Of a stretch of DNA of 64,000 nucleotides, positions 1 through 64,000 are shown piece by piece. The stretch is from Candidatus Omnitrophota bacterium (lineage in GTDB: Bacteria > Omnitrophota > Gorgyraeia > B26-G9): positions 2,089 to 66,088 of the forward strand of contig JAZDHZ010000027.1 in NCBI GenBank assembly GCA_043805415.1, written 5' to 3'. The position numbers were made by a program, and so were the translations under genes. The notes under the pieces were generated by a model. The model was not told the DNA's origin and ran no database searches. It saw only the letters and a list, made by a program, of their open reading frames with translations. The number at the start of each line of letters is the position of its first letter. The first letter of the stretch is position 1.

Positions 1-351
1 GGAGATCTGTGCATATCTTCAATAGAAAAACCTAGACCATGAAGAACTTTTTCTGCTTTCCAGGTATGATCTTGATCGCTAATCGGCAAGCTCGAACATA
101 CTTCTTTTAATACGCTATCTTGGGAAAAACTTATAGTCTGATTAAGATATCCAATGCGGTAATTTTTAGGGATAACAATTGTCCCGCTATCCGCGGCAAG
201 CGTTCCATTTATCAAGCTAAATAGTGTTGTCTTGCCATGACCATTACGTCCCACAAGTCCGATTTTTTCATTTGAACCAATGGAAAAACAGCCATTTTCA
301 AAAAGCTCCTGACCGCCAAATGATTTTGCTACATCTCTTAATTCAATCATA
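1..351 (-). CDS. ABC-F family ATP-binding cassette protein, N-terminal part (3' end lies beyond window start)
   Basis: Reverse-strand translation from ATG at 351..349 reads MIELRDVAKSFGGQELFENGCFSIGSNEKIGLVGRNGHGKTTLF... with Walker A GRNGHGKT. No ORF-track entry because it is truncated. Confidence 0.7.
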
Positions 352-366
352 AATCATAATTCTTTC

Positions 367-397
367 GTATTGCGTATTGCGTCGTGCGTATCGCGTA
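367..397. repeat. Tandem heptamer array (GTATTGC)x2-GTCGTGC-GTATCGC-GTA in the recQ/ABC-F intergenic spacer
   Basis: Read directly from the sequence: gtattgc gtattgc gtcgtgc gtatcgc gta. It lies 16-46 nt upstream of the ABC-F ATG. Confidence 0.6.
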
Positions 398-429
398 AAA
401 AATATAATCTAAACGCTATCTGCTATCTT

Positions 430-2271
430 TTAAAATACATCTTCTAATGATTGTTTCTGCAAAATCTGATTATTATTGATTACATCAATAAAAACCTTGG
501 CGTATGTTTTTAATTTCCGATCTCCCACGCCATAAATATCGGCAAAATCATCAAGATTCGAGGGTTTTTTAGCTGCCATATCTTTTAAGGTCTTATCGCC
601 AAAAACAATATATGCCGGCACTCCTTTTTTTCGGGCAATTTCTGCTCTGGTTTGACGTAATTTCTGAAATAAAGTTTCATCAACTCCCTGCCATTCCTGC
701 TGTCTCAGTGCCATACTCTGCTCGGCAACTTGTTTTTTCTTTTGCTGAACAAGCGGCTTAGCAAGCACTGGAGCAAGCTCTCCGTCAAGCAGCTGCTCGC
801 CTTTAGCAGTTACAGCTAAACTGGAAAATTCTCCCTCTCTTTCTAAAAACCCCTGGCCAATAAGCTGTTCAATCATATATCTGATAAAATTTATTGACTC
901 TTCAGCCATTATCCCAAATCTAGGCAATTCATGATGATGCATTTTTATTATTTTATCCGCCAGTTTACCCTGTAATACCTCGGCAATATATAATGCGCCA
1001 AAACCATATCCTTGCTGGCTCAGACTATCAATACAAGCAATAATGTTTTGGCCTATAAGCAGCGGGGCTTCAACCATATCCAGCTCATTTAAACAATAAT
1101 CACATGCGCTACAACCATCTTTACCGTATTTTTGGTCAAAATAATTAACCAGAACTTTATGGCGACACTGCGGCTGAGCACAAAAATCGTAGATTAATCC
1201 AAGCTTATGCATCATAGTTTTATGCTCTGCTGATTTTTTAGCAAAAAAGCTCCACAGCTGATAATCACTGCCGCTATAGAACATATAGCACGATGCCGGC
1301 AAACCATCTCGGCCGGCTCGGCCGGTTTGCTGCTGATAGTGCTCAATGCTTTGAGGCATACCCTCATGAATAACAAATCGGATATTTGATCTGTCTATGC
1401 CCATACCAAAAGCCACTGTTGCCACAATAATATTAACTGACTCGCTAACGAATTTATCCTGATTTTCTTGCCGCTGCTTATCTGTCATGCCCGCGTGATA
1501 CGCGACATTATCATATCCGAGTTTTTTCAATGTTTTTGCTAAATTATCCACATCTTTTCGTCTAAGACAATAAATAACTCCTGGTTCATCAATATGTTTA
1601 TCTAAAACTTCAGTAACTTGTTTTACAATCTGCTGACGCTGCATAACCCGATAAGTCAGATTAATTCGATCAACTGGCCCGGTATGGATCACCGGATTAT
1701 CCAGACCTAATTGCCTTAATATATCAATCTGGACTTCTTTAGTTGCGGTTGCCGTAAAAGCATGCACGCTTGCTGATTTAAAGATACCTTTAATAATGCC
1801 CAAAGCTCTATAGTCAGCTCTAAAATCATGGCCCCAATGGCTGATACAATGCGCTTCATCAATTACAAAAAAATCAACCCCAACTTTATTTAAAAGATCA
1901 AGAGTTGATTCATTCTGCAAACGCTCCGGAGATAGATACAAAAGTCTGATCCTGCCGCTGCTAATATCCTCAATAACCGTTCTTTGTTTAACTACGGATA
2001 AGCTTGAATTAAGATATGCGGCCGGTATGCCCATATCATTAAGTCCATCCACCTGATCTTTCATCAAAGAAATAAGCGGCGAGATAACAACAGCCATTCC
2101 TTTTTCCAGTAAAGCCGGTAATTGAAAACAAAGTGACTTTCCTCCGCCGGTTGGCAAAACAGTCAAGCTATCCTGTCCCTTGAGTATAGAAAAAATCGTG
2201 TCTTCCTGAAAGGGGAGAAATGAATCATACCCCCAATATTGTTCTAGTAAACGATATATTGTATCTTTCAT
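430..2271 (-). CDS. recQ: ATP-dependent DNA helicase RecQ
   Basis: 613 aa. PTGGGKSLCFQLPAL Walker A, DEAHCISHWGHDFR motif II, RQC zinc-binding Cys cluster, and a C-terminal HRDC-like region. Confidence 0.9.
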   Translation of the reverse strand: MKDTIYRLLEQYWGYDSFLPFQEDTIFSILKGQDSLTVLPTGGGKSLCFQLPALLEKGMAVVISPLISLMKDQVDGLNDMGIPAAYLNSSLSVVKQRTVIEDISSGRIRLLYLSPERLQNESTLDLLNKVGVDFFVIDEAHCISHWGHDFRADYRALGIIKGIFKSASVHAFTATATKEVQIDILRQLGLDNPVIHTGPVDRINLTYRVMQRQQIVKQVTEVLDKHIDEPGVIYCLRRKDVDNLAKTLKKLGYDNVAYHAGMTDKQRQENQDKFVSESVNIIVATVAFGMGIDRSNIRFVIHEGMPQSIEHYQQQTGRAGRDGLPASCYMFYSGSDYQLWSFFAKKSAEHKTMMHKLGLIYDFCAQPQCRHKVLVNYFDQKYGKDGCSACDYCLNELDMVEAPLLIGQNIIACIDSLSQQGYGFGALYIAEVLQGKLADKIIKMHHHELPRFGIMAEESINFIRYMIEQLIGQGFLEREGEFSSLAVTAKGEQLLDGELAPVLAKPLVQQKKKQVAEQSMALRQQEWQGVDETLFQKLRQTRAEIARKKGVPAYIVFGDKTLKDMAAKKPSNLDDFADIYGVGDRKLKTYAKVFIDVINNNQILQKQSLEDVF

Positions 2272-2439
2272 AATTCCAATCCATTAATAGTTGTAAAATA
2301 AAAACTAGCTAAACTATAATTATAACAAAATCATAATTATTGAACAATTTTTATATCTGGCGAAAGATATTTTAATACGTTTATTGATTATGCAGACTGT
2401 GTAATTAAACTTCAGGAAAATATTGATATTTATGAGAGA

Positions 2440-2925
2440 TTATTTGCCTTGGCTTTTCTTTTGAGCTAATAGCTTCTGAACTAAAACATCGATTTCAGAC
2501 TGGGAAAGCTTTCGATCTGGTTCGGGAACACTATCTACAGAGATAATTTCCTCTTCTTTTTCCGCTGTTGCGACTCGCACTTCATCTGCTTCACGCATTG
2601 ATTGAAAACCTAAAATATCTACTTTAGTTTGCCCAATTTTAATTAGTTTCCAAACTGGAACCTGCTTGTCAGCTACAGTCATCGGCGCTGTTCCGAAAAA
2701 TATACCAATCGCTTTACCCTCAGGCCAATATACAACATCGCCTTCATTTATATCTTTAACAAAATTTTCACTTTCAAAATTAACATTTATCTTAAAATAC
2801 ACTCCCTCGGACCATTTGCAAATTTCTGAATCTAAGGGAAGAATCTCAATAATTTTTTTAGCACAATCCGTATCATTTAAATCTACCAGCAAATTATAAT
2901 GTGGTGTCTGGAACGAAACTTGCAT
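2440..2925 (-). CDS. Hypothetical protein, possibly cyclophilin-like fold (DUF3830-like), with a Lys-rich C-terminus
   Basis: 161 aa ORF with no recognisable catalytic motif. The family assignment is a guess from length and composition. Confidence 0.3.
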   Translation of the reverse strand: MQVSFQTPHYNLLVDLNDTDCAKKIIEILPLDSEICKWSEGVYFKINVNFESENFVKDINEGDVVYWPEGKAIGIFFGTAPMTVADKQVPVWKLIKIGQTKVDILGFQSMREADEVRVATAEKEEEIISVDSVPEPDRKLSQSEIDVLVQKLLAQKKSQGK

Positions 2926-3242
2926 ATTTTATTTTCCATTGCCTGAATTTGGTTACTAACTAAAAATGCCTATCTATATTTATAGCAATTATTTTATCCT
3001 TTCAGCAGATATTATGCAAGCTCAATATCATTTATTATGTATTTTCCATTTAAATAAAAACAATCCCTTCGGATTTTATCCTTTAGAACACTCACTAAAA
3101 GTTCGTTAAATATATACAGTTGATTCACTCTGGTGACTTAATTCAGCGGCTTTTTAGATGGGTTTATGGACTACTGCCTTGCGAAAGCTAGCTTTTTCGA
3201 GGTTTTTAAAAGTCCACAAATAATCCGATTTGTCTTGGTATT

Positions 3243-4604
3243 TTATTTTAAAAATTTATCAATGGCTTTTGCCGCCTTTTTACCTGCACCCATTGCCGCA
3301 ATAACCGTAGCTGACCCTGTAACAATATCTCCGCCGGCATAAATATCTGGGATATTGGTAGCCCCAGCATCATCGGCTTCAATATTGTTCTTGCGTGTAA
3401 GCTTAAGCTCTTTGATTGTGTCTAATAATAAAGGGTTTGATCCATTACCTATGGCGATTATGACAGTATCCATCAACATTTCGAAATCAGAATTTTCTAT
3501 GGGAACCGGCCGCCTCCGGCCGCTGGCATCTACCGCGCCCAGTTCATTCTTAATACAAACTATTGTTTTCACATTACCGGTTTCATCCCCAATTATTTTA
3601 ATTGGATTTGTAAGTAAATGAAATTCAATCCCTTCTTGTCTAGCATGATGTATTTCATCTTTCCTTGCCGGCATTTCATTTTCCGTACGACGATAAATAA
3701 TATATACCTTTTCCGCGCCAAGCCTTAAAGCGCACCTGGCTGAATCCATAGCAACATTTCCGGCGCCAATAACCGCAACTCTTTTACCCACTTCTACCGG
3801 GGTATCATATTCAGGAAATTTATAAGCTTTCATTAAATTTACCCGTGATAGGAATTCATTTGCCGAATACACCCCATTAAGATCCTCGCCCGGTATATCC
3901 ATAAAATACGGCAAACCTGCCCCGGTCGCAATAAAAAAGGCTTGAAACCCTTGATTACGCAGTATTTCTATTGTTTTAATTTTACCAATAATATAATTAT
4001 ATTTTATATCTACACCTAAACTCTTAATTTGTTCTACTTCCCGCATAACAATATCTTTAGGTAAGCGGAATTCAGGGATACCATAAGTAAGTACTCCTCC
4101 GGGTTTATGCAAGGCTTCAAACAAAGTTACGCTATAATTCATTTTTGCTAAATCCGCAGCGCAGGTTAGCCCTGCTGGACCAGCTCCGATAACCGCTACT
4201 TTTTTATGTCTGATCCCTTGAGCTATTGCTGGTTTTTCTTGATCAAAGCCATTTTTTAATTTCCAATCAGCCGCAAACCGCTCTAGACTGCCAATATCAA
4301 TTGCTTTACCTTTATGCCTTAAGATACACTGCTTTTCACATTGGTCTTCCTGAGGACAAACCCTGCCGCAAACCGCTGGCAAGTTATTGGTTTTTAGTAT
4401 TATTGCACTAGCCGCGCTAAACTGTTTTTCCGCTATGGCCTTAATAAATCCGGGGATATCGATCTCAGCCGGACACCCTTTAACGCATAGCGGATTTTTA
4501 CATTGTAAACATCTTAATGCTTCAGCTACTGCCTCAGCTTCACTGTAACCATAAGGAACTTCATCAAAATTCTTTATCCGCTCTTTGGGATCTTGCTCTC
4601 TCAT
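3243..4604 (-). CDS. nfnB: NADPH-dependent glutamate-synthase-small-subunit-like oxidoreductase (NfnB/SudA-type; FAD, NADPH, 2x[4Fe-4S])
   Basis: 453 aa. N-terminal CLQCKNPLC...CP and CGRVCPQEDQC ferredoxin-like Cys motifs. Two Rossmann motifs, VAVIGAGPAGL and VAVIGAGNVAMD. GltD/DPD-like architecture. Confidence 0.8.
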   Translation of the reverse strand: MREQDPKERIKNFDEVPYGYSEAEAVAEALRCLQCKNPLCVKGCPAEIDIPGFIKAIAEKQFSAASAIILKTNNLPAVCGRVCPQEDQCEKQCILRHKGKAIDIGSLERFAADWKLKNGFDQEKPAIAQGIRHKKVAVIGAGPAGLTCAADLAKMNYSVTLFEALHKPGGVLTYGIPEFRLPKDIVMREVEQIKSLGVDIKYNYIIGKIKTIEILRNQGFQAFFIATGAGLPYFMDIPGEDLNGVYSANEFLSRVNLMKAYKFPEYDTPVEVGKRVAVIGAGNVAMDSARCALRLGAEKVYIIYRRTENEMPARKDEIHHARQEGIEFHLLTNPIKIIGDETGNVKTIVCIKNELGAVDASGRRRPVPIENSDFEMLMDTVIIAIGNGSNPLLLDTIKELKLTRKNNIEADDAGATNIPDIYAGGDIVTGSATVIAAMGAGKKAAKAIDKFLK

Positions 4605-4620
4605 TGCCGCATCCTTTATC

Positions 4621-5460
4621 TTACTTTAGCTTAATTCTACACTTGTGTTCATAATGTTTAGCGCTTTCTTCTTCTTTGCTTTTAAACCTGCCTTGGCGCC
4701 ATATAATATCATCATAATCAACTAAATGCCCGTCAAAAGCCGGACCGTCAACACAAGTAAATTTTGTTTGCTGATTATATTTAATCCGGCAGCAGCCGCA
4801 CATCCCTGTTCCATCAATCATGATTGAGTTTAAAGACACAATGGTTTTTATGGATTTTAATTTTGTCACGCCTGCTACTGCCTTCATCATTATCAGGGGG
4901 CCGATTGCAAACACCAAATCATATGAACCCTTATCTAAAAGTTCTTTTAAAATATCAGTTACAAAACCTTTTCTGCCATAAGAACCATCATCAGTAGTTA
5001 TGTATAAATTATCGCAAAAAGGCTTTATTTCCTGATCACAAATAATCAGATCTTTTGTCCTAAACCCGATAATAGCGGTGACATCATTTCCAGCTTGTTT
5101 CATTGCTTTAGCAATAGGATAAACTTCTGCTGTGCCCACGCCGCCGCCGACAAAGATTACTTTACCGATATTTTGCACTTGCTCTGAGTGACCCAAAGGA
5201 CCGGATATATCCAAAACAGAATCGCCTTGATTTAAAGCGCAAAGTTTTCTCGTGCTTACCCCAATTGCTTGACAAACCACAGTTATCGTACCGTTTTGGC
5301 AATCAAAATCATATATGGTAAGCGGAAATCTTTCCCCAAATTCATCTACGCGCAGGATTACAAATTGCCCAGGACTTGCTGCCATCGCTAAATCCTTGGC
5401 CTCAAATTCAATAAGATGTACTTGGGAGTTTAACTGTCTTTTTTGTATTATTTTATACAT
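4621..5460 (-). CDS. nfnA: Ferredoxin-NADP+ reductase-like subunit (NfnA/SudB/PyrK-like; FAD plus a 2Fe-2S C-terminal Cys cluster)
   Basis: PyrK-like fold with C-terminal Cys cluster GMCGCCRIK...C. Preferred start is the ATG at 5460, preceded by AAAGGAATAAGC. The ORF track start at 5484 has no Shine-Dalgarno. Confidence 0.75.
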   Translation of the reverse strand: MYKIIQKRQLNSQVHLIEFEAKDLAMAASPGQFVILRVDEFGERFPLTIYDFDCQNGTITVVCQAIGVSTRKLCALNQGDSVLDISGPLGHSEQVQNIGKVIFVGGGVGTAEVYPIAKAMKQAGNDVTAIIGFRTKDLIICDQEIKPFCDNLYITTDDGSYGRKGFVTDILKELLDKGSYDLVFAIGPLIMMKAVAGVTKLKSIKTIVSLNSIMIDGTGMCGCCRIKYNQQTKFTCVDGPAFDGHLVDYDDIIWRQGRFKSKEEESAKHYEHKCRIKLK

Positions 5461-5583
5461 GCTTATTCCTTTTTTAAAACCCATGTAATACTTTTAAAGA
5501 ATAAAGCTGCTTATGAAATATTTTCAGCATCTTTTACCCCATTAAAGGAATTAATTTATTTTACCCTAATTAATATTTTTTAT

Positions 5584-6921
5584 TTACACAACACCCTGAT
5601 CTATCATCGCATCAGCAACTTTAACAAAACCAGCAATGTTTGCCCCTTTTACATAGTCTATATATTTACCTTCCTTACCATATTTTACACACTGTTTATG
5701 AATAGCCAGCATTATTCCGTGTAATTTCTCGTCTACTTCTTCTCTGGACCAAGCCAGTCTTTGACTATTCTGAGACATCTCAAGGCCTGAAGTTGCAACT
5801 CCACCGGCATTAGCTGCTTTGCCTGGCCCATAGCAAATTTTAGCCTTTTGAAATACTTTGACCCCTTCTGGTGTGGTCGGCATATTAGCCCCTTCACCTA
5901 CAGCAATACATCCGTTTGCAACCAATGCTTTTGCATCTGCTTCATTGAGTTCATTCTGAGTAGCAGACGGGAAAGCAATATCACATTTAACTCCCCAAGG
6001 ACGTTTTCCTTCAACATACTTACAATCATACTTTTTGGCATATTCTTGAATTCGGCCGCGCTTTACATTTTTGAGCTCCATAACATAAGCTAATTTATCA
6101 GCATCTATGCCTTTAGGATCATAAATGAATCCTCCGGAATCAGATAAAGTAACGCATTTTCCGCCAAGTTGGTTAACTTTCTCTACTGTATATTGAGCAA
6201 CATTTCCTGATCCGGAAACCGTACAGACTTTACCTTTTAAAGAGTCTCCTCTTTGATTTAACATTGCCTCTGTAAAATAAACACATCCATAACCAGTAGC
6301 TTCCGGTCTAATCAAACTTCCGCCCCAGTTAAGGCCTTTTCCTGTTAAAATTCCGGTAAATTCATTGCGCAGTCTTTTGTACTGTCCAAACATAAATCCG
6401 ATTTCACGGCCGCCGACACCAATATCTCCGGCCGGGACATCAGTATTAGGGCCGATATGTCTTTCCAGTTCCGTCATAAAACTTTGACAAAAGCGCATCA
6501 CCTCATTATCAGATTTTCCTTTAGGATCAAAGTCCGATCCTCCTTTACTTCCGCCCATTGGTAAAGTCGTCAAACTATTTTTTAAAACCTGTTCAAAAGC
6601 AAGAAATTTTAAAATGCCTAAACGCACTGTAGGATGCAATCTCAACCCCCCTTTATAAGGACCGATTGCACTGTTCATTTGTATACGAAAACCGCGATTT
6701 ACCTGAATTTCTCCTTTATCATCCATCCAAGACACCCGGAACATAATTACTCTTTCCGGTTCTACCATCCTTTCCAGGATTTTAGCCTTAGCATATTTAG
6801 GATTATTTTCTATAAAAGGCATTATACTCTCAACTACCTCGAGAACTGCCTGATGAAATTCACTCTCGCCTGGGTTTTTAGCAATAACTTTACTCATAAA
6901 TTCATTAACGTTCTTTTTCAT
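5584..6921 (-). CDS. gdhA: NADP-specific glutamate dehydrogenase
   Basis: 445 aa. Hexameric GDH signatures (GGLRLHPTV, KGG..., and a GSGNVAQY nucleotide-binding glycine motif). Confidence 0.9.
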   Translation of the reverse strand: MKKNVNEFMSKVIAKNPGESEFHQAVLEVVESIMPFIENNPKYAKAKILERMVEPERVIMFRVSWMDDKGEIQVNRGFRIQMNSAIGPYKGGLRLHPTVRLGILKFLAFEQVLKNSLTTLPMGGSKGGSDFDPKGKSDNEVMRFCQSFMTELERHIGPNTDVPAGDIGVGGREIGFMFGQYKRLRNEFTGILTGKGLNWGGSLIRPEATGYGCVYFTEAMLNQRGDSLKGKVCTVSGSGNVAQYTVEKVNQLGGKCVTLSDSGGFIYDPKGIDADKLAYVMELKNVKRGRIQEYAKKYDCKYVEGKRPWGVKCDIAFPSATQNELNEADAKALVANGCIAVGEGANMPTTPEGVKVFQKAKICYGPGKAANAGGVATSGLEMSQNSQRLAWSREEVDEKLHGIMLAIHKQCVKYGKEGKYIDYVKGANIAGFVKVADAMIDQGVV

Positions 6922-7195
6922 TTCTGCCTCCTTTATTGTTAATATTAAGACTTCTCTATAACTCCTTGCCGCCGATAATAAAATAAGCTCTCCAACTTAT
7001 TTTATGACTTGTTCCAATTAAAAAAAAACAGCATTCTTCCCTGCAGAAGAACACCGTTGTTATTCCGACTTTTATGCCCGCACTCCATTGTGCCTACTAA
7101 AGTATTATTTGATAATAGCATTATTGAAATAACAATACAACGGGTAATTACCAGGGTATTTATGGGGTAATAAATACCCCATAAATACTGAATGG

Positions 7196-8119
7196 TTACA
7201 ATTCCTTTAAATAAGAGGCCAGATTGATCCCCTGTTGAGTAAGCCCAAGTTTTTTTCTAATAGTTTTACGATAAGCTTCAATAGTCTGAAAGGATAGAGA
7301 AAGAATCTGAGCGATCTGCTTAGAGGAAAGTCCGGATTTAATCATATTGGAAACTTCTATTTCGCGAGCCGAAAGGCGGAATTTTGAATGCGTAATAATT
7401 GGCCCAAACTCTGAAGCAATTTGGTTAACACTATCTTCCAAAGCTTTCACATATTCTTTAGGCACATTAATTGTTGCCAATCTCTCAATCAGCGGCAAAA
7501 GCAGTCTCTGGGCATTAACTGAAACTTTTTTAGCAAGATTGCGCTTTTCGATCTCAAATTGCGCGACTAATTCTTTTAAGGCAATATTTTTTTTATTTAA
7601 ATCATCATTTTTCTGTTTTAAAAGTTTTTGAGATTCCGTGAGCAAGCTAAGCGCATCCTTGCGTTCTATAAAACTACCTAGTCGATTAGCAATACCTTGA
7701 ATCAAATCTCTTTCTTCTTTTAAAAAAGGGCCCTCATCACTTTGCGGCATTTTTTTTATATAGTAAACCTCGACAGTGCCAACCTTTTGTTTTTCAGCAC
7801 AAATATCTGCTGTTTGTTTCCATTTGCTTTTTCTAAATTTTTTAGTGCAATAAGTCCTGTTCGCGTAACTTATAGAAGCATGAGTAACTGCCGGATATTG
7901 CCAGGATCGGGGAATAATATCTACGGTGCCTTGAAAAACCTTTTCAATAGATTGGTCATATTTTTCAATAAGCTGCATTATTCCATACATACAATGCAGC
8001 TCTTTAACCCGCTCTCCCAGGTCATGCCGAGTTTGATTATATTCAATTTTTATTTTTTCAAGCTCTTTAATCCGGTTTACAAGATTTCTATTGTTTGGTT
8101 TTAACGCGTCAAACCCCAT
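7196..8119 (-). CDS. LuxR-family transcriptional regulator with an uncharacterised N-terminal domain and coiled coil
   Basis: C-terminal LSAREIEVSNMIKSGLSSKQIAQILSLSFQTIEAYRKTIRKKLGL matches a LuxR/FixJ-type HTH. The N-terminal 230 aa has no known motif. Confidence 0.7.
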   Translation of the reverse strand: MGFDALKPNNRNLVNRIKELEKIKIEYNQTRHDLGERVKELHCMYGIMQLIEKYDQSIEKVFQGTVDIIPRSWQYPAVTHASISYANRTYCTKKFRKSKWKQTADICAEKQKVGTVEVYYIKKMPQSDEGPFLKEERDLIQGIANRLGSFIERKDALSLLTESQKLLKQKNDDLNKKNIALKELVAQFEIEKRNLAKKVSVNAQRLLLPLIERLATINVPKEYVKALEDSVNQIASEFGPIITHSKFRLSAREIEVSNMIKSGLSSKQIAQILSLSFQTIEAYRKTIRKKLGLTQQGINLASYLKEL

Positions 8120-8230
8120 AAATACTCCATATTTATTTAACCCTCGGTATTTCTTTTAAAAATAGCAGTAAGGATTAGTAAAAGACAGTTCACCCGGTGA
8201 AGATGAACTGTCTTTTATAGATTATTTTAT

Positions 8231-8674
8231 TTACAATGCTGCTTCCTGAATCCAAGCACCGTGTAGATTGCAATATGAAACAACACTTAGGGTTCCTTCT
8301 CTGATTTTTAGATGCAAAGCTGCTGCCGGATTACAGCTTTCCGGAGTAAGCGCAACTCTGGATATAAACTTTTTATTAATATAAAAATCAATGTGGACGA
8401 TATAATGTTCCGCGAGCATAGGATGTTGAATTGCCCCCATTTTCACATGCACATCCTGACACCCTTCAGCAATTAATCCGCATGTTTTAACCACAGTGAT
8501 TAAAGGAATATGCTTTTTCTCCAGATCAGTCAAATTATTAACATTAGCCGGTGTTTTGATCGCGTCTTCTTTTACCACAAAAGCAGAAGCTAATGCCCCG
8601 CATACTGGACATTTTTCCGGAGCAGCTCCATCAATTGAGATAAACCCGCAAACTTTACAAACCATTCCTTTCAT
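8231..8674 (-). CDS. Superoxide reductase (desulfoferrodoxin family) with an N-terminal rubredoxin-like CxxCG...CPxCG knuckle pair
   Basis: EKKHIP (cf. the EKHVP SOR motif), His ligands, and a YCNLHGAW Cys/His iron-ligand motif. N-terminal CKVCG...CPVCG. Shine-Dalgarno AAAGGGGGA upstream. Confidence 0.75.
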   Translation of the reverse strand: MKGMVCKVCGFISIDGAAPEKCPVCGALASAFVVKEDAIKTPANVNNLTDLEKKHIPLITVVKTCGLIAEGCQDVHVKMGAIQHPMLAEHYIVHIDFYINKKFISRVALTPESCNPAAALHLKIREGTLSVVSYCNLHGAWIQEAAL

Positions 8675-8817
8675 AAATCCCCCTTTTTTTGGTGTCTTAG
8701 ATTAAATTACCTATACTTTATAGAATAGCCTTTTTATAATTAATGTCAAGATCAGATTTCCCGCTGAATAAAGCAGTGATTTTCAGTTAAGATTAACCCC
8801 CTTTATCTGACTATTTC

Positions 8818-9090
8818 TCAGACTTTACCTAATAGCATCAATACACCAATAACAATAAAAGATAAAGCGCCCGCATATCGTACATGCTCAGGCTGAATAT
8901 GCTTTGCCAGGACTTTACCCAAGAGTACGGTTATAATCGTCACAAGCGCAAAAGCAAGCACCGAAGCAGTAAAAACTGTAATCCATGATTTAGAACGTGT
9001 TGCCATGCACAAGTTAGCAATTTGCGTTTTGTCGCCAAGTTCTGCTAAAAATATCGCGCTAAATGTCGCAAAAAATATCTTCCAATCCAT
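8818..9090 (-). CDS. UPF0016 (GDT1/TMEM165) family membrane protein, single-repeat form
   Basis: 90 aa, 3 TM helices, E-x-G-D-K-T motif (ELGDKTQ). Confidence 0.7.
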   Translation of the reverse strand: MDWKIFFATFSAIFLAELGDKTQIANLCMATRSKSWITVFTASVLAFALVTIITVLLGKVLAKHIQPEHVRYAGALSFIVIGVLMLLGKV

Positions 9091-9104
9091 ATAATTCTCC
9101 TTAA

Positions 9105-18094: not shown

Positions 18095-19951
18095 TTACGC
18101 TAAAAGCCATAGTAGCTTTTTTAATTGCATAATATCAAGCGGCTTTCCTATAACCGGAATTGCTTTTTTATTAATATATTCATTTAATCGCTCAAAAGCC
18201 ACCGGCTGCCCGGACATTATTAATATCGGAATATCTTTGGTTCTCATATCCTCTTTTAAATGTCCGATAACTTCATAACCATTCATATTAGGCATTTGCA
18301 TATCCAGGATCATAATATCTGGGATATCCTTCTTAATTGCCCGCAGCGCCTGTTCTCCATCATTGACTGTACTTACATTGATATATCCAAAACCTTTTAA
18401 AATATCCTTTAAAAGATGGACTACGGCAACATCATCATCAACAATAAGAATCTTGTTTAGCGCCTGTTCTTTTTGCGCGTCAACCAATGAATTCTGGGCT
18501 TGCTCAAATAAATTAATCGCCGAATCGCTGTCTTGAGAATAAACCGCGTAACCGCAAGAAAAAGCAATATCCCAGTTGTCAGGGAATTTAAATAACGCGC
18601 CTTTGATAATCCGTTTTACTTTATCTTTCCAGCTGCTGACATCCTGAGTGCCGGCATCACTTAATAATACTACTTGCCTTTTATTTTTCAAAATAATCGG
18701 CTGCGCAAAGCCAATTATTTGCTTAAATTGGCTAAAAACCTCATCAAGAACCAGGTCCATTTTTTCTTTCCCATATTTCTCTTCAATGGTTTTAAAATCA
18801 TGAAAAGATATTAGAAAGATCGTACATTCTTTTTGTTCTTTTTTGGCGAATTTAATCAGTCGATCAATTGATTCGATCACTATTGACTCAGCTGCTGTTT
18901 GTTTGGGTAAAGTAAAGATGAACTTCGTCCCTTCATTCTCTTTACTTTCCACCCAGATATTTCCCTTATGCAAATCAACTATACCCTTAGCAATTGTTAA
19001 TCCCAAACCTGTGCCTTTTTCTCCTGGACCATATTCTCTGCCAACCTGTTTAAATTTATCAAATACTTTAGCTAAATCTTCTTGGCCAATACCTTTGCCA
19101 GAGTCAATTATTGAACATTCTACTTTATCGCCTTTATCCACTGCTGATATTTCGATATAACCTTGATTTGTAAACTTTAAGGCATTGCCGATTAAATTTG
19201 TTAAAACCTGGATGATTTTGTCACGGTCTGCGTAAACCTCGATTTGATCATGAGAAAAACTAACTTTTCCTTCAAGCTGCTTTTCCCGGAACCGAAGCGC
19301 GAAAGTATTCTGTACCTGTTTTATCAACCCAACAATATCAAGTGTTTCTTGATTAAGATCAACTCGTTTTGCCTCAATTTTAGCAATATCCAATAAATCA
19401 TTAATAATCCGCATCAAGCGATCCACATCCTGCAAACACATGGTTAAAAATTCCCTTTGTTCCGGAGTTGTTTCTCCTAATAATCCATCCAGTACCTGAG
19501 AAACAGCTTCCCGAATTGTGGTCAAAGGAGTCCGCAGCTCATGCGATACTGTGCTCACAAGATCATCTTTAAGCTGTTCTGCTTTTTTGCGGGCTGAAAT
19601 ATCTTTTATAATATGAACTATTCTGTAAACCTGATGGTTATCATCAAGCAATGGACATGTTGTTACTTCAATAAATTTACCCAGTTTCTGATCATAAGTT
19701 TCCAAAGTCTCAATTCTTTTGGTTTTAATTGATTTCTTATGCGGGCACCCTTGAATACATTCTGGAGTTCCATGAACGATGCTATAACAAGTTTTGCCTT
19801 GAGATTCATCTCTTTCCATATCAAACGCATCAGCAAAAGCTTTATTAACTCGGATAATATTATTATCCGTATCCTGGATTGAAATCAGATCACTAAAAGT
19901 GTTAAAAATATTTTCCCAATCATCAGCTAATTGTTTAATTTTAGGTTTCAC
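18095..19951 (-). CDS. Hybrid sensor histidine kinase (PAS, HisKA, HATPase_c, a GGDEF-like degenerate middle domain, C-terminal receiver)
   Basis: H-box SHELRTPL. G-boxes GTGLGL. Cys-rich PAS region CYSIVHGTPECIQGCPH. C-terminal ILIVDDD...LDMQMPNMNG receiver. Confidence 0.75.
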   Translation of the reverse strand: MKPKIKQLADDWENIFNTFSDLISIQDTDNNIIRVNKAFADAFDMERDESQGKTCYSIVHGTPECIQGCPHKKSIKTKRIETLETYDQKLGKFIEVTTCPLLDDNHQVYRIVHIIKDISARKKAEQLKDDLVSTVSHELRTPLTTIREAVSQVLDGLLGETTPEQREFLTMCLQDVDRLMRIINDLLDIAKIEAKRVDLNQETLDIVGLIKQVQNTFALRFREKQLEGKVSFSHDQIEVYADRDKIIQVLTNLIGNALKFTNQGYIEISAVDKGDKVECSIIDSGKGIGQEDLAKVFDKFKQVGREYGPGEKGTGLGLTIAKGIVDLHKGNIWVESKENEGTKFIFTLPKQTAAESIVIESIDRLIKFAKKEQKECTIFLISFHDFKTIEEKYGKEKMDLVLDEVFSQFKQIIGFAQPIILKNKRQVVLLSDAGTQDVSSWKDKVKRIIKGALFKFPDNWDIAFSCGYAVYSQDSDSAINLFEQAQNSLVDAQKEQALNKILIVDDDVAVVHLLKDILKGFGYINVSTVNDGEQALRAIKKDIPDIMILDMQMPNMNGYEVIGHLKEDMRTKDIPILIMSGQPVAFERLNEYINKKAIPVIGKPLDIMQLKKLLWLLA

Positions 19952-20049
19952 TTACCTGTACCCCTGAATATTTTTAATTACCATGGACAGCAAAAATTAT
20001 TATATAACAATTTATCTCTAATTAACCCATCTTTTTTGTTTTGCACTAC

Positions 20050-20424
20050 TTATTTACCAATCATTTTCTCTATTGTCCGCAACAACTCATCAGGTTCAAA
20101 CGGTTTGCGCATAAACCCTTCAGCATTATACTCCTTTGATTTAGAAGACAGATCTTCCGCGCTGCTGGCACTGAGAAATATCACCGGGATTGCGGCAGTC
20201 TGGGGATCATCTTTTAGCTTTTTACAAACTTCAAAGCCATCCATTAAAGGCAGTCTTATATCCAGCAATATAAAATTCGGCAGCTCGCTTTTGGCCATTT
20301 GCCATCCAGCCTGACCATCCGCGGCAGTCAAGACCTCATAACCTGCTTTTCGTAGCCTGAACATGACTACTCTTAGAATGTCCGGTTCATCATCAATAAT
20401 AAGTATTCTTTTTTTTTCACGCAT
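20050..20424 (-). CDS. Single-domain CheY-like response regulator
   Basis: 124 aa. ILIIDDEPD...LDIRLPLMDG...K. Confidence 0.8.
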   Translation of the reverse strand: MREKKRILIIDDEPDILRVVMFRLRKAGYEVLTAADGQAGWQMAKSELPNFILLDIRLPLMDGFEVCKKLKDDPQTAAIPVIFLSASSAEDLSSKSKEYNAEGFMRKPFEPDELLRTIEKMIGK

Positions 20425-20442
20425 AAACTAAGCCCTCTTTAA

Positions 20443-22902
20443 CTAAACCTTTAATATTATATTTATTGTTTTAATCAAATCTTCTGTTTTAAATGGTTTC
20501 GCGATCCAGGGCAAAGCCATATCTTCCGGCAATTTTTGCATCCGGGAAATTTCATCGCCAAATCCTGACATTAATAATACCGGAATATTTTGCGCTGATT
20601 TATCACTTTTCAGCCAGCCGACTAATTCCAAACCATTCATATCCTTAAGTCTGATATCACTAATAACCAAATCGGGTTTTTTCTCTGTGGCCATAAGAAA
20701 TCCTTGCTGCCCTGAAGAAGAAGTAAGAACATTATATCCGGCTTCAGACAGATTAATTCGGCAAAGCTCCAGCAAATCTTCTTCGTCATCAATAATCAGA
20801 ATTGTACATTTTGGGCTAACTGGTAATATAACTTTAAATTCCGTACCCTTGCCATACTCTGATTCAATCAAAACCCTGCCTTTATGCTGTTCAATAATCT
20901 CCTTAGAAATTGCTAAGCCTAGCCCAGTTCCTCCGGTTTTCCGCTGGTTTAAACCGCCCAGCTGCTGAAATTTTTGAAATAATTTAGGCAAATCTTCTTT
21001 TTTAACCCCCATGCCTGTATCTTGCACGGAAATGCTGACGCTGTTTGTTTGCGGTTCATAAGCCGTAGAAACCGTTATTCCGCCGGTATCGGTGAATTTT
21101 ATCGCGTTGCTAAGCAGATTATTCATAACCTGAAGCATCCTGTCCATATCAAAAACAATTAAAGGCAAGTCTGTGCCGGGCCGCTGATTAAGATATAAGC
21201 CTTTATCTCTTGCAACCGGAGTATGAATTTTAATCACTTCAATCACCGCGTCATTAATATCCGCTTTTCGCATTCTAAACTCAAGTTTTTTTGATTCTAA
21301 TTTGGCAAAATCAAGAACATCATCAATCAGTCTTTTTAATCTATCCACATTGCGTTTTGCCATGCCGAGAAATTCCTTCTGATCAGCATTAACCTCGCCA
21401 GCTTCTCCCTCTAGCACAATCGCTATCCCTTCTTTAATCGCGGTTAACGGTGTGCGCAGCTCATGCGAAACCATTGAGGTAAATTCACTTTTTATTTCAT
21501 ACATTTCTCTGATTTTTTTAGCACTCTCTTTTAATGTGTTTTCCGCTTCTTTAATTTCCGTAATATCCTCAAAAACAGCAACCATTCTGGCTAATGAGCC
21601 GGATCCGGGGATAGACGCGGCATTCAGTCTGCAAAGAATTTGTTTTAAATCTTTACATTTACACATAAACTCTATTTCACATTTACCGGTTTTCTCAATA
21701 GCGGAATGAATTACTTCAAAACAAGAATAAGCATCCTCAGCAGAAATAAATAATTTACTAATGTCCCATCCGATAATTTCTTCTGGCATCCATCCAAAAA
21801 CTCTTTCCACCCCATTATTAGCAAAAACAACCTTATCGTCCGCAAGCCCGATTATCGCATGGGGTATTGAATCCATTAAAGCCCGGATCCTTCCTTCACT
21901 CTCAACTAGATTATCTTCAATCAGTTTCCTTTCGCCAATTTCTTCTTCTAATTCTTTATTCACACTATCCAGACTATTCTGCATTGCTTTTCGCTCAATA
22001 ATCTCCTCTTCCAGATTTTTATTAACAATCGAAAGTTCTTGTCCCCTTAGTTTTTCTAAATTCATTAACTCTTCTTCTTTTTTTATAAGCTGATCAATTT
22101 TTTCAATCATTTCATTAAACATTCCCATCAGCAAACCTATTTCATCTTGTGCTTTAGGCTTAAGCCTTACTGTCATATCGCCTTGCGAAACACGGCTTAA
22201 GGCCCGCTCAACAGTCTGAATCGGATGAATAACTATCTTAAACAGCAAAATAATAACCCCGAGGCTGATTAAGATAAGGCCTACCAGTGAAACCATAATA
22301 TTAAGCTTACGCGCTGAATTAATTGACTGCAGTACAGGCTCCCAGTCCAGACTGACGTTTAAAACACCAAGGACATCAAGCTTGGGGCTATGGCATAACA
22401 TACATTCCTTTTCATTCCGAATCGGGATTGCCTCTGTAAAAACTGTTTCTTCTGGCTTGTTCCAGACTTCAATCCCATAAGATTGTGTTGTGGAAACTTT
22501 TTGTTTTGATTTGTTCCCGGATTCAATTCCATAAGATTCTTCACCACGAAATGCCTTGGTAATTAAAGAGGATATTGCTATTTTATCAATCATTTTTAGA
22601 TCAGTGCTTCTTTTTATAATCCCCAGATGATCAAGCAAACTGATTGATTTAATCTCGGATAATTTACTAAGATTATCAAAATGACGTTGGACAACCTCTT
22701 GCTCTCCCTCAAGCATCGGGTAACGGATCCCGGAAAGAATAATCGCTCCTAACTCACTGGCTTCTTTGCGTCCTCGATTAAGCAATATCTCTTTTTGCGC
22801 GGAAAAGTTCATGAAAGTAATCGCAGACAATACTCCGACAAAAATAAGACCAAGGAAAACGATTATTTTCGCACTCAGAGATTTATGGATTTTTCTTAAC
22901 AT
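20443..22902 (-). CDS. Hybrid sensor histidine kinase with periplasmic sensor domain carrying a CxxCH heme-c motif, plus HAMP, coiled coil, PAS, HisKA, HATPase_c and receiver
   Basis: Two TM segments flank a ~170-aa periplasmic region containing CMLCH. SHELRTPL H-box. GTGLGL. C-terminal TILIIDDEED...DIRLKDMNG receiver. 819 aa. Confidence 0.75.
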   Translation of the reverse strand: MLRKIHKSLSAKIIVFLGLIFVGVLSAITFMNFSAQKEILLNRGRKEASELGAIILSGIRYPMLEGEQEVVQRHFDNLSKLSEIKSISLLDHLGIIKRSTDLKMIDKIAISSLITKAFRGEESYGIESGNKSKQKVSTTQSYGIEVWNKPEETVFTEAIPIRNEKECMLCHSPKLDVLGVLNVSLDWEPVLQSINSARKLNIMVSLVGLILISLGVIILLFKIVIHPIQTVERALSRVSQGDMTVRLKPKAQDEIGLLMGMFNEMIEKIDQLIKKEEELMNLEKLRGQELSIVNKNLEEEIIERKAMQNSLDSVNKELEEEIGERKLIEDNLVESEGRIRALMDSIPHAIIGLADDKVVFANNGVERVFGWMPEEIIGWDISKLFISAEDAYSCFEVIHSAIEKTGKCEIEFMCKCKDLKQILCRLNAASIPGSGSLARMVAVFEDITEIKEAENTLKESAKKIREMYEIKSEFTSMVSHELRTPLTAIKEGIAIVLEGEAGEVNADQKEFLGMAKRNVDRLKRLIDDVLDFAKLESKKLEFRMRKADINDAVIEVIKIHTPVARDKGLYLNQRPGTDLPLIVFDMDRMLQVMNNLLSNAIKFTDTGGITVSTAYEPQTNSVSISVQDTGMGVKKEDLPKLFQKFQQLGGLNQRKTGGTGLGLAISKEIIEQHKGRVLIESEYGKGTEFKVILPVSPKCTILIIDDEEDLLELCRINLSEAGYNVLTSSSGQQGFLMATEKKPDLVISDIRLKDMNGLELVGWLKSDKSAQNIPVLLMSGFGDEISRMQKLPEDMALPWIAKPFKTEDLIKTINIILKV

Positions 22903-23422
22903 ATATGCTGACTCCTTTATACATCGTGCGCCATGGATAGAGAAAAACAGAATAGTTAAATCCGGTATGTTTAATTATTCAATAGATTTATGCTGCGATT
23001 GCTCTCGGCAAATATGTTTTTTCAGTAAAACCATAAAATATTTGCAGCCTGAAATAGCCAACAATTTTGCTTGTAAGCATCAAAATAATACACGCATCCC
23101 CTCTTCCCTAATTCACCAAATATTGCTGCTGACAACAAACTTGACCCGAGATATTTATTAACTATTATAGTATAGAATAAATTTAAAAGTCAATGCATCT
23201 TTCAGAAGGTATCATTATTAGATAAAAATTGATTTTACGTCATTAGCAAACGAAATATTGCTGGAATTTTTTTCTGAGATAAGCTATACTATATTGCAAA
23301 ATAAAGCGGTTACAGTTCTAAAAGCTAAATCCGGAATTAAACTAAATTTCAAACCAAAAATCCATAAACCTTAATAACTTTTGTTCCAGACTTAAGTTAT
23401 TGCTTAATTGAAAGGAAGCACT

Positions 23423-24172
23423 ATGTATAAAGTTGTTTTATTGCGTCATGGAGAAAGTATTTGGAATAAAGAAAATAAGTTCACTGGTTGGACAGATGTT
23501 GACTTATCAGAAAAGGGGATTATTGAAGCCACCCAAGCAGGAAAATTACTCAAAGAACAAGGTTATACTTTTGATATTGCTTATACTTCCGTGCTTAAAA
23601 GAGCAATCAGAACATTGTGGTTAACCTTGGATCAGATGGATTTAATGTGGATACCAGTTGTCCGCAGCTGGAGATTAAATGAACGCCATTATGGCACATT
23701 GCAAGGCCTGAACAAAGCCGAAACAGCGGCTAAATACGGTGACGATCAGGTACTTGTTTGGCGTAGAAGTTATGATATCCCGCCTCCGGCACTGGAAAAA
23801 AAAGACCCCCGCTATCCTGGCAATGACCCGAAATACGCGGATTTAAATGAAAAAGACACGCCTTTAACTGAGTGTTTAAAAGATACAGTTGAACGCTTTC
23901 TGCCCTATTGGCATGAAACCATTGCTCCAGCAATAAAATCCGGGGAAAAAGTGCTTATTGCCGCGCATGGCAATAGCCTGCGCGCTTTGGTAAAATACCT
24001 CGACAAAACTTCCGATGAGGAAATTGTAAATCTTAATATTCCTACTGCCATACCTTTGGTATATGAGCTTGACGCGAATTTAAAACCAATAAAAAGTTAT
24101 TATTTAGGTGACCAGGAAGCAATTAAAAAAGCAATGAATGCCGTCGCTAATCAGGGAAAAGCGAAAAAATAG
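23423..24172 (+). CDS. gpmA: 2,3-bisphosphoglycerate-dependent phosphoglycerate mutase
   Basis: [32 protein letters not shown] (RHG catalytic His). Shine-Dalgarno AAAGGAAG at 23411. The ORF track TTG start at 23408 is less likely. Confidence 0.9.
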
Positions 24173-24226
24173 CGGTTAGCGTTTATATATTCATAACCAA
24201 GCACTATTCGCTAACCGCTGTTTTTT
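24171..24226 (+). terminator. Rho-independent terminator, bidirectional, serving gpmA and the convergent amidase gene
   Basis: Stem AGCGGTTAGCG (24171..24181) pairs with CGCTAACCGCT (24209..24219), followed by GTTTTTT. On the minus strand the hairpin is followed by ATTTTTT. Confidence 0.6.
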
Positions 24227-25004
24227 AAAGTTTGCTTTTAAAATCAGTCCAGGGAAATTTAGTTCCTGGACATTCAGTTTTTGCCCCTTTTACCTGCCCA
24301 TGTCCCAATATATTCTTTAGCGGGATATTGTAATATTTGCGCAAACGGTTAACCAAATAAATCAAAGAATCCATCTGTTTTTTAGAAACCCGGTCTTGGT
24401 TAAAATTTCCCACCAGACAAATTCCAATTGCTTTACAGTTCATCTCCCCGGCTTTACAATGCGCCCCATCTTCCTGTTTAATCCAGCGCGGAGAAACCTC
24501 AATCTGCCCATCAGGCTTATTAGCAGTCCCATTGGCAATCACAAAATCATACCCCAAACCTCGGTCAAAACCCCGAGCATGATGTGATTGATCAAAACCA
24601 AGCGCGCTGCCGGAATCAGTAGCACTATGATGAATAATAATATACTTCCATTTTTTGGAAGGATAAAGCGTGACAACTGGCCGAGCAGGAGCAGCCTGAA
24701 ATATTTTAAGACGCTGTCCTTTTTCTAAAGAGCTTGAGTTTTTTAATTTATTTTCTCTGACAATATCATCAATTGATACATCATACATTTTGCTGATTCG
24801 CCACACTGTCTCTCCCGGCGCTACAACATGAACAATAGTACTGCGCATGCCTGGAGGAAAAATTTCCGGAGTTGTTTGCGGCGGTATTATTGGTGGCGGT
24901 AATGCCTGTCTAACCGGAGCCCGGGCACATGAGCTTAAGCTCAGCAATATAAAGATAATCATCGTAATCTGATTTAATCTTTTAAGTCTTTTGAACATCT
25001 CCAT
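24225..25004 (-). CDS. LysM-domain N-acetylmuramoyl-L-alanine amidase (Amidase_2/PGRP-type), secreted
   Basis: Signal peptide. LysM GETVWRISKMYDVSIDDIVRENKL. Amidase_2 WKYIIIHHSATDSG...C. Confidence 0.75.
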   Translation of the reverse strand: MEMFKRLKRLNQITMIIFILLSLSSCARAPVRQALPPPIIPPQTTPEIFPPGMRSTIVHVVAPGETVWRISKMYDVSIDDIVRENKLKNSSSLEKGQRLKIFQAAPARPVVTLYPSKKWKYIIIHHSATDSGSALGFDQSHHARGFDRGLGYDFVIANGTANKPDGQIEVSPRWIKQEDGAHCKAGEMNCKAIGICLVGNFNQDRVSKKQMDSLIYLVNRLRKYYNIPLKNILGHGQVKGAKTECPGTKFPWTDFKSKL

Positions 25005-25007
25005 AAT

Positions 25008-25637
25008 TTACTCATCATGTCCTATGAGAGGCGATTTGACAAACAATAAAGGAAATACAATATCACTAAAACAGCAGGGAATCCATACTGAAAGAAACAA
25101 AAATACCATTATTGGAATATAAATAATTATATTAATACTTGTTTCTTTAGCCATTAAGATATGAAACATCGAAGCAAAAGTACTAAGTAATACATGCCCT
25201 AAATGCGGGAATTTTGTGGTTGGATTAAAATAAGCAATAATGATTCCCAATAATGCCATGGAATTTATTAGCAATGGTCTTTCGATAAAACCAGCATGAA
25301 GATGAGAATGCGGCATATTCAGCAGTTTTTCGCCAAAAAAAGGAATAACTGAATCGCTTACAGTTGCCACGCCGATTGATCCGACATAACCCACAAGCAG
25401 AATAAATAAAGGATTACACTTCTTCTTATCCGCTGGGCATTGATAACGTTTATACATTGCTGCTGTTGTTAAAGCGCTTAATAATACATGTCCCGGATGA
25501 CAAATATAAAAAAGATTTTCCGCTGATTGGTAAGATATCTTATGCAAAAAGAAAACAAGGATGATCCCGATAATCGCGCCGCTTAAAGTCATTGGCGCGT
25601 GTTCTTTTAATTCTTTTACAATTTCTTTAAATAACAT
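25008..25637 (-). CDS. Hypothetical polytopic membrane protein, His/Cys-rich
   Basis: 209 aa, ~6 predicted TM helices, with conserved-looking His pairs (HPGH, HSHLH, HLGH). Tightly packed between the amidase and lipA. Confidence 0.4.
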   Translation of the reverse strand: MLFKEIVKELKEHAPMTLSGAIIGIILVFFLHKISYQSAENLFYICHPGHVLLSALTTAAMYKRYQCPADKKKCNPLFILLVGYVGSIGVATVSDSVIPFFGEKLLNMPHSHLHAGFIERPLLINSMALLGIIIAYFNPTTKFPHLGHVLLSTFASMFHILMAKETSINIIIYIPIMVFLFLSVWIPCCFSDIVFPLLFVKSPLIGHDE

Positions 25638-25648
25638 GCTATTACTCC

Positions 25649-26503
25649 TTATAAATATTCAGACGCAAGATAAGAACTCCGCACATACGGACCGCTTTCA
25701 ATATGCGAAAACCCAAATTCCTCAGCTTTTTGCTTATAAAAATTAAACCTGTCCGGATGAATAAATTCCCTGACTTGATAATGCTGTTTACTGGGAGCTA
25801 AATACTGTCCGATACTGAGAAAATCACAGCCTGTTTTCTTTATATCTTTCAAAACTTCCAATGCTTGCCCTTCTGTTTCTCCCAGTCCTAGCATAATTCC
25901 CGATTTTATATATTTATCAGGAGCAATGTCTTTAGCTGTTTTTAAAACGTTTAATGACCTTTGATAATCAGAACCAATCCTAACCTGGGGATAAAGATCC
26001 GACACTGTTTCAATGTTGTGAGCAAAAATATCACAGCCAGCTTGGATCACTTGTTTAATTGATTCAACCTGTCCCTGAAAATCAGGGACAAGAACTTCAA
26101 CTGTAATATTAGGATCTATGGATTTTACTGCTTTTATATTTTGGACAAACGCTTCTGCTCCCCCATCAGCGAGATCATCGCGAGTTACACTGGTTATTAC
26201 TACATGCTTTAATCCGAGCCTGTTTACGGCTTCTGCCAATCTTTGCGGCTCAGCATGATCAACCATCTGCGGTTTCCCGCTTTTTACTGCGCAAAAGCGG
26301 CAATTACGGGTGCAAACATTTCCCAATATAAGAAAAGTCGCCACTCTTGCCGAAAAGCACTCACTAATATTTGGACAATGAGCTTCTTTACATACAGTAT
26401 TAAGCTCTAATTGTCCAAAAAGCTGATGCAAATCTAAGCACTTAGCTAAATTAACCTTTTTCTTAAGCCAATGCGGTTTTTTTACGGTTTCCATTATATT
26501 CAT
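25649..26503 (-). CDS. lipA: Lipoyl synthase
   Basis: CPNISEC plus radical SAM CTRNCRFC motifs. 284 aa. Confidence 0.9.
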   Translation of the reverse strand: MNIMETVKKPHWLKKKVNLAKCLDLHQLFGQLELNTVCKEAHCPNISECFSARVATFLILGNVCTRNCRFCAVKSGKPQMVDHAEPQRLAEAVNRLGLKHVVITSVTRDDLADGGAEAFVQNIKAVKSIDPNITVEVLVPDFQGQVESIKQVIQAGCDIFAHNIETVSDLYPQVRIGSDYQRSLNVLKTAKDIAPDKYIKSGIMLGLGETEGQALEVLKDIKKTGCDFLSIGQYLAPSKQHYQVREFIHPDRFNFYKQKAEEFGFSHIESGPYVRSSYLASEYL

Positions 26504-26532
26504 TGATTAAATAACCTTATTATATCAAAAGA

Positions 26533-27357
26533 TTAGTCTTCTTGTTTTTTAACTATACTCGCTTTTTTAAAATAATTCCATTGTTTGGTCTTATACTTTT
26601 CTTCATTCAATGTATGCGTTAAATCTTCTTCTGATCTGGTTAAAATTGTTTTTTTCAAGCAAACATCATACGAAGATTTAAACGAATCTATCAATAAAAG
26701 AGATATTTCTTTCAAACTAATCTCTCTTTTAAGTTCTTCTTGCAAACAAGTAACCCGTTGCTCTATGCCTTCTAGGTCCTCTTTAACAAAAGTTTTAATC
26801 TTGGGAAAATCTAATGTCAAAGGGATTGAACCATGCTGAAAAATAATATCCCGCGAGCGTTTTTGCGCGTTTCCCCCGATTTTTTTATCACCAATCATAA
26901 TATCAAATTTCTCGGTTGTGGCAAAACAAAACTCAGAAGGGTCTCCATGTTTATACTTATCAATATCTCCGGCAAAGAACGGTTTCAATCCAAGCTCTCG
27001 ATAGGCATTAAACACAAAGGCTGTTAAAACGCGGAAACTTTTTTTAACTGAATCAGAAACATTTAAGTCTTGCTTGGAACAAACAATGCTATAGGTTATT
27101 TCATTATCATGGAATATTGCTTCACCACCGGTAATCCTCCGGACAAAATCTAGTTTATACACTAGACATTGTGATAGATTTAAAGCACTCGCCGGAACCT
27201 GAGAAGAACCCAAAGAAATAGCCGCTGGCTTCCAGCTATATATCCGCAGGGTCGGCATTCCCCCTTTATATATATACGTCTGCAATATGGATTCATCAAT
27301 AGCCATATTTGTATACGCATCATTTGCAGGGGAAATTATTAAACGCCAATTAATCAT
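26533..27357 (-). CDS. Lipoate-protein ligase / octanoyltransferase family protein (LplA/LipM-like BPL_LPL catalytic domain)
   Basis: GGNAQKRSRDIIFQHGSIPL lysine motif. Preferred ATG at 27357. The ORF track TTG at 27393 is less likely. Confidence 0.7.
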   Translation of the reverse strand: MINWRLIISPANDAYTNMAIDESILQTYIYKGGMPTLRIYSWKPAAISLGSSQVPASALNLSQCLVYKLDFVRRITGGEAIFHDNEITYSIVCSKQDLNVSDSVKKSFRVLTAFVFNAYRELGLKPFFAGDIDKYKHGDPSEFCFATTEKFDIMIGDKKIGGNAQKRSRDIIFQHGSIPLTLDFPKIKTFVKEDLEGIEQRVTCLQEELKREISLKEISLLLIDSFKSSYDVCLKKTILTRSEEDLTHTLNEEKYKTKQWNYFKKASIVKKQED

Positions 27358-27402
27358 ACATTGAAGATTCCAAACTATAGTTGTAAATAACAAATTTATG
27401 TA

Positions 27403-28854
27403 TTAAGCTTGCTGCCATCTAAGTTTTAAGTCTCTTGCGGCTTTAGTTTCATCTAAACGTTTGATTGGCATATTATCCGGAGCATCATGTAATTTTTGCG
27501 CATCATTATCACAAAGTTTAGCTGCCCCTATCAATATCTCGATAAAATTATCCAAAGTCTCTTTTGATTCAGTTTCAGTAGGTTCAATCATAAGTGCTTC
27601 TTTTACAATTAAAGGGAAATATACAGTTGGCGGATGCAGGCCTTGACTGATTAGATATTTAGCAATATCTAATGCGCTCACCCCTTTTTCTTTTTGTCGC
27701 TCAGCTGAAGCCACAAATTCATGCATACATACTCTATCATATGGAATGGAAAAATATTTTCTCAATAAAACCCTACAATAATTCGCGTTTAATACTGCTT
27801 TTTCCGCGACATTTATTAACCCGGATTTACCTAAAAGCATAATATAGGCATAACTTTTTAAAATAACTCCGAAATTTCCGCAAAAAGGAGCGATAAACCC
27901 TAATGATTTTGGCTCATCATAATCCAGGGCATAAGTTCCATCACTTCTCTTTTTAACCCGGGAAATTGGCAGAAAATCTTTTAGTTTCTTGATTACTCCC
28001 ACAGGCCCAGCGCCCGGTCCGCCTCCGCCATGAGGAGTCGCGAAAGTTTTGTGAAGATTTAAATGCACTATATCAAAACCCAGATCCCCTGGCCGTGACT
28101 TCCCCAGGATTGCATTGAGATTTGCGCCGTCATAATATACAAGCGCTCCAACCTCATGCGCCGCGTCACAAATATTTTTTATTTGAGAGTTAAAAACCCC
28201 TAATGTATTCGGACAAGTAAGCATAACTCCGGCCACATCTTCATTCAGCTTGCTTTTAAATACATCAATGTCCATACAACCATTGCTCCCAGTAGGAACA
28301 ACAATTACTTCATAGCCGGCAATTGCCGCGCTCGCGGGATTAGTCCCATGTGAAGAATCCGGAACAATGATGTATTTACGTTTTTGTCCCTGATAACGAT
28401 GATACGCGGCAATGATCATAACTCCGGTAAGCTCGCCATGCGCTCCGGCAAGAGGCTGCATAGTAAAAGCATCCATTCCGGTGATCTCGGAAAGCAAACG
28501 CTCTGTTTTATAAACAACTTCCAAAGAACCTTGCGCCAGCATCCCGCCGCCTCTAAGCTGCGGCATTAGCGGATGCAGATCAAGAAAACCATCCAAGGAC
28601 GCTATTTTTTCCGTGAATTTCGGATTATATTTCATTGTGCATGATCCTAAGGGATAAAAATTAGTATCCACTGAAAAATTCAATCTCGATAAATTAGTAT
28701 AATGCCGCACTACATCCAGTTCTGAAACCTCAGGCAATTCAGCATCTTTATCCCGAAGATATTGTTTGGGAAATTCAAGGTTCTGATTGACCGTGCACAC
28801 CGGAAGCTTCAATCCTTTACGTCCTTTTACACTTTTTTCAAATATTAACTGCAT
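27403..28854 (-). CDS. gcvPB: Glycine dehydrogenase (decarboxylating) subunit 2
   Basis: 483 aa with PLP-lysine region typical of GcvPB. 10-nt overlap with gcvPA. Confidence 0.9.
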   Translation of the reverse strand: MQLIFEKSVKGRKGLKLPVCTVNQNLEFPKQYLRDKDAELPEVSELDVVRHYTNLSRLNFSVDTNFYPLGSCTMKYNPKFTEKIASLDGFLDLHPLMPQLRGGGMLAQGSLEVVYKTERLLSEITGMDAFTMQPLAGAHGELTGVMIIAAYHRYQGQKRKYIIVPDSSHGTNPASAAIAGYEVIVVPTGSNGCMDIDVFKSKLNEDVAGVMLTCPNTLGVFNSQIKNICDAAHEVGALVYYDGANLNAILGKSRPGDLGFDIVHLNLHKTFATPHGGGGPGAGPVGVIKKLKDFLPISRVKKRSDGTYALDYDEPKSLGFIAPFCGNFGVILKSYAYIMLLGKSGLINVAEKAVLNANYCRVLLRKYFSIPYDRVCMHEFVASAERQKEKGVSALDIAKYLISQGLHPPTVYFPLIVKEALMIEPTETESKETLDNFIEILIGAAKLCDNDAQKLHDAPDNMPIKRLDETKAARDLKLRWQQA

Positions 28855-30182
28855 AAAACCGCCTCTAAGCTTTCTGCCAGCTTTTTAATCTCTTCTTTTG
28901 TCCTTTTTTCAGTTACAGTCACCAAAAGATAATTTTCCATGCCCTTATAAAATCGTCCCAGCGGAAATCCACAGGCAAATCCCTTTTCAATCATTTTATT
29001 TACAACTTCTCCGGCATTTTGCGGAAGTAATACTGTAAATTCATTAAACGTCGGTGTAGTTCTTTTCACCTCTACTCCGGGAACTTTATCCAGAACTTCT
29101 TTGGCAAATTCACTATTGCGGTAATTCATCAAGCTTAGCTGTTTTAGACCTTGTTTGCCAATCAAAGAAAGATAGATAACTGCCCGCAAAGCGCAAAGCG
29201 CTTCATTAGAGCAAATATTTGATGTGGCTTTTTCTCTTCTGATATGCTGCTCTCTTGCCTGTAAAGTTAAAACAAAACCCTGCTTATTATCTTTGTCCAC
29301 TGTTTGTCCGACAACTCTTCCGGGAATTTTGCGCACATATTCTTTTTTAACTGCCATAAACCCAAGATAAGGACCGCCAAAAGAAAGCGGGATTCCCAAA
29401 CTCTGGCCTTCTCCGGTAGCAATATCAACACCCATCTCCGCCGGAGTTTTCATTAAACCCAGGGCAATAGGATAAACCGATTGCACCAGCAAAGCTCCTA
29501 AGGAATGGGCTTTTTTAGCAATATCTGAGTAATCATCTATGGCGCCAAAAAAATTAGGATTTTGAATAATCACAGCAGCGGTTTTATCATCAAGATGCTT
29601 ATATATCTGCTCTCTGGAGCTATGTCCATGCACAACATCAGTTTCAATAAATTCAATTGATAAATTGGTTGTATAGCTATATAGCATGCTCCGGTATACC
29701 AAATTAACTCCGCTATCAACGATTATTTTGCGTCTGCCGGTGATCCGCACAGCCATCATCGCGGCTTCATATAAAGCAGTACCGCCATCATATAAAGAAG
29801 CATTAGCCGCGTCCAGACCGGTTAATTCACAGATCGCGGTTTGATATTCAAAAATAGACTGCAGCCAGCCTTGGGAACATTCCGGCTGATAAGGGGTATA
29901 CGCCGTATAAAACTCTGCCCTGCCGCTTAAAGCATCAACTCCCGCGGGAATATAATGATCATAAAAACCCGCGCCTAAAAAACTGATCAGGTTTGTCGCG
30001 TTTTTGTTGGCAAGTTTTTTAAAATGCTCAATAACCTCAAACTCAGATTTACCTTCTGGGATATCAAATGATTGGGCTCGAAGATCCGGAGTTATATCCT
30101 TAAACAAATCATCAATCTTTTTAACCCCAATGATTTTTAACATTTCATTTATTTGCTCTTTTGTGTGCGGAGTATATGGCAT
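28845..30182 (-). CDS. gcvPA: Glycine dehydrogenase (decarboxylating) subunit 1
   Basis: 445 aa, GcvPA family. Stop overlaps the gcvH stop region. Confidence 0.9.
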   Translation of the reverse strand: MPYTPHTKEQINEMLKIIGVKKIDDLFKDITPDLRAQSFDIPEGKSEFEVIEHFKKLANKNATNLISFLGAGFYDHYIPAGVDALSGRAEFYTAYTPYQPECSQGWLQSIFEYQTAICELTGLDAANASLYDGGTALYEAAMMAVRITGRRKIIVDSGVNLVYRSMLYSYTTNLSIEFIETDVVHGHSSREQIYKHLDDKTAAVIIQNPNFFGAIDDYSDIAKKAHSLGALLVQSVYPIALGLMKTPAEMGVDIATGEGQSLGIPLSFGGPYLGFMAVKKEYVRKIPGRVVGQTVDKDNKQGFVLTLQAREQHIRREKATSNICSNEALCALRAVIYLSLIGKQGLKQLSLMNYRNSEFAKEVLDKVPGVEVKRTTPTFNEFTVLLPQNAGEVVNKMIEKGFACGFPLGRFYKGMENYLLVTVTEKRTKEEIKKLAESLEAVLCS

Positions 30183-30568
30183 TACAGGCTTTCCTTTAAA
30201 TAGTTTTTGTACGCATCAGCATCCATCAAATTTTCTATCTGAGATTCCTCAGTAAGTTCAATCGCAAGCAACCATCCTTGCTCATAAGGAGATTGATTTA
30301 CCAGCTCTGGATTTTCCACCACTTTATTATTTACCGCAGTAACTTTTCCGGATAAAGGCGCATAAATATCTGAGGCAGCCTTGACTGATTCTATTGTGGC
30401 GATTTGTTTAAACTGCTCGCATTGAGTCTGTTGAGCCGGCAATTCCACAAAAGTAATATCACCCAGCTCATGCTGGGCATGATCACTGATTCCCATCTTT
30501 GCCTGATTACCATCGATTTTTACCCATTCATGTTCTTTTGTGTAAAATAATCCTTCTGGTACATTCAT
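30182..30568 (-). CDS. gcvH: Glycine cleavage system H protein (lipoyl carrier)
   Basis: MNVPEGLFYTKEHEWVK... with lipoyl-lysine motif ESVKAASD. ATG at 30568 preceded by AAGGAG. The ORF track N-terminal extension overlaps gcvT and was trimmed. Confidence 0.85.
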   Translation of the reverse strand: MNVPEGLFYTKEHEWVKIDGNQAKMGISDHAQHELGDITFVELPAQQTQCEQFKQIATIESVKAASDIYAPLSGKVTAVNNKVVENPELVNQSPYEQGWLLAIELTEESQIENLMDADAYKNYLKESL

Positions 30569-30584
30569 AATCTGCTCCTTTTCA

Positions 30585-31691
30585 TTATATCCGCAAACTG
30601 CCTTTTTTATAAAAAGGCCTTTTAACCACTTTGGCATTTATTTTAACATTTTCATGCTGCAGGATAATTTCTGTGCCTATGTCACTAAATTGCGTTTCAA
30701 TATAACCCATGCCTATGCCGCAGCCCAGACTGGGCGAATATGATCCGCTGGTCACCACTCCTACTTTTCGATTATTAGAGAATATTTCATAATCATGCCG
30801 CGGCGCGCGCCTTGAATCAGTTTCAAAACAACATAATTTTTTTACCAAGCCCTGCTCCTGTTTTTTTCCCAAAGCCTTTTTACCAGAAAAATCTTTGTTC
30901 ATATCCACAAAACCAGCTAATCCTGCTTCCAGCGGAGTTGTGGTTGAATTAATATCTTGACCATATAGGGGATAACATACTTCTAATCTTAAGGTATCAC
31001 GGGCACCCAGGCCTGCTGGCTTTACGGTTTTATTTTTCAGCAGCAAATTCCAAAGTGCGATGACTTTATCATTACTTATATACAATTCAAAACCCAGTTC
31101 ACCAGTATAGCCAGTACGGCTAATAATAATATTTTCTCCTAAAACTTTAAAATAATCAAAGGTGTAATAATCTAGCTTTAAAATCCCTTCACCTGCTATT
31201 TCAACAAGCACATCCCGGCTAAGCGGACCTTGTAAATCAAGCTTTGCCAATGTATTGGAAATATCTTCAATTTTCACATTATCCTTAGCTAAGTTTTTCT
31301 CCAGATGTTCAAAATCCGCTGATGAAGTTGCCGCGTTTACAACCAGCATCCACTTATCCTGCTCTATCCGATAGATAATAACATCATCAATAATTCCCGC
31401 ATTATCATTAAGCATAAATCCGTATCTGCAGGTTTTTAAAGGCATATTAACCAAATTTTGGGTTAATATTTTATCTAATTTGCTGGGCAAAGCATCAGCT
31501 TTGATCAAGAATTCACCCATATGACAAATATCAAACACAGAGCAATTATTTCGTGTCCACTGATGCTCACTTATTATGCCTTCATATTGAATGGGCATAA
31601 GCCAGCCGCCAAAAGGCGCGCATTTTGCGCCCAATTTATTATGCTGCTCAAATAAGGGAGTTTTTTTTGTTTTCATATCCTTTAATGCCAA
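30585..31691 (-). CDS. gcvT: Glycine cleavage system aminomethyltransferase T protein
   Basis: 368 aa, GcvT fold signatures. The true start may be the internal Met (MKTKKTPLFEQH) at 31673. Confidence 0.85.
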   Translation of the reverse strand: MALKDMKTKKTPLFEQHNKLGAKCAPFGGWLMPIQYEGIISEHQWTRNNCSVFDICHMGEFLIKADALPSKLDKILTQNLVNMPLKTCRYGFMLNDNAGIIDDVIIYRIEQDKWMLVVNAATSSADFEHLEKNLAKDNVKIEDISNTLAKLDLQGPLSRDVLVEIAGEGILKLDYYTFDYFKVLGENIIISRTGYTGELGFELYISNDKVIALWNLLLKNKTVKPAGLGARDTLRLEVCYPLYGQDINSTTTPLEAGLAGFVDMNKDFSGKKALGKKQEQGLVKKLCCFETDSRRAPRHDYEIFSNNRKVGVVTSGSYSPSLGCGIGMGYIETQFSDIGTEIILQHENVKINAKVVKRPFYKKGSLRI

Positions 31692-31780
31692 AATAGTGAC
31701 AGGTTAGGGATTTAAGATACCATAAACCCAATTTTATTTCAAGTGTTTTCCTAAATTCCCAATAAATCTAGCATAAACTG

Positions 31781-33085
31781 CTATTTTCTTGTTTTAAAAC
31801 TATGTCCAAATCCCTGCGAAATGGTTCTGCCTAAAGATATTGTCATTGCCGCTGCCCCGCCGTGGCAATCTCCAGGCTGCTCTTTAATACATATCTTATC
31901 CGGGTATATCCGGTAATGTTCTCGATATTGCTGGGGAGTTAAATTAGGCATAATCACATTTGCCCCGCAGCATAATACCTTTTGCCTTCCCTGCGGATCG
32001 ATTGAGCCGACAGCTGTTGTTGCCGGAATATGCGTATTTCTGGTTAGAATCCGCACCAAGGCAATAACTTTGCGCATCATCTCTATTGTGCCTTTTTCCG
32101 CCGCGTTCAATGGGGTTTCCGGATTAGGAATAAACGGGCCGAGCCCAATCATATCCAGATCAAGCTCAAGCATTAAAAGTATATCCTCTGCAAGAATCTC
32201 CTTGGTTTGCCCAGGCAATCCAACCATACAGCCAGATCCCACCTGAAAACCAAGTTGTTTTAAATCTTTTAAACATTGAATTCTGGTTTGATAATCAGAA
32301 TCTGGTTTTAATTTCCTAAATAACTGTTCATTTGAGGTCTCAAAACGCAGCAAATAGCGGTCAGCACCTGCCTGCCGCAGTTTTTTATACTCAGAAAAAG
32401 ACCGCTCTCCTAAGGATAGAGTAATCGCACAACTCGTCTGCTGTTTAATTTCTTTAATTATCTGGCAAAGCTGCTCAATACTATAAGCATTATCTTCGCC
32501 TGACTGTAAAACAATTGTTTGGTAATTAAGCGCAACCGCTGATTTGGTAATATCTACTATTTCATTGCTCGACAATCTATATCTATTAATCTCTTTATTA
32601 TCTTTTCTTAATCCGCAATAAAGACAATTCCTTCCGCAATAATTAGAAAACTCAATTAAGCCTCTTAAATGGATATCATCTCCGCAGTAAAGCTTGCGCA
32701 GAGCATCAGCAAAATTAACCAGAATCTGTTCTGGATGGGTTTTAAGAAAATAGATTATATTCTGTTTTAAACTCCGGCGTGTTTTGGGCCAAATAAGCTG
32801 ATATAATGATTCTACGTCTTTCTGCTGCTTATGTGTTAACTTGCTATAGCCGTATATAATAATGCCGTGCGCAGCATCAAGTTCTATGCGCTGCGCATCA
32901 AACATACGCTGATTACTAATAGCTTGGCCAGAAACAAATTCTTGCCTATTCCCTTTAATATTAATAAGATGCACATTTACCGGATATATCTGCTCAACGC
33001 ATTTAGTTAAAACCCCTAACTCGCTAAGAGCTATATCCTGATCTATTTTTTTCGCTGGATTAGAAGTAAAGATCTCGTTCGCCAT
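31781..33085 (-). CDS. hydE: [FeFe]-hydrogenase maturase HydE (radical SAM), with an extra ~85-aa N-terminal extension
   Basis: LRGLIEFSNYCGRNCLYCGLRKDN radical SAM motif in biotin-synthase-like context. 434 aa versus the usual ~350. Confidence 0.8.
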   Translation of the reverse strand: MANEIFTSNPAKKIDQDIALSELGVLTKCVEQIYPVNVHLINIKGNRQEFVSGQAISNQRMFDAQRIELDAAHGIIIYGYSKLTHKQQKDVESLYQLIWPKTRRSLKQNIIYFLKTHPEQILVNFADALRKLYCGDDIHLRGLIEFSNYCGRNCLYCGLRKDNKEINRYRLSSNEIVDITKSAVALNYQTIVLQSGEDNAYSIEQLCQIIKEIKQQTSCAITLSLGERSFSEYKKLRQAGADRYLLRFETSNEQLFRKLKPDSDYQTRIQCLKDLKQLGFQVGSGCMVGLPGQTKEILAEDILLMLELDLDMIGLGPFIPNPETPLNAAEKGTIEMMRKVIALVRILTRNTHIPATTAVGSIDPQGRQKVLCCGANVIMPNLTPQQYREHYRIYPDKICIKEQPGDCHGGAAAMTISLGRTISQGFGHSFKTRK

Positions 33086-34568
33086 TTTTCACCCGGTTAT
33101 AATATTCCATAAACTGCTCAAATACTTTGGGCAGTGTTTTCTTTATTTCCCCAATCTCTTTTTCAATTATCTCTTCGGATTTAAGCTTTGTCTGTTCCGA
33201 AGCAAAATCATCAACCCATTCGCGAAACGTTAAAACCGCGTTAAGCTTGCAGAACTTCCCTTCTTTTCCGCTGCGCAGCATATCCATAATACACTCGCCG
33301 GTACGGCCGCAGCGGTAGCCGGCTGTACAAAAAGAAGTAATATATCCCATCTCAATATATTCATTAATCAGTTCTTCCAGACTGCGCGTGTCGCCTAAAA
33401 TAAACTGCTGTCTTTGACCTTGCTGCTGTTTAGTCTCATCGCCGTATGCGCCGATAGCTATTTTGGTCGAAGCATCGGTTTGGGTAATGCCCAAAGCAAT
33501 TGCCTGTTTTCGGATATCGGCATTTTCCCTGGCAGTAATAATCAGTCCGGTGTGCGGTACTGCCAATCTTAAAACAGTTATAATTTTTTTAAAATCAGCA
33601 TCAGAAACTTTATATTTTAAATTCTGCGTAAGCGGAGTATTATCCGCTGGCTCAATCCGCGGAAAAGAAATTGTATGCGCTCCGATGCCAAAGTTTTTTT
33701 CCAGCTCCTGATTATGCGTGATTAATCCCATTACCTCAAACTTCCAATCATATAATCCGAATAATACCCCTAATCCCACATCATCAATTCCCGCTTCCAT
33801 GGCGCGGTGCATAACATAAAGCCGCCAGTTATAATTGCTTTTAAGCGTATTTTCCGGATGTACTTTTCTATAAGTATCCTGATGATAGGTTTCCTGAAAA
33901 ACCTGGTAAGTGCCAATTCCCGTGTCATGCAGACGCCTTAATTCCTCGATTGAAAGCGGCGCGGCATTCACATTTACTCTTCTTATCTGACCAATACCTT
34001 TTGCGGTTTTTTCTTTTATCCCGTATATGGTTTTAACTGACTCAACCATATAATCAATACCCGTGCTTGGATGCTCGCCATAAACAACAACCAAACGTTT
34101 GTGCCCGATTTTGCCGCAAAGAACTCGAACTTCTTTTTCAATCTCCGCTAAGGAAAGTATTTTTCTTTGGGTTGCATGATTATCTTCTCTAAACGCACAG
34201 TAAAGACAATTATTTACACAAGCATTGCCTAGATACAAAGGCGCAAAAGTAACAATCCGATTATCATAAACTTTCTTTTTAACTTTTAAAGCCGTCTCCC
34301 GCATAAGCTGCCACAACTGAGGATCGCTTACATTTAAAAGACAAGCTGCTTCTTCGGCACTAAGCGTTTTAATCTGCAAAGATTTTTCCAGAATATTTAA
34401 TACTAATTGCTTATCCGGATTTTTTGCTTGGCTAAGAATGGCATCGATATTGTCCTGATCAATGAAGTTTTTAGTATCAGCTAAATATTTATCTATCTGT
34501 TCGTTTTTTATCCGCTGTTTAATCCAGTTTTCCAGTTCATTGGTTTTTAGTTTCATTAGATCCTCCAC
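33060..34568 (-). CDS. hydG: [FeFe]-hydrogenase maturase HydG (radical SAM tyrosine lyase)
   Basis: CVNNCLYCAF N-terminal cluster plus C-terminal auxiliary Cys cluster CTAGYRCGRTGEC. 502 aa. Confidence 0.85.
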   Translation of the reverse strand: MEDLMKLKTNELENWIKQRIKNEQIDKYLADTKNFIDQDNIDAILSQAKNPDKQLVLNILEKSLQIKTLSAEEAACLLNVSDPQLWQLMRETALKVKKKVYDNRIVTFAPLYLGNACVNNCLYCAFREDNHATQRKILSLAEIEKEVRVLCGKIGHKRLVVVYGEHPSTGIDYMVESVKTIYGIKEKTAKGIGQIRRVNVNAAPLSIEELRRLHDTGIGTYQVFQETYHQDTYRKVHPENTLKSNYNWRLYVMHRAMEAGIDDVGLGVLFGLYDWKFEVMGLITHNQELEKNFGIGAHTISFPRIEPADNTPLTQNLKYKVSDADFKKIITVLRLAVPHTGLIITARENADIRKQAIALGITQTDASTKIAIGAYGDETKQQQGQRQQFILGDTRSLEELINEYIEMGYITSFCTAGYRCGRTGECIMDMLRSGKEGKFCKLNAVLTFREWVDDFASEQTKLKSEEIIEKEIGEIKKTLPKVFEQFMEYYNRVKNGERDLYF

Positions 34569-35817
34569 TCAATAATAATTTTTCGGCTTTTTTATATGCC
34601 TCAAGCGCTGCGGGAAACGGGCTTAGTACCCTTTCAATCACACCCTGTAATTTCGCGATACATACTCCATAATTGCTAATCGCTACTCCTGCCTGTTCTG
34701 CTTGCTGTATCCGGCTAAGCATGGCGCGGCGATTAATCATGCAGCCGCCGCAATGAATAATCAGTTTATATTCCGCTAAATTATCCGGATAATCACTGCC
34801 GCGGCAAGTATCGAATTTAATTGCTGCCCCGGTATACTGCCGAAACCAGCGGGGGATTTTAACTCTAGCGATATCATCTTCAATCGGATGATGCGAACAG
34901 CTCTCAGCAATCAAAACTTTATCCTTAGATTTAAGGGTATCAATTACAGCGGCTGCTTGCGCTGCCTTAATCAGATCACCTTTAAATCTTGAAAATAAAA
35001 TTGAAAAAGTCGTACATTTAACATCCGCCGGAGTATCGGCAACCATCTTTAACACCACTTGAGAATCACAGATCACAATATCCGGTTTTCTCACTATATT
35101 TTCAATAACATGCGCGTATTCTCTTTCTTTAACCACAATGCTTATCGCGTCATTATCCAAAACTTCTCTGATTGTCTGAACCTGAGGGAGAATTAAGCGG
35201 CCTTTGGGTGCCTGCAGATCAATCGGCACTATCAGCACTGCGCAGCCTGCTGCCGGAATAAGATCACTGATAAGATCCGGCGGCTTTAAAAAATCCTCAG
35301 GACAAATATCAATCAGCAGTTTTTTAAACCGATTAAGCGTTTGCTCCTGGTTATCCGAATCAATGCTTGAGCAAATCAATATCTGTTTAGAAAAACCTTT
35401 AATCTGCTCAAGATATCCCTCTTCGGGATTATTCATATCAGCTTTATTAATAACCACAATCAGCGGGATCTTTTCCTGTTCTGCTCTTTGGGCAACCAAG
35501 ATTTCATAATCCTGCCAGGTTCCGGCTTCAACAATAAGCACAACCACATCCGCTTTTTTAAACACCGCGTATGTTTTTTTAAGCCGCATTTCCGAAAGCG
35601 CTGAGGCATCATCAATTCCCGCTGTATCTAAAAATACCACCGGACCTAAAGGCAATAGCTCCATTGTTTTTTCCACTACATCAGTTGTTGTGCCGGCAAT
35701 CGGAGAAGTTATTGCCACATCCTGCAAGCTGATATAATTAAGAAACGTGGATTTTCCCACATTCATCCTGCCGAACAGGCCGATATGCAGGCGTAGTGAT
35801 TTAGGCGCCTTATTCAT
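34537..35817 (-). CDS. hydF: [FeFe]-hydrogenase maturation GTPase HydF
   Basis: GRMNVGKSTFLN P-loop. C-terminal CxH...HCxxC FeS-binding region (ESCSHHP...HCGGC). ATG at 35817 sits 5 nt after the aspA-like stop. Confidence 0.85.
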   Translation of the reverse strand: MNKAPKSLRLHIGLFGRMNVGKSTFLNYISLQDVAITSPIAGTTTDVVEKTMELLPLGPVVFLDTAGIDDASALSEMRLKKTYAVFKKADVVVLIVEAGTWQDYEILVAQRAEQEKIPLIVVINKADMNNPEEGYLEQIKGFSKQILICSSIDSDNQEQTLNRFKKLLIDICPEDFLKPPDLISDLIPAAGCAVLIVPIDLQAPKGRLILPQVQTIREVLDNDAISIVVKEREYAHVIENIVRKPDIVICDSQVVLKMVADTPADVKCTTFSILFSRFKGDLIKAAQAAAVIDTLKSKDKVLIAESCSHHPIEDDIARVKIPRWFRQYTGAAIKFDTCRGSDYPDNLAEYKLIIHCGGCMINRRAMLSRIQQAEQAGVAISNYGVCIAKLQGVIERVLSPFPAALEAYKKAEKLLLSGGSNETKNQ

Positions 35818-37198
35818 CTTGTTTATACCCCAATGATACGATATTAGCCGGATCAAGCACTTTGTTTACTAAATCTTTACCCAGTTTCTGGCTTAAAAAA
35901 TCGTTTAAGCTTATCTTTTTGTTTTCCGGGATTTGAGAAAATTCCTGAACTAATTCCGTGGCTTTTTCATATCCCAGATAAGGCAAAAAAGCCGTGATTA
36001 AACCCGGACTTTTATTTAAATTTTCTTGGCATTTTGCTGGTTTAGCCTTTATCAGCAGCACATGTTTTGTCAGTATTTTATTGGCATTTAACAATACATC
36101 CAATGATTCAAGCATCGCGTAAGCTAAAAGCGGCATAAATTCATTTATCTGCAAAGTGCTTCGGCTTACTGCCTCGGTTATCAGAAAATCATTCGCCAGG
36201 ACTTTTATCCCTGCCTGGATTATCGCTTCCATAATTACCGGATTGATTTTTCCCGGCATAATTGATGAGCCAGCCTGCACTGCAGGCAATTCTATTTCTT
36301 CAAATAAATGCAGTAACCGCAGATCTTGGCAGATTTTAATCAGATTCTGAGCATGGGCTTTAATAATTCCAGAGGTTTCCCCAAAAGCATCACTATTGGC
36401 CGTACTATCAATCAGATTCTCAGCCCGGCAGATCCCCAAATTGCTGAGCTGTCTCAGTTTTTCAATTACTAAAAAAATATAATCTCTAGGAGCAGTAAGT
36501 CCGGTCCCCACCGCTGTGCCACCGATATTAACCGTGCGGATACGTTCCTGAGCTTTAAACATTCTCCACCTATCCCGTCCAAAAGCCTCGGCAAAGCCGG
36601 AAAATTCCAAACCCAAGGTAATCGGCACAGCATCCTGCAGCTCTGTCCTGGCAATTTTTACAATATGGCTAAATTCTTTTTCTTTTGCCTGAAAAGCGCC
36701 TTGGAGTTTAGCGATCTCCGCGCTTAATAAATTTAACTTGTAAATCACCGCGATTTTTAAAGCCGTGGGATAAACATCATTTGTTGACTGATGTTTATTA
36801 ACATCTTCAATCGGATGGATCAGAGTATAATCTCCTTTATCTCCCCCCATTTTCTCAATCGCGATATTGGCAATGACTTCATTAATATTCATATTTGTGG
36901 AAGTGCCTGCGCCGCCTTGCAAAGCATCAACAATAAACTGATCATCATGTAAACCAGCATTAATCGCATCACATGCTTGACAGATTGAATCAGCCTTGGC
37001 CTGTTCCAGATAACCCAACTCAGCATTGGCCAGGGCACAGGCTTTTTTAACCAACCCTAAAGCGTGAATCAGCGAAATATTTATTCTACTTCCCGTTATC
37101 GGGAAATTCTCCCAAGCTCTTTGTGTATGAATGCCCCAGTAGGCGTCTTGGCTAACTTCTTTTTGCCCTAAAAGGTCTGATTCCATCCGGTTTTCCAT
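35810..37198 (-). CDS. Aspartate ammonia-lyase / class II fumarase family enzyme (hyd-cluster-associated AspA-like)
   Basis: GSSIMPGKINPV signature loop. 462 aa. Confidence 0.8.
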   Translation of the reverse strand: MENRMESDLLGQKEVSQDAYWGIHTQRAWENFPITGSRINISLIHALGLVKKACALANAELGYLEQAKADSICQACDAINAGLHDDQFIVDALQGGAGTSTNMNINEVIANIAIEKMGGDKGDYTLIHPIEDVNKHQSTNDVYPTALKIAVIYKLNLLSAEIAKLQGAFQAKEKEFSHIVKIARTELQDAVPITLGLEFSGFAEAFGRDRWRMFKAQERIRTVNIGGTAVGTGLTAPRDYIFLVIEKLRQLSNLGICRAENLIDSTANSDAFGETSGIIKAHAQNLIKICQDLRLLHLFEEIELPAVQAGSSIMPGKINPVIMEAIIQAGIKVLANDFLITEAVSRSTLQINEFMPLLAYAMLESLDVLLNANKILTKHVLLIKAKPAKCQENLNKSPGLITAFLPYLGYEKATELVQEFSQIPENKKISLNDFLSQKLGKDLVNKVLDPANIVSLGYKQDE

Positions 37199-37206
37199 AA
37201 TTACCT

Positions 37207-37470
37207 CTATTTATTTTTCGCGTTTTGCTTACTTAATGCTGATTTAACGGAAACTCCTTCAATATTGCCCAGTTTACCGGTCATTGTGCCCAGGTCGTCA
37301 GTGGTAATATCCACTGTCAGGGTAATAACACTGCAGTTTCTTTCTTTATACGGCAAACCTACCCGGGCAACAATATTATCCCCATATTCCGAAAGGATCT
37401 GATTAACAGCCTGTGCCTGTTTTTTTCGATCTTCAAGGATAATCCCAACAAACCCTAATCTTTTTTCCAT
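37207..37470 (-). CDS. Small ACT/NikR-C-like protein of the TM1266 'iron-only hydrogenase system regulator' family
   Basis: MEKRLGFVGIILEDRKKQAQAVNQILSEYGDNIVARVGLPY...GKLGNIEGVSVK. ATG at 37470 preceded by GGAGG. Confidence 0.65.
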   Translation of the reverse strand: MEKRLGFVGIILEDRKKQAQAVNQILSEYGDNIVARVGLPYKERNCSVITLTVDITTDDLGTMTGKLGNIEGVSVKSALSKQNAKNK

Positions 37471-37660
37471 AATCCTCCACCTCTGTAGGTAGGGACAGGG
37501 CAAGCCCTGTCCATTTATCTTAATGTCGATGATTGAAAGTCAATAACGTATAGCGTTTAGAAATTAGTAATTCATAACTATTTTTTCTAATCGCTAAACA
37601 CTGTATTCTGTCTTACCGTGCGTAAAATTTATCTATCATCTTTTTCTCATAGCATCTTTA

Positions 37661-37701
37661 AAAATAAAAAACCCAACCTTAGTTAATCCTATAAGGTTGG
37701 G
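37661..37701 (-). terminator. Rho-independent terminator downstream of hldD
   Basis: 10-bp stem CCCAACCTTA (37672..37681) / TAAGGTTGGG (37692..37701), followed on the minus strand by TTTTTTATTTT. Confidence 0.55.
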
Positions 37702-37833
37702 ATATGCTTAAATAAAAATCACTTTCCCTCCCCTTGGTTTTAGACCAAAATCAGTCCTCTCCGCAGGATATATACTAATTCACAAAACAGCAGAATCTAT
37801 GTTCTTAAATCTTTAATCTAAGTTTAGAATTTA

Positions 37834-38799
37834 TTATAAATAAGCGTTTTTGTCAAGATATTTGACATAATCCGCGATTGTATTTTCTAAACAATTAAAC
37901 TTAAAATCACAGCCGGCTTTTTTAAGCTTATCCATATTCGCGCAAGTATAATACTGATACTTGGGCTGCAGATAATCCGGCATATCAATATAGTTTATCA
38001 CTGGGGTTTTGCCCAGGGCTTTAAACATGGCATTGGCCAGTTCATTCCAAGTCTGCGCTTTTCCAGTGCCAAGATTAAAAATGCCGGTTGCCTGGGGATT
38101 ATTAAACATCCAGAACATAATTTCCACCGCGTCTTTAATGTATATAAAATCCCTTTGCTGCTGTCCGTGCTTATAATCTTTATGATATGATTTAAACAAA
38201 CTGATACAGCCTTTATCTCTTACTTCCTTAAACTTTTTACATACAACACTGCTCATATCATCTTTATGATATTCATTCGGCCCAAAAACATTAAAGAATT
38301 TAATTGCTGTTGCTTTTTTATCAAATCCATTACGCTGCATCCAAAGATCAAATAAATGTTTTGAATAACCGTACATATTCAGCGGTTTTAACAGATTAAG
38401 ATCTTGGCTATCGTCATAACCGCGAGCCCCATCGCCATATGTAGCAGCTGAAGACGCGTAAATAAACGAAGCTTTGTGTAAAAAAGCCCATTGCGCCAGT
38501 ATTTTAGAATATTCGTAATTGTTCTGGATAAAATAAGCCCCGTCCTTGCAGGTTGTTGAGCTGCAGGCTCCCATGTGAATTACTTTTGTCGGCACAGGCA
38601 GCTGGTCTTCAGCAATTAACCTTAAAAATTCGTCTTTTTGAATATAATCAATAAATCTTTTGCCAACAAGATTCTTCCATTTCTCCGACTCATCAAGTTC
38701 ATCAACAACAATAATATCATCAATTCCTTGGCTATTTAATTTCCACAGAAAACCGCTGCCGATAAATCCTGCTCCGCCAGTTAAAATAATCATCTTCAA
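37834..38799 (-). CDS. hldD: ADP-L-glycero-D-manno-heptose 6-epimerase
   Basis: MKMIILTGGAGFIGS ... ASSAATYG ... NVFGPNE ... FNLGTG, near-collinear with E. coli RfaD. Confidence 0.85.
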   Translation of the reverse strand: MKMIILTGGAGFIGSGFLWKLNSQGIDDIIVVDELDESEKWKNLVGKRFIDYIQKDEFLRLIAEDQLPVPTKVIHMGACSSTTCKDGAYFIQNNYEYSKILAQWAFLHKASFIYASSAATYGDGARGYDDSQDLNLLKPLNMYGYSKHLFDLWMQRNGFDKKATAIKFFNVFGPNEYHKDDMSSVVCKKFKEVRDKGCISLFKSYHKDYKHGQQQRDFIYIKDAVEIMFWMFNNPQATGIFNLGTGKAQTWNELANAMFKALGKTPVINYIDMPDYLQPKYQYYTCANMDKLKKAGCDFKFNCLENTIADYVKYLDKNAYL

Positions 38800-38882
38800 T
38801 CCCCTTTAATTTATTGCTTATTACTCAGCTAAACTTATTATAGCAAAAAATCATTTTTAAAACAGACTTTTTACAAATAGAT

Positions 38883-39125
38883 TTATTCACAATCAAAAGA
38901 AACTAATCTTAACTCGCGCATATCTGAGTCTTCGAAATGCAGCTTTGCTGTTTGTAAAGGCGTATTTTTAGACTGTTCTTTGAAAAAATATGTTAATATT
39001 TCGGGATTTATCTCAGTAAACTGGCCCATTTTCAGATAAACATTGGTGATTTTTTTAGTATTATTCTTCTCTGCCAGCTTAAGTAAATCCTGAAAAAGAT
39101 TTTTAATCACATGCATTTCATGCAT
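38883..39125 (-). CDS. HypA-like hydrogenase nickel-insertion protein, N-terminal domain only (no zinc-finger half)
   Basis: MHEMHVIKNLFQDLLKLAEKNNTKKITNVYLKMGQFTEINPEILTYFF...AKLHFED parallels the HypA MHE...V.LK.G.F motif pattern. Ends after 80 aa with no CxxC...CxxC. Confidence 0.55.
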   Translation of the reverse strand: MHEMHVIKNLFQDLLKLAEKNNTKKITNVYLKMGQFTEINPEILTYFFKEQSKNTPLQTAKLHFEDSDMRELRLVSFDCE

Positions 39126-39147
39126 AAAAGCCTCCTGCTGATCTGTT

Positions 39148-39630
39148 TTATTTTAGCATATTTCTTCGAATAATTTCTACTATTTCATCTGCTGTTTTTT
39201 TAATTTCCCCTGACAGCCCTTCACCAAAACAAACTGATTTTGGCTGAATTCCGATAAAAAACACTCTAGTTTTTATGCTTTGGCAGATAATCCCGGTGAT
39301 AACATTCAAAGGAATCGCGTGAGTACTCAAAGTTGTTTGCGGAATTTTATCTTCGGGAATTATCCTGACCTCGCCGGGGTTACCGCCCCAATCAGCCGCG
39401 TCGATAATTAATATCTTTTTCGGTCCAAGGCTAATAACTTCTTCAATAATATTTTCCGGAGTATACCCGGCATTAATTACCTTTAACCCGATTATTTTTT
39501 CAAGTTCGCCAGCAATATAAGGCCCTACTCCATCATCAAATCTAAAAGAATTCCCGACAGCAACAATAAGGTCACTGTCGGGATTAAGCTTAAGCAACTC
39601 AATAATATTACCGGTCAATGTATTTGACAT
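39148..39630 (-). CDS. [NiFe] hydrogenase maturation endopeptidase (HycI/HoxW/FrhD family)
   Basis: LIVAVGNSFRFDDGVGPYIAGEL motif. Start is taken as the internal Met at 39630. The ORF track start is 39666. Confidence 0.75.
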   Translation of the reverse strand: MSNTLTGNIIELLKLNPDSDLIVAVGNSFRFDDGVGPYIAGELEKIIGLKVINAGYTPENIIEEVISLGPKKILIIDAADWGGNPGEVRIIPEDKIPQTTLSTHAIPLNVITGIICQSIKTRVFFIGIQPKSVCFGEGLSGEIKKTADEIVEIIRRNMLK

Positions 39631-40933
39631 TAAGAAAATGCGCTGAACAGGAAATGCAAGGATCATAGGCTCGAACCAGCATTTCCATCAGCAAAGTTAT
39701 TTCCTCTTGTTTTTTATCCAAGACTTCCGGAACAAGTTTTTTCATATCGCATTCAATATTATTAAGGTTTTGTCCTGTAGGAATAATACAGTTGGCGTTT
39801 ATAATCTTACCCTTAGCGTCCACCTCATATTCATGAAACAGTATCCCGCGGGGAACTTCTACCGCGCCAACGCCTTTTCCCGCCTTAACTGGTATCTGGC
39901 CGTTTTCATTTAAACCCACAGTTATTGCCTGTGAATAATCAATCCCCTCATTCTTAAAATCTTTAAGTATTTTAATCGAATCCTCAAGACTATGGATACA
40001 TTCAATAAGCTGGGCAGCGGTATTCAAGAAGGGGTTTGTTGTGATTGGCTTTAAACCAATAGCTTTAGCTACTTTTTTTGCTTTAGGGTGAAGCTTATTA
40101 AAATTAAGATTCACTCTGGCCAAAGCTCCGACCATATAAGATTCGCGGCTGGCTTTGGTATGCTTTGCCGAAGAATGCGGCACCACAAATTCATTGGTAA
40201 TTTTTTTATAATCATGCTTATCCATACGCAAGCCGTCTGTTGAGCCGATATCTCCTTGTAAAAGCGGATACTCATCAGTGTCATTTACCAAACCAACATA
40301 CTCTGTCTCTCTTTGAAATTCCGGGAATTTAAGACTTGCTGCCAGTTCAATAGTCGGAGTCATATCCACCTGAATGCTTTTTAAGATCTCAAGCATGGCA
40401 TCAAGATCCTTTTCCTTCGGCAGTTTTGTAAAACCGCCGACAATCGCGGAAATCGGATGAACATGCCGGCCGACTAAAATATCACAAACATCATTGCAGG
40501 CTTTTTTCATTCTTAAGGCACGCCTGACAACATCATTATGTGTATGAATTAACGGCACAAAACTCTTTACGCCAAGAAGATCAGGAGCTACCAGCAGATA
40601 AATATGCAAAATATGACTATCAAGATTTTCCAAATGCAGCAGCAGTTTCCGCAGTTTAATTGTCTGCTCAGTAGGAATAAAGCCGATCGCGTCCTCAGCA
40701 GCCTGGATCGATGCCAAAGTATGGCCGCAGGCGCAAATCCCGCAAATCCGGCTGGTAATATGCTGCGCTTCAAAAATTGACCGGCCGCGGAGCATACCTT
40801 CAAAAAACCGGGGGGATTCAACAATATCCAAACGGCATTCTTCAAGTTTGCCATTTTTCACATTTACCACAATATTCCCATGGCCTTCTACCCGGGTCAG
40901 ATACTCAACATTTACTTTTACATTTTTACTCAT
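39608..40933 (-). CDS. [NiFe] hydrogenase large (alpha) subunit, group 3b sulfhydrogenase type
   Basis: N-terminal RICGICACGH and C-terminal DPCISCSAH Ni-Fe ligand motifs. 441 aa. Confidence 0.9.
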   Translation of the reverse strand: MSKNVKVNVEYLTRVEGHGNIVVNVKNGKLEECRLDIVESPRFFEGMLRGRSIFEAQHITSRICGICACGHTLASIQAAEDAIGFIPTEQTIKLRKLLLHLENLDSHILHIYLLVAPDLLGVKSFVPLIHTHNDVVRRALRMKKACNDVCDILVGRHVHPISAIVGGFTKLPKEKDLDAMLEILKSIQVDMTPTIELAASLKFPEFQRETEYVGLVNDTDEYPLLQGDIGSTDGLRMDKHDYKKITNEFVVPHSSAKHTKASRESYMVGALARVNLNFNKLHPKAKKVAKAIGLKPITTNPFLNTAAQLIECIHSLEDSIKILKDFKNEGIDYSQAITVGLNENGQIPVKAGKGVGAVEVPRGILFHEYEVDAKGKIINANCIIPTGQNLNNIECDMKKLVPEVLDKKQEEITLLMEMLVRAYDPCISCSAHFLNVKYIDR

Positions 40934-41681
40934 CAGTTTTCAACTCCCCTAACTCACGCGGTTTGTTGTACATGTTAATTTTATTTTCAATCCAATCCAG
41001 AGAAATATTGTATTTTTCTAAAATATCTTTCTGCCCTTTTTCCGCCGGATTACTCACAATTCCCCGACAGCCATAACAGATATTGCCGTTATTTATACAC
41101 CAGGAATTACATCCCGCGCGGGTAATCGGCCCCATACAGGAGATTCCTTTATCATACATACACTCATTTTCATTAAGCTTACATTCCACGCAAACCGCGT
41201 TATCCGGAACATTATAAGCAATTCCCATTAGCGCTGCTTTTAAAACCTTAACAAATTCCGGAATATAAACCGGACAGCCGGGAACAAAATAATCTACCGG
41301 AACTACCTGATGCACTGCTCGGGTGGGCATAGTATCAAAATATTTCGCGTCTTGTTTATACACATATTCCCGAATGTCTTTTAAGTCAAAATTGTTTTTC
41401 ATTCCATTGATCCCGCCGATAGCAGCGCAAGACCCGTAAGCAATCAATACTTTCGCGGTTTTTCTAATCTTTTTAATTCTTTCCACTCCATGCGGGGTAG
41501 TAATACTGCCTTCAACAATCGCCACATCATAGCTATTTGATTTTTCCGACATTACTTCTCGGAATTCCACAACATCAATAAGATCTAAAACATCCAATAA
41601 TGTCTCGCCCATATTCGCGATTTGCAGCTGACAGCCTTCACAACAGGTAAAATCAAAAAACGCAACTTTAACTTTTTTCAT
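40926..41681 (-). CDS. [NiFe] hydrogenase small (delta) subunit
   Basis: CEGC proximal-cluster motif near the N-terminus (FDFTCCEGCQLQ). Further Cys clusters. 251 aa. Confidence 0.85.
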   Translation of the reverse strand: MKKVKVAFFDFTCCEGCQLQIANMGETLLDVLDLIDVVEFREVMSEKSNSYDVAIVEGSITTPHGVERIKKIRKTAKVLIAYGSCAAIGGINGMKNNFDLKDIREYVYKQDAKYFDTMPTRAVHQVVPVDYFVPGCPVYIPEFVKVLKAALMGIAYNVPDNAVCVECKLNENECMYDKGISCMGPITRAGCNSWCINNGNICYGCRGIVSNPAEKGQKDILEKYNISLDWIENKINMYNKPRELGELKTDE

Positions 41682-41683
41682 AA

Positions 41684-42523
41684 TTATAATGCCTCGTGTT
41701 TTCCTTTTATCTGGTCATAACTATACACTGGGCCATCCTGACAGCAATAATGTTCGCCAATTTGACAATGCCCGCATTTACCCACTCCGCATTTCATATG
41801 CCGCTCTAAAGATAAAAGTATCTGTCTTTCCGGTATGTTCTTTTTTAGTAATTCGGCAATCACAAATTTATACATTATCGGAGGCCCGACAACAATCGCG
41901 AAGGTTCGCGCTATGTCCAGAGTTACTCCGGGGATTAATGAAGTAATTAAACCAACATTGCCTTTCCAATCAGGATCCGATCTATCCACTGTACATTGGA
42001 AATTCACATCAAGCCGTTTTTCCCATTCTTTTACTTCATCTCCGAAAAGCATGTCTTTGGGAGTTTTACAGCCAAGCAAAATATTTACTTTGCCATAGTC
42101 GCGGCGATTATCAATAACAAAATTAATCAATGATCTCAACGGAACAATACCCAGCCCACCGGCAACAAACAATAAGTCATTACCCTCTAGGATATTAGTC
42201 GGAAAACCATGGCCAAAAGGCCCCCGGATCCCGACAATATCACCGGCATCAAGTTTATGCAGCGCTTTGGTTAAAATCCCGGTATTTCTTACTACAATCT
42301 CAAATGAACTTCTTTTTGTAGTCGGTGAAGATGATACAGAAATCGGCGCTTCACCAATGCCTGGAATTGAAATCATCACAAACTGGCCCGGCTCATGATC
42401 CAGGACTTCACTTCCGGCAAGAGAAATCTCAAAAAATTTTTCCAGAGCAGTCATTTTTTTGGCACGAATGATAGTTCCCTTTTTTACAATATACTCTGAT
42501 TCTTTAAGCGGTACTTGTATCAT
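41684..42523 (-). CDS. Sulfhydrogenase gamma-like subunit (FAD/NAD(P)-binding, C-terminal 2Fe-2S)
   Basis: Ferredoxin-NADP reductase fold with C-terminal CGVGKCGHC. ATG at 42523 overlaps the beta-subunit TGA (ATGA). Confidence 0.8.
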   Translation of the reverse strand: MIQVPLKESEYIVKKGTIIRAKKMTALEKFFEISLAGSEVLDHEPGQFVMISIPGIGEAPISVSSSPTTKRSSFEIVVRNTGILTKALHKLDAGDIVGIRGPFGHGFPTNILEGNDLLFVAGGLGIVPLRSLINFVIDNRRDYGKVNILLGCKTPKDMLFGDEVKEWEKRLDVNFQCTVDRSDPDWKGNVGLITSLIPGVTLDIARTFAIVVGPPIMYKFVIAELLKKNIPERQILLSLERHMKCGVGKCGHCQIGEHYCCQDGPVYSYDQIKGKHEAL

Positions 42524-43554
42524 TTTTTTTCCTTTGCTAAAGCATTGACGGTTTCTTTTAATTTTATCTGGGCCATGCATGTTCTGGTACATCTGCCGCA
42601 GCCCGTACAAAAATAGCGGCTGAATTTATCCACCGGATAATTGAACTTTCGCATATATCTATGCTTCTGACGATCAGCGCGTTCTTCTCTGAAACTCTCG
42701 CCGCCGGCAATCTTGGCGAAATCTTCATTCTGACATGAATCCCAAACTCTCACTCGGCTGCCGGTATTAAAATCAAGGTTCATATCATCCTTGATATCAA
42801 AACAATAACAGGTAGGACAGACATTCGTACAATTTCCGCAGGAAATACAGCGAGAACCAACATCATCCCATACCTTACTATTCATTGACTGTTCGAAAAC
42901 AAGTTTTAAATCACTATGCTTTACATCCAGTTCATTCTTAAATATATCTCTTTTTGCCACGCGCAAAGCTTCCAGCTCTTTTAAATTTTCCTCTTTAGCT
43001 TTGCTAAAAAGACTTATTTCTTCTATAATTTTTTCACCCATTTGCGTATTTACATGGATAATAAAATTGTCTTTTAGTTCGCTAAAGAATAAATCATAGC
43101 CCCCGTTGGGAATATGATTATCCATCGCGGTACAGCTGGCATATTCATCGCAATAAGAATTACACTCAAACCCGATTATCGTGATTTTATCTTTTCTTAC
43201 TATATAATTAATATCTTTGGGCTTACTGGTAAAAACCATATTCAGACATTGGATGCCCGCTAAATCACAAGTATGCACGCCAAAAATTATCATTTCCTTA
43301 TATTCAAGTACTGGAGTCCATTTATGTTCAGATTTATTAAATTTCATAATTGTTTCTTGCTGCGGCATAAAATATTTTTTCGGAGGCAAAATCGTGGGGA
43401 TAGAGTGCAAAGCTATTTCTTCGCCGGTTGTTACTTCTTGAAAAGCGAAACTTTTTTCTCCCCTTTTAACCGGAGCAACAACAGATTGGATCAGGGCAAG
43501 TTTTGCCACAAAATCATTAAAATCTTTCTTTTTCAATACAACATATTTTTCCAT
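42520..43554 (-). CDS. Sulfhydrogenase beta-like subunit (multiple [4Fe-4S])
   Basis: CISCGNCTNVCPTC and CTGCGRCTRTC ferredoxin motifs. 344 aa. Confidence 0.8.
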   Translation of the reverse strand: MEKYVVLKKKDFNDFVAKLALIQSVVAPVKRGEKSFAFQEVTTGEEIALHSIPTILPPKKYFMPQQETIMKFNKSEHKWTPVLEYKEMIIFGVHTCDLAGIQCLNMVFTSKPKDINYIVRKDKITIIGFECNSYCDEYASCTAMDNHIPNGGYDLFFSELKDNFIIHVNTQMGEKIIEEISLFSKAKEENLKELEALRVAKRDIFKNELDVKHSDLKLVFEQSMNSKVWDDVGSRCISCGNCTNVCPTCYCFDIKDDMNLDFNTGSRVRVWDSCQNEDFAKIAGGESFREERADRQKHRYMRKFNYPVDKFSRYFCTGCGRCTRTCMAQIKLKETVNALAKEKK

Positions 43555-43725
43555 ATTGTCTACCCTTTATTAATGATTTAGAAAGTATTAAGTAAATATT
43601 TAACCATAAATTAAAACCTTAGTCAAACATATTTTCAGCGGATCACTGGCATAACAGGTATAGATTTTTAGAACCAAGCCGCAATAAACCATAAATTTAA
43701 GCTTTAAGACTAACTACTGCGGGGA

Positions 43726-44187
43726 TTAAACTAAAGAAAGCTTTTCTTTTACCAGTAAACTGGTTTTTTTAGCATCAGCGCTGATTCCAACTTTAGCCAA
43801 AACTTCTTTCATCACTTTTCCCATGTCTTTTTGAGACTTTGCCCCTGTTTCTGCTATAACTTGATCAATTATGTTAATTAACTCCTTCTCATCAATTGGC
43901 TGAGGTAAATATTCGCTGATAATCGACAGCTCATTTTCCGCTTTAGCAATAATATCCTGATTATTAGCGGAAATCCCGCTGTCTCTGGTTTCAGTCACCT
44001 GCTTTTGGTTTTTCTTTAGCACAGATAAAACTTCTTCATCAGACAAAGCGTCTTTTTTTAAATCAATCTCGATATACTTGATTCCCGCTCTGATAAAATT
44101 TAAAAGTTGAGCCCGATCCTTATCTTTGCTCTTAAGGGCAGCTACATAGTCATTATATATTCTTTTTTCCAGCGCGTTTTCACTCAT
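43726..44187 (-). CDS. GatB/YqeY domain protein
   Basis: 153 aa. YqeY-like N-terminal motif and GatB C-terminal-like helices. Confidence 0.7.
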   Translation of the reverse strand: MSENALEKRIYNDYVAALKSKDKDRAQLLNFIRAGIKYIEIDLKKDALSDEEVLSVLKKNQKQVTETRDSGISANNQDIIAKAENELSIISEYLPQPIDEKELINIIDQVIAETGAKSQKDMGKVMKEVLAKVGISADAKKTSLLVKEKLSLV

Positions 44188-44231
44188 GGTTATTTAGCAT
44201 AGCATAAAAAGTCGTTTTTAAAAACAATTTT

Positions 44232-45032
44232 TTAAAGTTTACTTTTTTGCTTGAGTATATTCCTTTCTTTTTTAGTTAAACTATCAATACCCTGGCTTGA
44301 TATTTTATCTAGTATTTCATCAACTCTGCGGTTGATTTCCATCATCTTATTCAGCTGTCTAACTTCTCGCTTTTTCTTCCTTGAATCTTGCAGTCGGGAT
44401 ATACTAAATCCAGACAAAACTGATCTTATTGCCTGATTTTTAAAATAAAAATATCCAAACAGACCGCCTCCAAGATGTGCGATATAAGCTACCTCACTGC
44501 CGGGATTAGATAATGCGCCTAAAAGATTAATCCCGGCTAAAACCATTGCCGCATACCGCATCTTCATCGGAAAAATAAAAAAAAGCAAAATAATACTTTC
44601 CGGAAACAACATTGCGAATGCGACCAATAAACCAAATATCGCTCCTGATGCGCCAACCACAGGATATGTTGCATTATGCGCAAAAACAATACTGCAAATA
44701 CCAGCGCCGATTCCGGTAAAAAGATAGTATCGGACAAAACGCTTGCTACCCCATGACTGTTCTAAAACTGTTCCAAACATCCAGAGCATCAGCATATTTA
44801 AAACCAAATGCCAGACTCCGGCATGGACAAAAAGGTAGCTGACCAATTGCCATAACATTAATCGGGATATAACCAGGCTGGGAACCAATCCCAAGTACAG
44901 CATCCAGGGTATATCACGCAAGAGATTGATCAAAATAAAAACAATTATATTGATAATAATTATAATAGTTACTGCGCTTTTGTTTCGAGAATTAATCCCA
45001 AAACCCGGCGAAAAATTATTTAGCATATCCAC
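44232..45032 (-). CDS. Rhomboid family intramembrane serine protease
   Basis: GASGAIFG catalytic Ser motif and AHLGG catalytic His motif. 6 TM helices. Confidence 0.85.
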   Translation of the reverse strand: MDMLNNFSPGFGINSRNKSAVTIIIIINIIVFILINLLRDIPWMLYLGLVPSLVISRLMLWQLVSYLFVHAGVWHLVLNMLMLWMFGTVLEQSWGSKRFVRYYLFTGIGAGICSIVFAHNATYPVVGASGAIFGLLVAFAMLFPESIILLFFIFPMKMRYAAMVLAGINLLGALSNPGSEVAYIAHLGGGLFGYFYFKNQAIRSVLSGFSISRLQDSRKKKREVRQLNKMMEINRRVDEILDKISSQGIDSLTKKERNILKQKSKL

Positions 45033-45040
45033 TACACCTT

Positions 45041-45436
45041 TTATCCGACAAGCAGTTGTTTAATATCCTGAGGAATTGATATTGGCTTAACCTGCGCATT
45101 TACGCATACCCAGGTTACTTTAGCTTGAATCAACAATTTATCGTTTATTTTTATTTGCTGATTAAATTTTACCGAAGAACGGCCGATTTCTTCAATTTCC
45201 GTATAAACCTTTATTGTATCCTGATAGCGCGCCGGCGATTTATAATCAACTTCAATTCGCGCGACCACAAAAAGTATTCCCTGCTCCGCTAATTTTCCGG
45301 TGTAAATGCCAAGCTGCGCGCAATATTCAGACCTGCCTTCTTCTAAATACTTTAAATAGTTTGCATAGTAAACAACTCCGCCGGCATCTGTATCGTGATA
45401 ATATATCTTTTTCTCTATTGAGAAATTCTTACTCAC
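45041..45436 (-). CDS. Acyl-CoA thioesterase, YbgC/4HBT hot-dog family
   Basis: YYHDTDAGGVVYYANYL motif. Confidence 0.8.
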   Translation of the reverse strand: MSKNFSIEKKIYYHDTDAGGVVYYANYLKYLEEGRSEYCAQLGIYTGKLAEQGILFVVARIEVDYKSPARYQDTIKVYTEIEEIGRSSVKFNQQIKINDKLLIQAKVTWVCVNAQVKPISIPQDIKQLLVG

Positions 45437-45471
45437 TTAATTTATCTCCTTGTTTTTTCTAAAGACTACAC

Positions 45472-46563
45472 CTAATCACCGAAACTTGTGCCCACACTTC
45501 TTGCTGCTTTTACTAAAGGATGATTTTTACTGACCAGCTTAGGGCCTTTAGCCACATCCTTAAGGCTGACAGCCTTAAAAGAACAGCCGCTAACTCCAAC
45601 CATTGTCCCGAACTTTTTTTTATTTATCAAATCTACAACCTGAACTCCAAGCTGTGTTGCTAAGACACGATCAGTTGAAGTCGGAGATCCGCCGCGGATT
45701 AAATGCCCCATAACAACTGCCCGGGTAGAAATACCTGTAATATCTTCCAAATCTTTTGCCAACACATTGCTTATTCCTCCCAAGCGCTCGGCAATTGTAC
45801 TTTCTTTAACCAATCTTTGAACCACCACTTTTCCGCCTTTTGGTTTCGCGCCTTCGCCAATAACAATAATACTAAACCTGCTTCCTCTTGAATGCCGAGT
45901 TTTAACTACTTCCGCGACCTTCTGAATATCATAAGGAATCTCGGGAATAAGAATTATATCTCCCCCTCCAGCTATACCGGCATGCAAAGATATCCATCCT
46001 GCGGTACGGCCCATAAGCTCTATAATCATAATTCGATGATGTGATTGAGCTGTTGTATGTAAACGATCAATGCCTTCCGTAGCAATTGCCACAGCAGTAT
46101 CAAACCCAAAGGTTACATCCGTACCGCGGATATCATTATCAATGGTTTTCGGCACTCCAACAACCGGAACCCCATCATTATATAACCGGGAAGCAATGGC
46201 CATAGTCCCATCACCGCCGATGCAAACAATACAATCTAGTTTTTGACGTTTAATATTAGCCAATACCTGTTTAGACTTATCGGTGATAATTGTCTTGTTG
46301 TTTTGGGTTTCCACTACCCGGTAAGGATTAGCAATATTTGAAGTGCCTAAAATCGTACCGCCTAAAGTTAGGATACCGGAAACGTCTTCAAATCTAAGCG
46401 CGCGGTACTGATTTGTGATCAAACCCTCATATCCATCTTTAATCCCAATGATTTCCGCGTTACTCTCAATCATCAGTTTTTTCGCTACAGCGCGGATAAC
46501 CGCGTTCAACCCTGGGCAATCTCCGCCGCCAGTTAAAATCCCGACTCTCATTCTTTTTTTCAT
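45472..46563 (-). CDS. pfk: 6-phosphofructokinase
   Basis: MRVGILTGGGDCPGLNAVIRAV, GGDGT, and MGR..G substrate motifs. Confidence 0.85.
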   Translation of the reverse strand: MKKRMRVGILTGGGDCPGLNAVIRAVAKKLMIESNAEIIGIKDGYEGLITNQYRALRFEDVSGILTLGGTILGTSNIANPYRVVETQNNKTIITDKSKQVLANIKRQKLDCIVCIGGDGTMAIASRLYNDGVPVVGVPKTIDNDIRGTDVTFGFDTAVAIATEGIDRLHTTAQSHHRIMIIELMGRTAGWISLHAGIAGGGDIILIPEIPYDIQKVAEVVKTRHSRGSRFSIIVIGEGAKPKGGKVVVQRLVKESTIAERLGGISNVLAKDLEDITGISTRAVVMGHLIRGGSPTSTDRVLATQLGVQVVDLINKKKFGTMVGVSGCSFKAVSLKDVAKGPKLVSKNHPLVKAARSVGTSFGD

Positions 46564-46690
46564 TTCAATCTCCTTTAAATGAGCGCCTGACTTACGGAGT
46601 GTTCTTTACGACGTAAAGTCAGCCTGCGCGAATTTAGTCCGAAATGACTGCGTCCTAGCAGGCACTTTCGGAATCATTATTATTTATGCA

Positions 46691-47926
46691 TTACTTCATC
46701 TGTCTGATCGCCTTAATCCTTAATAATACCGGAGGATGTGAATAAGTTAAAAATACTTTTGCCGGATGCGGGGTTAAATTTGACAGATTATCTACTGTCA
46801 GCTTCTTCAGCGCGTCAATAAAAGCATCGGGCTGATTAAAAGTTTCTACGGCAAAACGATCAGCTTCATATTCATGTTTTCTTGACAATATACTCCCAAA
46901 AATAGAAAACAGCATATTAATCGGAGCATAAACAAATCCAAAAAATACCAAGCTCGCGTATATTGAAGTTTGCTCCATTTTAAATGCCGCGAATACACCA
47001 TGATTATTCAGGAAAAATGACAAGACAAAAAACATTAATCCGGTTGTGGCAATGGAAATAAATATACTTTTAAAAATATGCTTTTTCTTATAATGACCGA
47101 TTTCATGGGCTAAAACCGAAACCAGCTCATCAGTAGTATGTTTAGCAATAAGCGTATCAAATAAAGCAATCCGCCTAAACTTACCGAACCCGGTAAAAAA
47201 AGCATTGGATTTAGTTGAACGTCTTGAGCCGTCCATGGTAAACACTCCCCGCATTTTAAAATCCTGGGTTTTAGCATACTTTTCCAGTGTCTGTTTTAAT
47301 GGCCCGTCTGCTAAAGGAATAAATTTATTAAACAGCGGCATAATCACCACTGGCGCGATAAACATCAAAAACAGCTGAAACCCAGTTAAAGCAATCCAGC
47401 AATACAGCCAGGCTAAACCAGCGGTTTTCTCAAAAAACCAAAGAATCCCGGCAAAGGCTATTCCGCCAATAATCGCTCCGATAAGCACTCCTTTTATAAT
47501 GTCAGAAATGAAAGTTTTAATTGTTGTTTTATTAAACCCGTATTTTTGTTCAATTACAAAAGTCTGATAAACTGAAAACGGAATGTTTAAGATTTGACTG
47601 GCCAGCATTAAAATTCCGAGAAATATCAACCCGGAGATAATCGTTCCATAACCAAAACCGCGGGCAATTTTATCAACCAGATTAAACCCTCCATACAGGA
47701 TAAACCCGACAGTAAGTGCTGTCATAATCGTATCTTCAAGCAAACCAAAATTGGTTTTTTCTTTTAAATATAATTGTGATTTTTTATATTTATCCGCGTC
47801 ATAGTATCCATTAAATTCTTCCGGCAATTGGGGATTTACGGATTTAAGATTAAGGATTTCAACAACTAAATTTAGTCCATACTTAAATAAGATAATTCCT
47901 AGAATTAAAATCAAATATTTATTCAT
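46691..47926 (-). CDS. M48 family (Ste24/HtpX-like) membrane zinc metalloprotease
   Basis: HEIGHYKKKH HExxH motif. Multiple TM helices. ATG at 47926 with GGAGAG Shine-Dalgarno. The ORF track extension into xth was trimmed. Confidence 0.8.
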   Translation of the reverse strand: MNKYLILILGIILFKYGLNLVVEILNLKSVNPQLPEEFNGYYDADKYKKSQLYLKEKTNFGLLEDTIMTALTVGFILYGGFNLVDKIARGFGYGTIISGLIFLGILMLASQILNIPFSVYQTFVIEQKYGFNKTTIKTFISDIIKGVLIGAIIGGIAFAGILWFFEKTAGLAWLYCWIALTGFQLFLMFIAPVVIMPLFNKFIPLADGPLKQTLEKYAKTQDFKMRGVFTMDGSRRSTKSNAFFTGFGKFRRIALFDTLIAKHTTDELVSVLAHEIGHYKKKHIFKSIFISIATTGLMFFVLSFFLNNHGVFAAFKMEQTSIYASLVFFGFVYAPINMLFSIFGSILSRKHEYEADRFAVETFNQPDAFIDALKKLTVDNLSNLTPHPAKVFLTYSHPPVLLRIKAIRQMK

Positions 47927-47983
47927 ACACTCTCCAATTTTAGCTTCCCATATTTTACACACTATATCTAATGCTTTAGTTTT

Positions 47984-48014
47984 TACACAATACGCAATGC
48001 TCAATACGCGATAC
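47984..48014. repeat. Second copy of the heptamer array in inverse orientation (TAC ACAATAC GCAATGC TCAATAC GCGATAC) in the xth/M48 intergenic spacer
   Basis: Its reverse complement, GTATCGC GTATTGA GCATTGC GTATTGT GTA, matches the 367..397 array at about 28 of 36 positions including flanks. Confidence 0.6.
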
Positions 48015-48018
48015 TGCA

Positions 48019-48799
48019 CTAGATTTTCAAACTTATTCCCACAGGACAATGATCTGAACCAAACACATCTTTCAAGATAAACGCGTCAACCAAAGCTGCG
48101 CTTGCTGGATCATTGATAAAAAAGTAATCCAGCCGCCATCCTATATTTCTTTGCCGCGCTTGGGTTTTATAATCCCACCATGAATAGGCGACTGTATCTT
48201 TATGCCGGAATCTAAAAGTATCCACAAATCCTAACTCAATAAACTGATCTATTAATGCTCTTTCTTCCGGCAAAAACCCTGAATTTTTACTATTTTCTTT
48301 CGGGCGGGCAAGATCAATCTCATTATGCGCGGTATTTAAATCCCCGCAAATTATAATCTTTTTTTGTTTATTTTTAATTTTCTGAATATATTTAAAAAAC
48401 TCCTGATAAAAATCCAGTTTAAACTTTAATCTTTCGGCAGAACCGCCGCCATTGGGAAAGTAAATATTTATCAGCACAAAACTCTGATACTCAAGGATCA
48501 GCACCCGGCCTTCTTGATCAAATATTTTATTATTAAACCCATACTCTATATTATCGGGCTTAAATCGGGTATATATCGCAACTCCGCTATAACCTTTTTT
48601 TTGCGCCTGATTCCAATAAACCCTATATCCTGCTACTTCAAGCAAAGATTTGCTCAACTGCTCAGGATGTGCTTTTGTTTCCTGCAAACAAAGGAAATCC
48701 GGATTTTCAGTTTTAAACCAATCCAAAAACCCCTTTTTTTCTATTGCGCGTATTCCATTGACATTCCAGGATAAGAATGTCAATTTATTATTTTTCATC
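48019..48799 (-). CDS. xth: Exodeoxyribonuclease III
   Basis: LTFLSWNVNGIRA, PDFLCLQETK, and C-terminal SDHCPV motifs. ATG at 48799. Confidence 0.85.
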
Positions 48800-49621
48800 T
48801 GCTTGATTTTCTTCACTGTTAACCGCATTACCCGCCGGAATATAATCACGCATCATCATTTTATAGCCGATCCCAGCAGTTCCATCTATCCGCAAAGGAA
48901 TTCTGTTTTTATCAGCGCCTATCCAAATCTTGATTTTACTAGGTTCACTTTCAAAATAATAAGCCTCAAATTTTCCCGCCGGAATTTCCACCTCTTCTAT
49001 TCTGATAAGTTTTATTACATACTTACCTTGAGGCAGATTAGCAGTAAAGGTCCAGCCTATTTCTAAGCCTGCGGCATCACGCACAAAAAAAGGCAATAAA
49101 ATAGCATTCTGGATCGGCTCTGTGCTTCGAATCTCTGTGGTAGTTGTCCCGAATCTTTGATTTGTAATCGTCAGTTTAAAATTACTTTGATCATACACTT
49201 CCCTGATTTTCTCAGGCGTTAAGGGCTTTGATATCTTGCGTTCAACAATAAGCGGCAAAAATGTACTTGAATCGCAATAAATAGTTTCTCGATCATTAAA
49301 ACTCATTGCCTGGGTATGAAAAGTTATAATATCTGCCGGTTTGTTATCCAAATAAGTTTTCCGCAAATGATGATACTCCGATGTTCCCATACGCACTCCG
49401 CCAAGAAACAGATCATAATTTATCTGCTCACCAACCCGATCAATTATTTGTTCTTTAGCGCTGTCTTTGACACTTTCAGTAAGCTTATTGTCATATTCAA
49501 CAATATCCTCCGCTTGCCAAACATAAAAAAACGCGATAACCAAAAACAATAAAAACAATAATCTTCCCCTTCTCCCCCAACGTTTATTCGGAGCAGAAAG
49601 ATATGGAAAAAGATGACGCAC
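48788..49621 (-). CDS. Hypothetical membrane-anchored/secreted protein (possibly DUF3108-like)
   Basis: N-terminal Arg-rich segment followed by a hydrophobic anchor. No catalytic motif. Confidence 0.4.
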   Translation of the reverse strand: MRHLFPYLSAPNKRWGRRGRLLFLLFLVIAFFYVWQAEDIVEYDNKLTESVKDSAKEQIIDRVGEQINYDLFLGGVRMGTSEYHHLRKTYLDNKPADIITFHTQAMSFNDRETIYCDSSTFLPLIVERKISKPLTPEKIREVYDQSNFKLTITNQRFGTTTTEIRSTEPIQNAILLPFFVRDAAGLEIGWTFTANLPQGKYVIKLIRIEEVEIPAGKFEAYYFESEPSKIKIWIGADKNRIPLRIDGTAGIGYKMMMRDYIPAGNAVNSEENQADEK

Positions 49622-49742
49622 ATTTACCTCTTAAATTAAAGTGTCTTTTTTTATTAAATATCTTAAAAATAAAAATTTTTATTTACTTTTTATCCGTACT
49701 TTATGAATAAAAACATGCCTGGTTTAGACCTGCGCAGACAGA

Positions 49743-51416
49743 TTAGGCCTTCTCAATATTATTAGAATCGCTTTTCCTTGCTAAAAAAAACATTATTAAA
49801 ATCGGTAGAAATGCTACGGCAATAACGATTATCCCGGAGATTACAAAGTAAGCATTATGTGATTTGAGTAAAGGCAGCCCAACTAAAGCCGCGTCAATAA
49901 CAAAATGGGTAATCAGCACTGCTTCTAAGCCATAATTAAGAAAAACAACACCAAACACTATCCCCGCGATAGTTAGTTCTATGCCTCTGACATAAGCCGG
50001 AAAAACAGGATAATTAGAATGAGCAAAGGCCCAAATTAAAGCTGGGATTAGAATCGCCAGCCATGTTAATTTAGCATACTTTTTCAGAAAAGATATTGCA
50101 AACAGACGAAACATAAATTCTTCGCTAACCGCGGCACTTAGAGCTATTGTCAGAGGAAAAAGAAACGGCATGCTGGTACTAAGGATATTAGAGTATTCAG
50201 CCTCAGGCGGCATCCAGATATTAAAATACTTTGCGCCAATCAAGTAAAACAAGGTTATATACCCTAGAAAAATAAAACCCAGACTATAACCAACGACAAA
50301 TACAGGCAATATTTCACTGGTCGCGGCCTTTCTCTTTTTAATTGCCGCAAAAACAGGCATTTTAACCTGCAAAACTTCCTGGGCTAAGGATTCCCCTGAA
50401 TTCCCAAACAGAAAAATAATTAATCCAATCAATAATGCCCCAATAAATGCGCTTCCTGCTGAAATAAGCATAAAATTAGTTTTGCTGATTGTATCTGGAT
50501 AGGAGCTCCATAAAAGAGGCAGATTATTAAGAAAATCCATGATTGTTAATACTAAAATAATAATCCCAAAAACAAAACCAAATTGCCAATTAATCTTGTC
50601 TCTTTTATACTGCACGATTAAAATAAAAATTGCCGCTATAAATAAGCCGAACATAAAAATTGTTGTTATTATTGATAAGACTTGGCCCAGCGCCATATCT
50701 TTTTGCAAATTCCTGCTGAATTCTTCCGGCAGATCAAGAAATCTACCCAAATAACCCAAGCTTGATCCATAGACAGCAGCATTCAAGCGTAAATGGGCTT
50801 GATCAATAACATAATTCTTCTTTTCCCACTCAAAATTAAAATCAGTTCTGTTTTTCTGAACCTTTGAATTATTTTCTTTTAACTCATAATCTGCCAAATC
50901 AAAGCCCATGTCCGTTAATTTTTCTCTGACAAATACCTGGGCTTGCTCGGCAGTAAGATTATCTCCTTTGGCATCATCAAGCAGCGCGTGATGAAAATAA
51001 ATAATCTCTCCGTTTGCTGGGTCTAAAGCGCAATAGAAACCTTCTTTATCCAGTTCTTTAAACCAGCGGATACTCCAAAACCAAATCGGCAGACCTTGTT
51101 TTATCAGTTCATTAGATTTTTTAATCCCTTGGGTTTTTTGCAAATATATAGAAGCGTTTGAATCAGAATCAAAAAGAATCGTTTGCTCAAACCCATCTAA
51201 GTTAAAGCCCTGGGCTTTAACAAAAGACTTTGCTTTTCCTAAAATTTCATCCTTACTCAGCCGGATATCTATTGACGCGATCGGAAAAGCCGAATTAAAA
51301 TAAATAATAAATAAGGTCAAACCTACAATTCCTAAAAACAACCATATAATTAAAGATTTTTTGTTATTTTTCATAATCTGTCTTATTTCTATTAGGGATA
51401 AATTCTGCGCGTACAC
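49743..51416 (-). CDS. CPBP-family (CAAX protease / Abi) intramembrane metalloprotease with a large N-terminal extracytoplasmic domain
   Basis: C-terminal EEFMFRLF, WAFAHSNY, and HFVIDA motifs. 557 aa. Confidence 0.7.
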   Translation of the reverse strand: MYAQNLSLIEIRQIMKNNKKSLIIWLFLGIVGLTLFIIYFNSAFPIASIDIRLSKDEILGKAKSFVKAQGFNLDGFEQTILFDSDSNASIYLQKTQGIKKSNELIKQGLPIWFWSIRWFKELDKEGFYCALDPANGEIIYFHHALLDDAKGDNLTAEQAQVFVREKLTDMGFDLADYELKENNSKVQKNRTDFNFEWEKKNYVIDQAHLRLNAAVYGSSLGYLGRFLDLPEEFSRNLQKDMALGQVLSIITTIFMFGLFIAAIFILIVQYKRDKINWQFGFVFGIIILVLTIMDFLNNLPLLWSSYPDTISKTNFMLISAGSAFIGALLIGLIIFLFGNSGESLAQEVLQVKMPVFAAIKKRKAATSEILPVFVVGYSLGFIFLGYITLFYLIGAKYFNIWMPPEAEYSNILSTSMPFLFPLTIALSAAVSEEFMFRLFAISFLKKYAKLTWLAILIPALIWAFAHSNYPVFPAYVRGIELTIAGIVFGVVFLNYGLEAVLITHFVIDAALVGLPLLKSHNAYFVISGIIVIAVAFLPILIMFFLARKSDSNNIEKA

Positions 51417-51649
51417 AAACTACCGTCTTCAGATCTCTCTATCTTCCACAATTCAATTTTTGTTCCATACTCTACTCCATAATATATACTGTTATTAATC
51501 CGTGACGTAAATACAATATCATAGTTTTTTACATCAAAACGGACTGAAAATAGACATAAACCCACAATCATGCCTGTAACTAAACCCAGAATTAAGAAAC
51601 GCAGCACATCATAAATCGAACCAAATATGAAATTTTTATTTTTTTCCAA
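51392..51649 (-). CDS. Small hypothetical membrane protein (85 aa), uncertain
   Basis: One TM helix. Overlaps the start of the CPBP gene. No homology recognised. Confidence 0.3.
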   Translation of the reverse strand: MEKNKNFIFGSIYDVLRFLILGLVTGMIVGLCLFSVRFDVKNYDIVFTSRINNSIYYGVEYGTKIELWKIERSEDGSLCTRRIYP

Positions 51650-51807
51650 AAAAACCTCTTTTTTGTGAAACAGTAATATACACAGCTACTTACGGATCTA
51701 AAACTTTTATAATATAATACCGCGTATCAAGAAATCTGTAAACAGATTTCTCTATTCAGCTGGGTATTAGATTTTCTACATTTAATTAAAAATATCTTTT
51801 GCTTACA

Positions 51808-51842
51808 GAAAAACCAGCAAATACTATTTTCTTGCTGGTTTT
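51808..51842 (-). terminator. Rho-independent terminator after the carboxynorspermidine dehydrogenase gene
   Basis: AAACCAGCAA / TTGCTGGTTT 10-bp stem with T-run on the minus strand. ACCAGCAA is repeated three times locally. Confidence 0.5.
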
Positions 51843-51874
51843 TGCTGGTTTAATTTTATTATATTCTGTTTTTA

Positions 51875-53122
51875 TTATCTAACTCTCTTACTCTCTGGTA
51901 AGGGGCGAGGATTTTCATCAATAATTGTCGGTAATCCGAGCTTATTCAGAATCCCTATAAAGCAATCAGGCTCAAGCTGTTCAACATTAGCCATTTTTTT
52001 AACATCCCAATCTCCTTTTACTACAAGCATCGCTGCTGCCACTGGTGGTACCCCTGCTGTATAACAAATAGCTTGCGACTCAACTTCTTTATAACATTCC
52101 GCGTGATCACAAGTATTATAGATGAAAATTTCTCTGGGCTTGCCCTGCTTTGTGCCTTTAATATAATTGCCGATACATGTCTTGCCTGTATAGTTTTTCG
52201 CCAGGGATAAAGGATCCGGCAATATGGCTTTAATCACTTTTAAAGGAACAACCTCCACGCCTTCTGCTGTTTTTATCGGCTTTTCTGAAGTCAAACCAAG
52301 GTTTGTCAGCACTGAGAAAACATTTATATAATGATCGCTAAATCCCATCCAGAAACGTATACTGTTAGCATCAATAAACTTAGACAAAGAGTGCAATTCA
52401 TCATGCCCGTTTAAATAAACCGGCTGTTTACCGGCAACAGGGAAATCATATTCCATTTTTATAGAATGAACTTTTTCTTCAACCCATTTGCGATCAATCC
52501 AAGTCCACACCTTTTTAAATTCGCGAAAATTAATTTCCGGATCAAAATTAGTGGCAAAATACTTGCCATGATTGCCGGCATTTACATCCATAATGTCAAT
52601 TGTATCAATTTTATCAAAATAATGCTTTACGGCTAAGGCACAATACGCGTTTACCACTCCGGGGTCAAATCCCGCGCCTAATATGGCAGTAATCCCCTTT
52701 TGGTCACAAATTTCTTTACGCTTCCATTCATAATTAGCATACCATGGCGGATTTTCACAAACCTTGTCTGGATCTTCATGGATAGCGGTATCAATATAAG
52801 CCGCGCCGGTTTCAATGCAAGCTTGAAGTAATGACATATTTACATATGATTGCGCCAGGTTTATTACTATCTGGGAATTAGTATCTTTAATCAGTTTTAC
52901 TGCCGCGGGAATATCTAAAGCATTCAACTGTTTGGAATAGAGTTTTTTAGTTGTATCTTTTAAATGCTTTTTTCTTATAACGCTTTCAATTATTTCATCA
53001 CATTTACTTTGCGTTCGGGAAGCTATGCAAATATCTCCTAAAATATCATTATTTTGCGCACATTTATGAGCAGCAACATGCGCGACTCCGCCAGCGCCTA
53101 CAATAAGTACATTCTTTTTCAT
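51875..53122 (-). CDS. Carboxynorspermidine/carboxyspermidine dehydrogenase (saccharopine dehydrogenase-like)
   Basis: LIVGAGGVAHVAAHK Rossmann motif. CANSDH-like length of 415 aa. Confidence 0.8.
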   Translation of the reverse strand: MKKNVLIVGAGGVAHVAAHKCAQNNDILGDICIASRTQSKCDEIIESVIRKKHLKDTTKKLYSKQLNALDIPAAVKLIKDTNSQIVINLAQSYVNMSLLQACIETGAAYIDTAIHEDPDKVCENPPWYANYEWKRKEICDQKGITAILGAGFDPGVVNAYCALAVKHYFDKIDTIDIMDVNAGNHGKYFATNFDPEINFREFKKVWTWIDRKWVEEKVHSIKMEYDFPVAGKQPVYLNGHDELHSLSKFIDANSIRFWMGFSDHYINVFSVLTNLGLTSEKPIKTAEGVEVVPLKVIKAILPDPLSLAKNYTGKTCIGNYIKGTKQGKPREIFIYNTCDHAECYKEVESQAICYTAGVPPVAAAMLVVKGDWDVKKMANVEQLEPDCFIGILNKLGLPTIIDENPRPLPESKRVR

Positions 53123-53154
53123 TTATTCTGTTCTCCTACTTATTTAGGGGTTAA

Positions 53155-54264
53155 TTAAGACAAACTATTAACAAAATCTTCATATCCAAACCTATGGACT
53201 AAATCCATTGATCCATTAAGTCTTTTTACAACAATTCCCGGCATTTGCAGACCATTAAACCAATTTTTTTTAACCATGGTATATCCGGCCGCATCAGCAA
53301 ATTTAATAATACTGCCTACTTTTAACTTTTGGGAAAAACCAAAAGACCCGAATATGTCTCCAGCTAAGCAAGAACGGCCAGCAATCACATATTTATAATT
53401 CTGATTAACCTGAGGGTCAATTTTCGCGCTAATCCGGTAAACCAATAAATCGAGCATGTGCGCTTCAATCGAAGCATCGACTATGGCAATATCCTTTTTA
53501 TTATGCACAATATCAAGAACAGTTGTCACCAACTGCGCGGCTTGGGTAATCGCGCTTTCGCCTGGCTCTAAATAAACCTGAATTTTAAAACGCTGACTAA
53601 ACTGTTTTAATTTTTCCGCGAATTTCACCACCGGATAGTCAGGCTTAGTAAAGTAAAATCCGCCTCCCAAACTCACCCAATTAACTGTTTCTAATAATTT
53701 AGCGTATTTACGGCTAAGATAATCTATATTTAAGCAAAAATTAGCAAAATTATCATTTTCACAGTTAAAATGAAACATTACTCCGCTAAGCAAATGGCTG
53801 ATTTCCCGCAGAGAACTTTTTCTGATTACTCCCAGCCGGGAATATTTACGCGCAGGATCAGCCAGATCAAAATGAGAATAACTGATTTGCGGATTCACTC
53901 TTATGCCCAATTGCACTTTATTCGTATATCTGGCAAATTTTTTTAATTGGGATATTGAATTAAAAATAATTTTATCAGCAAATTTGCTTACTTGTTCAAT
54001 ATCTTCCTTTGAATATGCTACAGCATAGGAATGAACTTCTTTGCCAAATTTTTCATAACCCAGACGAGCCTCATACAAAGAACTTGAGGTTGTCCCATCC
54101 ATATACTGCCGCATTAGATTAAAAACACTCCAGGTTGAAAAGCATTTTAGAGCTAGTACTGATTTCACACCAGAAATATCTTTAATCCGTTTGATAATTT
54201 TCAGATTTCTGAGTAATATTTTTTCGTCAATTAGATAATAAGGGGTTTTAAATTTCATTGACAT
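53155..54264 (-). CDS. nspC: Carboxynorspermidine/carboxyspermidine decarboxylase (NspC-like, PLP fold III)
   Basis: MSMKFKTPYYLIDEKILLRNLKIIK..LALKCF typical NspC N-terminus. 369 aa. Confidence 0.8.
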   Translation of the reverse strand: MSMKFKTPYYLIDEKILLRNLKIIKRIKDISGVKSVLALKCFSTWSVFNLMRQYMDGTTSSSLYEARLGYEKFGKEVHSYAVAYSKEDIEQVSKFADKIIFNSISQLKKFARYTNKVQLGIRVNPQISYSHFDLADPARKYSRLGVIRKSSLREISHLLSGVMFHFNCENDNFANFCLNIDYLSRKYAKLLETVNWVSLGGGFYFTKPDYPVVKFAEKLKQFSQRFKIQVYLEPGESAITQAAQLVTTVLDIVHNKKDIAIVDASIEAHMLDLLVYRISAKIDPQVNQNYKYVIAGRSCLAGDIFGSFGFSQKLKVGSIIKFADAAGYTMVKKNWFNGLQMPGIVVKRLNGSMDLVHRFGYEDFVNSLS

Positions 54265-54402
54265 ATTTTATCACAAAACCGATAAGTTGAAAAGTAATAA
54301 AACCCCACTACTAGACTCATTATTTATTCTTAAGTCCAGACTAAGTAAAAAAAACAGCAGAAATTTTCTGCTGTTTTTAAATATTTGAGTAAGTATATTG
54401 TT

Positions 54403-54771
54403 TCAACGCGTAAGAAAACGCGATTTTATTCTTTTTGCCCCAAAGAACTCTTTTGTGAATTTCTTCGCGAGAGTTTGGTCATATGTTGTACATGAGAAGA
54501 TATTGATATAAGCAGTTTTCCAATGATCCGAAAAATGACCGGTAATCGAGCTTGTTTCAATAAGCTGAACCAATGAAAAACCTCTGGTAAACTCTTCTCT
54601 TTCCCCAAAATAAGGGATAAGTGTTTTGCCGAATTGTTTCATCTTAATAAGATTGCATAGCTTATCAGCATATTCCTGCAGCTTTTTCTTAGAAGTAATA
54701 ACTTCGACATCACACTCAAACAAATCCAACACCAGCTCATAGCCATATATCTTTTTATCTTTTTTCTTCAT
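54403..54771 (-). CDS. Class 1a S-adenosylmethionine decarboxylase-like (SpeH-fold) pyruvoyl proenzyme homolog
   Basis: 122 aa. ELVLDLFECD...IETSSITGHFSDHW resembles the SpeH self-cleavage region (E-S-S). Confidence 0.65.
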   Translation of the reverse strand: MKKKDKKIYGYELVLDLFECDVEVITSKKKLQEYADKLCNLIKMKQFGKTLIPYFGEREEFTRGFSLVQLIETSSITGHFSDHWKTAYINIFSCTTYDQTLAKKFTKEFFGAKRIKSRFLTR

Positions 54772-55114
54772 TCCGGTGTTATCCTTACCTTGTTAGGGAT
54801 GGCCAAAGCAATCAAGTCAATCCACTTGTTAAAGCAATTTTACCAAATTGCGCTCCTTTTGCTTTTACGGCTGTCCTTTTTGTTAATTTACTGTCAATTA
54901 TTCTAAATCAATTTTATACAAAAATCTTAGTTTTTTCAACAAAAATATTTTTTTCTTTTTTAGTCGAACCAAAAACCCTAAGTGAAAAATAATATACAAT
55001 ACGCTCAAGCAAAAATCAAGTAAAAAAATAAAATAAATACGAATCTTGCTATTGCTTGAAATCTCCGGCTCGCTGAGATATAAACGCAAACAGATTAATA
55101 CAGTGAATGCTGAC

Positions 55115-55152
55115 TTTAAAAAACAGGCCCAGGCTATTGTGCCGGGCCTGTT
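55115..55152 (-). terminator. Rho-independent terminator of the cold-shock gene
   Basis: GC-rich stem AACAGGCCC / GGGCCTGTT followed on the minus strand by TTTTAAA. Confidence 0.7.
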
Positions 55153-55167
55153 AATTAGCTATCAATA

Positions 55168-55368
55168 TTAAACTTTTACTACATTTACAGCCTGCTCACC
55201 TTTAGGCCCTTGAGCAATTTCAAACTCAACTTCTTGACCTTCATCAATGGTCTTAAAGCCGTCGCCCTGAATTGCGCTATGATGTAAAAATACATCGTTT
55301 CCTGTTTCAGTAGTGATAAACCCATAACCCTTTTGGTTGTTAAACCATTTAACCTTCCCTCTTGCCAT
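55168..55368 (-). CDS. Cold-shock protein (CspA family)
   Basis: [17 protein letters not shown]1 motif and [11 protein letters not shown]2 motif. 66 aa. A ~170-nt probable 5'UTR lies upstream. Confidence 0.9.
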
Positions 55369-55542
55369 TACTTACTACCCTCCATTTTACAGTTTCCACC
55401 CTGCAAGTGCACAATAAAAAAACCGCAACGTAAGTTTATATCTTACTTGCGGCTGATTTTTACTTTAATGCACTTACTCATAACACAAATTAATATATAG
55501 TAACCTGTTATACTTGTCAATAAATTTATATTCTTCAATTTT

Positions 55543-55881
55543 TCAATCTTCTTCTTTATTAAGGCAAATAACCTTAAGAGTTATATGCTCACCATCCTGC
55601 CAAGGCCAGAACATTACAAGCACACGCGTTCTGTCAAAATCTTTTTTATATAAAGTCTGCTCGTCAAAAATCCCGCCAAAATCCTTTGTAAACTCAATGT
55701 CCTCAGCAGTAGGTTTAATTCCCGCGGAACTCACCGGAGCCCCAAACAATTGCTCCATAATTTCAGCACAAAGAAAGATTTGTTTATTAAATATAACAAT
55801 CTCAGCATAATTATCGGCAACACGGCGTTGTTGATAGATTTCTAGCTTATCCAGTTTTTTAATAATGTCTTTAGCCGTCAT
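55543..55881 (-). CDS. Hypothetical protein (112 aa), co-transcribed with a CheY-like receiver
   Basis: No motif recognised. 4-nt gap to the upstream receiver gene. Confidence 0.4.
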   Translation of the reverse strand: MTAKDIIKKLDKLEIYQQRRVADNYAEIVIFNKQIFLCAEIMEQLFGAPVSSAGIKPTAEDIEFTKDFGGIFDEQTLYKKDFDRTRVLVMFWPWQDGEHITLKVICLNKEED

Positions 55882-55885
55882 TGCT

Positions 55886-56284
55886 TTAATCTTTCGGCGT
55901 CGCCTTTTTCGCTTTATCTAATTTCTGATTAACTAAATTTAAAAGCTTTTCCAGTGATACTGGTTTATACAAAACATCTTCTTCCGTATATCCCAATGTA
56001 AGCATTATCTCAACAAATCCAGAATAATTCAAGCTTCCAGTTAAAATAATTGCCGGCACTTCAATTCTCTTTTTTTTCATTTCAAGCAAAACCGCGATAC
56101 CTCTTTTACCAGGCATGCGCATATCCAGAATCATCAAATCTATTTCGGGACTTGATCGAGCAAGTATATCAAGTGCTATTTGACCACGCGATGCCGTGGT
56201 AACCTCAAAACCTTGACGATTAAAATATCTTTTTAAAACAAGAACCATTTCTGATTCATCATCCACCACAAGTATCCTCGACAT
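55886..56284 (-). CDS. Single-domain response regulator (receiver only)
   Basis: ILVVDDESEM...LDMRMPGKRG...K. Shine-Dalgarno AAAAAGGGGGTGGG upstream. Confidence 0.8.
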   Translation of the reverse strand: MSRILVVDDESEMVLVLKRYFNRQGFEVTTASRGQIALDILARSSPEIDLMILDMRMPGKRGIAVLLEMKKKRIEVPAIILTGSLNYSGFVEIMLTLGYTEEDVLYKPVSLEKLLNLVNQKLDKAKKATPKD

Positions 56285-56396
56285 CCCACCCCCTTTTTTT
56301 AGCTAAATGTCGAAACTACTAAATCTAGTTTTTTAATTATACATTAATCCGGCATTGGATGTCTACATATAATTAATAAAAGCTATTGATACCGCA

Positions 56397-64000: not shown

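Follow-up and report, generated by a model that had tools for sequence, protein, structure and literature searches.

Two GTATTGC heptamer arrays in intergenic spacers of an uncultured Omnitrophota bacterium as probable slippage-generated simple-sequence repeats

Genes and spacers around the two arrays

The window, by which we mean the whole 64-kb stretch of DNA that was analysed, comes from an uncultured Omnitrophota bacterium and contains two tandem arrays of the heptamer GTATTGC. According to the gene calls, both arrays are intergenic and are found in short spacers that separate co-directional genes on the minus strand. Array 1 (367–397, plus strand) lies between the gene of a RecQ helicase (430–2271, minus strand) upstream and the gene of an ABC-F type ATPase (1–350, minus strand) downstream, which is cut by the window edge and represented by its N-terminal part. 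The array is 32 nt away from the RecQ stop codon (430–432) and 16 nt away from the ATG of ABC-F (350–348). Array 2 (47984–48014, minus strand) lies between the gene of an Exonuclease III (ExoIII) family protein (48019–48849, minus strand) upstream and the gene of an M48 (Ste24-like) metalloprotease (46691–47926, minus strand) downstream. It follows 4 nt past the ExoIII stop codon TAG (48019–48021) and stops 57 nt short of the M48 start codon (47926–47924); this ATG at 47926 matches the 411-aa protein P0121.

The spacer between RecQ and ABC-F has a length of 79 nt (351–429, minus strand) and consists nearly entirely of 7-nt repeats. In addition to array 1, it contains a second heptamer array directly after the RecQ stop codon (408–428, plus strand; CTAAACG CTATCTG CTATCTT), which reads AGATAGC AGATAGC GTTTAG on the sense strand, and an exact 7-nt tandem duplication at the ABC-F start codon (TATGATT twice; 345–359, minus strand). 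This duplication, which is not present in the relatives L266 and L270, results in an upstream ATG that is out of frame (ATG ATT TAT GAT TGA). The spacer between ExoIII and M48 has a length of 92 nt (47927–48018, minus strand), of which about 75 nt constitute an insert relative to five related genomes. The part of the insert outside the array (47927–47983, minus strand) is a likely promoter or 5′ leader of M48.

When searching both array spacers for promoter consensus sequences and terminator-like sites, we found none. In neither spacer is an intrinsic terminator formed, and the A/T run is located on the wrong side of the arrays. A promoter that can be read by hand in the array 2 spacer (TTGTGT-N18-TATAGT) was rejected by the prediction tool and is not kept in the relative L001. 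An ORF started by TTG (46691–48049) would extend the coding sequence through array 2; however, this can be excluded because the array in L001 differs in length by 14 nt, and the N-terminus of M48 is conserved. Nor do the two inverted arrays delimit an invertible or mobile segment of 47.6 kb, a possibility that we rejected since neither gene orientation nor GC skew changes between its inside and its outside, and since the relatives are syntenic.

Repeat structure and chance expectation

Each array comprises 31 bases and can be described as an imperfect (GTATTGC)×4.4. Array 1 is composed of the units GTATTGC GTATTGC GTCGTGC GTATCGC GTA, and its sense (minus) strand thus has units of the (GCAAUAC) type. 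Array 2, read on the minus strand, is composed of GTATCGC GTATTGA GCATTGC GTATTGT GTA. In register, 24 of the 31 bases are equal between the two arrays. Both were detected by TRF with a period of 7 (array 1: score 43, 4.6 copies, 80% matches; array 2: score 34, 4.4 copies, 75% matches). The longest perfect run in either array spans two units (366–382). The units are heterogeneous around the core TGCGT, which is kept.

The sequence-only reading of this DNA had reported that a GTATTGC array occurs twice in the window, inverted, and upstream of minus-strand starts (ABC-F and M48). We confirmed this observation and found that it is not due to chance: (GTATTGC)×3 with up to three mismatches has five overlapping matches in the 64-kb window, all at arrays 1 and 2, whereas 0.01 are expected from shuffled sequences. 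The looser pattern GCGTNNNGCGTNNNGCGT again detected no place in the window beyond the two arrays. The single heptamer GTATTGC is not enriched in the window (10 matches versus 8.1 expected), and no lag-7 signal was found across all of its non-coding DNA. The arrays had further been described as GC- and CpG-rich in AT-rich spacers, which agrees with our counts. The GC content is 0.52 in array 1 and 0.42 in array 2, compared to 0.19–0.30 in the remaining spacer sequence and 0.38 in the whole window; CpG dinucleotides number 6 and 3 in the arrays, compared to 0–1 in the remaining spacer sequence and 3.4 per 100 nt in the whole window. A palindrome that had been proposed for the array ends was an error: TATCGCGTA differs from its reverse complement, TACGCGATA, and self-complementarity is limited to the CGCG core. 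The array sequence was not found in the literature that we searched.

The array spacers in related genomes

The nearest relatives are about 83–85% identical to the window in their DNA. In five relatives, the ExoIII–M48 spacer has a length of 11–15 nt and contains neither an array nor the insert of about 75 nt, which is common to the window and a single relative, L001, the closest one. The L001 orthologue of array 2 is shorter by a clean 14-nt gap, that is, by exactly two units. About 60 nt beside array 2 are 95–97% identical between the window and L001, whereas the flanking genes are about 83% identical, and within this spacer the array is the least conserved part. The comparison of filled and empty ExoIII–M48 spacers hence shows an array that is off by exactly two units next to non-coding sequence that is nearly invariant. 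A recombination tract around the insert was considered and rejected, as the raised identity between the window and L001 is limited to the insert itself. In the relatives L002 and L003, arrays of other units, GTAACCA and TAACCAG, are found upstream of M48.

Turnover is also observed in the spacer between RecQ and ABC-F. In place of array 1, the orthologous spacers of L266 and L270 contain other short tandem arrays, which have CGCAAAC-type units (period of about 8) as well as CTAAACG CTATACG. L268 and L269 have GGATAGC GTTTAG arrays after RecQ, which are related to the array at 408–428, and in the more distant relative L120 a CTAWNCG array comes after a GTATYGC array. At a protein identity of about 90% between genomes, neither array 1 nor array 2 is conserved in front of its gene.

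Dispersal of the unit family and other heptamer arrays

Whereas the source genome has two GTATTGC-family arrays in the 64 kb of the window, the 15 kb of L001 contain three (5098–5118, 5449–5476 and 5759–5787), together with a two-unit remnant, in spacers that are not orthologous to those of the window. Two of these three keep the unit order of array 1 (GTATTGC-GTCGTGM-GTATCGC). One of the two, at 5759–5787, is located about 25 nt upstream of the ATG of PFK, in the same orientation to PFK as array 1 has to ABC-F. L120, which is about 67% identical to the window, carries a 26-mer of L001 unchanged. No GTATTGC-family arrays were found in L266 (21.8 kb, from the same MAG as L001), L267, L268 or L270. 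The unit family is furthermore present in more than 120 metagenome contigs, and heptads of the form TGCGT-NN occur in contigs with a GC content of 27–69%. Among 164 metagenome arrays, the most frequent size is four units (59 arrays), and three and five units are found in 42 and 28 arrays, respectively.

These copies support the suggestion of the sequence-only reading that the arrays belong to a small dispersed repeat family and are simple-sequence elements, and they differ from a chance or local duplication that is limited to two copies without counterparts in relatives. Purely de novo slippage accounts neither for the recurrence of the unit, and even of the unit order, at several unrelated spacers nor for the 26-mer that L001 and L120 share despite far more diverged genes; some copying process or a shared constraint is implied. 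Abundance alone does not single out GTATTGC, because scrambled heptamers of the same composition are as common in viral contigs (8, 29 and 9 occurrences versus 8 for GTATYGC).

Heptamer repeats are also frequent beyond this family. Among 62 tandem arrays in 1.18 Mb of unbiased genome loci, period 7 forms the most common class, with 28 arrays and 27 different units; four Omnitrophota loci contain 11 of these 28. Within the clade, exact duplications with two copies are more numerous than expected for period 7 (24 versus 14.3 ± 2.6) but not for period 8 (6 versus 5.5). An excess of 7-nt repeats was already noted in 2007.

Polar placement and RNA folding

For the intergenic heptameric repeat families GGGAATC of Xanthomonas and GGGGA(C/T)T of Nostoc (Rehm et al. 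2015; PMC4692102), as for the arrays in the window, the 5′ end of a defined strand adjoins an ORF whatever the orientation of that ORF. The defined strand is thus the coding strand when the array comes after a stop codon and the non-coding strand when it comes before a start codon. Array 1 obeys this rule on the non-coding strand before the ABC-F start and array 2 on the coding strand after the ExoIII stop. In the metagenome contigs, where genes were crudely called as ORFs of 90 codons or more, 65 arrays follow the rule and 28 do not (p = 1.6e-4); when counting one array per locus, the numbers are 50 and 20. Furthermore, 31 of the 39 metagenome arrays that are on the non-coding strand between co-directional genes are nearer to the downstream start codon, with a median distance of 30 nt to the start and 126 nt to the upstream stop. 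The polar rule that was known for G-rich families thus extends to a unit that is incapable of forming G-quadruplexes, which speaks against an explanation through quadruplexes and in favour of one that is more general.

The two transcribed orientations differ in how they fold, and this difference offers an explanation of the polarity that can be tested. For (GCAAUAC)5, the folding energy is −1.8 kcal/mol, and for (GUAUUGC)5 it is −13.0 kcal/mol, compared to a mean of −4.6 kcal/mol for shuffled versions of the latter. The corresponding means of the 164 metagenome arrays are −0.098 and −0.228 kcal/mol per nt. For the actual arrays of the window, the differences are small (−4.2 versus −8.9 kcal/mol for array 1 and −1.7 versus −4.4 kcal/mol for array 2). 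The folds of the spacers have z-scores of +0.9 (leader with array 1) and −1.5, neither of which is significant. A search against Rfam with gathering thresholds gave no match; with relaxed thresholds, applied to L001 5090–5830 and to the M48–PFK spacer rather than to the array spacers, the former gave no hit and the latter one chance-level miRNA match.

Other heptamer arrays, when oriented by their base composition, show no polarity (109 versus 90). The argument from RNA structure is therefore not yet general, and the polarity is specific to the family. Nor did a composition-based rule for all heptamer arrays reach significance with any of the skews that we tried (keto, purine, G>C and T>A). 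We also considered polar growth, in which young perfect units would be found at the 5′ end and decayed ones at the 3′ end; the trend is weak (0.23 versus 0.12 at offset 2) and not significant.

As a speculative and rather doubtful extension, the polar rule of heptamer families might be general and explained by an asymmetry at the RNA level, with TGCGT-NN heptads as leader and trailer modules across phyla. If true, the unstructured orientation, which is free of start codons, would build up in 5′ leaders and the self-pairing, G/U-rich orientation in 3′ trailers; the modules might then be copied between spacers by some mechanism. The ExoIII–M48 junction, which is empty in five genomes and filled in two, would in this case be a natural before-and-after example of the origin of a module.

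Origin of the arrays

We propose, with a probability of roughly 0.6, that the arrays are heptanucleotide simple-sequence repeats that are generated by slippage and tolerated at places where they are harmless as RNA, and that they are not sites read by a regulator. They would belong to a small family with the core TGCGT and two variable bases (GTATTGC, GTATCGC, GTCGTGC), scattered over intergenic spacers of this Omnitrophota lineage. Arrays would arise and change by slipped-strand mispairing at replication, in steps of 7 nt, and would persist where expression is unharmed, depending on which strand is transcribed. Short-patch copying from one spacer to another might also contribute to their spread. 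(GCAAUAC)n RNA is predicted to be essentially unstructured and may be tolerated, or may even be a mildly useful single-stranded leader, directly upstream of a ribosome-binding site, as for array 1. (GUAUUGC)n RNA would pair with itself via G-U pairs and contains UUG start codons; it may be tolerated directly after a stop codon, as for array 2, which sits at the end of the spacer that is farthest from the next start. We infer that slippage is the mechanism, that selection on the RNA underlies the polarity and that no dedicated binding protein is involved.

An alternative that we consider unlikely is a small intergenic element, mobile or copied (MITE-, BIME- or REP-like), of which the arrays would be remnants or modules and which would spread by insertion or copying and not by local slippage. 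The array 2 insert is present in two of six genomes of a star-like clade, and its identity between these two genomes well exceeds that of the flanking genes. In L001, the M48–PFK spacer has a length of 715 nt (127 nt in the window and 12–40 nt in others), is flanked by inverted GTATTGC-family arrays and holds other repeated non-coding blocks. The identical 26-mer of L001 and L120 points in the same direction, as do a Y1 (IS200-like) transposase gene in the relative L267 and low-GC metagenome contigs where arrays form recurring composites beside GTAG-headed, REP-like hairpins. However, the insert does not resemble a MITE: it is not bounded by terminal inverted repeats, shows no clear target duplication, and no second copy of its non-array part (47927–47983) was found in any of the sequences compared. 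It does not resemble a REP or BIME either, as there is no significant fold and heads of the GTAGGGGC type are not in excess in the window (12 matches versus 20.5 expected). GTAG-type REPs are absent from the window, neither array has a transposase gene nearby, and the Xanthomonas family is likewise not linked to mobile elements (Rehm et al.; PMC4692102). Quite unlikely, too, is a function of the arrays as mRNA elements, with array 1 as a single-stranded standby or translation-enhancing leader of ABC-F and array 2 as a 3′ trailer by which the ExoIII transcript is protected or is insulated from M48. Array 1 is almost certainly transcribed, because the 16 nt to the ATG leave no room for a promoter, and its leader is less structured than shuffled sequences; (GCAAUAC)n is predicted to be unstructured. 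The closeness of non-coding-strand metagenome arrays to downstream starts agrees with such a function, and MacGregor proposed an equal role for TAACTGA repeats (PMC4679880). In relatives, however, the corresponding position holds arrays of unrelated units or no array, and a junction of 11–15 nt between ExoIII and M48 suffices in five of them. Moreover, there is no covariation, conserved structure or Rfam match, and for the analogous repeats of Xanthomonas, Rehm et al. were unable to identify a regulatory role (PMC4692102).

The arrays could also form an operator of contiguous heptads for a cooperative DNA-binding protein, following the model of the omega ribbon-helix-helix (RHH) repressor or of a NarL-type regulator, which would place ABC-F and M48 in one regulon; we regard this as improbable. 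The omega repressor of pSM19035 recognises contiguous WATCACW heptads in direct or inverted order, which illustrates that proteins are able to recognise a period of 7 bp, and the likeness to our arrays is in the contiguous 7-bp units. The heptad is found in two spacers in either orientation, as heptad-reading repressors tolerate, the arrays are GC-rich islands within AT-rich spacers, and the window contains a gene of a GerE/LuxR-type regulator (7196–8119). Heptanucleotide arrays of Geobacter have furthermore been annotated as putative sites of a global regulator (PMC2700814). However, the units GTATTGC/GCAATAC contain no WATCACW, the arrays are not kept at promoters, and no promoter consensus (sigma-70-like) overlaps either of them. 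The two arrays have opposite orientations and differ in their distance to the start codon (16 versus 57 nt), and in viral contigs arrays of scrambled heptamers are equally common. The regulator-binding site that the sequence-only reading had considered is not supported: between genomes with a protein identity of about 90%, neither array is conserved ahead of its gene, and the array is the most variable part of its spacer. For annotation, this means that GC- and CpG-rich islands in AT-rich spacers should not be called operators unless conservation supports it. That reading had also considered a phase-variable simple-sequence element. The simple-sequence part holds, given the orthologue that is off by two units, whereas a fast switch, where frequent gain and loss of units alters downstream expression, is highly improbable. 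The model for such a contingency switch is the 7-bp repeats of hmw1A and hmw2A in Haemophilus influenzae, which are located between promoter and start codon and change their unit number by slippage (PMC8262952, PMC12721329). Array 1 likewise lies between any promoter and the start codon, and relatives differ in the number of units, with a length change that is a multiple of 7 nt. However, the hmw tracts are long and perfect, as in known switches, vary within populations and grade the expression of adhesins, whereas the arrays here have about four imperfect units (75–80% unit identity) with at most two perfect units in a row. Their neighbours are housekeeping genes (ABC-F, RecQ, ExoIII and M48 protease) and not genes for surface or host-interaction proteins, and Rehm et al. 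also came to a negative verdict for their families (PMC4692102).

Relation to known heptamer repeats

Under the slippage explanation, the two arrays on their own are ordinary; they add the phylum Omnitrophota and the unit GTATTGC (core TGCGT-NN) to the families of heptanucleotide repeats. When comparing them to published repeats, they appear to match an already described class, the fast-changing bacterial heptamer simple-sequence repeats (SSRs). The closest likeness is to the Xanthomonas and Nostoc families. Like the window arrays, these have a period of 7, heterogeneous units around a conserved core and mostly four units; about 90% of them are intergenic, and they are dispersed, as is the GTATTGC family (PMC4692102). 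In both cases, inverted pairs occur occasionally, and sites and lengths differ between close relatives. There is no tie to surface genes or transposons and no known function, neither for these families nor for the window arrays. Differences are that our unit is not G-rich, that the host is an uncultured Omnitrophota bacterium and not Xanthomonas or Nostoc, and that we count two copies in 64 kb compared to about 185 per Xanthomonas genome (PMC4692102).

The TAACTGA direct repeats of marine Beggiatoaceae and of some Cyanobacteria and Bacteroidetes (MacGregor 2015; PMC4679880) are intergenic heptamers as well. They have 2–6 copies, are mostly located few nucleotides upstream of start codons, as is array 1, and are, like the GTATTGC unit, present in distantly related phyla without an evident transfer mechanism. 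In contrast to the window arrays, they have another unit, most of them are perfect and one genome contains 169 sets, and a placement after stop codons was not emphasised. In many genomes, heptanucleotides are the most abundant class of long SSRs, which was ascribed to polymerase slippage (Mrazek et al. 2007, as cited in PMC4679880 and PMC4692102). This is the same picture as in our census; however, these long SSRs are a statistical class and not a family with a defined unit. Finally, the short tandemly repeated repetitive (STRR) heptanucleotides of Calothrix and heterocystous cyanobacteria (Mazel et al. 1990, as cited in PMC4692102) are similar in that several heptanucleotide units are tandemly amplified in non-coding DNA, reach high copy numbers in a genome and have no known function. 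They differ from the window arrays in phylum and units, and STRR arrays can be much longer. The Omnitrophota relative L007 contains an array of TTGGTCA, which we take to be one of the STRR units.

Two heptamer arrays in intergenic spacers

The two GTATTGC arrays of the window are real. Array 1 (367–397, plus strand) reads GTATTGC GTATTGC GTCGTGC GTATCGC GTA and array 2 (47984–48014, minus strand) reads GTATCGC GTATTGA GCATTGC GTATTGT GTA; compared in register, they have 24 of 31 bases in common. Tandem Repeats Finder reports period 7 for both (4.6 copies and 80% matches for array 1, 4.4 copies and 75% matches for array 2). With up to three mismatches allowed, a three-unit GTATTGC probe matches the window at these two sites only (0.01 expected), and the single heptamer is not enriched there (10 matches vs 8.1 expected). 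GC content is 0.52 in array 1 and 0.42 in array 2, compared to 0.19–0.30 in the remaining spacer sequence, and the CpG counts are 6 and 3, compared to 0–1. The sequence-only reading had described the arrays and their GC-rich and CpG-rich character correctly. Its palindrome was an error, as TATCGCGTA is no palindrome and only its CGCG is self-complementary.

The window is from a Candidatus Omnitrophota genome. The closest relatives of its sequences are Omnitrophota MAGs, and an NCBI Omnitrophota MAG encodes an M48 protein (P0121) that is 100% identical to the window's M48 protease. GC content is about 0.38, and no tRNA genes were found in the 64-kb window. The genes are almost all encoded by the minus strand, with negative GC skew in all 2-kb bins of 1–64000 (−0.07 to −0.25). 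A 79-nt spacer separates the RecQ stop codon (430–432) from the ABC-F ATG (350–348) and contains array 1; the sense strand of the array consists of GCAATAC-type units that end 16 nt before the ATG, and a second heptamer array (CTAAACG CTATCTG CTATCTT, 408–428) lies 10 nt beyond it. Array 2 occupies part of the 92-nt spacer that separates the ExoIII stop codon (48019–48021) from the M48 ATG (47926–47924), and its GTATTGC-type sense-strand units start 4 nt past the stop codon. In neither array spacer did we find a sigma-70-like promoter consensus, an intrinsic-terminator consensus or an Rfam match, and neither folds better than shuffles (z = +0.9 for array 1, −1.5 for array 2).

At the ABC-F start codon, the window also contains an exact 7-nt tandem duplication of TATGATT (345–359) that is absent from two relatives, L266 and L270. 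The duplication introduces an additional ATG, upstream and out of frame, whose 4-codon mini-ORF (ATG ATT TAT GAT TGA) overlaps the real start, and puts the purine-rich GAAAGAA 7 nt farther from that start.

Turnover in orthologous spacers and dispersal of the units

The ExoIII-M48 spacer is only 11–15 nt long in five relatives, whose M48 proteins are about 90% (L271, L272, L273, L275) or 80% (L276) identical to that of the window. A longer spacer exists only in the window and in its closest relative, L001, with inserts of about 75 nt and 61 nt. In the multiple alignment of these two, array 2 shows a clean 14-nt gap, exactly two units, and several substitutions, compared to 95–97% identity in the remaining 60 nt or so of the insert; the flanking genes are about 83% identical. 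Within the spacer, array 2 thus changes fastest, and does so in steps of 7. The GTATTGC array is absent from the RecQ-ABC-F spacers of L266 (same MAG as L001; RecQ 91% identical) and L270 (88%). The former contains CGCAAAC-type units that recur about every 8 nt, and the latter CTAAACG CTATACG, with ACGC spaced 7 nt apart, which may be a two-unit remnant of the GTATTGC family. Upstream of M48, more distant Omnitrophota have arrays of GTAACCA or TAACCAG units.

This fast turnover bears on the roles that had been proposed. The orthologous spacers do not fit a conserved operator. A regulator-binding site is not supported, since the arrays are absent or replaced in orthologous spacers and array 2 changes faster than its surroundings. 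A phase-variable switch is also not likely. The suggestion of a small dispersed repeat family or simple-sequence element fares better, as GTATTGC units occur at non-orthologous sites in L001 and in the metagenome contig L120. In L001, the 715-nt M48-PFK spacer contains three GTATTGC-family arrays. One (GTATTGC GTATCGC GTATTGA) lies directly past the M48 stop codon and overlaps it; the other two (GTATTGC GTCGTGA GTC(G/A)TGC GTATCG(A/C)) have the opposite orientation and share the unit order of array 1. One of these two, at 5759–5787, precedes the PFK ATG by about 25 nt, oriented as array 1 is to ABC-F. In L120, whose genes are about 67% identical to those of the window, a 26-mer is identical to that of the first L001 M48-PFK array, and it is followed by a CTAACCG CTATACG CTAATCG array just as array 1 is followed by the array at 408–428. 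Another 64 kb from close relatives contains no copy of a GTATTGC-family array, so that the family is small or patchy.

The main rival explanation is that the arrays originated from a mobile element, for which there is little support: outside the array itself, the array 2 insert is not repeated elsewhere, terminal inverted repeats are absent, the window lacks REP-like hairpins and no transposase gene lies near either array. We instead infer that the arrays are produced and remodelled by slipped-strand mispairing and would have no specific regulator reading them. Slippage alone does not explain the unit order recurring at unrelated spacers or the 26-mer that is identical in L001 and L120; some copying from spacer to spacer, or a constraint common to them, is likely.

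A known class of heptanucleotide repeats

A 20-nt GTATTGC-array probe matched at least 120 metagenome contigs. Among the matches listed, contig GC content ranges from 0.27 to 0.69, and 164 arrays occur in 120 loci, most commonly with four units; 30 are in hairpin-capable inverted pairs and many adjoin other heptamer arrays. Beside the arrays in many low-GC contigs among these matches we observed GTAG-headed REP-like hairpins (e.g. GTAGGGGCACAATGAATTGTGCCC). In viral contigs, the GTATTGC probe had 8 matches, compared to 8, 29 and 9 for three scrambled heptamers of the same composition and 11 for GTCGTGC. In 1.18 Mb of genome loci that were fetched via the M48 protein and are hence unbiased for repeats, tandem arrays of at least three copies most often have period 7 (28 of 62, with 27 different units); four Omnitrophota loci account for 11 of these 28. 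Non-coding DNA of Omnitrophota relatives has a lag-7 autocorrelation peak, which is seen neither in other phyla nor in the window as a whole. In the clade, period 7 has more exact two-copy duplications than expected (24 vs 14.3 ± 2.6), which is not so for period 8 (6 vs 5.5); of the seven period-7 cases in the window, three are in the RecQ-ABC-F spacer. The scrambled-heptamer control and the period-7 censuses thus identify the phenomenon as the known heptanucleotide-repeat excess, with nothing peculiar to GTATTGC.

Both arrays are new members of a class of heptamer repeats that has already been described, for which neither this phylum nor this unit had been reported; the array sequence was not found in the literature searched. 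Heptanucleotide repeats are the most abundant class of long SSRs according to Mrazek et al. 2007, as summarised in PMC4679880 and PMC4692102, where polymerase slippage is given as the suggested cause. The Xanthomonas GGGAATC and Nostoc GGGGAYT families (Rehm et al. 2015, PMC4692102) are about 90% intergenic, include some inverted pairs, vary in sites and lengths among close relatives and have no tie to surface genes or mobile elements; no function was found. In Beggiatoaceae, Cyanobacteria and Bacteroidetes, TAACTGA repeats lie shortly before start codons (MacGregor 2015, PMC4679880), and arrays of 4–5 heptanucleotide units have been annotated in Geobacter (Aklujkar et al. 2009, PMC2700814).

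Heptamer repeats also occur at two further loci. In an unrelated uncultured bacterium (L077, 14644–14699), GTATTGC-type units and an inverted copy form a 19-pair hairpin just past a stop codon (−29.6 kcal/mol, z = −5.0), flanked by two copies of AGTGCTTAC (period 9) and the heptamers GTTTCAC GCATCAC GCTTCAC. An Omnitrophota relative (L007, 9854–9871) has 2.6 copies of TTGGTCA, which we take to be one of the Calothrix STRR heptanucleotides.

Placement and a possible RNA-level cause

According to the placement rule of Rehm et al., the 5' end of a defined repeat strand lies close to an ORF end, whatever the orientation of the ORF. Arrays 1 and 2 both obey this rule. Of 93 metagenome arrays flanked on each side by a called ORF, 65 have the nearer ORF at their 5' end in the GTATTGC reading (p = 1.6e-4; gene calls are crude); when one array per locus is used, the numbers are 50 vs 20. 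Between co-directional genes, non-coding-strand arrays are nearer the downstream start (31 vs 8; medians 30 vs 126 nt) and coding-strand arrays nearer the upstream stop (16 vs 7; medians 11 vs 70 nt).

We propose a cause at the RNA level for this polarity. (GCAAUAC)5 has almost no structure (−1.8 kcal/mol) and lacks AUG, GUG and UUG, whereas (GUAUUGC)5 self-pairs through G-U pairs (−13.0 kcal/mol vs a shuffle mean of −4.6) and has UUG in every unit. For the 164 metagenome arrays among the matches listed, the two orientations average −0.098 vs −0.228 kcal/mol per nt. The harmless single-stranded orientation lies next to ribosome-binding sites, as array 1 does, and the structured one just past stop codons, as array 2 does. 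The quadruplex-forming strand of the Xanthomonas repeats fits the same logic. The proposal has weaknesses: the folding effect is small for the real, imperfect arrays of the window, simple composition-based polarity was not seen for other heptamers, and arrays tested for polar growth showed no significant trend. We consider it unlikely (about 0.2) that the polar rule is general with an RNA-structural cause; if it were, the ExoIII-M48 junction would be a natural case of a filled vs an empty site.

Other non-coding elements

The intergenic spacers of this clade turn over very fast, as judged from the M48-PFK spacer. It measures 127 nt in the window (46564–46690), 715 nt in L001 (5099–5813), 12 nt in L271 (11243–11254), 345 nt in L273 (7552–7896), 36 nt in L275 (5314–5349) and 40 nt in L276 (11252–11291); the flanking genes are 74–86% identical in DNA across these six genomes, and the spacer sequences are largely unrelated. 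In the window, this spacer is taken up by a conserved non-coding element (minus strand), about 110 nt long, that immediately precedes the PFK ribosome-binding site. Copies that are 85–92% identical are found in L001 (14811–14918) and L275 (209–320 and 13256–13363), with copies in both relatives upstream of epimerase genes. The TATAAT box before the L001 copy suggests that the element is probably a transcribed leader. Its consensus fold from four sequences has two hairpins with 34 pairs, four of them with compensatory changes, and Rfam returned only a chance-level miRNA match. The element may be an undescribed cis-regulatory leader.

A nested tandem repeat in the window (14114–14176; periods 9, 21 and 30; consensus TTTTGCTGC; score up to 101) lies within the ORF 14099–14584 and so probably encodes a low-complexity repeat in the protein. 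In the relative L267, a gene for a 283-aa IS200-like Y1 transposase (PF01797, 4989–5840) is inserted between radical-SAM and desulfoferrodoxin genes; the corresponding place in the window is occupied by genes for trehalose-6-phosphate phosphatase and GDT1. Lastly, L001 contains two repeated non-coding blocks, one of about 250 nt (5196–5450 and 14246–14485, 84% identical) and one of about 130 nt that is inverted (5556–5705 and 14575–14699, 94% identical). Rfam at relaxed thresholds gave no match for the blocks in the one L001 stretch 5090–5830. The blocks sit in long spacers whose counterparts in the window are short, and fragments of them occur in other relatives (L267 11839–11902, L275 315–391).

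Follow-up and report, generated by a model that had tools for sequence, protein, structure and literature searches.

Does a run of eleven minus-strand genes, in which the maturases of [FeFe]-hydrogenase are followed by genes for glycine cleavage and lipoylation, constitute a single unit dedicated to the azadithiolate bridge of the H-cluster, or do two ordinary operons lie side by side? The run is located in a 64-kb stretch of DNA from a Candidatus Omnitrophota bacterium (all of which was analysed, and which is referred to as the window). Aminomethyl-lipoyl-H-protein and ammonium are the source of DTMA in vitro, AspA occurs in hyd operons, and Hmet, T-protein, ammonium, and AspA support in vitro maturation (PMC11736057, PMC12501116). 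The initial annotation, which cited this biochemistry correctly, regarded the locus as strong genomic-context support for a dedicated azadithiolate unit rather than housekeeping glycine catabolism. Since the in vivo relevance of the H-protein for the bridge is still argued from in vitro data, a natural linkage of hydEFG with gcvH/gcvT, if it recurred, would be a valuable and independent line of evidence; the present locus does not provide that.

Gene content of the run

Gene identities were assigned with NCBIfam/TIGRFAM and Pfam models (bit scores are given against the cut-off of the model), and all eleven of the names originally proposed were borne out by these scores. Two further genes follow lipA.

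37207..37470, minus strand: TM1266-family putative regulator of the iron-only hydrogenase system, 87 aa (TIGR03959, 103 vs 61; PF21699)
35810..37198, minus strand: AspA-like lyase of the aspartate ammonia-lyase/fumarase superfamily (NF008909, 566 vs 510; PF00206)
34537..35817, minus strand: hydF, H-cluster maturation GTPase and scaffold (TIGR03918, 512 vs 326)
33060..34556, minus strand: hydG, radical SAM maturase (TIGR03955, 469 vs 312)
31781..33085, minus strand: hydE, radical SAM maturase (TIGR03956, 360 vs 255, residues 113-420)
30585..31676, minus strand: gcvT, aminomethyltransferase (T-protein; NF001567, 387 vs 300)
30182..30568, minus strand: gcvH, lipoyl carrier H-protein, 128 aa (NF002270, 164 vs 117)
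28845..30182, minus strand: gcvPA, glycine dehydrogenase subunit 1 (NF001696, 615 vs 364)
27403..28854, minus strand: gcvPB, glycine dehydrogenase subunit 2 (NF003346, 706 vs 441)
26533..27393, minus strand: LplA/LipM-family lipoyl/octanoyl transferase, catalytic domain only, start uncertain (PF21948, 127 bits; PF03099)
25649..26503, minus strand: lipA, lipoyl synthase (TIGR00510, 358 vs 310)
25008-25637, minus strand: orf209, no family in the Pfam search
24225-25004, minus strand: LysM-Amidase_2 cell-wall hydrolase (family search)

The start of the TM1266-like gene (37470) was chosen by comparison with 87-aa relatives, and those of hydF (35817), hydG (34556), gcvT (31676, ATG), and gcvH (30568) were refined.

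HydF possessed the dimer and tetramer domains (PF18128 and PF18133) together with the P-loop GRMNVGKST, DTAG, NKAD, and CSHH...HCGGC, and was therefore assigned to the HydF family. The radical SAM motif of HydE, CGRNCLYC (CX3CX2C), was invariant in the HydE alignment, confirming its assignment, and the protein carried an N-terminal extension of ~105 aa, to which the Pfam search assigned no family. In HydG, CVNNCLYC was present, and the C-terminal motif was a variant, CTAGYRCGRTGEC...(13)...FC, with the second Cys at +6 and not at +3 of the auxiliary-cluster motif CX2CX22C; this shift was common to all of the Omnitrophota-type HydGs sampled. HydE and GcvT were 100% identical to MFH1062240.1 (from a Candidatus Omnitrophota MAG at NCBI) and MFH1062239.1, respectively. 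The AspA-like protein was below the cut-off of the aspA equivalog TIGR00839 (462 vs 681), but contained the loop GSSIMPGKINP (family pattern, GSSxMPxKxN), and its gene was kept beside TM1266/hydF in loci L005, L006, L013, L016, and L021. As judged from its sequence, the product is a lyase of the aspartate ammonia-lyase/fumarase superfamily, putative as to its substrate.

These five genes are the same set as in the Thermotoga-type hyd clusters with TM1266 and an aspartate ammonia-lyase homologue (PMC11736057). Their order was also kept in other Omnitrophota-type loci, and all three maturases passed equivalog models. On the other hand, hydA was neither adjacent nor found elsewhere in the 64-kb window, the module was located within a NiFe-hydrogenase island (see below), and the HydE extension and the shifted Cys motif of HydG were additional differences from the Thermotoga type. 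No known RNA was detected upstream of TM1266 (Rfam, gathering scores or E <= 5).

Operons of gcvT-gcvH-gcvPA-gcvPB with a split P-protein are known from Firmicutes and Thermotogae. The present genes resembled them in their order, in overlapping or nearly so, in all four products passing NCBIfam models, and in the intact lipoyl-lysine motif of GcvH (ESVKAASD). They differed in that lplA/lipM and lipA were joined on, in the lack of a nearby L-protein and of an upstream glycine riboswitch or other Rfam element, and in being located, in this clade, directly downstream of hydE. The glycine cleavage system had been called complete; the P- (two subunits), H-, and T-proteins were all above the cut-offs, whereas the L-protein (dihydrolipoyl dehydrogenase) was absent from the cluster and from the whole 64 kb. 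SHMT, formate-THF ligase, FolD, and glycine reductase were also absent from the window, which additionally contained a GltD/NfnB-like oxidoreductase pair and glutamate dehydrogenase.

Both lipoylation enzymes had been regarded as unambiguous, and this was true for LipA, in which CX4CX5C, CX3CX2C, and RSSY were present in addition to the score above the cut-off. In contrast, the lplA-like gene passed Pfam catalytic-domain models only: its product was far under every NCBIfam LplA cut-off (111 vs 480 for NF053750 and 102 vs 280 for TIGR00545), consisted of the catalytic domain only (ligase activity of LplA calls for an accessory C-terminal domain or an LplB partner), and had LplA from T. acidophilum as its best solved relative (2ARS, E = 1e-18). 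It is probably best assigned to the LplA/LipM/LipL family of transferases.

Boundaries of the run and the hydE-gcvT spacer

37672..37701, minus strand: intrinsic terminator after rfaD, hairpin CCCAACCTTA...TAAGGTTGGG and T-run, -13.9 kcal/mol
31677..31780, minus strand: hydE-gcvT spacer, 104 nt to the gcvT ATG at 31676
31742-31714, minus strand: predicted gcv promoter-like element, -35 CTTGAAA, 17 nt, extended -10 TGgTATCTT
24171..24219, minus strand: intrinsic terminator closing the run, hairpin AGCGGTTAGCG...CGCTAACCGCT and T-run, -17.4 kcal/mol

The tight, co-directional packing noted at the outset is real, but did not stop at lipA: the run extended, with gaps of 11 and then 3 nt, through orf209 and the LysM amidase (syntenic in L001, L009, L092, and L093) to the terminator at 24219-24171. 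It was also interrupted by one gap of 104 nt between hydE and gcvT, the largest in the run, versus <=45 nt at the other junctions. Co-directionality was uninformative because nearly every gene in the window was on the minus strand (only three real genes were found on the plus strand of the entire 64 kb), and tight packing was weak as evidence because the terminator-bounded stretch included an unrelated amidase in a strand-biased window. The locus thus illustrates that, in genomes with a strand bias, operons are poorly identified by tight co-directional packing.

Strong terminators were present on both sides of the whole 13.5-kb stretch. The one after rfaD delimits the hyd transcription unit on its 5' side; it was kept in L001, L009, and L010, and in the last of these an A-U pair was replaced by G-C in a compensatory manner. 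Within the hydE-gcvT spacer of the window, neither canonical nor permissive searches detected a terminator; none was detected between these genes in L010, L011, or L092 either, while the spacer of L001 contained just one weak two-hairpin candidate. Read-through at the junction is therefore possible and, given the strong flanking terminators, a long hyd-gcv transcript is plausible.

A strong terminator or an independent promoter between hydE and gcvT, with uncorrelated expression, had been named in the initial annotation as an argument against a single unit. There was no terminator, yet the gap contained the promoter-like element, followed by a conserved leader (CTAACC..CACTATTTTGG), the two together spanning 31742-31677. 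Element and leader were kept in seven loci, including L093, in which no hyd genes are located at this site; the five closest loci had identical hexamers, and those of L092 and L093 were almost identical. Variation was found in the sequence that separates the hexamers and in that upstream of them, and the total length of the spacer ranged from ~95 to 480 nt across loci. L001 and L009 tolerated an insert of ~300 nt between hydE and gcvT, of which neither the window nor the other loci contained a copy. Rfam searches of the junction, at gathering scores or E <= 5, revealed neither a glycine riboswitch nor any other known RNA. Promoter activity for gcv is predicted at 31742-31714, and the conservation in L093 suggests that this footprint predates the hyd genes at the site.

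Distribution of the hyd and gcv modules among relatives

Adjacency of hyd and gcv was found in the window and five other loci, which formed one clade with shared flanking synteny. GcvPB of the window shared 90-94% identity with its counterparts in the closest loci; the values for L092 and the hyd-less L093 were 85% and 80%, respectively. The adjacency was kept at identities as low as 58% (HydE) and 66% (GcvT), and the linked gcv copy diverged in step with the flanking genes.

Outside this clade, gcv genes were present at none of the 83 other HydE loci. In the 80 of metagenomic origin, gcvT/H/PA/PB/lplA were all without a match at E <= 1e-3; 53 of these had a flank of >=5 kb on one side and, together with L005 and L006, the metagenome loci corresponded to 35 clusters at 70% HydE identity. 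The survey mainly covered Omnitrophota-like sequences of 45-60% identity, not all phyla. A scan of a genome collection with a single HydE query yielded one close relative and three distant or non-specific radical SAM matches, and in the HydE and GcvT match lists only one further pair shared a contig (106 kb, L094), with hydE >10 kb from gcvT. Among the loci surveyed, co-occurrence of hyd neighbourhoods with gcv was not found beyond one syntenic clade, and since all carriers belong to it, they count as a single evolutionary event.

Each module was also found without the other. The hyd module followed a hydA operon in L005-L007, and was located upstream of a NiFe operon, ~1.7 kb away, in L013. 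The six-gene module gcvT-H-PA-PB-lplA-lipA recurred in five other Omnitrophota contexts. L093, without hyd genes, had the order NiFe-hycI-hypA-TPR-gcv...lipA-orf209-LysM-gpmA, with the same downstream neighbours as in the window. The order in L096 was Rce1...YqeY-TPR-gcv, and its eight upstream genes were collinear with 43726-51416 of the window (47-72% amino acid identity). L094/L095 and L097 presented the module in unrelated contexts; in L094, L096, and L097 it had no hydrogenase neighbours. The linked gcv copy was accordingly orthologous, by position, to the stand-alone operons of L093 and L096, and is probably not a paralogous copy dedicated to hyd, at variance with the claim that it is not a housekeeping set. 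Judging from the gene orders of L093, L096, L094, and L097, the gcv module probably occupies its ancestral site as the ancestral operon of the lineage.

Origin of the adjacency and its relation to H-cluster maturation

In the window, an island of ~12 kb, comprising the NiFe operon, hycI, hypA, rfaD, and the hyd module, was located between yqeY and gcvT.

37834..43554, minus strand: four-subunit group-3-type NiFe hydrogenase, hycI, short hypA, and rfaD (family assignments)

This island was absent between yqeY and gcvT in L096, despite the common eight-gene upstream backbone. From the directly observed gene identities, synteny patterns, conserved promoter-like footprint, and terminator positions, we infer, with a probability of approximately 0.72, that the region consists of two standard operons placed head to tail by one rearrangement, and is not a dedicated pathway unit. 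The first operon would be TM1266-aspA-hydF-hydG-hydE, a five-gene H-cluster maturation module that begins after the terminator at 37701-37672. The second would be gcvT-gcvH-gcvPA-gcvPB-lplA/lipM-lipA, with its own promoter and leader (31742-31677), continuing into orf209 and the amidase and ending at 24219-24171. Within one sub-lineage of Omnitrophota, the island may have been inserted stepwise, with the NiFe hydrogenase, hycI, and hypA probably arriving first, and rfaD and the hyd module later, replacing a TPR gene. The adjacency is then most likely a by-product of the landing site of the island, and the gcv genes would be the ancestral general-purpose set of the lineage, with a presumed housekeeping role, rather than a hyd-dedicated copy. 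Transcripts from the hyd promoter may run into gcv, and the housekeeping H-protein may also act as an aminomethyl donor to HydF, as in vitro.

The alternative raised at the outset is that the eleven genes are one co-regulated unit in which GcvT/GcvH/GcvP, the lipoylation enzymes, and AspA form a dedicated supply line to HydF, with the linkage under selection. The published biochemistry, with its in vitro support for Hmet, T-protein, ammonium, and AspA, provides a direct reason to co-express the H-protein, T-protein, lipoylation enzymes, and ammonia-lyase with HydF, and the tight order, the lack of a terminator at the hydE-gcvT junction, and the persistence of the arrangement in six loci, to 58% HydE identity, agree with it. 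HydE, HydF, HydG, the H- and T-proteins, and an AspA-type lyase, all of which are components of the defined system used for in vitro maturation, were encoded within 7.3 kb. Furthermore, gcv families have gone uncounted: the neighbourhood analysis in JBC 2024 tabulated hyd genes and aspA/ilvA/sdaA only, and we found no published hyd neighbourhood analysis that counted them. Nevertheless, we consider a dedicated unit unlikely. The gcv promoter and leader appear older than the hyd genes at the site, stand-alone modules at the same position of the backbone are orthologues of the gcv module, the adjacency was seen in 0/83 other HydE loci and stems from a single event, and the ~300-nt insert was tolerated in L001 and L009. 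The gene content also mismatched a minimal supply line, because the in vitro system uses SHMT and dispenses with the P-protein, whereas both P-protein subunits (and an unrelated amidase) were present in the run and SHMT was missing from the window; the adjacency is, moreover, lineage-restricted. Hence, this locus lends the H-protein pathway weak genomic support, albeit more than none since read-through is possible, and the stronger support originally claimed is countered by the conserved promoter-like element and the restriction to one clade.

It is also rather improbable that transcription of the hyd operon continues into the gcv-lipoylation operon such that induction of H-cluster synthesis also raises the levels of lipoyl-H-protein, T-protein, and P-protein. 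If it did, this would be the first natural genomic linkage to back an in vivo role in azadithiolate synthesis for aminomethyl-lipoyl-H-protein, which is still debated in vitro; the group of organisms for read-through tests is that with HydE MFH1062240.1 and GcvT MFH1062239.1.

A coupling of H2-derived reductant to glycine cleavage or synthesis (flux of the reductive-glycine type), in which the partner of gcv would be the hydrogenases and not DTMA synthesis, is considerably less probable still. NiFe hydrogenase-hycI-hypA were already located upstream of TPR-gcv in L093, where hyd genes were absent, and the GltD/NfnB-like pair and glutamate dehydrogenase in the window are compatible with such a flux. 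However, in L093 that block is set apart from gcv by the TPR gene and by a separate promoter, the gcv modules of L094, L096, and L097 had no hydrogenase neighbours, and the window lacked formate-THF ligase, FolD, glycine reductase, SHMT, and the L-protein.

A chimeric join at hydE-gcvT is a negligible prospect and was rejected: although the source is a MAG, and two divergent copies of the region in GCA_018817585.1 (L001 and L009) indicate that binning problems do occur, composition was uniform across the junction, which recurred in five other independently assembled contigs (six in total, from NCBI, JGI, and Logan) with differing spacer lengths.

Gene content of the run

Eleven ORFs were found on the minus strand at 25649-37503: a hyd module (TM1266-aspA-hydF-hydG-hydE) followed by a gcv module (gcvT-gcvH-gcvPA-gcvPB-lplA-lipA). 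The initial annotation had called these genes correctly, as confirmed by profile searches and by signature motifs read in the translations: radical SAM cysteines in HydE, HydG, and LipA; GTPase motifs and CxH...HCxxC in HydF; the lipoyl site ESVKAASD in GcvH; and the loop GSSIMPGKINP in the AspA-like protein.

Profile matches of genes in the run (bit score; cut-off in brackets)
TM1266-family putative regulator, minus strand, TIGR03959: 103 (61)
AspA-like lyase, minus strand, NF008909 (aspartate ammonia-lyase subfamily), passed: 566 (510)
HydF, minus strand: 512 (326)
HydG, minus strand: 469 (312)
HydE, minus strand: 360 (255)
GcvT, minus strand: 387 (300)
GcvH, minus strand: 164 (117)
GcvPA, minus strand: 615 (364)
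GcvPB, minus strand: 706 (441)
LipA, minus strand: 358 (310)

In the same profile searches, the AspA-like lyase fell below the aspA equivalog TIGR00839 (462 vs 681), and the "lplA-like" product, consisting of the LplA/LipB catalytic domain alone (PF21948), was far under all NCBIfam LplA cut-offs. The closest solved relative of the latter was Thermoplasma LplA of the catalytic-subunit type (2ARS); its activity may be that of a ligase, an octanoyltransferase, or an amidotransferase. Window HydE and GcvT were 100% matches to MFH1062240.1 and MFH1062239.1 at NCBI, respectively (Candidatus Omnitrophota MAG contig, 137,655 nt).

The tight run extended beyond lipA: orf209 came after a gap of 11 nt, and a cell-wall hydrolase of the LysM-amidase type after another of 3 nt. 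The hydE-gcvT gap, 104 nt long up to the gcvT start codon (ATG, 31676), was the largest in the run, every other being 45 nt or less. Co-directionality carries no weight because nearly all window genes are on the minus strand, with just three real genes on the plus strand. The glycine cleavage system had been described as complete; this was not borne out, the L-protein being found neither in the cluster nor in the 64-kb window. SHMT and an [FeFe]-hydrogenase structural gene were also not found in the 64-kb window.

HydE carried an N-terminal extension of ~105 amino acid residues (32771-33085, minus strand) ahead of the TIGR03956 match, overlapping the hydG stop by 26 nt and without a Pfam family match; it was alignable to ~50% identity in relatives (loci L005-L007; proteins P0002-P0020, 416-451 residues), most Omnitrophota HydE proteins have ~330 residues. 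At the C-terminus of HydG (33150-33250, minus strand), the auxiliary-cluster motif was CT(A/S)GYRCGRTGxC...(13)...FC, in which the second cysteine is at +6 instead of +3 and an extra cysteine is often at +12. This variant was clade-wide (also in loci L001, L005-L009, L011-L013, L016-L017, L020-L021, L023, L025, and L028), and the remaining HydG loci sampled had the canonical CTACYRxGRTG...C. The orf209 gene (25008-25637, minus strand), without a Pfam or NCBIfam family match, directly followed lipA in L001, L009, L092, and L093 (71-80% identity) and was absent from L010 and L011.

Loci with one or both modules

The hyd-gcv junction was found in five further contigs: L001 and L009 (GCA_018817585.1), L010 (Logan SRR21677147), L011 (JGI 3300069939), and L092 (JGI 3300040801). 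They shared the flanks of the window (rfaD and the NiFe hydrogenase upstream; orf209, amidase, and gpmA downstream), and their identity to it was graded: GcvPB was 85% identical in L092 and 90-94% identical in the other four. These loci form one clade, and the adjacency counts as one evolutionary event. An assembly artefact at the junction was thereby also excluded.

GCA_018817585.1 contained two diverged copies of the whole NiFe-hyd-gcv region (L001, JAHITE010000097.1; L009, JAHITE010000001.1) with different hydE-gcvT spacers. This suggests that the bin mixes two related populations; a >19-kb duplication is less likely. L009 and L010 also had a gene for a 113-residue protein of the carboxymuconolactone-decarboxylase family between rfaD and the terminator, where the window has ~130 nt of non-coding DNA (37702-37833); its presence therefore varies within the clade.

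The next relative after these loci was L093 (GcvPB 80% identical), in which the downstream backbone was as in the window and the hyd module was absent: NiFe large subunit-hycI-hypA-TPR-gcvT-H-PA-PB-lplA-lipA-orf209-LysM-gpmA. In L096 (GcvT 63% identical), the order was Rce1-DUF3108-Exo/endo-phosphatase-M48-PFK-thioesterase-rhomboid-YqeY-TPR-gcvT...lipA, and window 43726-51416 was collinear with the first eight genes (47-72% identity). The window lacks a counterpart of the L096 TPR gene, which shares 41% identity with its homologue in L093. L094/L095 and L097 had this six-gene gcv-lipoylation module in other contexts again, after fusA or after carB/asnB-like genes. An island of ~12 kb (31781-43554) separates yqeY from gcvT in the window; it contains the genes of a NiFe hydrogenase with four subunits, along with hycI, a short hypA, rfaD, and the hyd module. 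L093, which has the NiFe block but not the hyd module, resembles an intermediate stage.

The HypA-like ORF (38883-39125, minus strand; 80 residues) covered profile positions 1-68 of 116, a short form also kept in L001, L009, and L093; its neighbours were hycI and the group-3-type (sulfhydrogenase-like) hydrogenase genes (39608-43554). A GltD/NfnB-like protein (Fer4_20 and Pyr_redox_2) and a DHODB-type Fe-S subunit (3243-5484, minus strand) adjoined glutamate dehydrogenase (5584-6921) in the window; in L097 the same trio preceded gcvT by ~5 kb.

The recurrent partners of the hyd module were hydrogenase genes (a hydA or NiFe operon), not gcv. In L005-L007, TM1266-aspA-hydF-hydG-hydE came after a Rex-NuoE-NuoF-HydA operon and was followed by a response regulator or gltBD; in L013, the module was upstream of a NiFe operon, ~1.7 kb away. 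A profile scan of metagenome contigs gave 80 further HydE loci (45-60% identity, mostly Omnitrophota-like), which together with L005 and L006 formed 35 clusters at 70% HydE identity. Matches to gcvT, gcvH, gcvPA, gcvPB, or lplA were found in 0/80 of these loci, even at E <= 1e-3, with flanks of at least 5 kb on one side in 53 and on both sides in 27; among the HydE loci compared, adjacency was limited to the one clade.

Transcription signals

Promoter and terminator assignments are predictions; terminators were sought by a permissive hairpin-plus-T-run search of the minus strand, in which two strong intergenic candidates were detected.

Predicted signals
37701-37672, minus strand: predicted terminator between rfaD and TM1266 (-13.9 kcal/mol)
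31742-31714, minus strand: predicted sigma-70-type site in the hydE-gcvT gap (CTTGAAA, 17 nt, TGgTATCTT)
24219-24171, minus strand: predicted terminator after the amidase gene (-17.4 kcal/mol)

The rfaD-TM1266 terminator was conserved among relatives; in L010 it showed a compensatory change, A-U to G-C. No terminator-like structure was detected by the scan in the hydE-gcvT gap, and therefore read-through is possible. On the other hand, an independent promoter with uncorrelated expression had been named as evidence against a single unit, and a conserved promoter-like element was present in this gap. In an alignment of seven loci upstream of gcvT, both hexamers, their 17-nt spacing, and the leader CTAACC..ACTATTTTGG were conserved, the bases between the hexamers were variable, and sequences upstream of the -35 were unalignable (total spacer ~95 to 480 nt). 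Since the element also occurs in the hyd-less L093, downstream of the TPR gene, it is part of gcv and older at this site than the hyd genes. Neither the junction nor the region upstream of TM1266 matched a glycine riboswitch or any other Rfam family.

Immediately 5' of the ribosome-binding site of TM1266 was a hairpin rich in GC (GGACAGGGC-TTGC-CCTGTCC; 37493-37512, minus strand), and L001 and L009 had a different GC-rich palindrome at this position; the hairpin may serve the hyd operon as a 5' structure with a regulatory or stabilising function. Between hydE and gcvT, L001 (~11440-11690) and L009 (~11230-11470) shared an insert of ~300 nt, highly similar in the two and absent from the window, L010, L011, and L092. 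The insert had no Rfam match and no further copy in the window or the other loci compared, contained a possible 24-codon basic ORF, and might be a small element, either mobile or structured.

Relation to H-cluster maturation

The biochemical premise of the initial annotation, that H-protein and ammonium participate in maturation, was accurately cited: defined maturation can do without cell lysate when aminomethyl-lipoyl-H-protein (Hmet) is made by the T-protein together with SHMT, serine, and ammonium, and the ammonium can come from AspA or SdaA (PMC11736057, PMC12501116). The in vivo role of Hmet is still debated. A published analysis of hyd neighbourhoods counted only hyd genes and aspA/ilvA/sdaA, omitting the gcv families, and the only two papers that a full-text search found to name hyd and gcv genes together both dealt with other matters.

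We consider that two standard operons, hyd and then gcv, probably stand side by side. The gcv operon would be the ancestral general-purpose copy of the lineage, at its ancestral site and with its own predicted promoter, and the hyd module would have arrived as part of the hydrogenase island. The gene content misfits a minimal supply line: it includes both subunits of the P-protein and lacks SHMT. Among the elements of the earlier reading, the gene calls, the rationale from biochemistry, and the possibility of read-through stood, while "dedicated", "single unit", and "strong support" did not; the locus gives no support for a dedicated unit. Read-through from hyd into gcv could give incidental co-expression, and moonlighting of the housekeeping H-protein in the synthesis of DTMA (the azadithiolate bridge of the H-cluster) is compatible with all observations. 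As contextual support for the H-protein pathway the locus is weak, coming from a single event. Both modules are ordinary members of known operon kinds, and their juxtaposition is previously unreported and lineage-restricted.

Follow-up and report, generated by a model that had tools for sequence, protein, structure and literature searches.

The segment from 31781 to 37470 is a canonical, intact five-gene operon for H-cluster maturation, in the order TM1266-aspA-hydF-hydG-hydE, and the gene for the hydrogenase that it serves most likely lies in another part of the genome, a common arrangement. We put the probability at about 0.78 that the cassette is a canonical one, self-contained between an epimerase gene and gcvT, with hydA at another place in the genome. 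The window analysed here is a stretch of 64,000 nt, part of a 137,655-bp contig in the MAG of an uncultured Omnitrophota bacterium. The original prediction had placed HydE, HydG, HydF and a TM1266-like gene at 31781-37470, and this held, with NCBIfam cut-offs passed and coordinates exact; its maturation set was complete for these four genes but overlooked a homologue of aspartate ammonia-lyase (AspA) at 35810-37198. The cassette reads as follows:

37207-37470, minus strand: TM1266-like gene, first in the cassette (TIGR03959, 103 bits, cut-off 60.8; PF21699)
35810-37198, minus strand: AspA homologue, 462 aa (NF008909, 566 bits, cut-off 510; PF00206)
34537-35817, minus strand: HydF, GTPase scaffold, 426 aa, NCBI MFH1062242.1 (TIGR03918, 512 bits, cut-off 326)
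33060-34556, minus strand: HydG, radical SAM tyrosine lyase (TIGR03955, 469 bits, cut-off 312)
31781-33085, minus strand: HydE, radical SAM maturase (TIGR03956, 360 bits over residues 113-420, cut-off 254.6)

All five proteins exceeded their curated family cut-offs, with cluster and GTPase motifs intact. Spacing is tight, neighbouring genes either overlapping or lying 8 nt apart; the AspA gene sits between TM1266 and hydF, its stop overlapping the hydF start by 8 nt. The TM1266-like gene starts at an ATG at 37470 with GGAGG just 5′ of it, as read in the sequence. Its product has the size (about 80-90 aa; 86-88 aa in relatives), the family-model match and the location in a hyd maturation cluster that mark the TM1266 family, and matches PDB 2NZC (E = 6e-16); its regulatory role is putative and comes from annotation. 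HydF (100% match to P0001) has PF18128 and PF18133 (HydF_dimer, HydF_tetramer) and the PF01926 GTPase domain, and we read in it the motifs CSHH...HCGGC, of the CxH...HCxxC type, and GRMNVGKST. The HydG frame reaches a GTG at 34568, and its probable start is the ATG at 34556, giving 498 aa as in relatives. Its radical SAM motif CVNNCLYC and the cysteine motif of its C-terminal auxiliary cluster, FCTAGYRCGRTG...FCKLNA, are identical in those relatives' HydG proteins that adjoin HydA. HydE carries CGRNCLYC, a CX3CX2C motif.

By the established pathway, HydG would cleave tyrosine to give an Fe(CO)2(CN)-cysteine unit, which HydE would turn into a diiron precursor. HydF would keep this precursor during addition of the dithiomethylamine bridge, whose nitrogen would come as ammonium from the AspA homologue and travel on the H-protein of glycine cleavage in its aminomethyl-lipoyl form. 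An apo-[FeFe] hydrogenase would then receive the completed [2Fe] unit.

HydE has a clade-specific N-terminal extension of about 106 aa, kept in five clade members and partly deleted in one contig (L091). It was found in no other HydE of 80 related loci, had a single match among 1.84 billion representatives, and had no Pfam match at E ≤ 10.

On both sides the cassette adjoins other gene sets, listed here from upstream to downstream:

38883-43554, minus strand: group 3b-like [NiFe] operon, a neighbour outside the cassette (Pfam/NCBIfam; L1/L2 motifs)
42520-43554, minus strand: [NiFe] beta subunit
41684-42523, minus strand: [NiFe] gamma subunit
40926-41681, minus strand: [NiFe] delta subunit
39608-40933, minus strand: [NiFe] alpha subunit (L1/L2 motifs RICGICACGH and DPCISCSAH)
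39148-39666, minus strand: HycI protease
38883-39125, minus strand: HypA-like protein, 80 aa
37834-38799, minus strand: ADP-glyceromanno-heptose 6-epimerase, a backbone gene (TIGR02197, 384 bits, cut-off 275)
37660-37701, minus strand: terminator-like hairpin with U-run, in the epimerase-TM1266 gap
31714-31742, minus strand: promoter-like block TTGAAA-17-TATCTT with TG, 5′ of gcvT (consensus scan)
25649-31676, minus strand: gcvT, gcvH, gcvPA, gcvPB, lplA-like gene and lipA, directly downstream of hydE

The [NiFe] operon encodes alpha, delta, gamma (FAD/NAD domains) and beta (4Fe-4S clusters) subunits with L1/L2 motifs, as expected for group 3b. The best NCBIfam matches of its subunits are to sulfhydrogenase (group 3b), every one below the archaeal equivalog cut-off, and we therefore call it 3b-like. 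In that form the original prediction was right that the nearest hydrogenase is a group 3b [NiFe] enzyme with its own protease (HycI) and HypA-like gene (80 aa). Its distance of 400 bp to that operon has to be revised: the epimerase gene intervenes, the 363-bp gap being that between this gene and TM1266, and the end of the HypA-like gene lies 1.4 kb from TM1266. The hairpin arms (CCCAACCUU...AAGGUUGGG) are followed by UUUUUUAUUUUU (MFE −15.8 kcal/mol, z = −2.45). With this predicted terminator and the epimerase gene between them, cassette and [NiFe] operon are, on sequence grounds, separate transcription units. No hypCDEF genes were found in the window.

Downstream, the T, H, P-alpha and P-beta proteins of glycine cleavage are all encoded; gcv/lip matches exceeded their cut-offs (TIGR00528, 333 bits; TIGR00527, 156 bits; TIGR00510, 358 bits), and Pfam GDC-P and LplA-B_cat were matched, PF02347 twice. 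The promoter-like block 5′ of gcvT is kept in the window, L086, L001 and L006, in a hydE-gcvT spacer that is otherwise variable, its length ranging between 105 and about 480 bp. A sister lineage (L092) has the NiFe-HycI-HypA-epimerase-gcvTHP-lplA-lipA backbone with no hyd genes, its epimerase stop 20 bp from gcvT. From this comparison it follows that the cassette is a discrete unit, and its adjacency to the [NiFe] and glycine cleavage genes appears to be positional. Together with the terminator-like hairpin, L092 weakens the significance that the original prediction appeared to give to the [NiFe] adjacency.

No HydA was detected within the 64 kb, as had been claimed: TSCCP/CCPxW, MPCxxK and CxxGCxxGG motifs were absent from all six frames, no ORF of at least 90 aa matched PF02906 or PF02256, and tblastn with eight H-domains returned noise only (E ≥ 0.2), the same queries detecting HydA in 41 related loci. 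Within the clade, no hydA lies in the roughly 75 kb that surround the cassette, and its usual site upstream of TM1266 is occupied by other genes. A query with an Omnitrophota HydA protein turned up no HydA of this MAG or its sisters: of the best 120 matches none lay on a 137,655-bp contig, and none of the 22 checked by accession came from this MAG (MFH1062xxx) or the sister (MBU108xxxx). The hydA-free 75 kb, the occupied site and this query count against a distal hydA, as do the reported 3b-only MAGs (below). Among the 26 related hydF loci for which some 10 kb was available on each side, 10 lack hydA within 10 kb. The relative whose hydF (P0063) adjoins a group 4 [NiFe] operon has hydA (P0142) on a different contig from the same sample, within a nuoE-nuoF-hydA operon, both genes being recorded with a longest contig of 1,873,723 bp; hydA and hydF are far apart in that genome. 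The TM1266-TM1269 locus of Thermotoga maritima presumably lacks hydA too, with hydA far off at TM1424-1426. Another hyd gene occurs within 20 ORFs for only 56% of hydF genes (PMC11736057). Selection on HydF, AspA and TM1266 (below), the frequency of hydF loci without hydA and the split hydA and hydF of one relative together favour a distal hydA.

Pairwise dN/dS of the window against four related contigs, at dS of about 1 or more, was 0.03 for TM1266, 0.06-0.11 for AspA, 0.08-0.10 for HydF, 0.08-0.11 for HydG and 0.09-0.16 for HydE, and values for GcvT/H, LplA and LipA were similar. No stop or frameshift was present in the five cassette genes of six contigs; the clade compared comprised the window, L001/L002, L006, L087, L086 and L091. 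The five cassette genes are thus under purifying selection, like the neighbouring housekeeping genes, and are maintained by it.

In related 3b operons we observed a HypC::HydE-like fusion (MCYAIPGKV..., PF01455 plus PF04055) followed by HydG, directly 3′ of hypA. This pair occurs in seven distinct 3b [NiFe] loci (L093, L096-L099, L102 and L103), none of which contains HydF, AspA, TM1266 or HydA; in L103 it lies between hypA and nikMN-like genes. We found no description of the pair in the literature and libraries searched. It is a candidate module, and a lead that belongs to the relatives, outside the window. The window's own HydE was rejected as such a fusion: it has no HypC domain and no Cys2, its extension compared with HypC and with the fusion N-termini gave hhalign probabilities below 1%, and in an NJ tree its core groups inside canonical HydE, outside the fusion clade.

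The absence of hydA and nuoEF just upstream of TM1266, where they normally stand, could suggest that the maturase genes are decaying remnants of an [FeFe] hydrogenase system that has been lost, as could the divergence of HydE, the least conserved gene of the cluster (59-74% identity within the clade), and the partial deletion of its extension in L091. We consider this extremely improbable, given intact catalytic motifs, six contigs free of disrupted cassette genes, and dN/dS of 0.03-0.16 at dS of about 1 or more, which contradicts decay. It is unlikely, too, that the genome has no [FeFe] hydrogenase and that HydG and HydE, if not all the maturases, provide a different client with Fe-CO/CN units, the neighbouring group 3b [NiFe] enzyme being the most plausible candidate. 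That idea is strengthened somewhat, to some plausibility, by the seven related 3b loci with the fusion and HydG after hypA. It also draws on the relative whose hydG/hydF adjoin a group 4 [NiFe] operon, on the window's lack of hypCDEF, and on some near-complete Omnitrophota MAGs in which a group 3b [NiFe] enzyme is reported to be the sole hydrogenase (PMC8542988). However, HydF, AspA and TM1266, needed solely for the diiron/dithiomethylamine cofactor, are present and under strong purifying selection; HydE of the window groups with the canonical enzymes, outside the clade of the fusions, and its extension is not HypC-like; a predicted terminator and an unrelated gene part the cassette from the [NiFe] operon; L092 has the same operon with no hyd gene nearby; and the relative with hydF beside a group 4 [NiFe] operon does possess hydA. 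That HydG/HydE-type enzymes help to mature 3b [NiFe] hydrogenases across this Omnitrophota branch, in relatives through the fusion and HydG and in the window's clade, which lacks that module, through neighbouring hydG/hydE, beside or instead of an [FeFe] role, seems improbable; if true, the CO/CN ligands of the [NiFe] site could be derived from tyrosine under anoxic conditions.

The glycine cleavage genes could be read differently, as forming with the cassette one selected supercluster, in which H-cluster assembly would be coupled to a dedicated source of aminomethyl-lipoyl-H-protein. The block of these genes with those for lipoate ligase and lipoyl synthase begins within 105 bp of hydE, with no terminator between, and the order persists down to 74% HydF identity, where dS is saturated. 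H-protein and T-protein have been shown biochemically to deliver the CH2-N-CH2 bridge (PMC11736057), and the Paratrimastix organelle houses HydE, HydF, GCS, SHMT, LplA and serine dehydratase together (PMC9746703). Nevertheless, we judge such coupling improbable: the epimerase-gcv-lplA-lipA backbone exists without hyd genes in L092, so that the neighbourhood was set by where the cassette is located; gcvT has its own conserved promoter-like block, and the length of the spacer varies; and outside the clade gcv genes lie within 10 kb of hydF in 1 of about 75 loci, about the chance expectation, those in the single locus being 5 kb off on the opposite strand.

With the canonical, self-contained cassette as the preferred reading, little changes for the window itself: this is a standard [FeFe] maturation operon with its structural gene not nearby, and annotation pipelines already give every gene a name. 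The cassette can be viewed as a discrete unit that a conserved backbone has either gained or lost, and function should be read from its adjacency to [NiFe] or glycine cleavage genes only with caution, however tempting this is for the latter now that H-protein has been found to supply the dithiomethylamine bridge. Should the fusion and HydG of the relatives act on the [NiFe] site, they would bear on the question of where the CO ligand originates in anaerobes.

Compared with canonical hydEFG and TM1266, all four families (TIGR03956, TIGR03955, TIGR03918 and TIGR03959) were matched above cut-off with motifs intact, the extension of HydE being the addition. The gene order is the commonest in the 80 related loci, where it usually lies directly 3′ of hydA(-nuoEF-hydA). 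In the Omnitrophota type hydA-(nuoE-nuoF)-hydA-TM1266-aspA-hydF-hydG-hydE (for example L011, L040, L048 and L049), the five genes and their order are shared, with identities of 57-76%, whereas the window lacks the hydA/nuoEF block and has the heptose epimerase gene and the 3b [NiFe] operon instead. The aspA-hydF pair is present in 51 of 86 related loci and its association has been published for most hydF neighbourhoods (Pagnier et al. 2024, J Biol Chem, PMC11736057); here too the AspA gene directly precedes hydF, and the two overlap. Beyond the scope of that study, the cassette also adjoins glycine cleavage and lipoylation genes, an adjacency that is apparently positional. The [NiFe] operon resembles four-subunit group 3b enzymes of the sulfhydrogenase type in its alpha/delta/gamma/beta subunits, L1/L2 motifs, HycI-type protease and HypA-like protein, but scores below the archaeal equivalog cut-offs and has HypA truncated to 80 aa. 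Like the fusion 3b loci of the same phylum, the window has HydE/HydG-type radical SAM genes beside a [NiFe] operon of this type; in contrast to them, its HydE belongs to another clade and has no HypC domain, and the window adds HydF, AspA and TM1266.

We found no hydA in the 64-kb window: a six-frame motif scan recovered 0 of the 3 H-cluster motifs, a Pfam scan of all ORFs of at least 90 aa returned neither Fe_hyd_lg_C nor Fe_hyd_SSU, and tblastn with eight H-domains gave matches at E ≥ 0.2 only. The same eight queries recovered HydA in 41 related loci. The missing structural gene of the original prediction thus stands, as does the presence of HydE, HydG, HydF and a TM1266-like protein, all of which scored above curated NCBIfam cut-offs with their motifs kept. 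The claim of a full maturation set holds for these genes but overlooked an aspartate ammonia-lyase homologue (aspA) in the same cluster. A group 3b [NiFe] operon with a protease and a HypA-like gene was also recognized correctly, from 3b-like subunits, a HycI-type protease and an 80-aa HypA-like gene; its distance, given as 400 bp, is actually 1.4 kb, with an epimerase gene between. Every gene from 25.6 to 43.6 kb of the window lies on the minus strand.

Genes of the maturation cassette and its neighbours.
42520-43554, minus strand, [NiFe] beta subunit, group 3b-like operon
41684-42523, minus strand, [NiFe] gamma subunit, group 3b-like operon
40926-41681, minus strand, [NiFe] delta subunit, group 3b-like operon
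39608-40933, minus strand, [NiFe] alpha subunit, with RICGICACGH and DPCISCSAH
39148-39666, minus strand, HycI-type protease of the [NiFe] operon
38883-39125, minus strand, HypA-like gene of the [NiFe] operon, 80 aa
37834-38799, minus strand, ADP-heptose 6-epimerase, 363 bp before the TM1266-like gene
37207-37470, minus strand, TM1266-like protein, above the NCBIfam cut-off, matching T. maritima structure 2NZC
35810-37198, minus strand, aspartate ammonia-lyase homologue (aspA), 462 aa, above the NCBIfam cut-off
34537-35817, minus strand, HydF, above the NCBIfam cut-off
33060-34556, minus strand, HydG, above the NCBIfam cut-off
31781-33085, minus strand, HydE, above the NCBIfam cut-off
25649-31676, minus strand, gcvT-gcvH-gcvPA-gcvPB-lplA-lipA, directly after hydE

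The radical SAM, auxiliary-cluster, GTPase and CxH...HCxxC motifs are all intact in the cassette proteins, and the HydG C-terminal cysteine motif has the same sequence in the window and all relatives compared. The window HydF and MFH1062242.1, an NCBI protein of a Candidatus Omnitrophota MAG, are the same sequence; its closest match among the GTDB representatives searched has 85% identity (GCA_018817585.1, the sister MAG). Neighbouring cassette genes overlap or are separated by 8 nt, which suggests a single translationally coupled operon. Judged by sequence, this is a standard operon for H-cluster maturation, canonical and complete. In the spacer upstream of it, a hairpin (CCCAACCUU...AAGGUUGGG) is followed by a U-run (37660-37701; -15.8 kcal/mol, z = -2.45), suggesting that the maturase genes are most likely transcribed separately from the [NiFe] and epimerase genes; our consensus promoter/terminator scan scarcely exceeded shuffled sequences and served as a pointer only. 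This spacer is a bare 363 bp in the window (37471-37833), where sister loci L001 (7759-8100) and L087 (7825-8166) have a 113-aa carboxymuconolactone-decarboxylase-family gene in the epimerase-TM1266 interval.

Several other features accompany the locus. In the window and in every related 3b locus, the HypA-like gene shows the same truncation, to 80 aa: it keeps the MHE N-terminus, ends in ...SFDCE and is missing the usual C-terminal zinc-finger half. Directly after lipA, all clade members and L092, a sister-lineage locus, encode a His/Cys-rich membrane protein of ~207-209 aa (window 25008-25637, 209 aa) with no family match (best PsiE, E = 0.003). Farther off, at 3243-5484, is an NfnAB/sulfide-dehydrogenase-like pair (GltD-like, 453 aa; DHOD-B-like FAD/NAD subunit, 287 aa), which fits a ferredoxin/NADPH-based anaerobic metabolism.

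The gene order [NiFe] operon, HycI, HypA, epimerase, TM1266, aspA, hydF, hydG, hydE, gcvT, gcvH, gcvPA, gcvPB, lplA, lipA is common to the window, two GCA_018817585.1 contigs, GCA_054043625.1 and three metagenome contigs, a clade within which HydF identity ranges from 74% to 100%. Outside this clade, the lineage nearest to the window in its [NiFe] large subunit (87% identity) is that of L092 (GCA_054039915.1). It starts as the window does (phosphofructokinase, rhomboid, [NiFe] operon, HycI, HypA, epimerase) and continues with gcvT-H-PA-PB, lplA and lipA (L092:13146-19223), then the ~207-aa membrane protein and the same LysM amidase, with 20 bp from epimerase stop to gcvT start and no hyd genes at the locus. 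The comparison indicates that the five cassette genes make up a discrete unit, which was either gained by insertion in the window's clade or lost cleanly from the sister lineage; in both cases, having the [NiFe] and gcv genes as neighbours is a consequence of the site that the cassette occupies. In the sister MAG, the whole NiFe-hyd-gcv locus occurs twice (L006 and L007; JAHITE010000097.1 and JAHITE010000001.1), in copies whose proteins differ by anything from a few percent to ~25%, and GCA_018817585.1 appears to be two related populations binned together.

To characterize selection, we calculated pairwise dN/dS within the clade, where dS is ~1 or more: values were 0.03 for TM1266, 0.06-0.11 for AspA, 0.08-0.10 for HydF, 0.08-0.11 for HydG and 0.09-0.16 for HydE, similar to those of the flanking gcv and lipoate genes. 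Because dN/dS is low and a clade-wide check saw no gene disruption, these data indicate that the maturases, including HydF, AspA and TM1266, are in use. HydF, AspA and TM1266 are known to be specific to the diiron/dithiomethylamine portion of the H-cluster (PMC11736057), and selection on them is our main argument for an [FeFe] hydrogenase somewhere in the clade genomes.

A hydA gene is therefore very probably present elsewhere in the genome (our estimate, 0.8-0.85). Relatives at 58-65% HydF identity usually have the order hydA(-nuoEF-hydA)-TM1266-aspA-hydF-hydG-hydE; an arrangement with hydA unlinked from hydF is also common, and 10 of 26 hydF loci with ~10 kb on each side have no hydA. In one relative, TM1266-hydG-aspA-hydF adjoins a group 4 [NiFe] operon and hydA belongs to a nuoE-nuoF-hydA operon on another contig of that assembly, the two proteins having a longest contig of 1.87 Mb in common; this is by analogy a precedent for a distal hydA. 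Group A3 [FeFe] hydrogenases are commonly encoded by Omnitrophota (PMC10066038), and the tables supplementing Seymour et al. 2023, which have no entry for the sister genome, show hydEFG in only two genomes of the part available, both also with TIGR02512. On the other side, a 3b [NiFe] enzyme has been reported as the sole hydrogenase of some near-complete Antarctic MAGs (PMC8542988), and among the best 120 matches of a HydA protein search (all at least 70% identity), none of the 22 checked by accession came from the window MAG or its sister. A literature search for orphan hydEFG yielded nothing relevant. At several related loci (L011, L021, L040, L048, L049 and others), two HydA paralogues flank nuoEF upstream of TM1266, one with TTCCPSW and the other with TSCSPGW (serine for the second Cys of the first H-cluster motif).

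The alternative, that maturases serve a non-canonical client, draws on relatives fetched with the [NiFe] large subunit. At seven distinct loci (L093:12139-15716, L096, L097, L098, L099, L102, which is the same locus as L109, and L103; alpha identity 76-83%), a 432-442-aa protein encoded directly after the 80-aa hypA joins a bona fide N-terminal HypC/HupF domain (MCYAIPGKV..., PF01455) to a HydE-like radical SAM core (TIGR03956, 227 bits, slightly under cut-off). Rex and/or full HydG follow, with nikMN-like and then nuoE and nuoF::gltD genes further on in L103, and none of the seven loci has HydF, AspA, TM1266 or HydA. In our tree the fused cores branch together as a single deep clade, separate from all canonical HydE, among which the window HydE falls. 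The fusion was not found in the literature or curated families searched. Its occurrence with HydG in 3b [NiFe] operons keeps the non-canonical client alive for the phylum, and this module is the item worth following, but the reading does not transfer to the window cassette, which is canonical and complete. Stand-alone HypC-like ORFs also occur inside [FeFe] maturation clusters of Desulfofervidaceae MAGs (L030:8297-8632, L044:3846-4109) that contain hydA, TM1266, aspA, hydF and hydE.

The window HydE carries ~106 extra N-terminal residues (residues 1-106, window 32768-33085), kept across the clade (five relatives), partly deleted in clade member L091 and absent from every other HydE examined. 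This extension had no Pfam match and a single match among 1.84 billion representative proteins. Reading it as a degenerate HypC domain was unsupported, as it has no similarity to HypC; a single-sequence AlphaFold model of HydE (pLDDT 41) was too poor for use.

Adjacency of hyd and gcv genes might be expected to carry functional meaning, since the H- and T-proteins supply the dithiomethylamine bridge (PMC11736057). We weighed this link seriously. gcvT retains a conserved promoter-like block of its own and the spacer preceding that block varies in length, Rfam found no glycine riboswitch or other family in the hydE-gcvT spacer of the window and four related loci, and gcv genes lie within 10 kb of only 1 of ~75 hydF loci outside the clade, about the chance expectation; together these argue against a functional adjacency. 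In L001 (14035-14400) and L006 (13733-14150), hydE is separated from the gcvT promoter-like block by a conserved, relatively GC-rich insert of ~330 bp with no Rfam match, which is absent from the window and clade member L086. The hyd-gcv neighbourhood echoes the Paratrimastix organelle, where HydE and HydF occur together with GCS and LplA.

Follow-up and report, generated by a model that had tools for sequence, protein, structure and literature searches.

A predicted pyruvoyl-dependent ornithine decarboxylase encoded with carboxyspermidine dehydrogenase and decarboxylase in an Omnitrophota genome

Introduction

Why should a protein with the fold of S-adenosylmethionine decarboxylase (AdoMetDC) be encoded beside genes of a spermidine route that has no need of decarboxylated AdoMet? 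The question is raised by three genes within a 64-kb stretch of DNA (the window), which is part of a 137-kb contig of a Candidatus Omnitrophota genome. That the carboxynorspermidine dehydrogenase (CANSDH) and decarboxylase route proceeds without decarboxylated AdoMet, the premise of the initial annotation, is established (PMC10407285, PMC10599626).

The SpeDC proteins, which arose from class 1b AdoMetDC, decarboxylate L-ornithine by means of a pyruvoyl cofactor (Li, Liang, Phillips and Michael, J Biol Chem 2023, PMC10407285), and are told from AdoMetDC and from arginine decarboxylases by Gln, Thr, Phe and Tyr residues in the central region of the protein (Fig. 8 of that paper). The examples described there include proteins of Ca. 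Velamenicoccus archaeovorus LiM (WP_128700171, Omnitrophota) and Ca. Electrothrix aarhusiensis (RWX43081), plus the C-terminal domain of a Ca. Omnitrophica OLB16 fusion protein (KXK35843), which was ornithine-specific when assayed. The Electrothrix and Velamenicoccus proteins did not rescue an E. coli speD deletion strain and were active on ornithine but not on arginine or lysine (PMC10407285). Two of the assayed examples are from the same phylum as the window, and the gene order reported for Ca. Electrothrix aarhusiensis (speDC, casdc, casdh) is that of the window. The pyruvoyl SpeDC idea is already published both for Omnitrophota and for this gene order, and the present locus offers no new enzyme type or pathway.

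Results

Three genes on the minus strand

The unit described in the initial annotation, an AdoMetDC-fold proenzyme gene with carboxynorspermidine genes, was present as three co-oriented minus-strand genes (54771..54403, 54264..53155 and 53122..51875). What is reported below on the identity, motifs, conservation and context of the genes is observed.

54403..54771, minus strand: speDC, 122 aa, class 1b AdoMetDC-fold pyruvoyl proenzyme, predicted L-ornithine decarboxylase (Pfam PF02675)
53155..54264, minus strand: casdc (nspC), 369 aa, PLP-dependent carboxyspermidine/carboxynorspermidine decarboxylase (TIGR01047; PDB 3MT1, 9EAF, 3N29)
51875..53122, minus strand: casdh, 415 aa, NADPH-dependent carboxyspermidine dehydrogenase with signature I114, W127, D241 (Pfam Sacchrp_dh_NADP and Sacchrp_dh_C)

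Neither a spermidine synthase gene nor a second AdoMetDC gene was found within the 64-kb window by Pfam scans of the main open reading frames (of at least about 110 aa) or by tblastn with Omnitrophota SpeD and SpeE sequences. The same Pfam scans gave no arginase-fold (PF00491), agmatine deiminase or other ornithine or arginine decarboxylase gene in the window, including PLP-dependent decarboxylases of either kind and enzymes converting agmatine to putrescine; diaminobutyrate aminotransferase and decarboxylase genes were likewise not found there. Beyond the window, the genome may still encode SpeE, SpeB or a second SpeDC.

The small protein has the AdoMetDC fold and the SpeDC residues

The 122-aa protein belongs to the AdoMetDC fold, as it matched PF02675 (AdoMet_dc) over residues 13-122 with 58.1 bits (E 1.3e-15). 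With the NCBIfam equivalog TIGR03330 its score was only 24.5 bits, the cut-off being 75.65. As a control, an Omnitrophota SpeD paralogue encoded together with a relative of the small protein (locus L024) gave 132.6 bits with the same model, whereas the window protein and two of its orthologues gave 23-27 bits. A search of the PDB returned only marginal matches (E about 0.1), to Thermotoga maritima AdoMetDC, which were used for residue mapping and not for assignment of function. In an end-to-end alignment with that structure (1TLU), S74, H79 and C94 of the small protein correspond to S63, H68 and C83, and T73 stands where 1TLU has E62. The predicted processing site is thus as follows.

54552..54550, minus strand: codon of S74, predicted self-cleavage between T73 and S74, with H79 and C94 the other processing/catalytic residues

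The fold and the pyruvoyl self-processing predicted at the aligned Ser, His and Cys are shared with the class 1b SpeD/SpeH enzymes (T. maritima 1TLU, the B. subtilis type, TIGR03330), to which the window protein is about 24-27% identical. In contrast, the ES and HTWPE motifs of AdoMetDC are missing from the small protein, which has T73-S74 and H79-F-S-D82 (HFSD(H)) in their place. Both the Glu preceding the pyruvoyl Ser and the HTWPE proline were invariant in 27 SpeD paralogues found at related loci, in T. maritima SpeD and in the N-terminal domain of the OLB16 fusion. The prediction of the initial annotation that the small protein is not a true AdoMetDC is borne out by this replacement of Glu by Thr, by the loss of the proline and by the score below the TIGR03330 cut-off.

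All four SpeDC-diagnostic residues are present in the small protein as Q69, T73, F80 and Y88, the positions having been assigned from the order of the residues in the text of PMC10407285 and from the OLB16 alignment. The same four residues occur in the assayed C-terminal ornithine decarboxylase domain of OLB16, to which the small protein is 35% identical overall; the sequence of this domain, the sole assayed ornithine decarboxylase aligned, is an OCR reading of a supplementary figure. In the 27 SpeD paralogues, as in T. maritima SpeD and the N-terminal domain of OLB16, these positions are instead A/G/V, E, T/S and A. Together with S74, H79 and C94, the diagnostic residues were invariant in 81 of 81 orthologues. 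In a neighbor-joining tree (without bootstrap and with one assayed ornithine decarboxylase) the small protein grouped with the OLB16 ornithine decarboxylase domain, and the SpeD sequences (T. maritima, the SpeD domain of OLB16 and the Omnitrophota paralogues) were set apart from both. The small protein thus resembles the known SpeDCs in fold, in its size of about 120 residues, in the Ser/His/Cys triad and in the Q/T/F/Y residues, and most probably belongs to the published SpeDC group of pyruvoyl ornithine decarboxylases. The initial annotation had left the choice between arginine and ornithine open, and these residues favor ornithine over arginine. Note that the motif is not an absolute predictor, since one member of the SpeDC clade, a phage enzyme, decarboxylates arginine (PMC10407285).

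The dehydrogenase signature points to putrescine as the diamine

The 369-aa protein scored above the cut-off of the nspC equivalog TIGR01047 (425.7 bits, cut-off 409.05), and its best solved structure was 3MT1 (E 2.3e-132, residues 6-369 aligned), with 9EAF and 3N29 as further matches. The 415-aa protein has the N- and C-terminal domains of the saccharopine dehydrogenase family (PF03435, 105 bits; PF16653, 101 bits). Over its full length it scored 482.8 bits against the carboxynorspermidine synthase model NF043000, below the equivalog cut-off of 800, and as judged by sequence it is a clear homologue of that family from a divergent lineage. Its solved relatives 4INA, 4RL6, 8DEB and 8H4Z (E 1e-93 to 1e-105, 316-356 bits), the closest structures available, all carry the N/F/E residues typical of CAPADH, the dehydrogenase of the carboxyaminopropylagmatine (CAPA) pathway.

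Substrate specificity in these pathways is controlled by the carboxyspermidine dehydrogenase (CASDH), and the presence of an ornithine decarboxylase correlates with the carboxyspermidine route (PMC11999265). I114, W127 and D241 of the window dehydrogenase match I113, W126 and D241 of the Agrobacterium tumefaciens CASDH with the same 13-residue spacing; for this comparison the A. tumefaciens residues and their numbering were taken from PMC10599626 and not from an aligned sequence. This signature differs both from that of CAPADH (N104/F113/E228) and from that of the Vibrio CANSDH (V112/E125/D240). All 30 Omnitrophota dehydrogenase orthologues examined show I or V at the first of the three signature positions, W at the second and D at the third, and the 4-residue insertion typical of putrescine-using CASDH is present in the window protein and in its orthologues. 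Owing to the I114/W127/D241 signature, the diamine is predicted to be putrescine and the product spermidine rather than norspermidine. Of the two products named in the initial annotation, therefore, spermidine is retained and norspermidine is not.

speDC is constant beside either of two spermidine modules

In a scan of species-representative genomes, relatives of the small protein were encoded in 231 stretches, and the best 80 of these 231 loci were analyzed. Their orthologues are 64-97% identical to the small protein. Among these best 80 loci the orthologue adjoins the CASDC and CASDH genes in about 30 and speD plus speE in about 30, and in loci of the speD-speE type it often overlaps speE. 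Many loci of both kinds occupy the same chromosomal site, with MFS and Rnf genes on one flank and radical SAM, RodA and PBP2 genes on the other; beyond this housekeeping synteny no further neighbor family recurs with the cluster. The recurrent adjacency across species-representative genomes argues that the cluster is not a chance arrangement.

The speD-speE route needs putrescine. As the speDC orthologue is constant beside either spermidine module, it is predicted to supply the putrescine that both routes need. The initial annotation had held that speE elsewhere in the genome, together with clustering of the small protein among bona fide AdoMetDCs, would speak against its reading. However, many related genomes hold speD, speE and the small protein side by side, so that the presence of speE is a weaker test than was assumed. 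One relative, L059, carries both modules, and a second copy of speDC was found in two related MAGs. Nearly all of the best 80 of the 231 relatives are labeled as Omnitrophota or other PVC-group MAGs, with one MAG labeled Methanosarcinales.

Discussion

A predicted route from ornithine to spermidine

The locus very probably encodes a three-enzyme route from L-ornithine through putrescine and carboxyspermidine to spermidine that proceeds without S-adenosylmethionine. In the scheme predicted from the sequences, the SpeDC-type proenzyme would cleave itself between T73 and S74, with conversion of S74 to the pyruvoyl cofactor, and the processed enzyme would decarboxylate L-ornithine to putrescine. 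CASDH would use putrescine, aspartate β-semialdehyde and NADPH to form carboxyspermidine, from which the PLP-dependent CASDC would give spermidine by decarboxylation. Two independent residue signatures, those of SpeDC and CASDH, agree on this ornithine to putrescine to spermidine sequence. The substrate, the product and the transcript structure of the locus are predictions. The A. tumefaciens system is alike in the I/W/D signature and its spacing, in a CASDC scoring above the nspC cut-off and in having an ornithine decarboxylase as putrescine source. In A. tumefaciens, however, putrescine is made by a PLP-dependent ornithine decarboxylase of the alanine racemase fold, whereas in the window it would be made by the predicted pyruvoyl SpeDC. 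Synthesis of carboxyspermine or carboxythermospermine has been described for CASDH as well (PMC11999265), and the window enzyme may share it.

Three other readings of the locus were weighed. The small protein could be an arginine decarboxylase (SpeDA-like) with CAPADH and CAPADC as its neighbors, in which case carboxyaminopropylagmatine would be converted to N1-aminopropylagmatine and then to spermidine by an aminopropylagmatine ureohydrolase encoded elsewhere. Arginine decarboxylases of the AdoMetDC fold do exist, the phage member of the SpeDC clade being one (PMC10407285), and CAPADH/CAPADC pairs are widespread and are annotated like CASDH/CASDC. The pathway enzymes (CAPADH, CAPADC and APAUH of Synechocystis, S. 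pneumoniae 4RL6 and H. pylori 8H4Z; PMC10599626) include a dehydrogenase and a decarboxylase homologous to those of the window and of similar overall resemblance, and the nearest solved dehydrogenases are all of the N/F/E type. Nevertheless we consider this reading very unlikely. The window dehydrogenase and its 30 orthologues have I or V, W and D plus the CASDH insertion rather than N/F/E, the small protein has all four residues diagnostic of ornithine decarboxylase and no arginine decarboxylase signature, and in the literature CASDH goes with ornithine decarboxylase and CAPADH with arginine decarboxylase. Moreover, the 64-kb window contains no arginase-fold ureohydrolase gene, and the recurring neighbors are limited to those of the housekeeping synteny.

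Still less probable are the remaining two readings. If the small protein were a genuine, divergent AdoMetDC whose partner spermidine synthase gene lay outside the window, CASDH and CASDC would form a second independent route. The PF02675 match and the public annotation are in keeping with this, one relative (L059) does carry both routes, and the search for speE covered the 64-kb window. The reading is nonetheless extremely unlikely, given the TIGR03330 score of the small protein far below that of the true paralogue, the presence of T73 and D82 in place of the invariant Glu and the WPE proline, and the failure of assayed clade members to complement an E. coli speD deletion. Moreover, in about 30 related loci a separate canonical speD lies beside the orthologue, which is therefore not the AdoMetDC there. 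Production of norspermidine from 1,3-diaminopropane, as in Vibrio, with L-2,4-diaminobutyrate or some other amino acid as the substrate of the small decarboxylase, is given an equally slight chance. The NCBIfam names of the neighboring proteins (carboxynorspermidine synthase and decarboxylase) suggest it, and enzymes of the CASDH family accept several diamines. However, W127 stands where the Vibrio CANSDH has Glu, diaminobutyrate aminotransferase and decarboxylase genes were not found in the window, the orthologues also pair with speD-speE, which needs putrescine, and assayed clade members were specific for ornithine among arginine, ornithine and lysine.

Public databases label the 122-aa protein and many of its named relatives S-adenosylmethionine decarboxylase. 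With assignment to the SpeDC kind, a systematic misannotation of such proteins is corrected; metabolic reconstructions of Omnitrophota that rely on the label would wrongly include an AdoMet-dependent step and overlook where putrescine comes from. The loci supplement the published biochemistry with a comparative argument, in that one orthologue group serves either an AdoMet-dependent or an aspartate semialdehyde-dependent module, often at one chromosomal site.

Expression of the cluster

The following promoter and terminator assignments are predictions from consensus matching and RNA folding.

54911..54939, minus strand: candidate sigma-70-like promoter for speDC, TTGAAA-17-TAAAAT, with 10 of 12 consensus matches
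54350..54378, minus strand: intrinsic terminator-like hairpin in the speDC/casdc gap, 13-bp stem followed by a U-run (-15 kcal/mol, z -4.5)
51808..51839, minus strand: terminator-like hairpin and U-run ending the casdc-casdh unit, read from the sequence (-17.5 kcal/mol, z -4.7)

If transcription began at the candidate promoter, the 5' leader of speDC would be about 130 nt long. Related loci have a recurring CTTGCAAAAT...TTTAATAT motif ahead of speDC, and the promoter sequence resembles it. The stem of the first hairpin (ACAGCAG/CTGCTGT, with variable loops) lies directly after speDC in all 11 loci having the gene order of the window (L001-L008, L010, L011 and L013, some of them assigned by upstream synteny) and in none of the other 69 of the best 80 of the 231 loci. 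The stem is unique in the window, where no occurrence is expected by chance. This hairpin distinguishes the clade of the window, the predicted SpeDC of which is known from sequence, from the known systems.

With a conserved terminator hairpin behind speDC, transcription of the three genes is probably divided between two units. The complete, compact pathway proposed in the initial annotation is kept as a predicted ornithine-to-spermidine gene set, though probably not as a single unit. As speDC seems to have its own promoter in addition to the hairpin, this low-turnover decarboxylase and the casdc-casdh pair would probably be expressed as separate units or be coupled by read-through.

Since the stem sequence is conserved while the loops vary across window-type loci, the hairpin may have a role beyond that of a simple terminator. 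It is unlikely, though conceivable, that it acts as a regulated attenuator, or as an element for processing or stability, by which the level of the slow SpeDC relative to CASDC/CASDH is set, possibly in response to polyamines. Were this so, a regulated hairpin and the exchange of speD-speE for casdc-casdh at one chromosomal site beside a constant speDC would be the means by which Omnitrophota rebuild their spermidine synthesis and adjust it.

The idea that speDC has a conserved leader with RNA structure was considered and rejected: the upstream sequence is common to a small subclade only, its consensus fold is weak (-5.3 kcal/mol, two covarying pairs) and nothing is kept across the other gene-order classes. 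No Rfam family reached its gathering threshold anywhere in the window, so that neither a riboswitch nor a leader of a known type lies near the cluster. The hairpin at the end of the casdc-casdh unit was missed by the terminator scan, possibly because its loop is longer than the 8-nt limit of the scan.

Three clustered polyamine genes

The three open reading frames that the initial annotation had assigned to a small SpeH-like protein, CANSDC and CANSDH were confirmed at the stated positions, each on the minus strand:

54771..54403, minus: speDC, 122 aa; Pfam AdoMet_dc (PF02675), 58.1 bits, E 1.3e-15
54264..53155, minus: casdc, carboxy(nor)spermidine decarboxylase, 369 aa; NCBIfam TIGR01047, 425.7 bits, above the cut-off of 409
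53122..51875, minus: casdh, carboxy(nor)spermidine dehydrogenase, 415 aa; saccharopine-dehydrogenase family; best NCBIfam match NF043000 at 482.8 bits, short of the 800-bit cut-off

TIGR01047 is the NCBIfam equivalog for carboxynorspermidine decarboxylase and NF043000 is that for carboxynorspermidine synthase. The casdc product matched the solved structure 3MT1 (E 2e-132) and the casdh product matched four solved CASDH-like structures (E 1e-93 to 1e-105). A protein identical to the 122-aa product is encoded on a 137,655-bp contig of a Candidatus Omnitrophota MAG, where it is annotated as S-adenosylmethionine decarboxylase.

The small protein has the residues of SpeDC

The suspicion that the 122-aa product falls outside the canonical AdoMetDCs was upheld. 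On TIGR03330, the class 1b AdoMetDC equivalog (cut-off 75.65), it scored 24.5 bits versus 132.6 bits for a control, the canonical SpeD paralogue of the related genome L024, and two of its orthologues scored 23-27 bits. When aligned with T. maritima AdoMetDC (1TLU), the protein has Thr73 at the position of the AdoMetDC Glu that precedes Ser. In the same alignment T. maritima S63 (the pyruvoyl serine), H68, and C83 correspond to S74, H79, and C94, and thus the self-processing and catalytic machinery is intact.

Neofunctionalization of this fold into arginine and ornithine decarboxylases, which the initial annotation had invoked, is borne out by the literature: AdoMetDC homologues have become pyruvoyl L-ornithine (SpeDC) and L-arginine (SpeDA) decarboxylases (Li, Liang, Phillips, Michael, J Biol Chem 2023, PMC10407285). 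The SpeDCs assayed include the enzyme of Ca. Velamenicoccus archaeovorus (Omnitrophota) and the C-terminal domain of the Ca. Omnitrophica OLB16 fusion, and four central-region residues, Gln, Thr, Phe, and Tyr, are diagnostic of the ornithine decarboxylase group (PMC10407285). We aligned the window protein with 80 orthologues, 27 co-resident SpeD paralogues, T. maritima SpeD, and both OLB16 domains. Every one of the 81 sequences in the window protein's group had Q69, T73, F80, and Y88, as did the OLB16 ornithine decarboxylase domain (35% identical overall, its sequence taken by OCR from a supplementary figure). The window protein is a predicted SpeDC family member with the four diagnostic residues, their positions being assigned from the residue order in the text of PMC10407285 and from the OLB16 alignment. 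Every true SpeD had A/G/V, E, T/S, and A at these columns, with the HTWPE proline invariant, and a neighbor-joining tree placed the window protein's group cleanly apart from the true SpeDs.

Gene context across relatives

With each species represented by one genome, a scan gave 231 stretches encoding relatives of the small protein, of which the best 80 (64-97% identity) were analyzed. Nearly all of these 80 were labeled as Omnitrophota or other PVC-group MAGs (one MAG was labeled Methanosarcinales), and they sort into four context classes.

Context classes among the best 80 of 231 loci
Class A: speDC, casdc, casdh (the window's order); 9 loci, all among the closest relatives (at least 78% identity)
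Class B: casdc, casdh, speDC; 21 loci
Class C: speD, speE, speDC, with overlapping genes; about 30 loci
Remaining class: truncated contigs, or speDC alone; the rest

The class C speD scored 121.9 bits on Pfam AdoMet_dc and the class C speE lies above the spermidine synthase equivalog cut-off. As a canonical speD adjoins speDC in these loci, speDC is not the AdoMetDC of those cells. Many class B and class C loci share one chromosomal site, with an MFS transporter and rnf genes on one side and a block of radical SAM, RodA, and PBP2 genes on the other, indicating that one spermidine module has been replaced by the other beside a constant speDC. Most simply, a speDC that stays while AdoMet-dependent and aspartate-semialdehyde-dependent modules are exchanged makes their common substrate, putrescine. 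This argument from gene context is an independent one. Examples of the site, which the cluster occupies in many Omnitrophota species, are, at position ~10000, L023, L033, and L041 (casdc-casdh-speDC) versus L024, L056, and L071 (speD-speE-speDC), with the MFS gene divergent.

A second speDC or a speD-speE module can co-occur with such clusters. Second speDC copies, 66-72% identical, lie at L027:7528-7887 (JAHITY, with L002) and L068:9995-10366 (JAGLQQ, with L005) in MAGs having a window-type cluster; both adjoin a NifU-like gene with no linked polyamine gene and may be true paralogues or reflect mixed bins. Such a second copy might be present in the source genome of the window too. Both spermidine modules are encoded within a 10-kb stretch of L059, with casdh-casdc (283-2721, minus strand) and speD-speE-speDC (8791-10357) on opposite strands. 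In L008 casdh is followed closely, on the opposite strand, by a 577-aa ORF of which one segment (8192-8806, minus) is spermidine-synthase-like and shares 29% identity with Omnitrophota SpeE over 214 aa.

The dehydrogenase signature and the proposed route

CASDH and CASDC homologues also act on agmatine in the carboxyaminopropylagmatine (CAPA) pathway, the main rival assignment, in which arginine decarboxylase supplies the agmatine and a ureohydrolase ends the route (Sci Adv 2023, PMC10599626). Specificity is reported to be set by CASDH rather than CASDC, and ornithine decarboxylase to correlate with the carboxyspermidine route and arginine decarboxylase with the N1-aminopropylagmatine route (J Biol Chem 2025, PMC11999265). 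Three-residue signatures distinguish CAPADH (N104/F113/E228), A. tumefaciens CASDH (I113/W126/D241), and Vibrio CANSDH (V112/E125/D240) (PMC10599626). The window dehydrogenase has I114, W127, and D241, matching the Agrobacterium enzyme down to the 13-residue spacing and differing from the V/E/D of Vibrio CANSDH. The aligned positions are N, F, and E in all four solved relatives, which include S. pneumoniae 4RL6 and H. pylori 8H4Z, from species whose enzymes were assayed as agmatine-preferring (PMC10599626), whereas I or V, W, and D, in that order, are found in all 30 Omnitrophota casdh orthologues. Lacking N/F/E, the window dehydrogenase is very improbably a CAPA pathway enzyme.

The SpeDC and CASDH signatures, which are independent and come from two proteins of one locus, therefore agree on a carboxyspermidine route. 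The pyruvoyl ornithine decarboxylase encoded by speDC would convert ornithine to putrescine, putrescine would be converted to carboxyspermidine, and carboxyspermidine to spermidine. The interpretation of the initial annotation is supported and can be sharpened: a predicted pyruvoyl ornithine decarboxylase would supply a carboxyspermidine route that is specific for putrescine. Systems of this kind were described and biochemically characterized in 2023, including in Omnitrophota and in the window's gene order, which is known from Ca. Electrothrix aarhusiensis (PMC10407285). Note that some Agrobacterium-type CASDHs extend spermidine to spermine or thermospermine.

Transcription of the cluster

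We infer the layout of transcription from a terminator that follows cspA, ahead of speDC, and from these features:

54939..54911, minus: promoter-like site similar to a motif found repeatedly ahead of speDC in related loci
54378..54350, minus: hairpin and U-run directly 3' of the speDC stop codon; 13 bp, -15 kcal/mol, z -4.5
51839..51808, minus: hairpin and U-run 3' of casdh; -17.5 kcal/mol

Given the hairpins and U-runs after speDC and casdh, speDC is probably transcribed by itself and casdc together with casdh, perhaps with partial read-through between them. The "three-gene unit" proposed earlier would thus be two transcription units. The stem ACAGCAG/CTGCTGT, with variable loops, was found in 11 of 11 loci having, or by upstream synteny appearing to have, the window's gene order, in spacers of 74 to 514 nt, and in none of 69 other loci; it occurs once in the window. 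Known RNA families had no match anywhere in the window, and the region upstream of speDC, searched for a structured leader conserved among relatives, gave none.

The promoter-like motif CTTGCAAAAT-N-TTTAATAT, which the window's 54911-54939 site resembles, stands ahead of speDC or the preceding gene in L005-L010, L013, L017, L026, L036, L052, and L058, and may be a consensus strong promoter of the phylum Omnitrophota. The cspA-speDC gap of L005, L006, L008, and L010 contains, roughly 150-250 nt upstream of speDC, a short ORF that has a Shine-Dalgarno-like sequence (MNKKYKEKYCSKNCLIKYAVALLKICKRETG...). This ORF shows apparent protein-level conservation in a subclade of window-type loci; the window, L001, and L002 lack it. 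At 54265-54293 (minus) an extended -10-like match (TG, then TAAAAT) ends right at the casdc ATG, and a Shine-Dalgarno sequence is not evident; the transcript may be leaderless or have a very short leader, with translation of casdc starting at the second ATG (M3).

The rest of the window

By Pfam scans of its main ORFs of at least about 110 aa, the 64-kb window encodes no spermidine synthase, second AdoMetDC, arginase-fold protein, agmatine deiminase, or other ornithine or arginine decarboxylase, and tblastn of the window with Omnitrophota SpeD and SpeE queries gave no match. Otherwise the window is unremarkable chromosomal DNA, with genes for RecQ, glutamate dehydrogenase, two-component systems, the glycine cleavage system, hydrogenase with maturases, phosphofructokinase, Dus, and CspA. 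At 15147-17261 (minus), within a block of histidine kinase and receiver proteins (17258-22902), is a type II/IV secretion ATPase gene (T2SSE and MshEN domains) whose product has a C-terminal response-regulator receiver domain. Two minus-strand stretches, 31781-35856 and 39148-43554, bear on hydrogenases: genes for radical SAM proteins and a HydF GTPase, as would fit [FeFe]-hydrogenase maturation, and, a few kb away, a NiFe-hydrogenase-like cluster that encodes the large and small subunits, FAD/NAD-binding and ferredoxin-like subunits, and a HycI-type protease.
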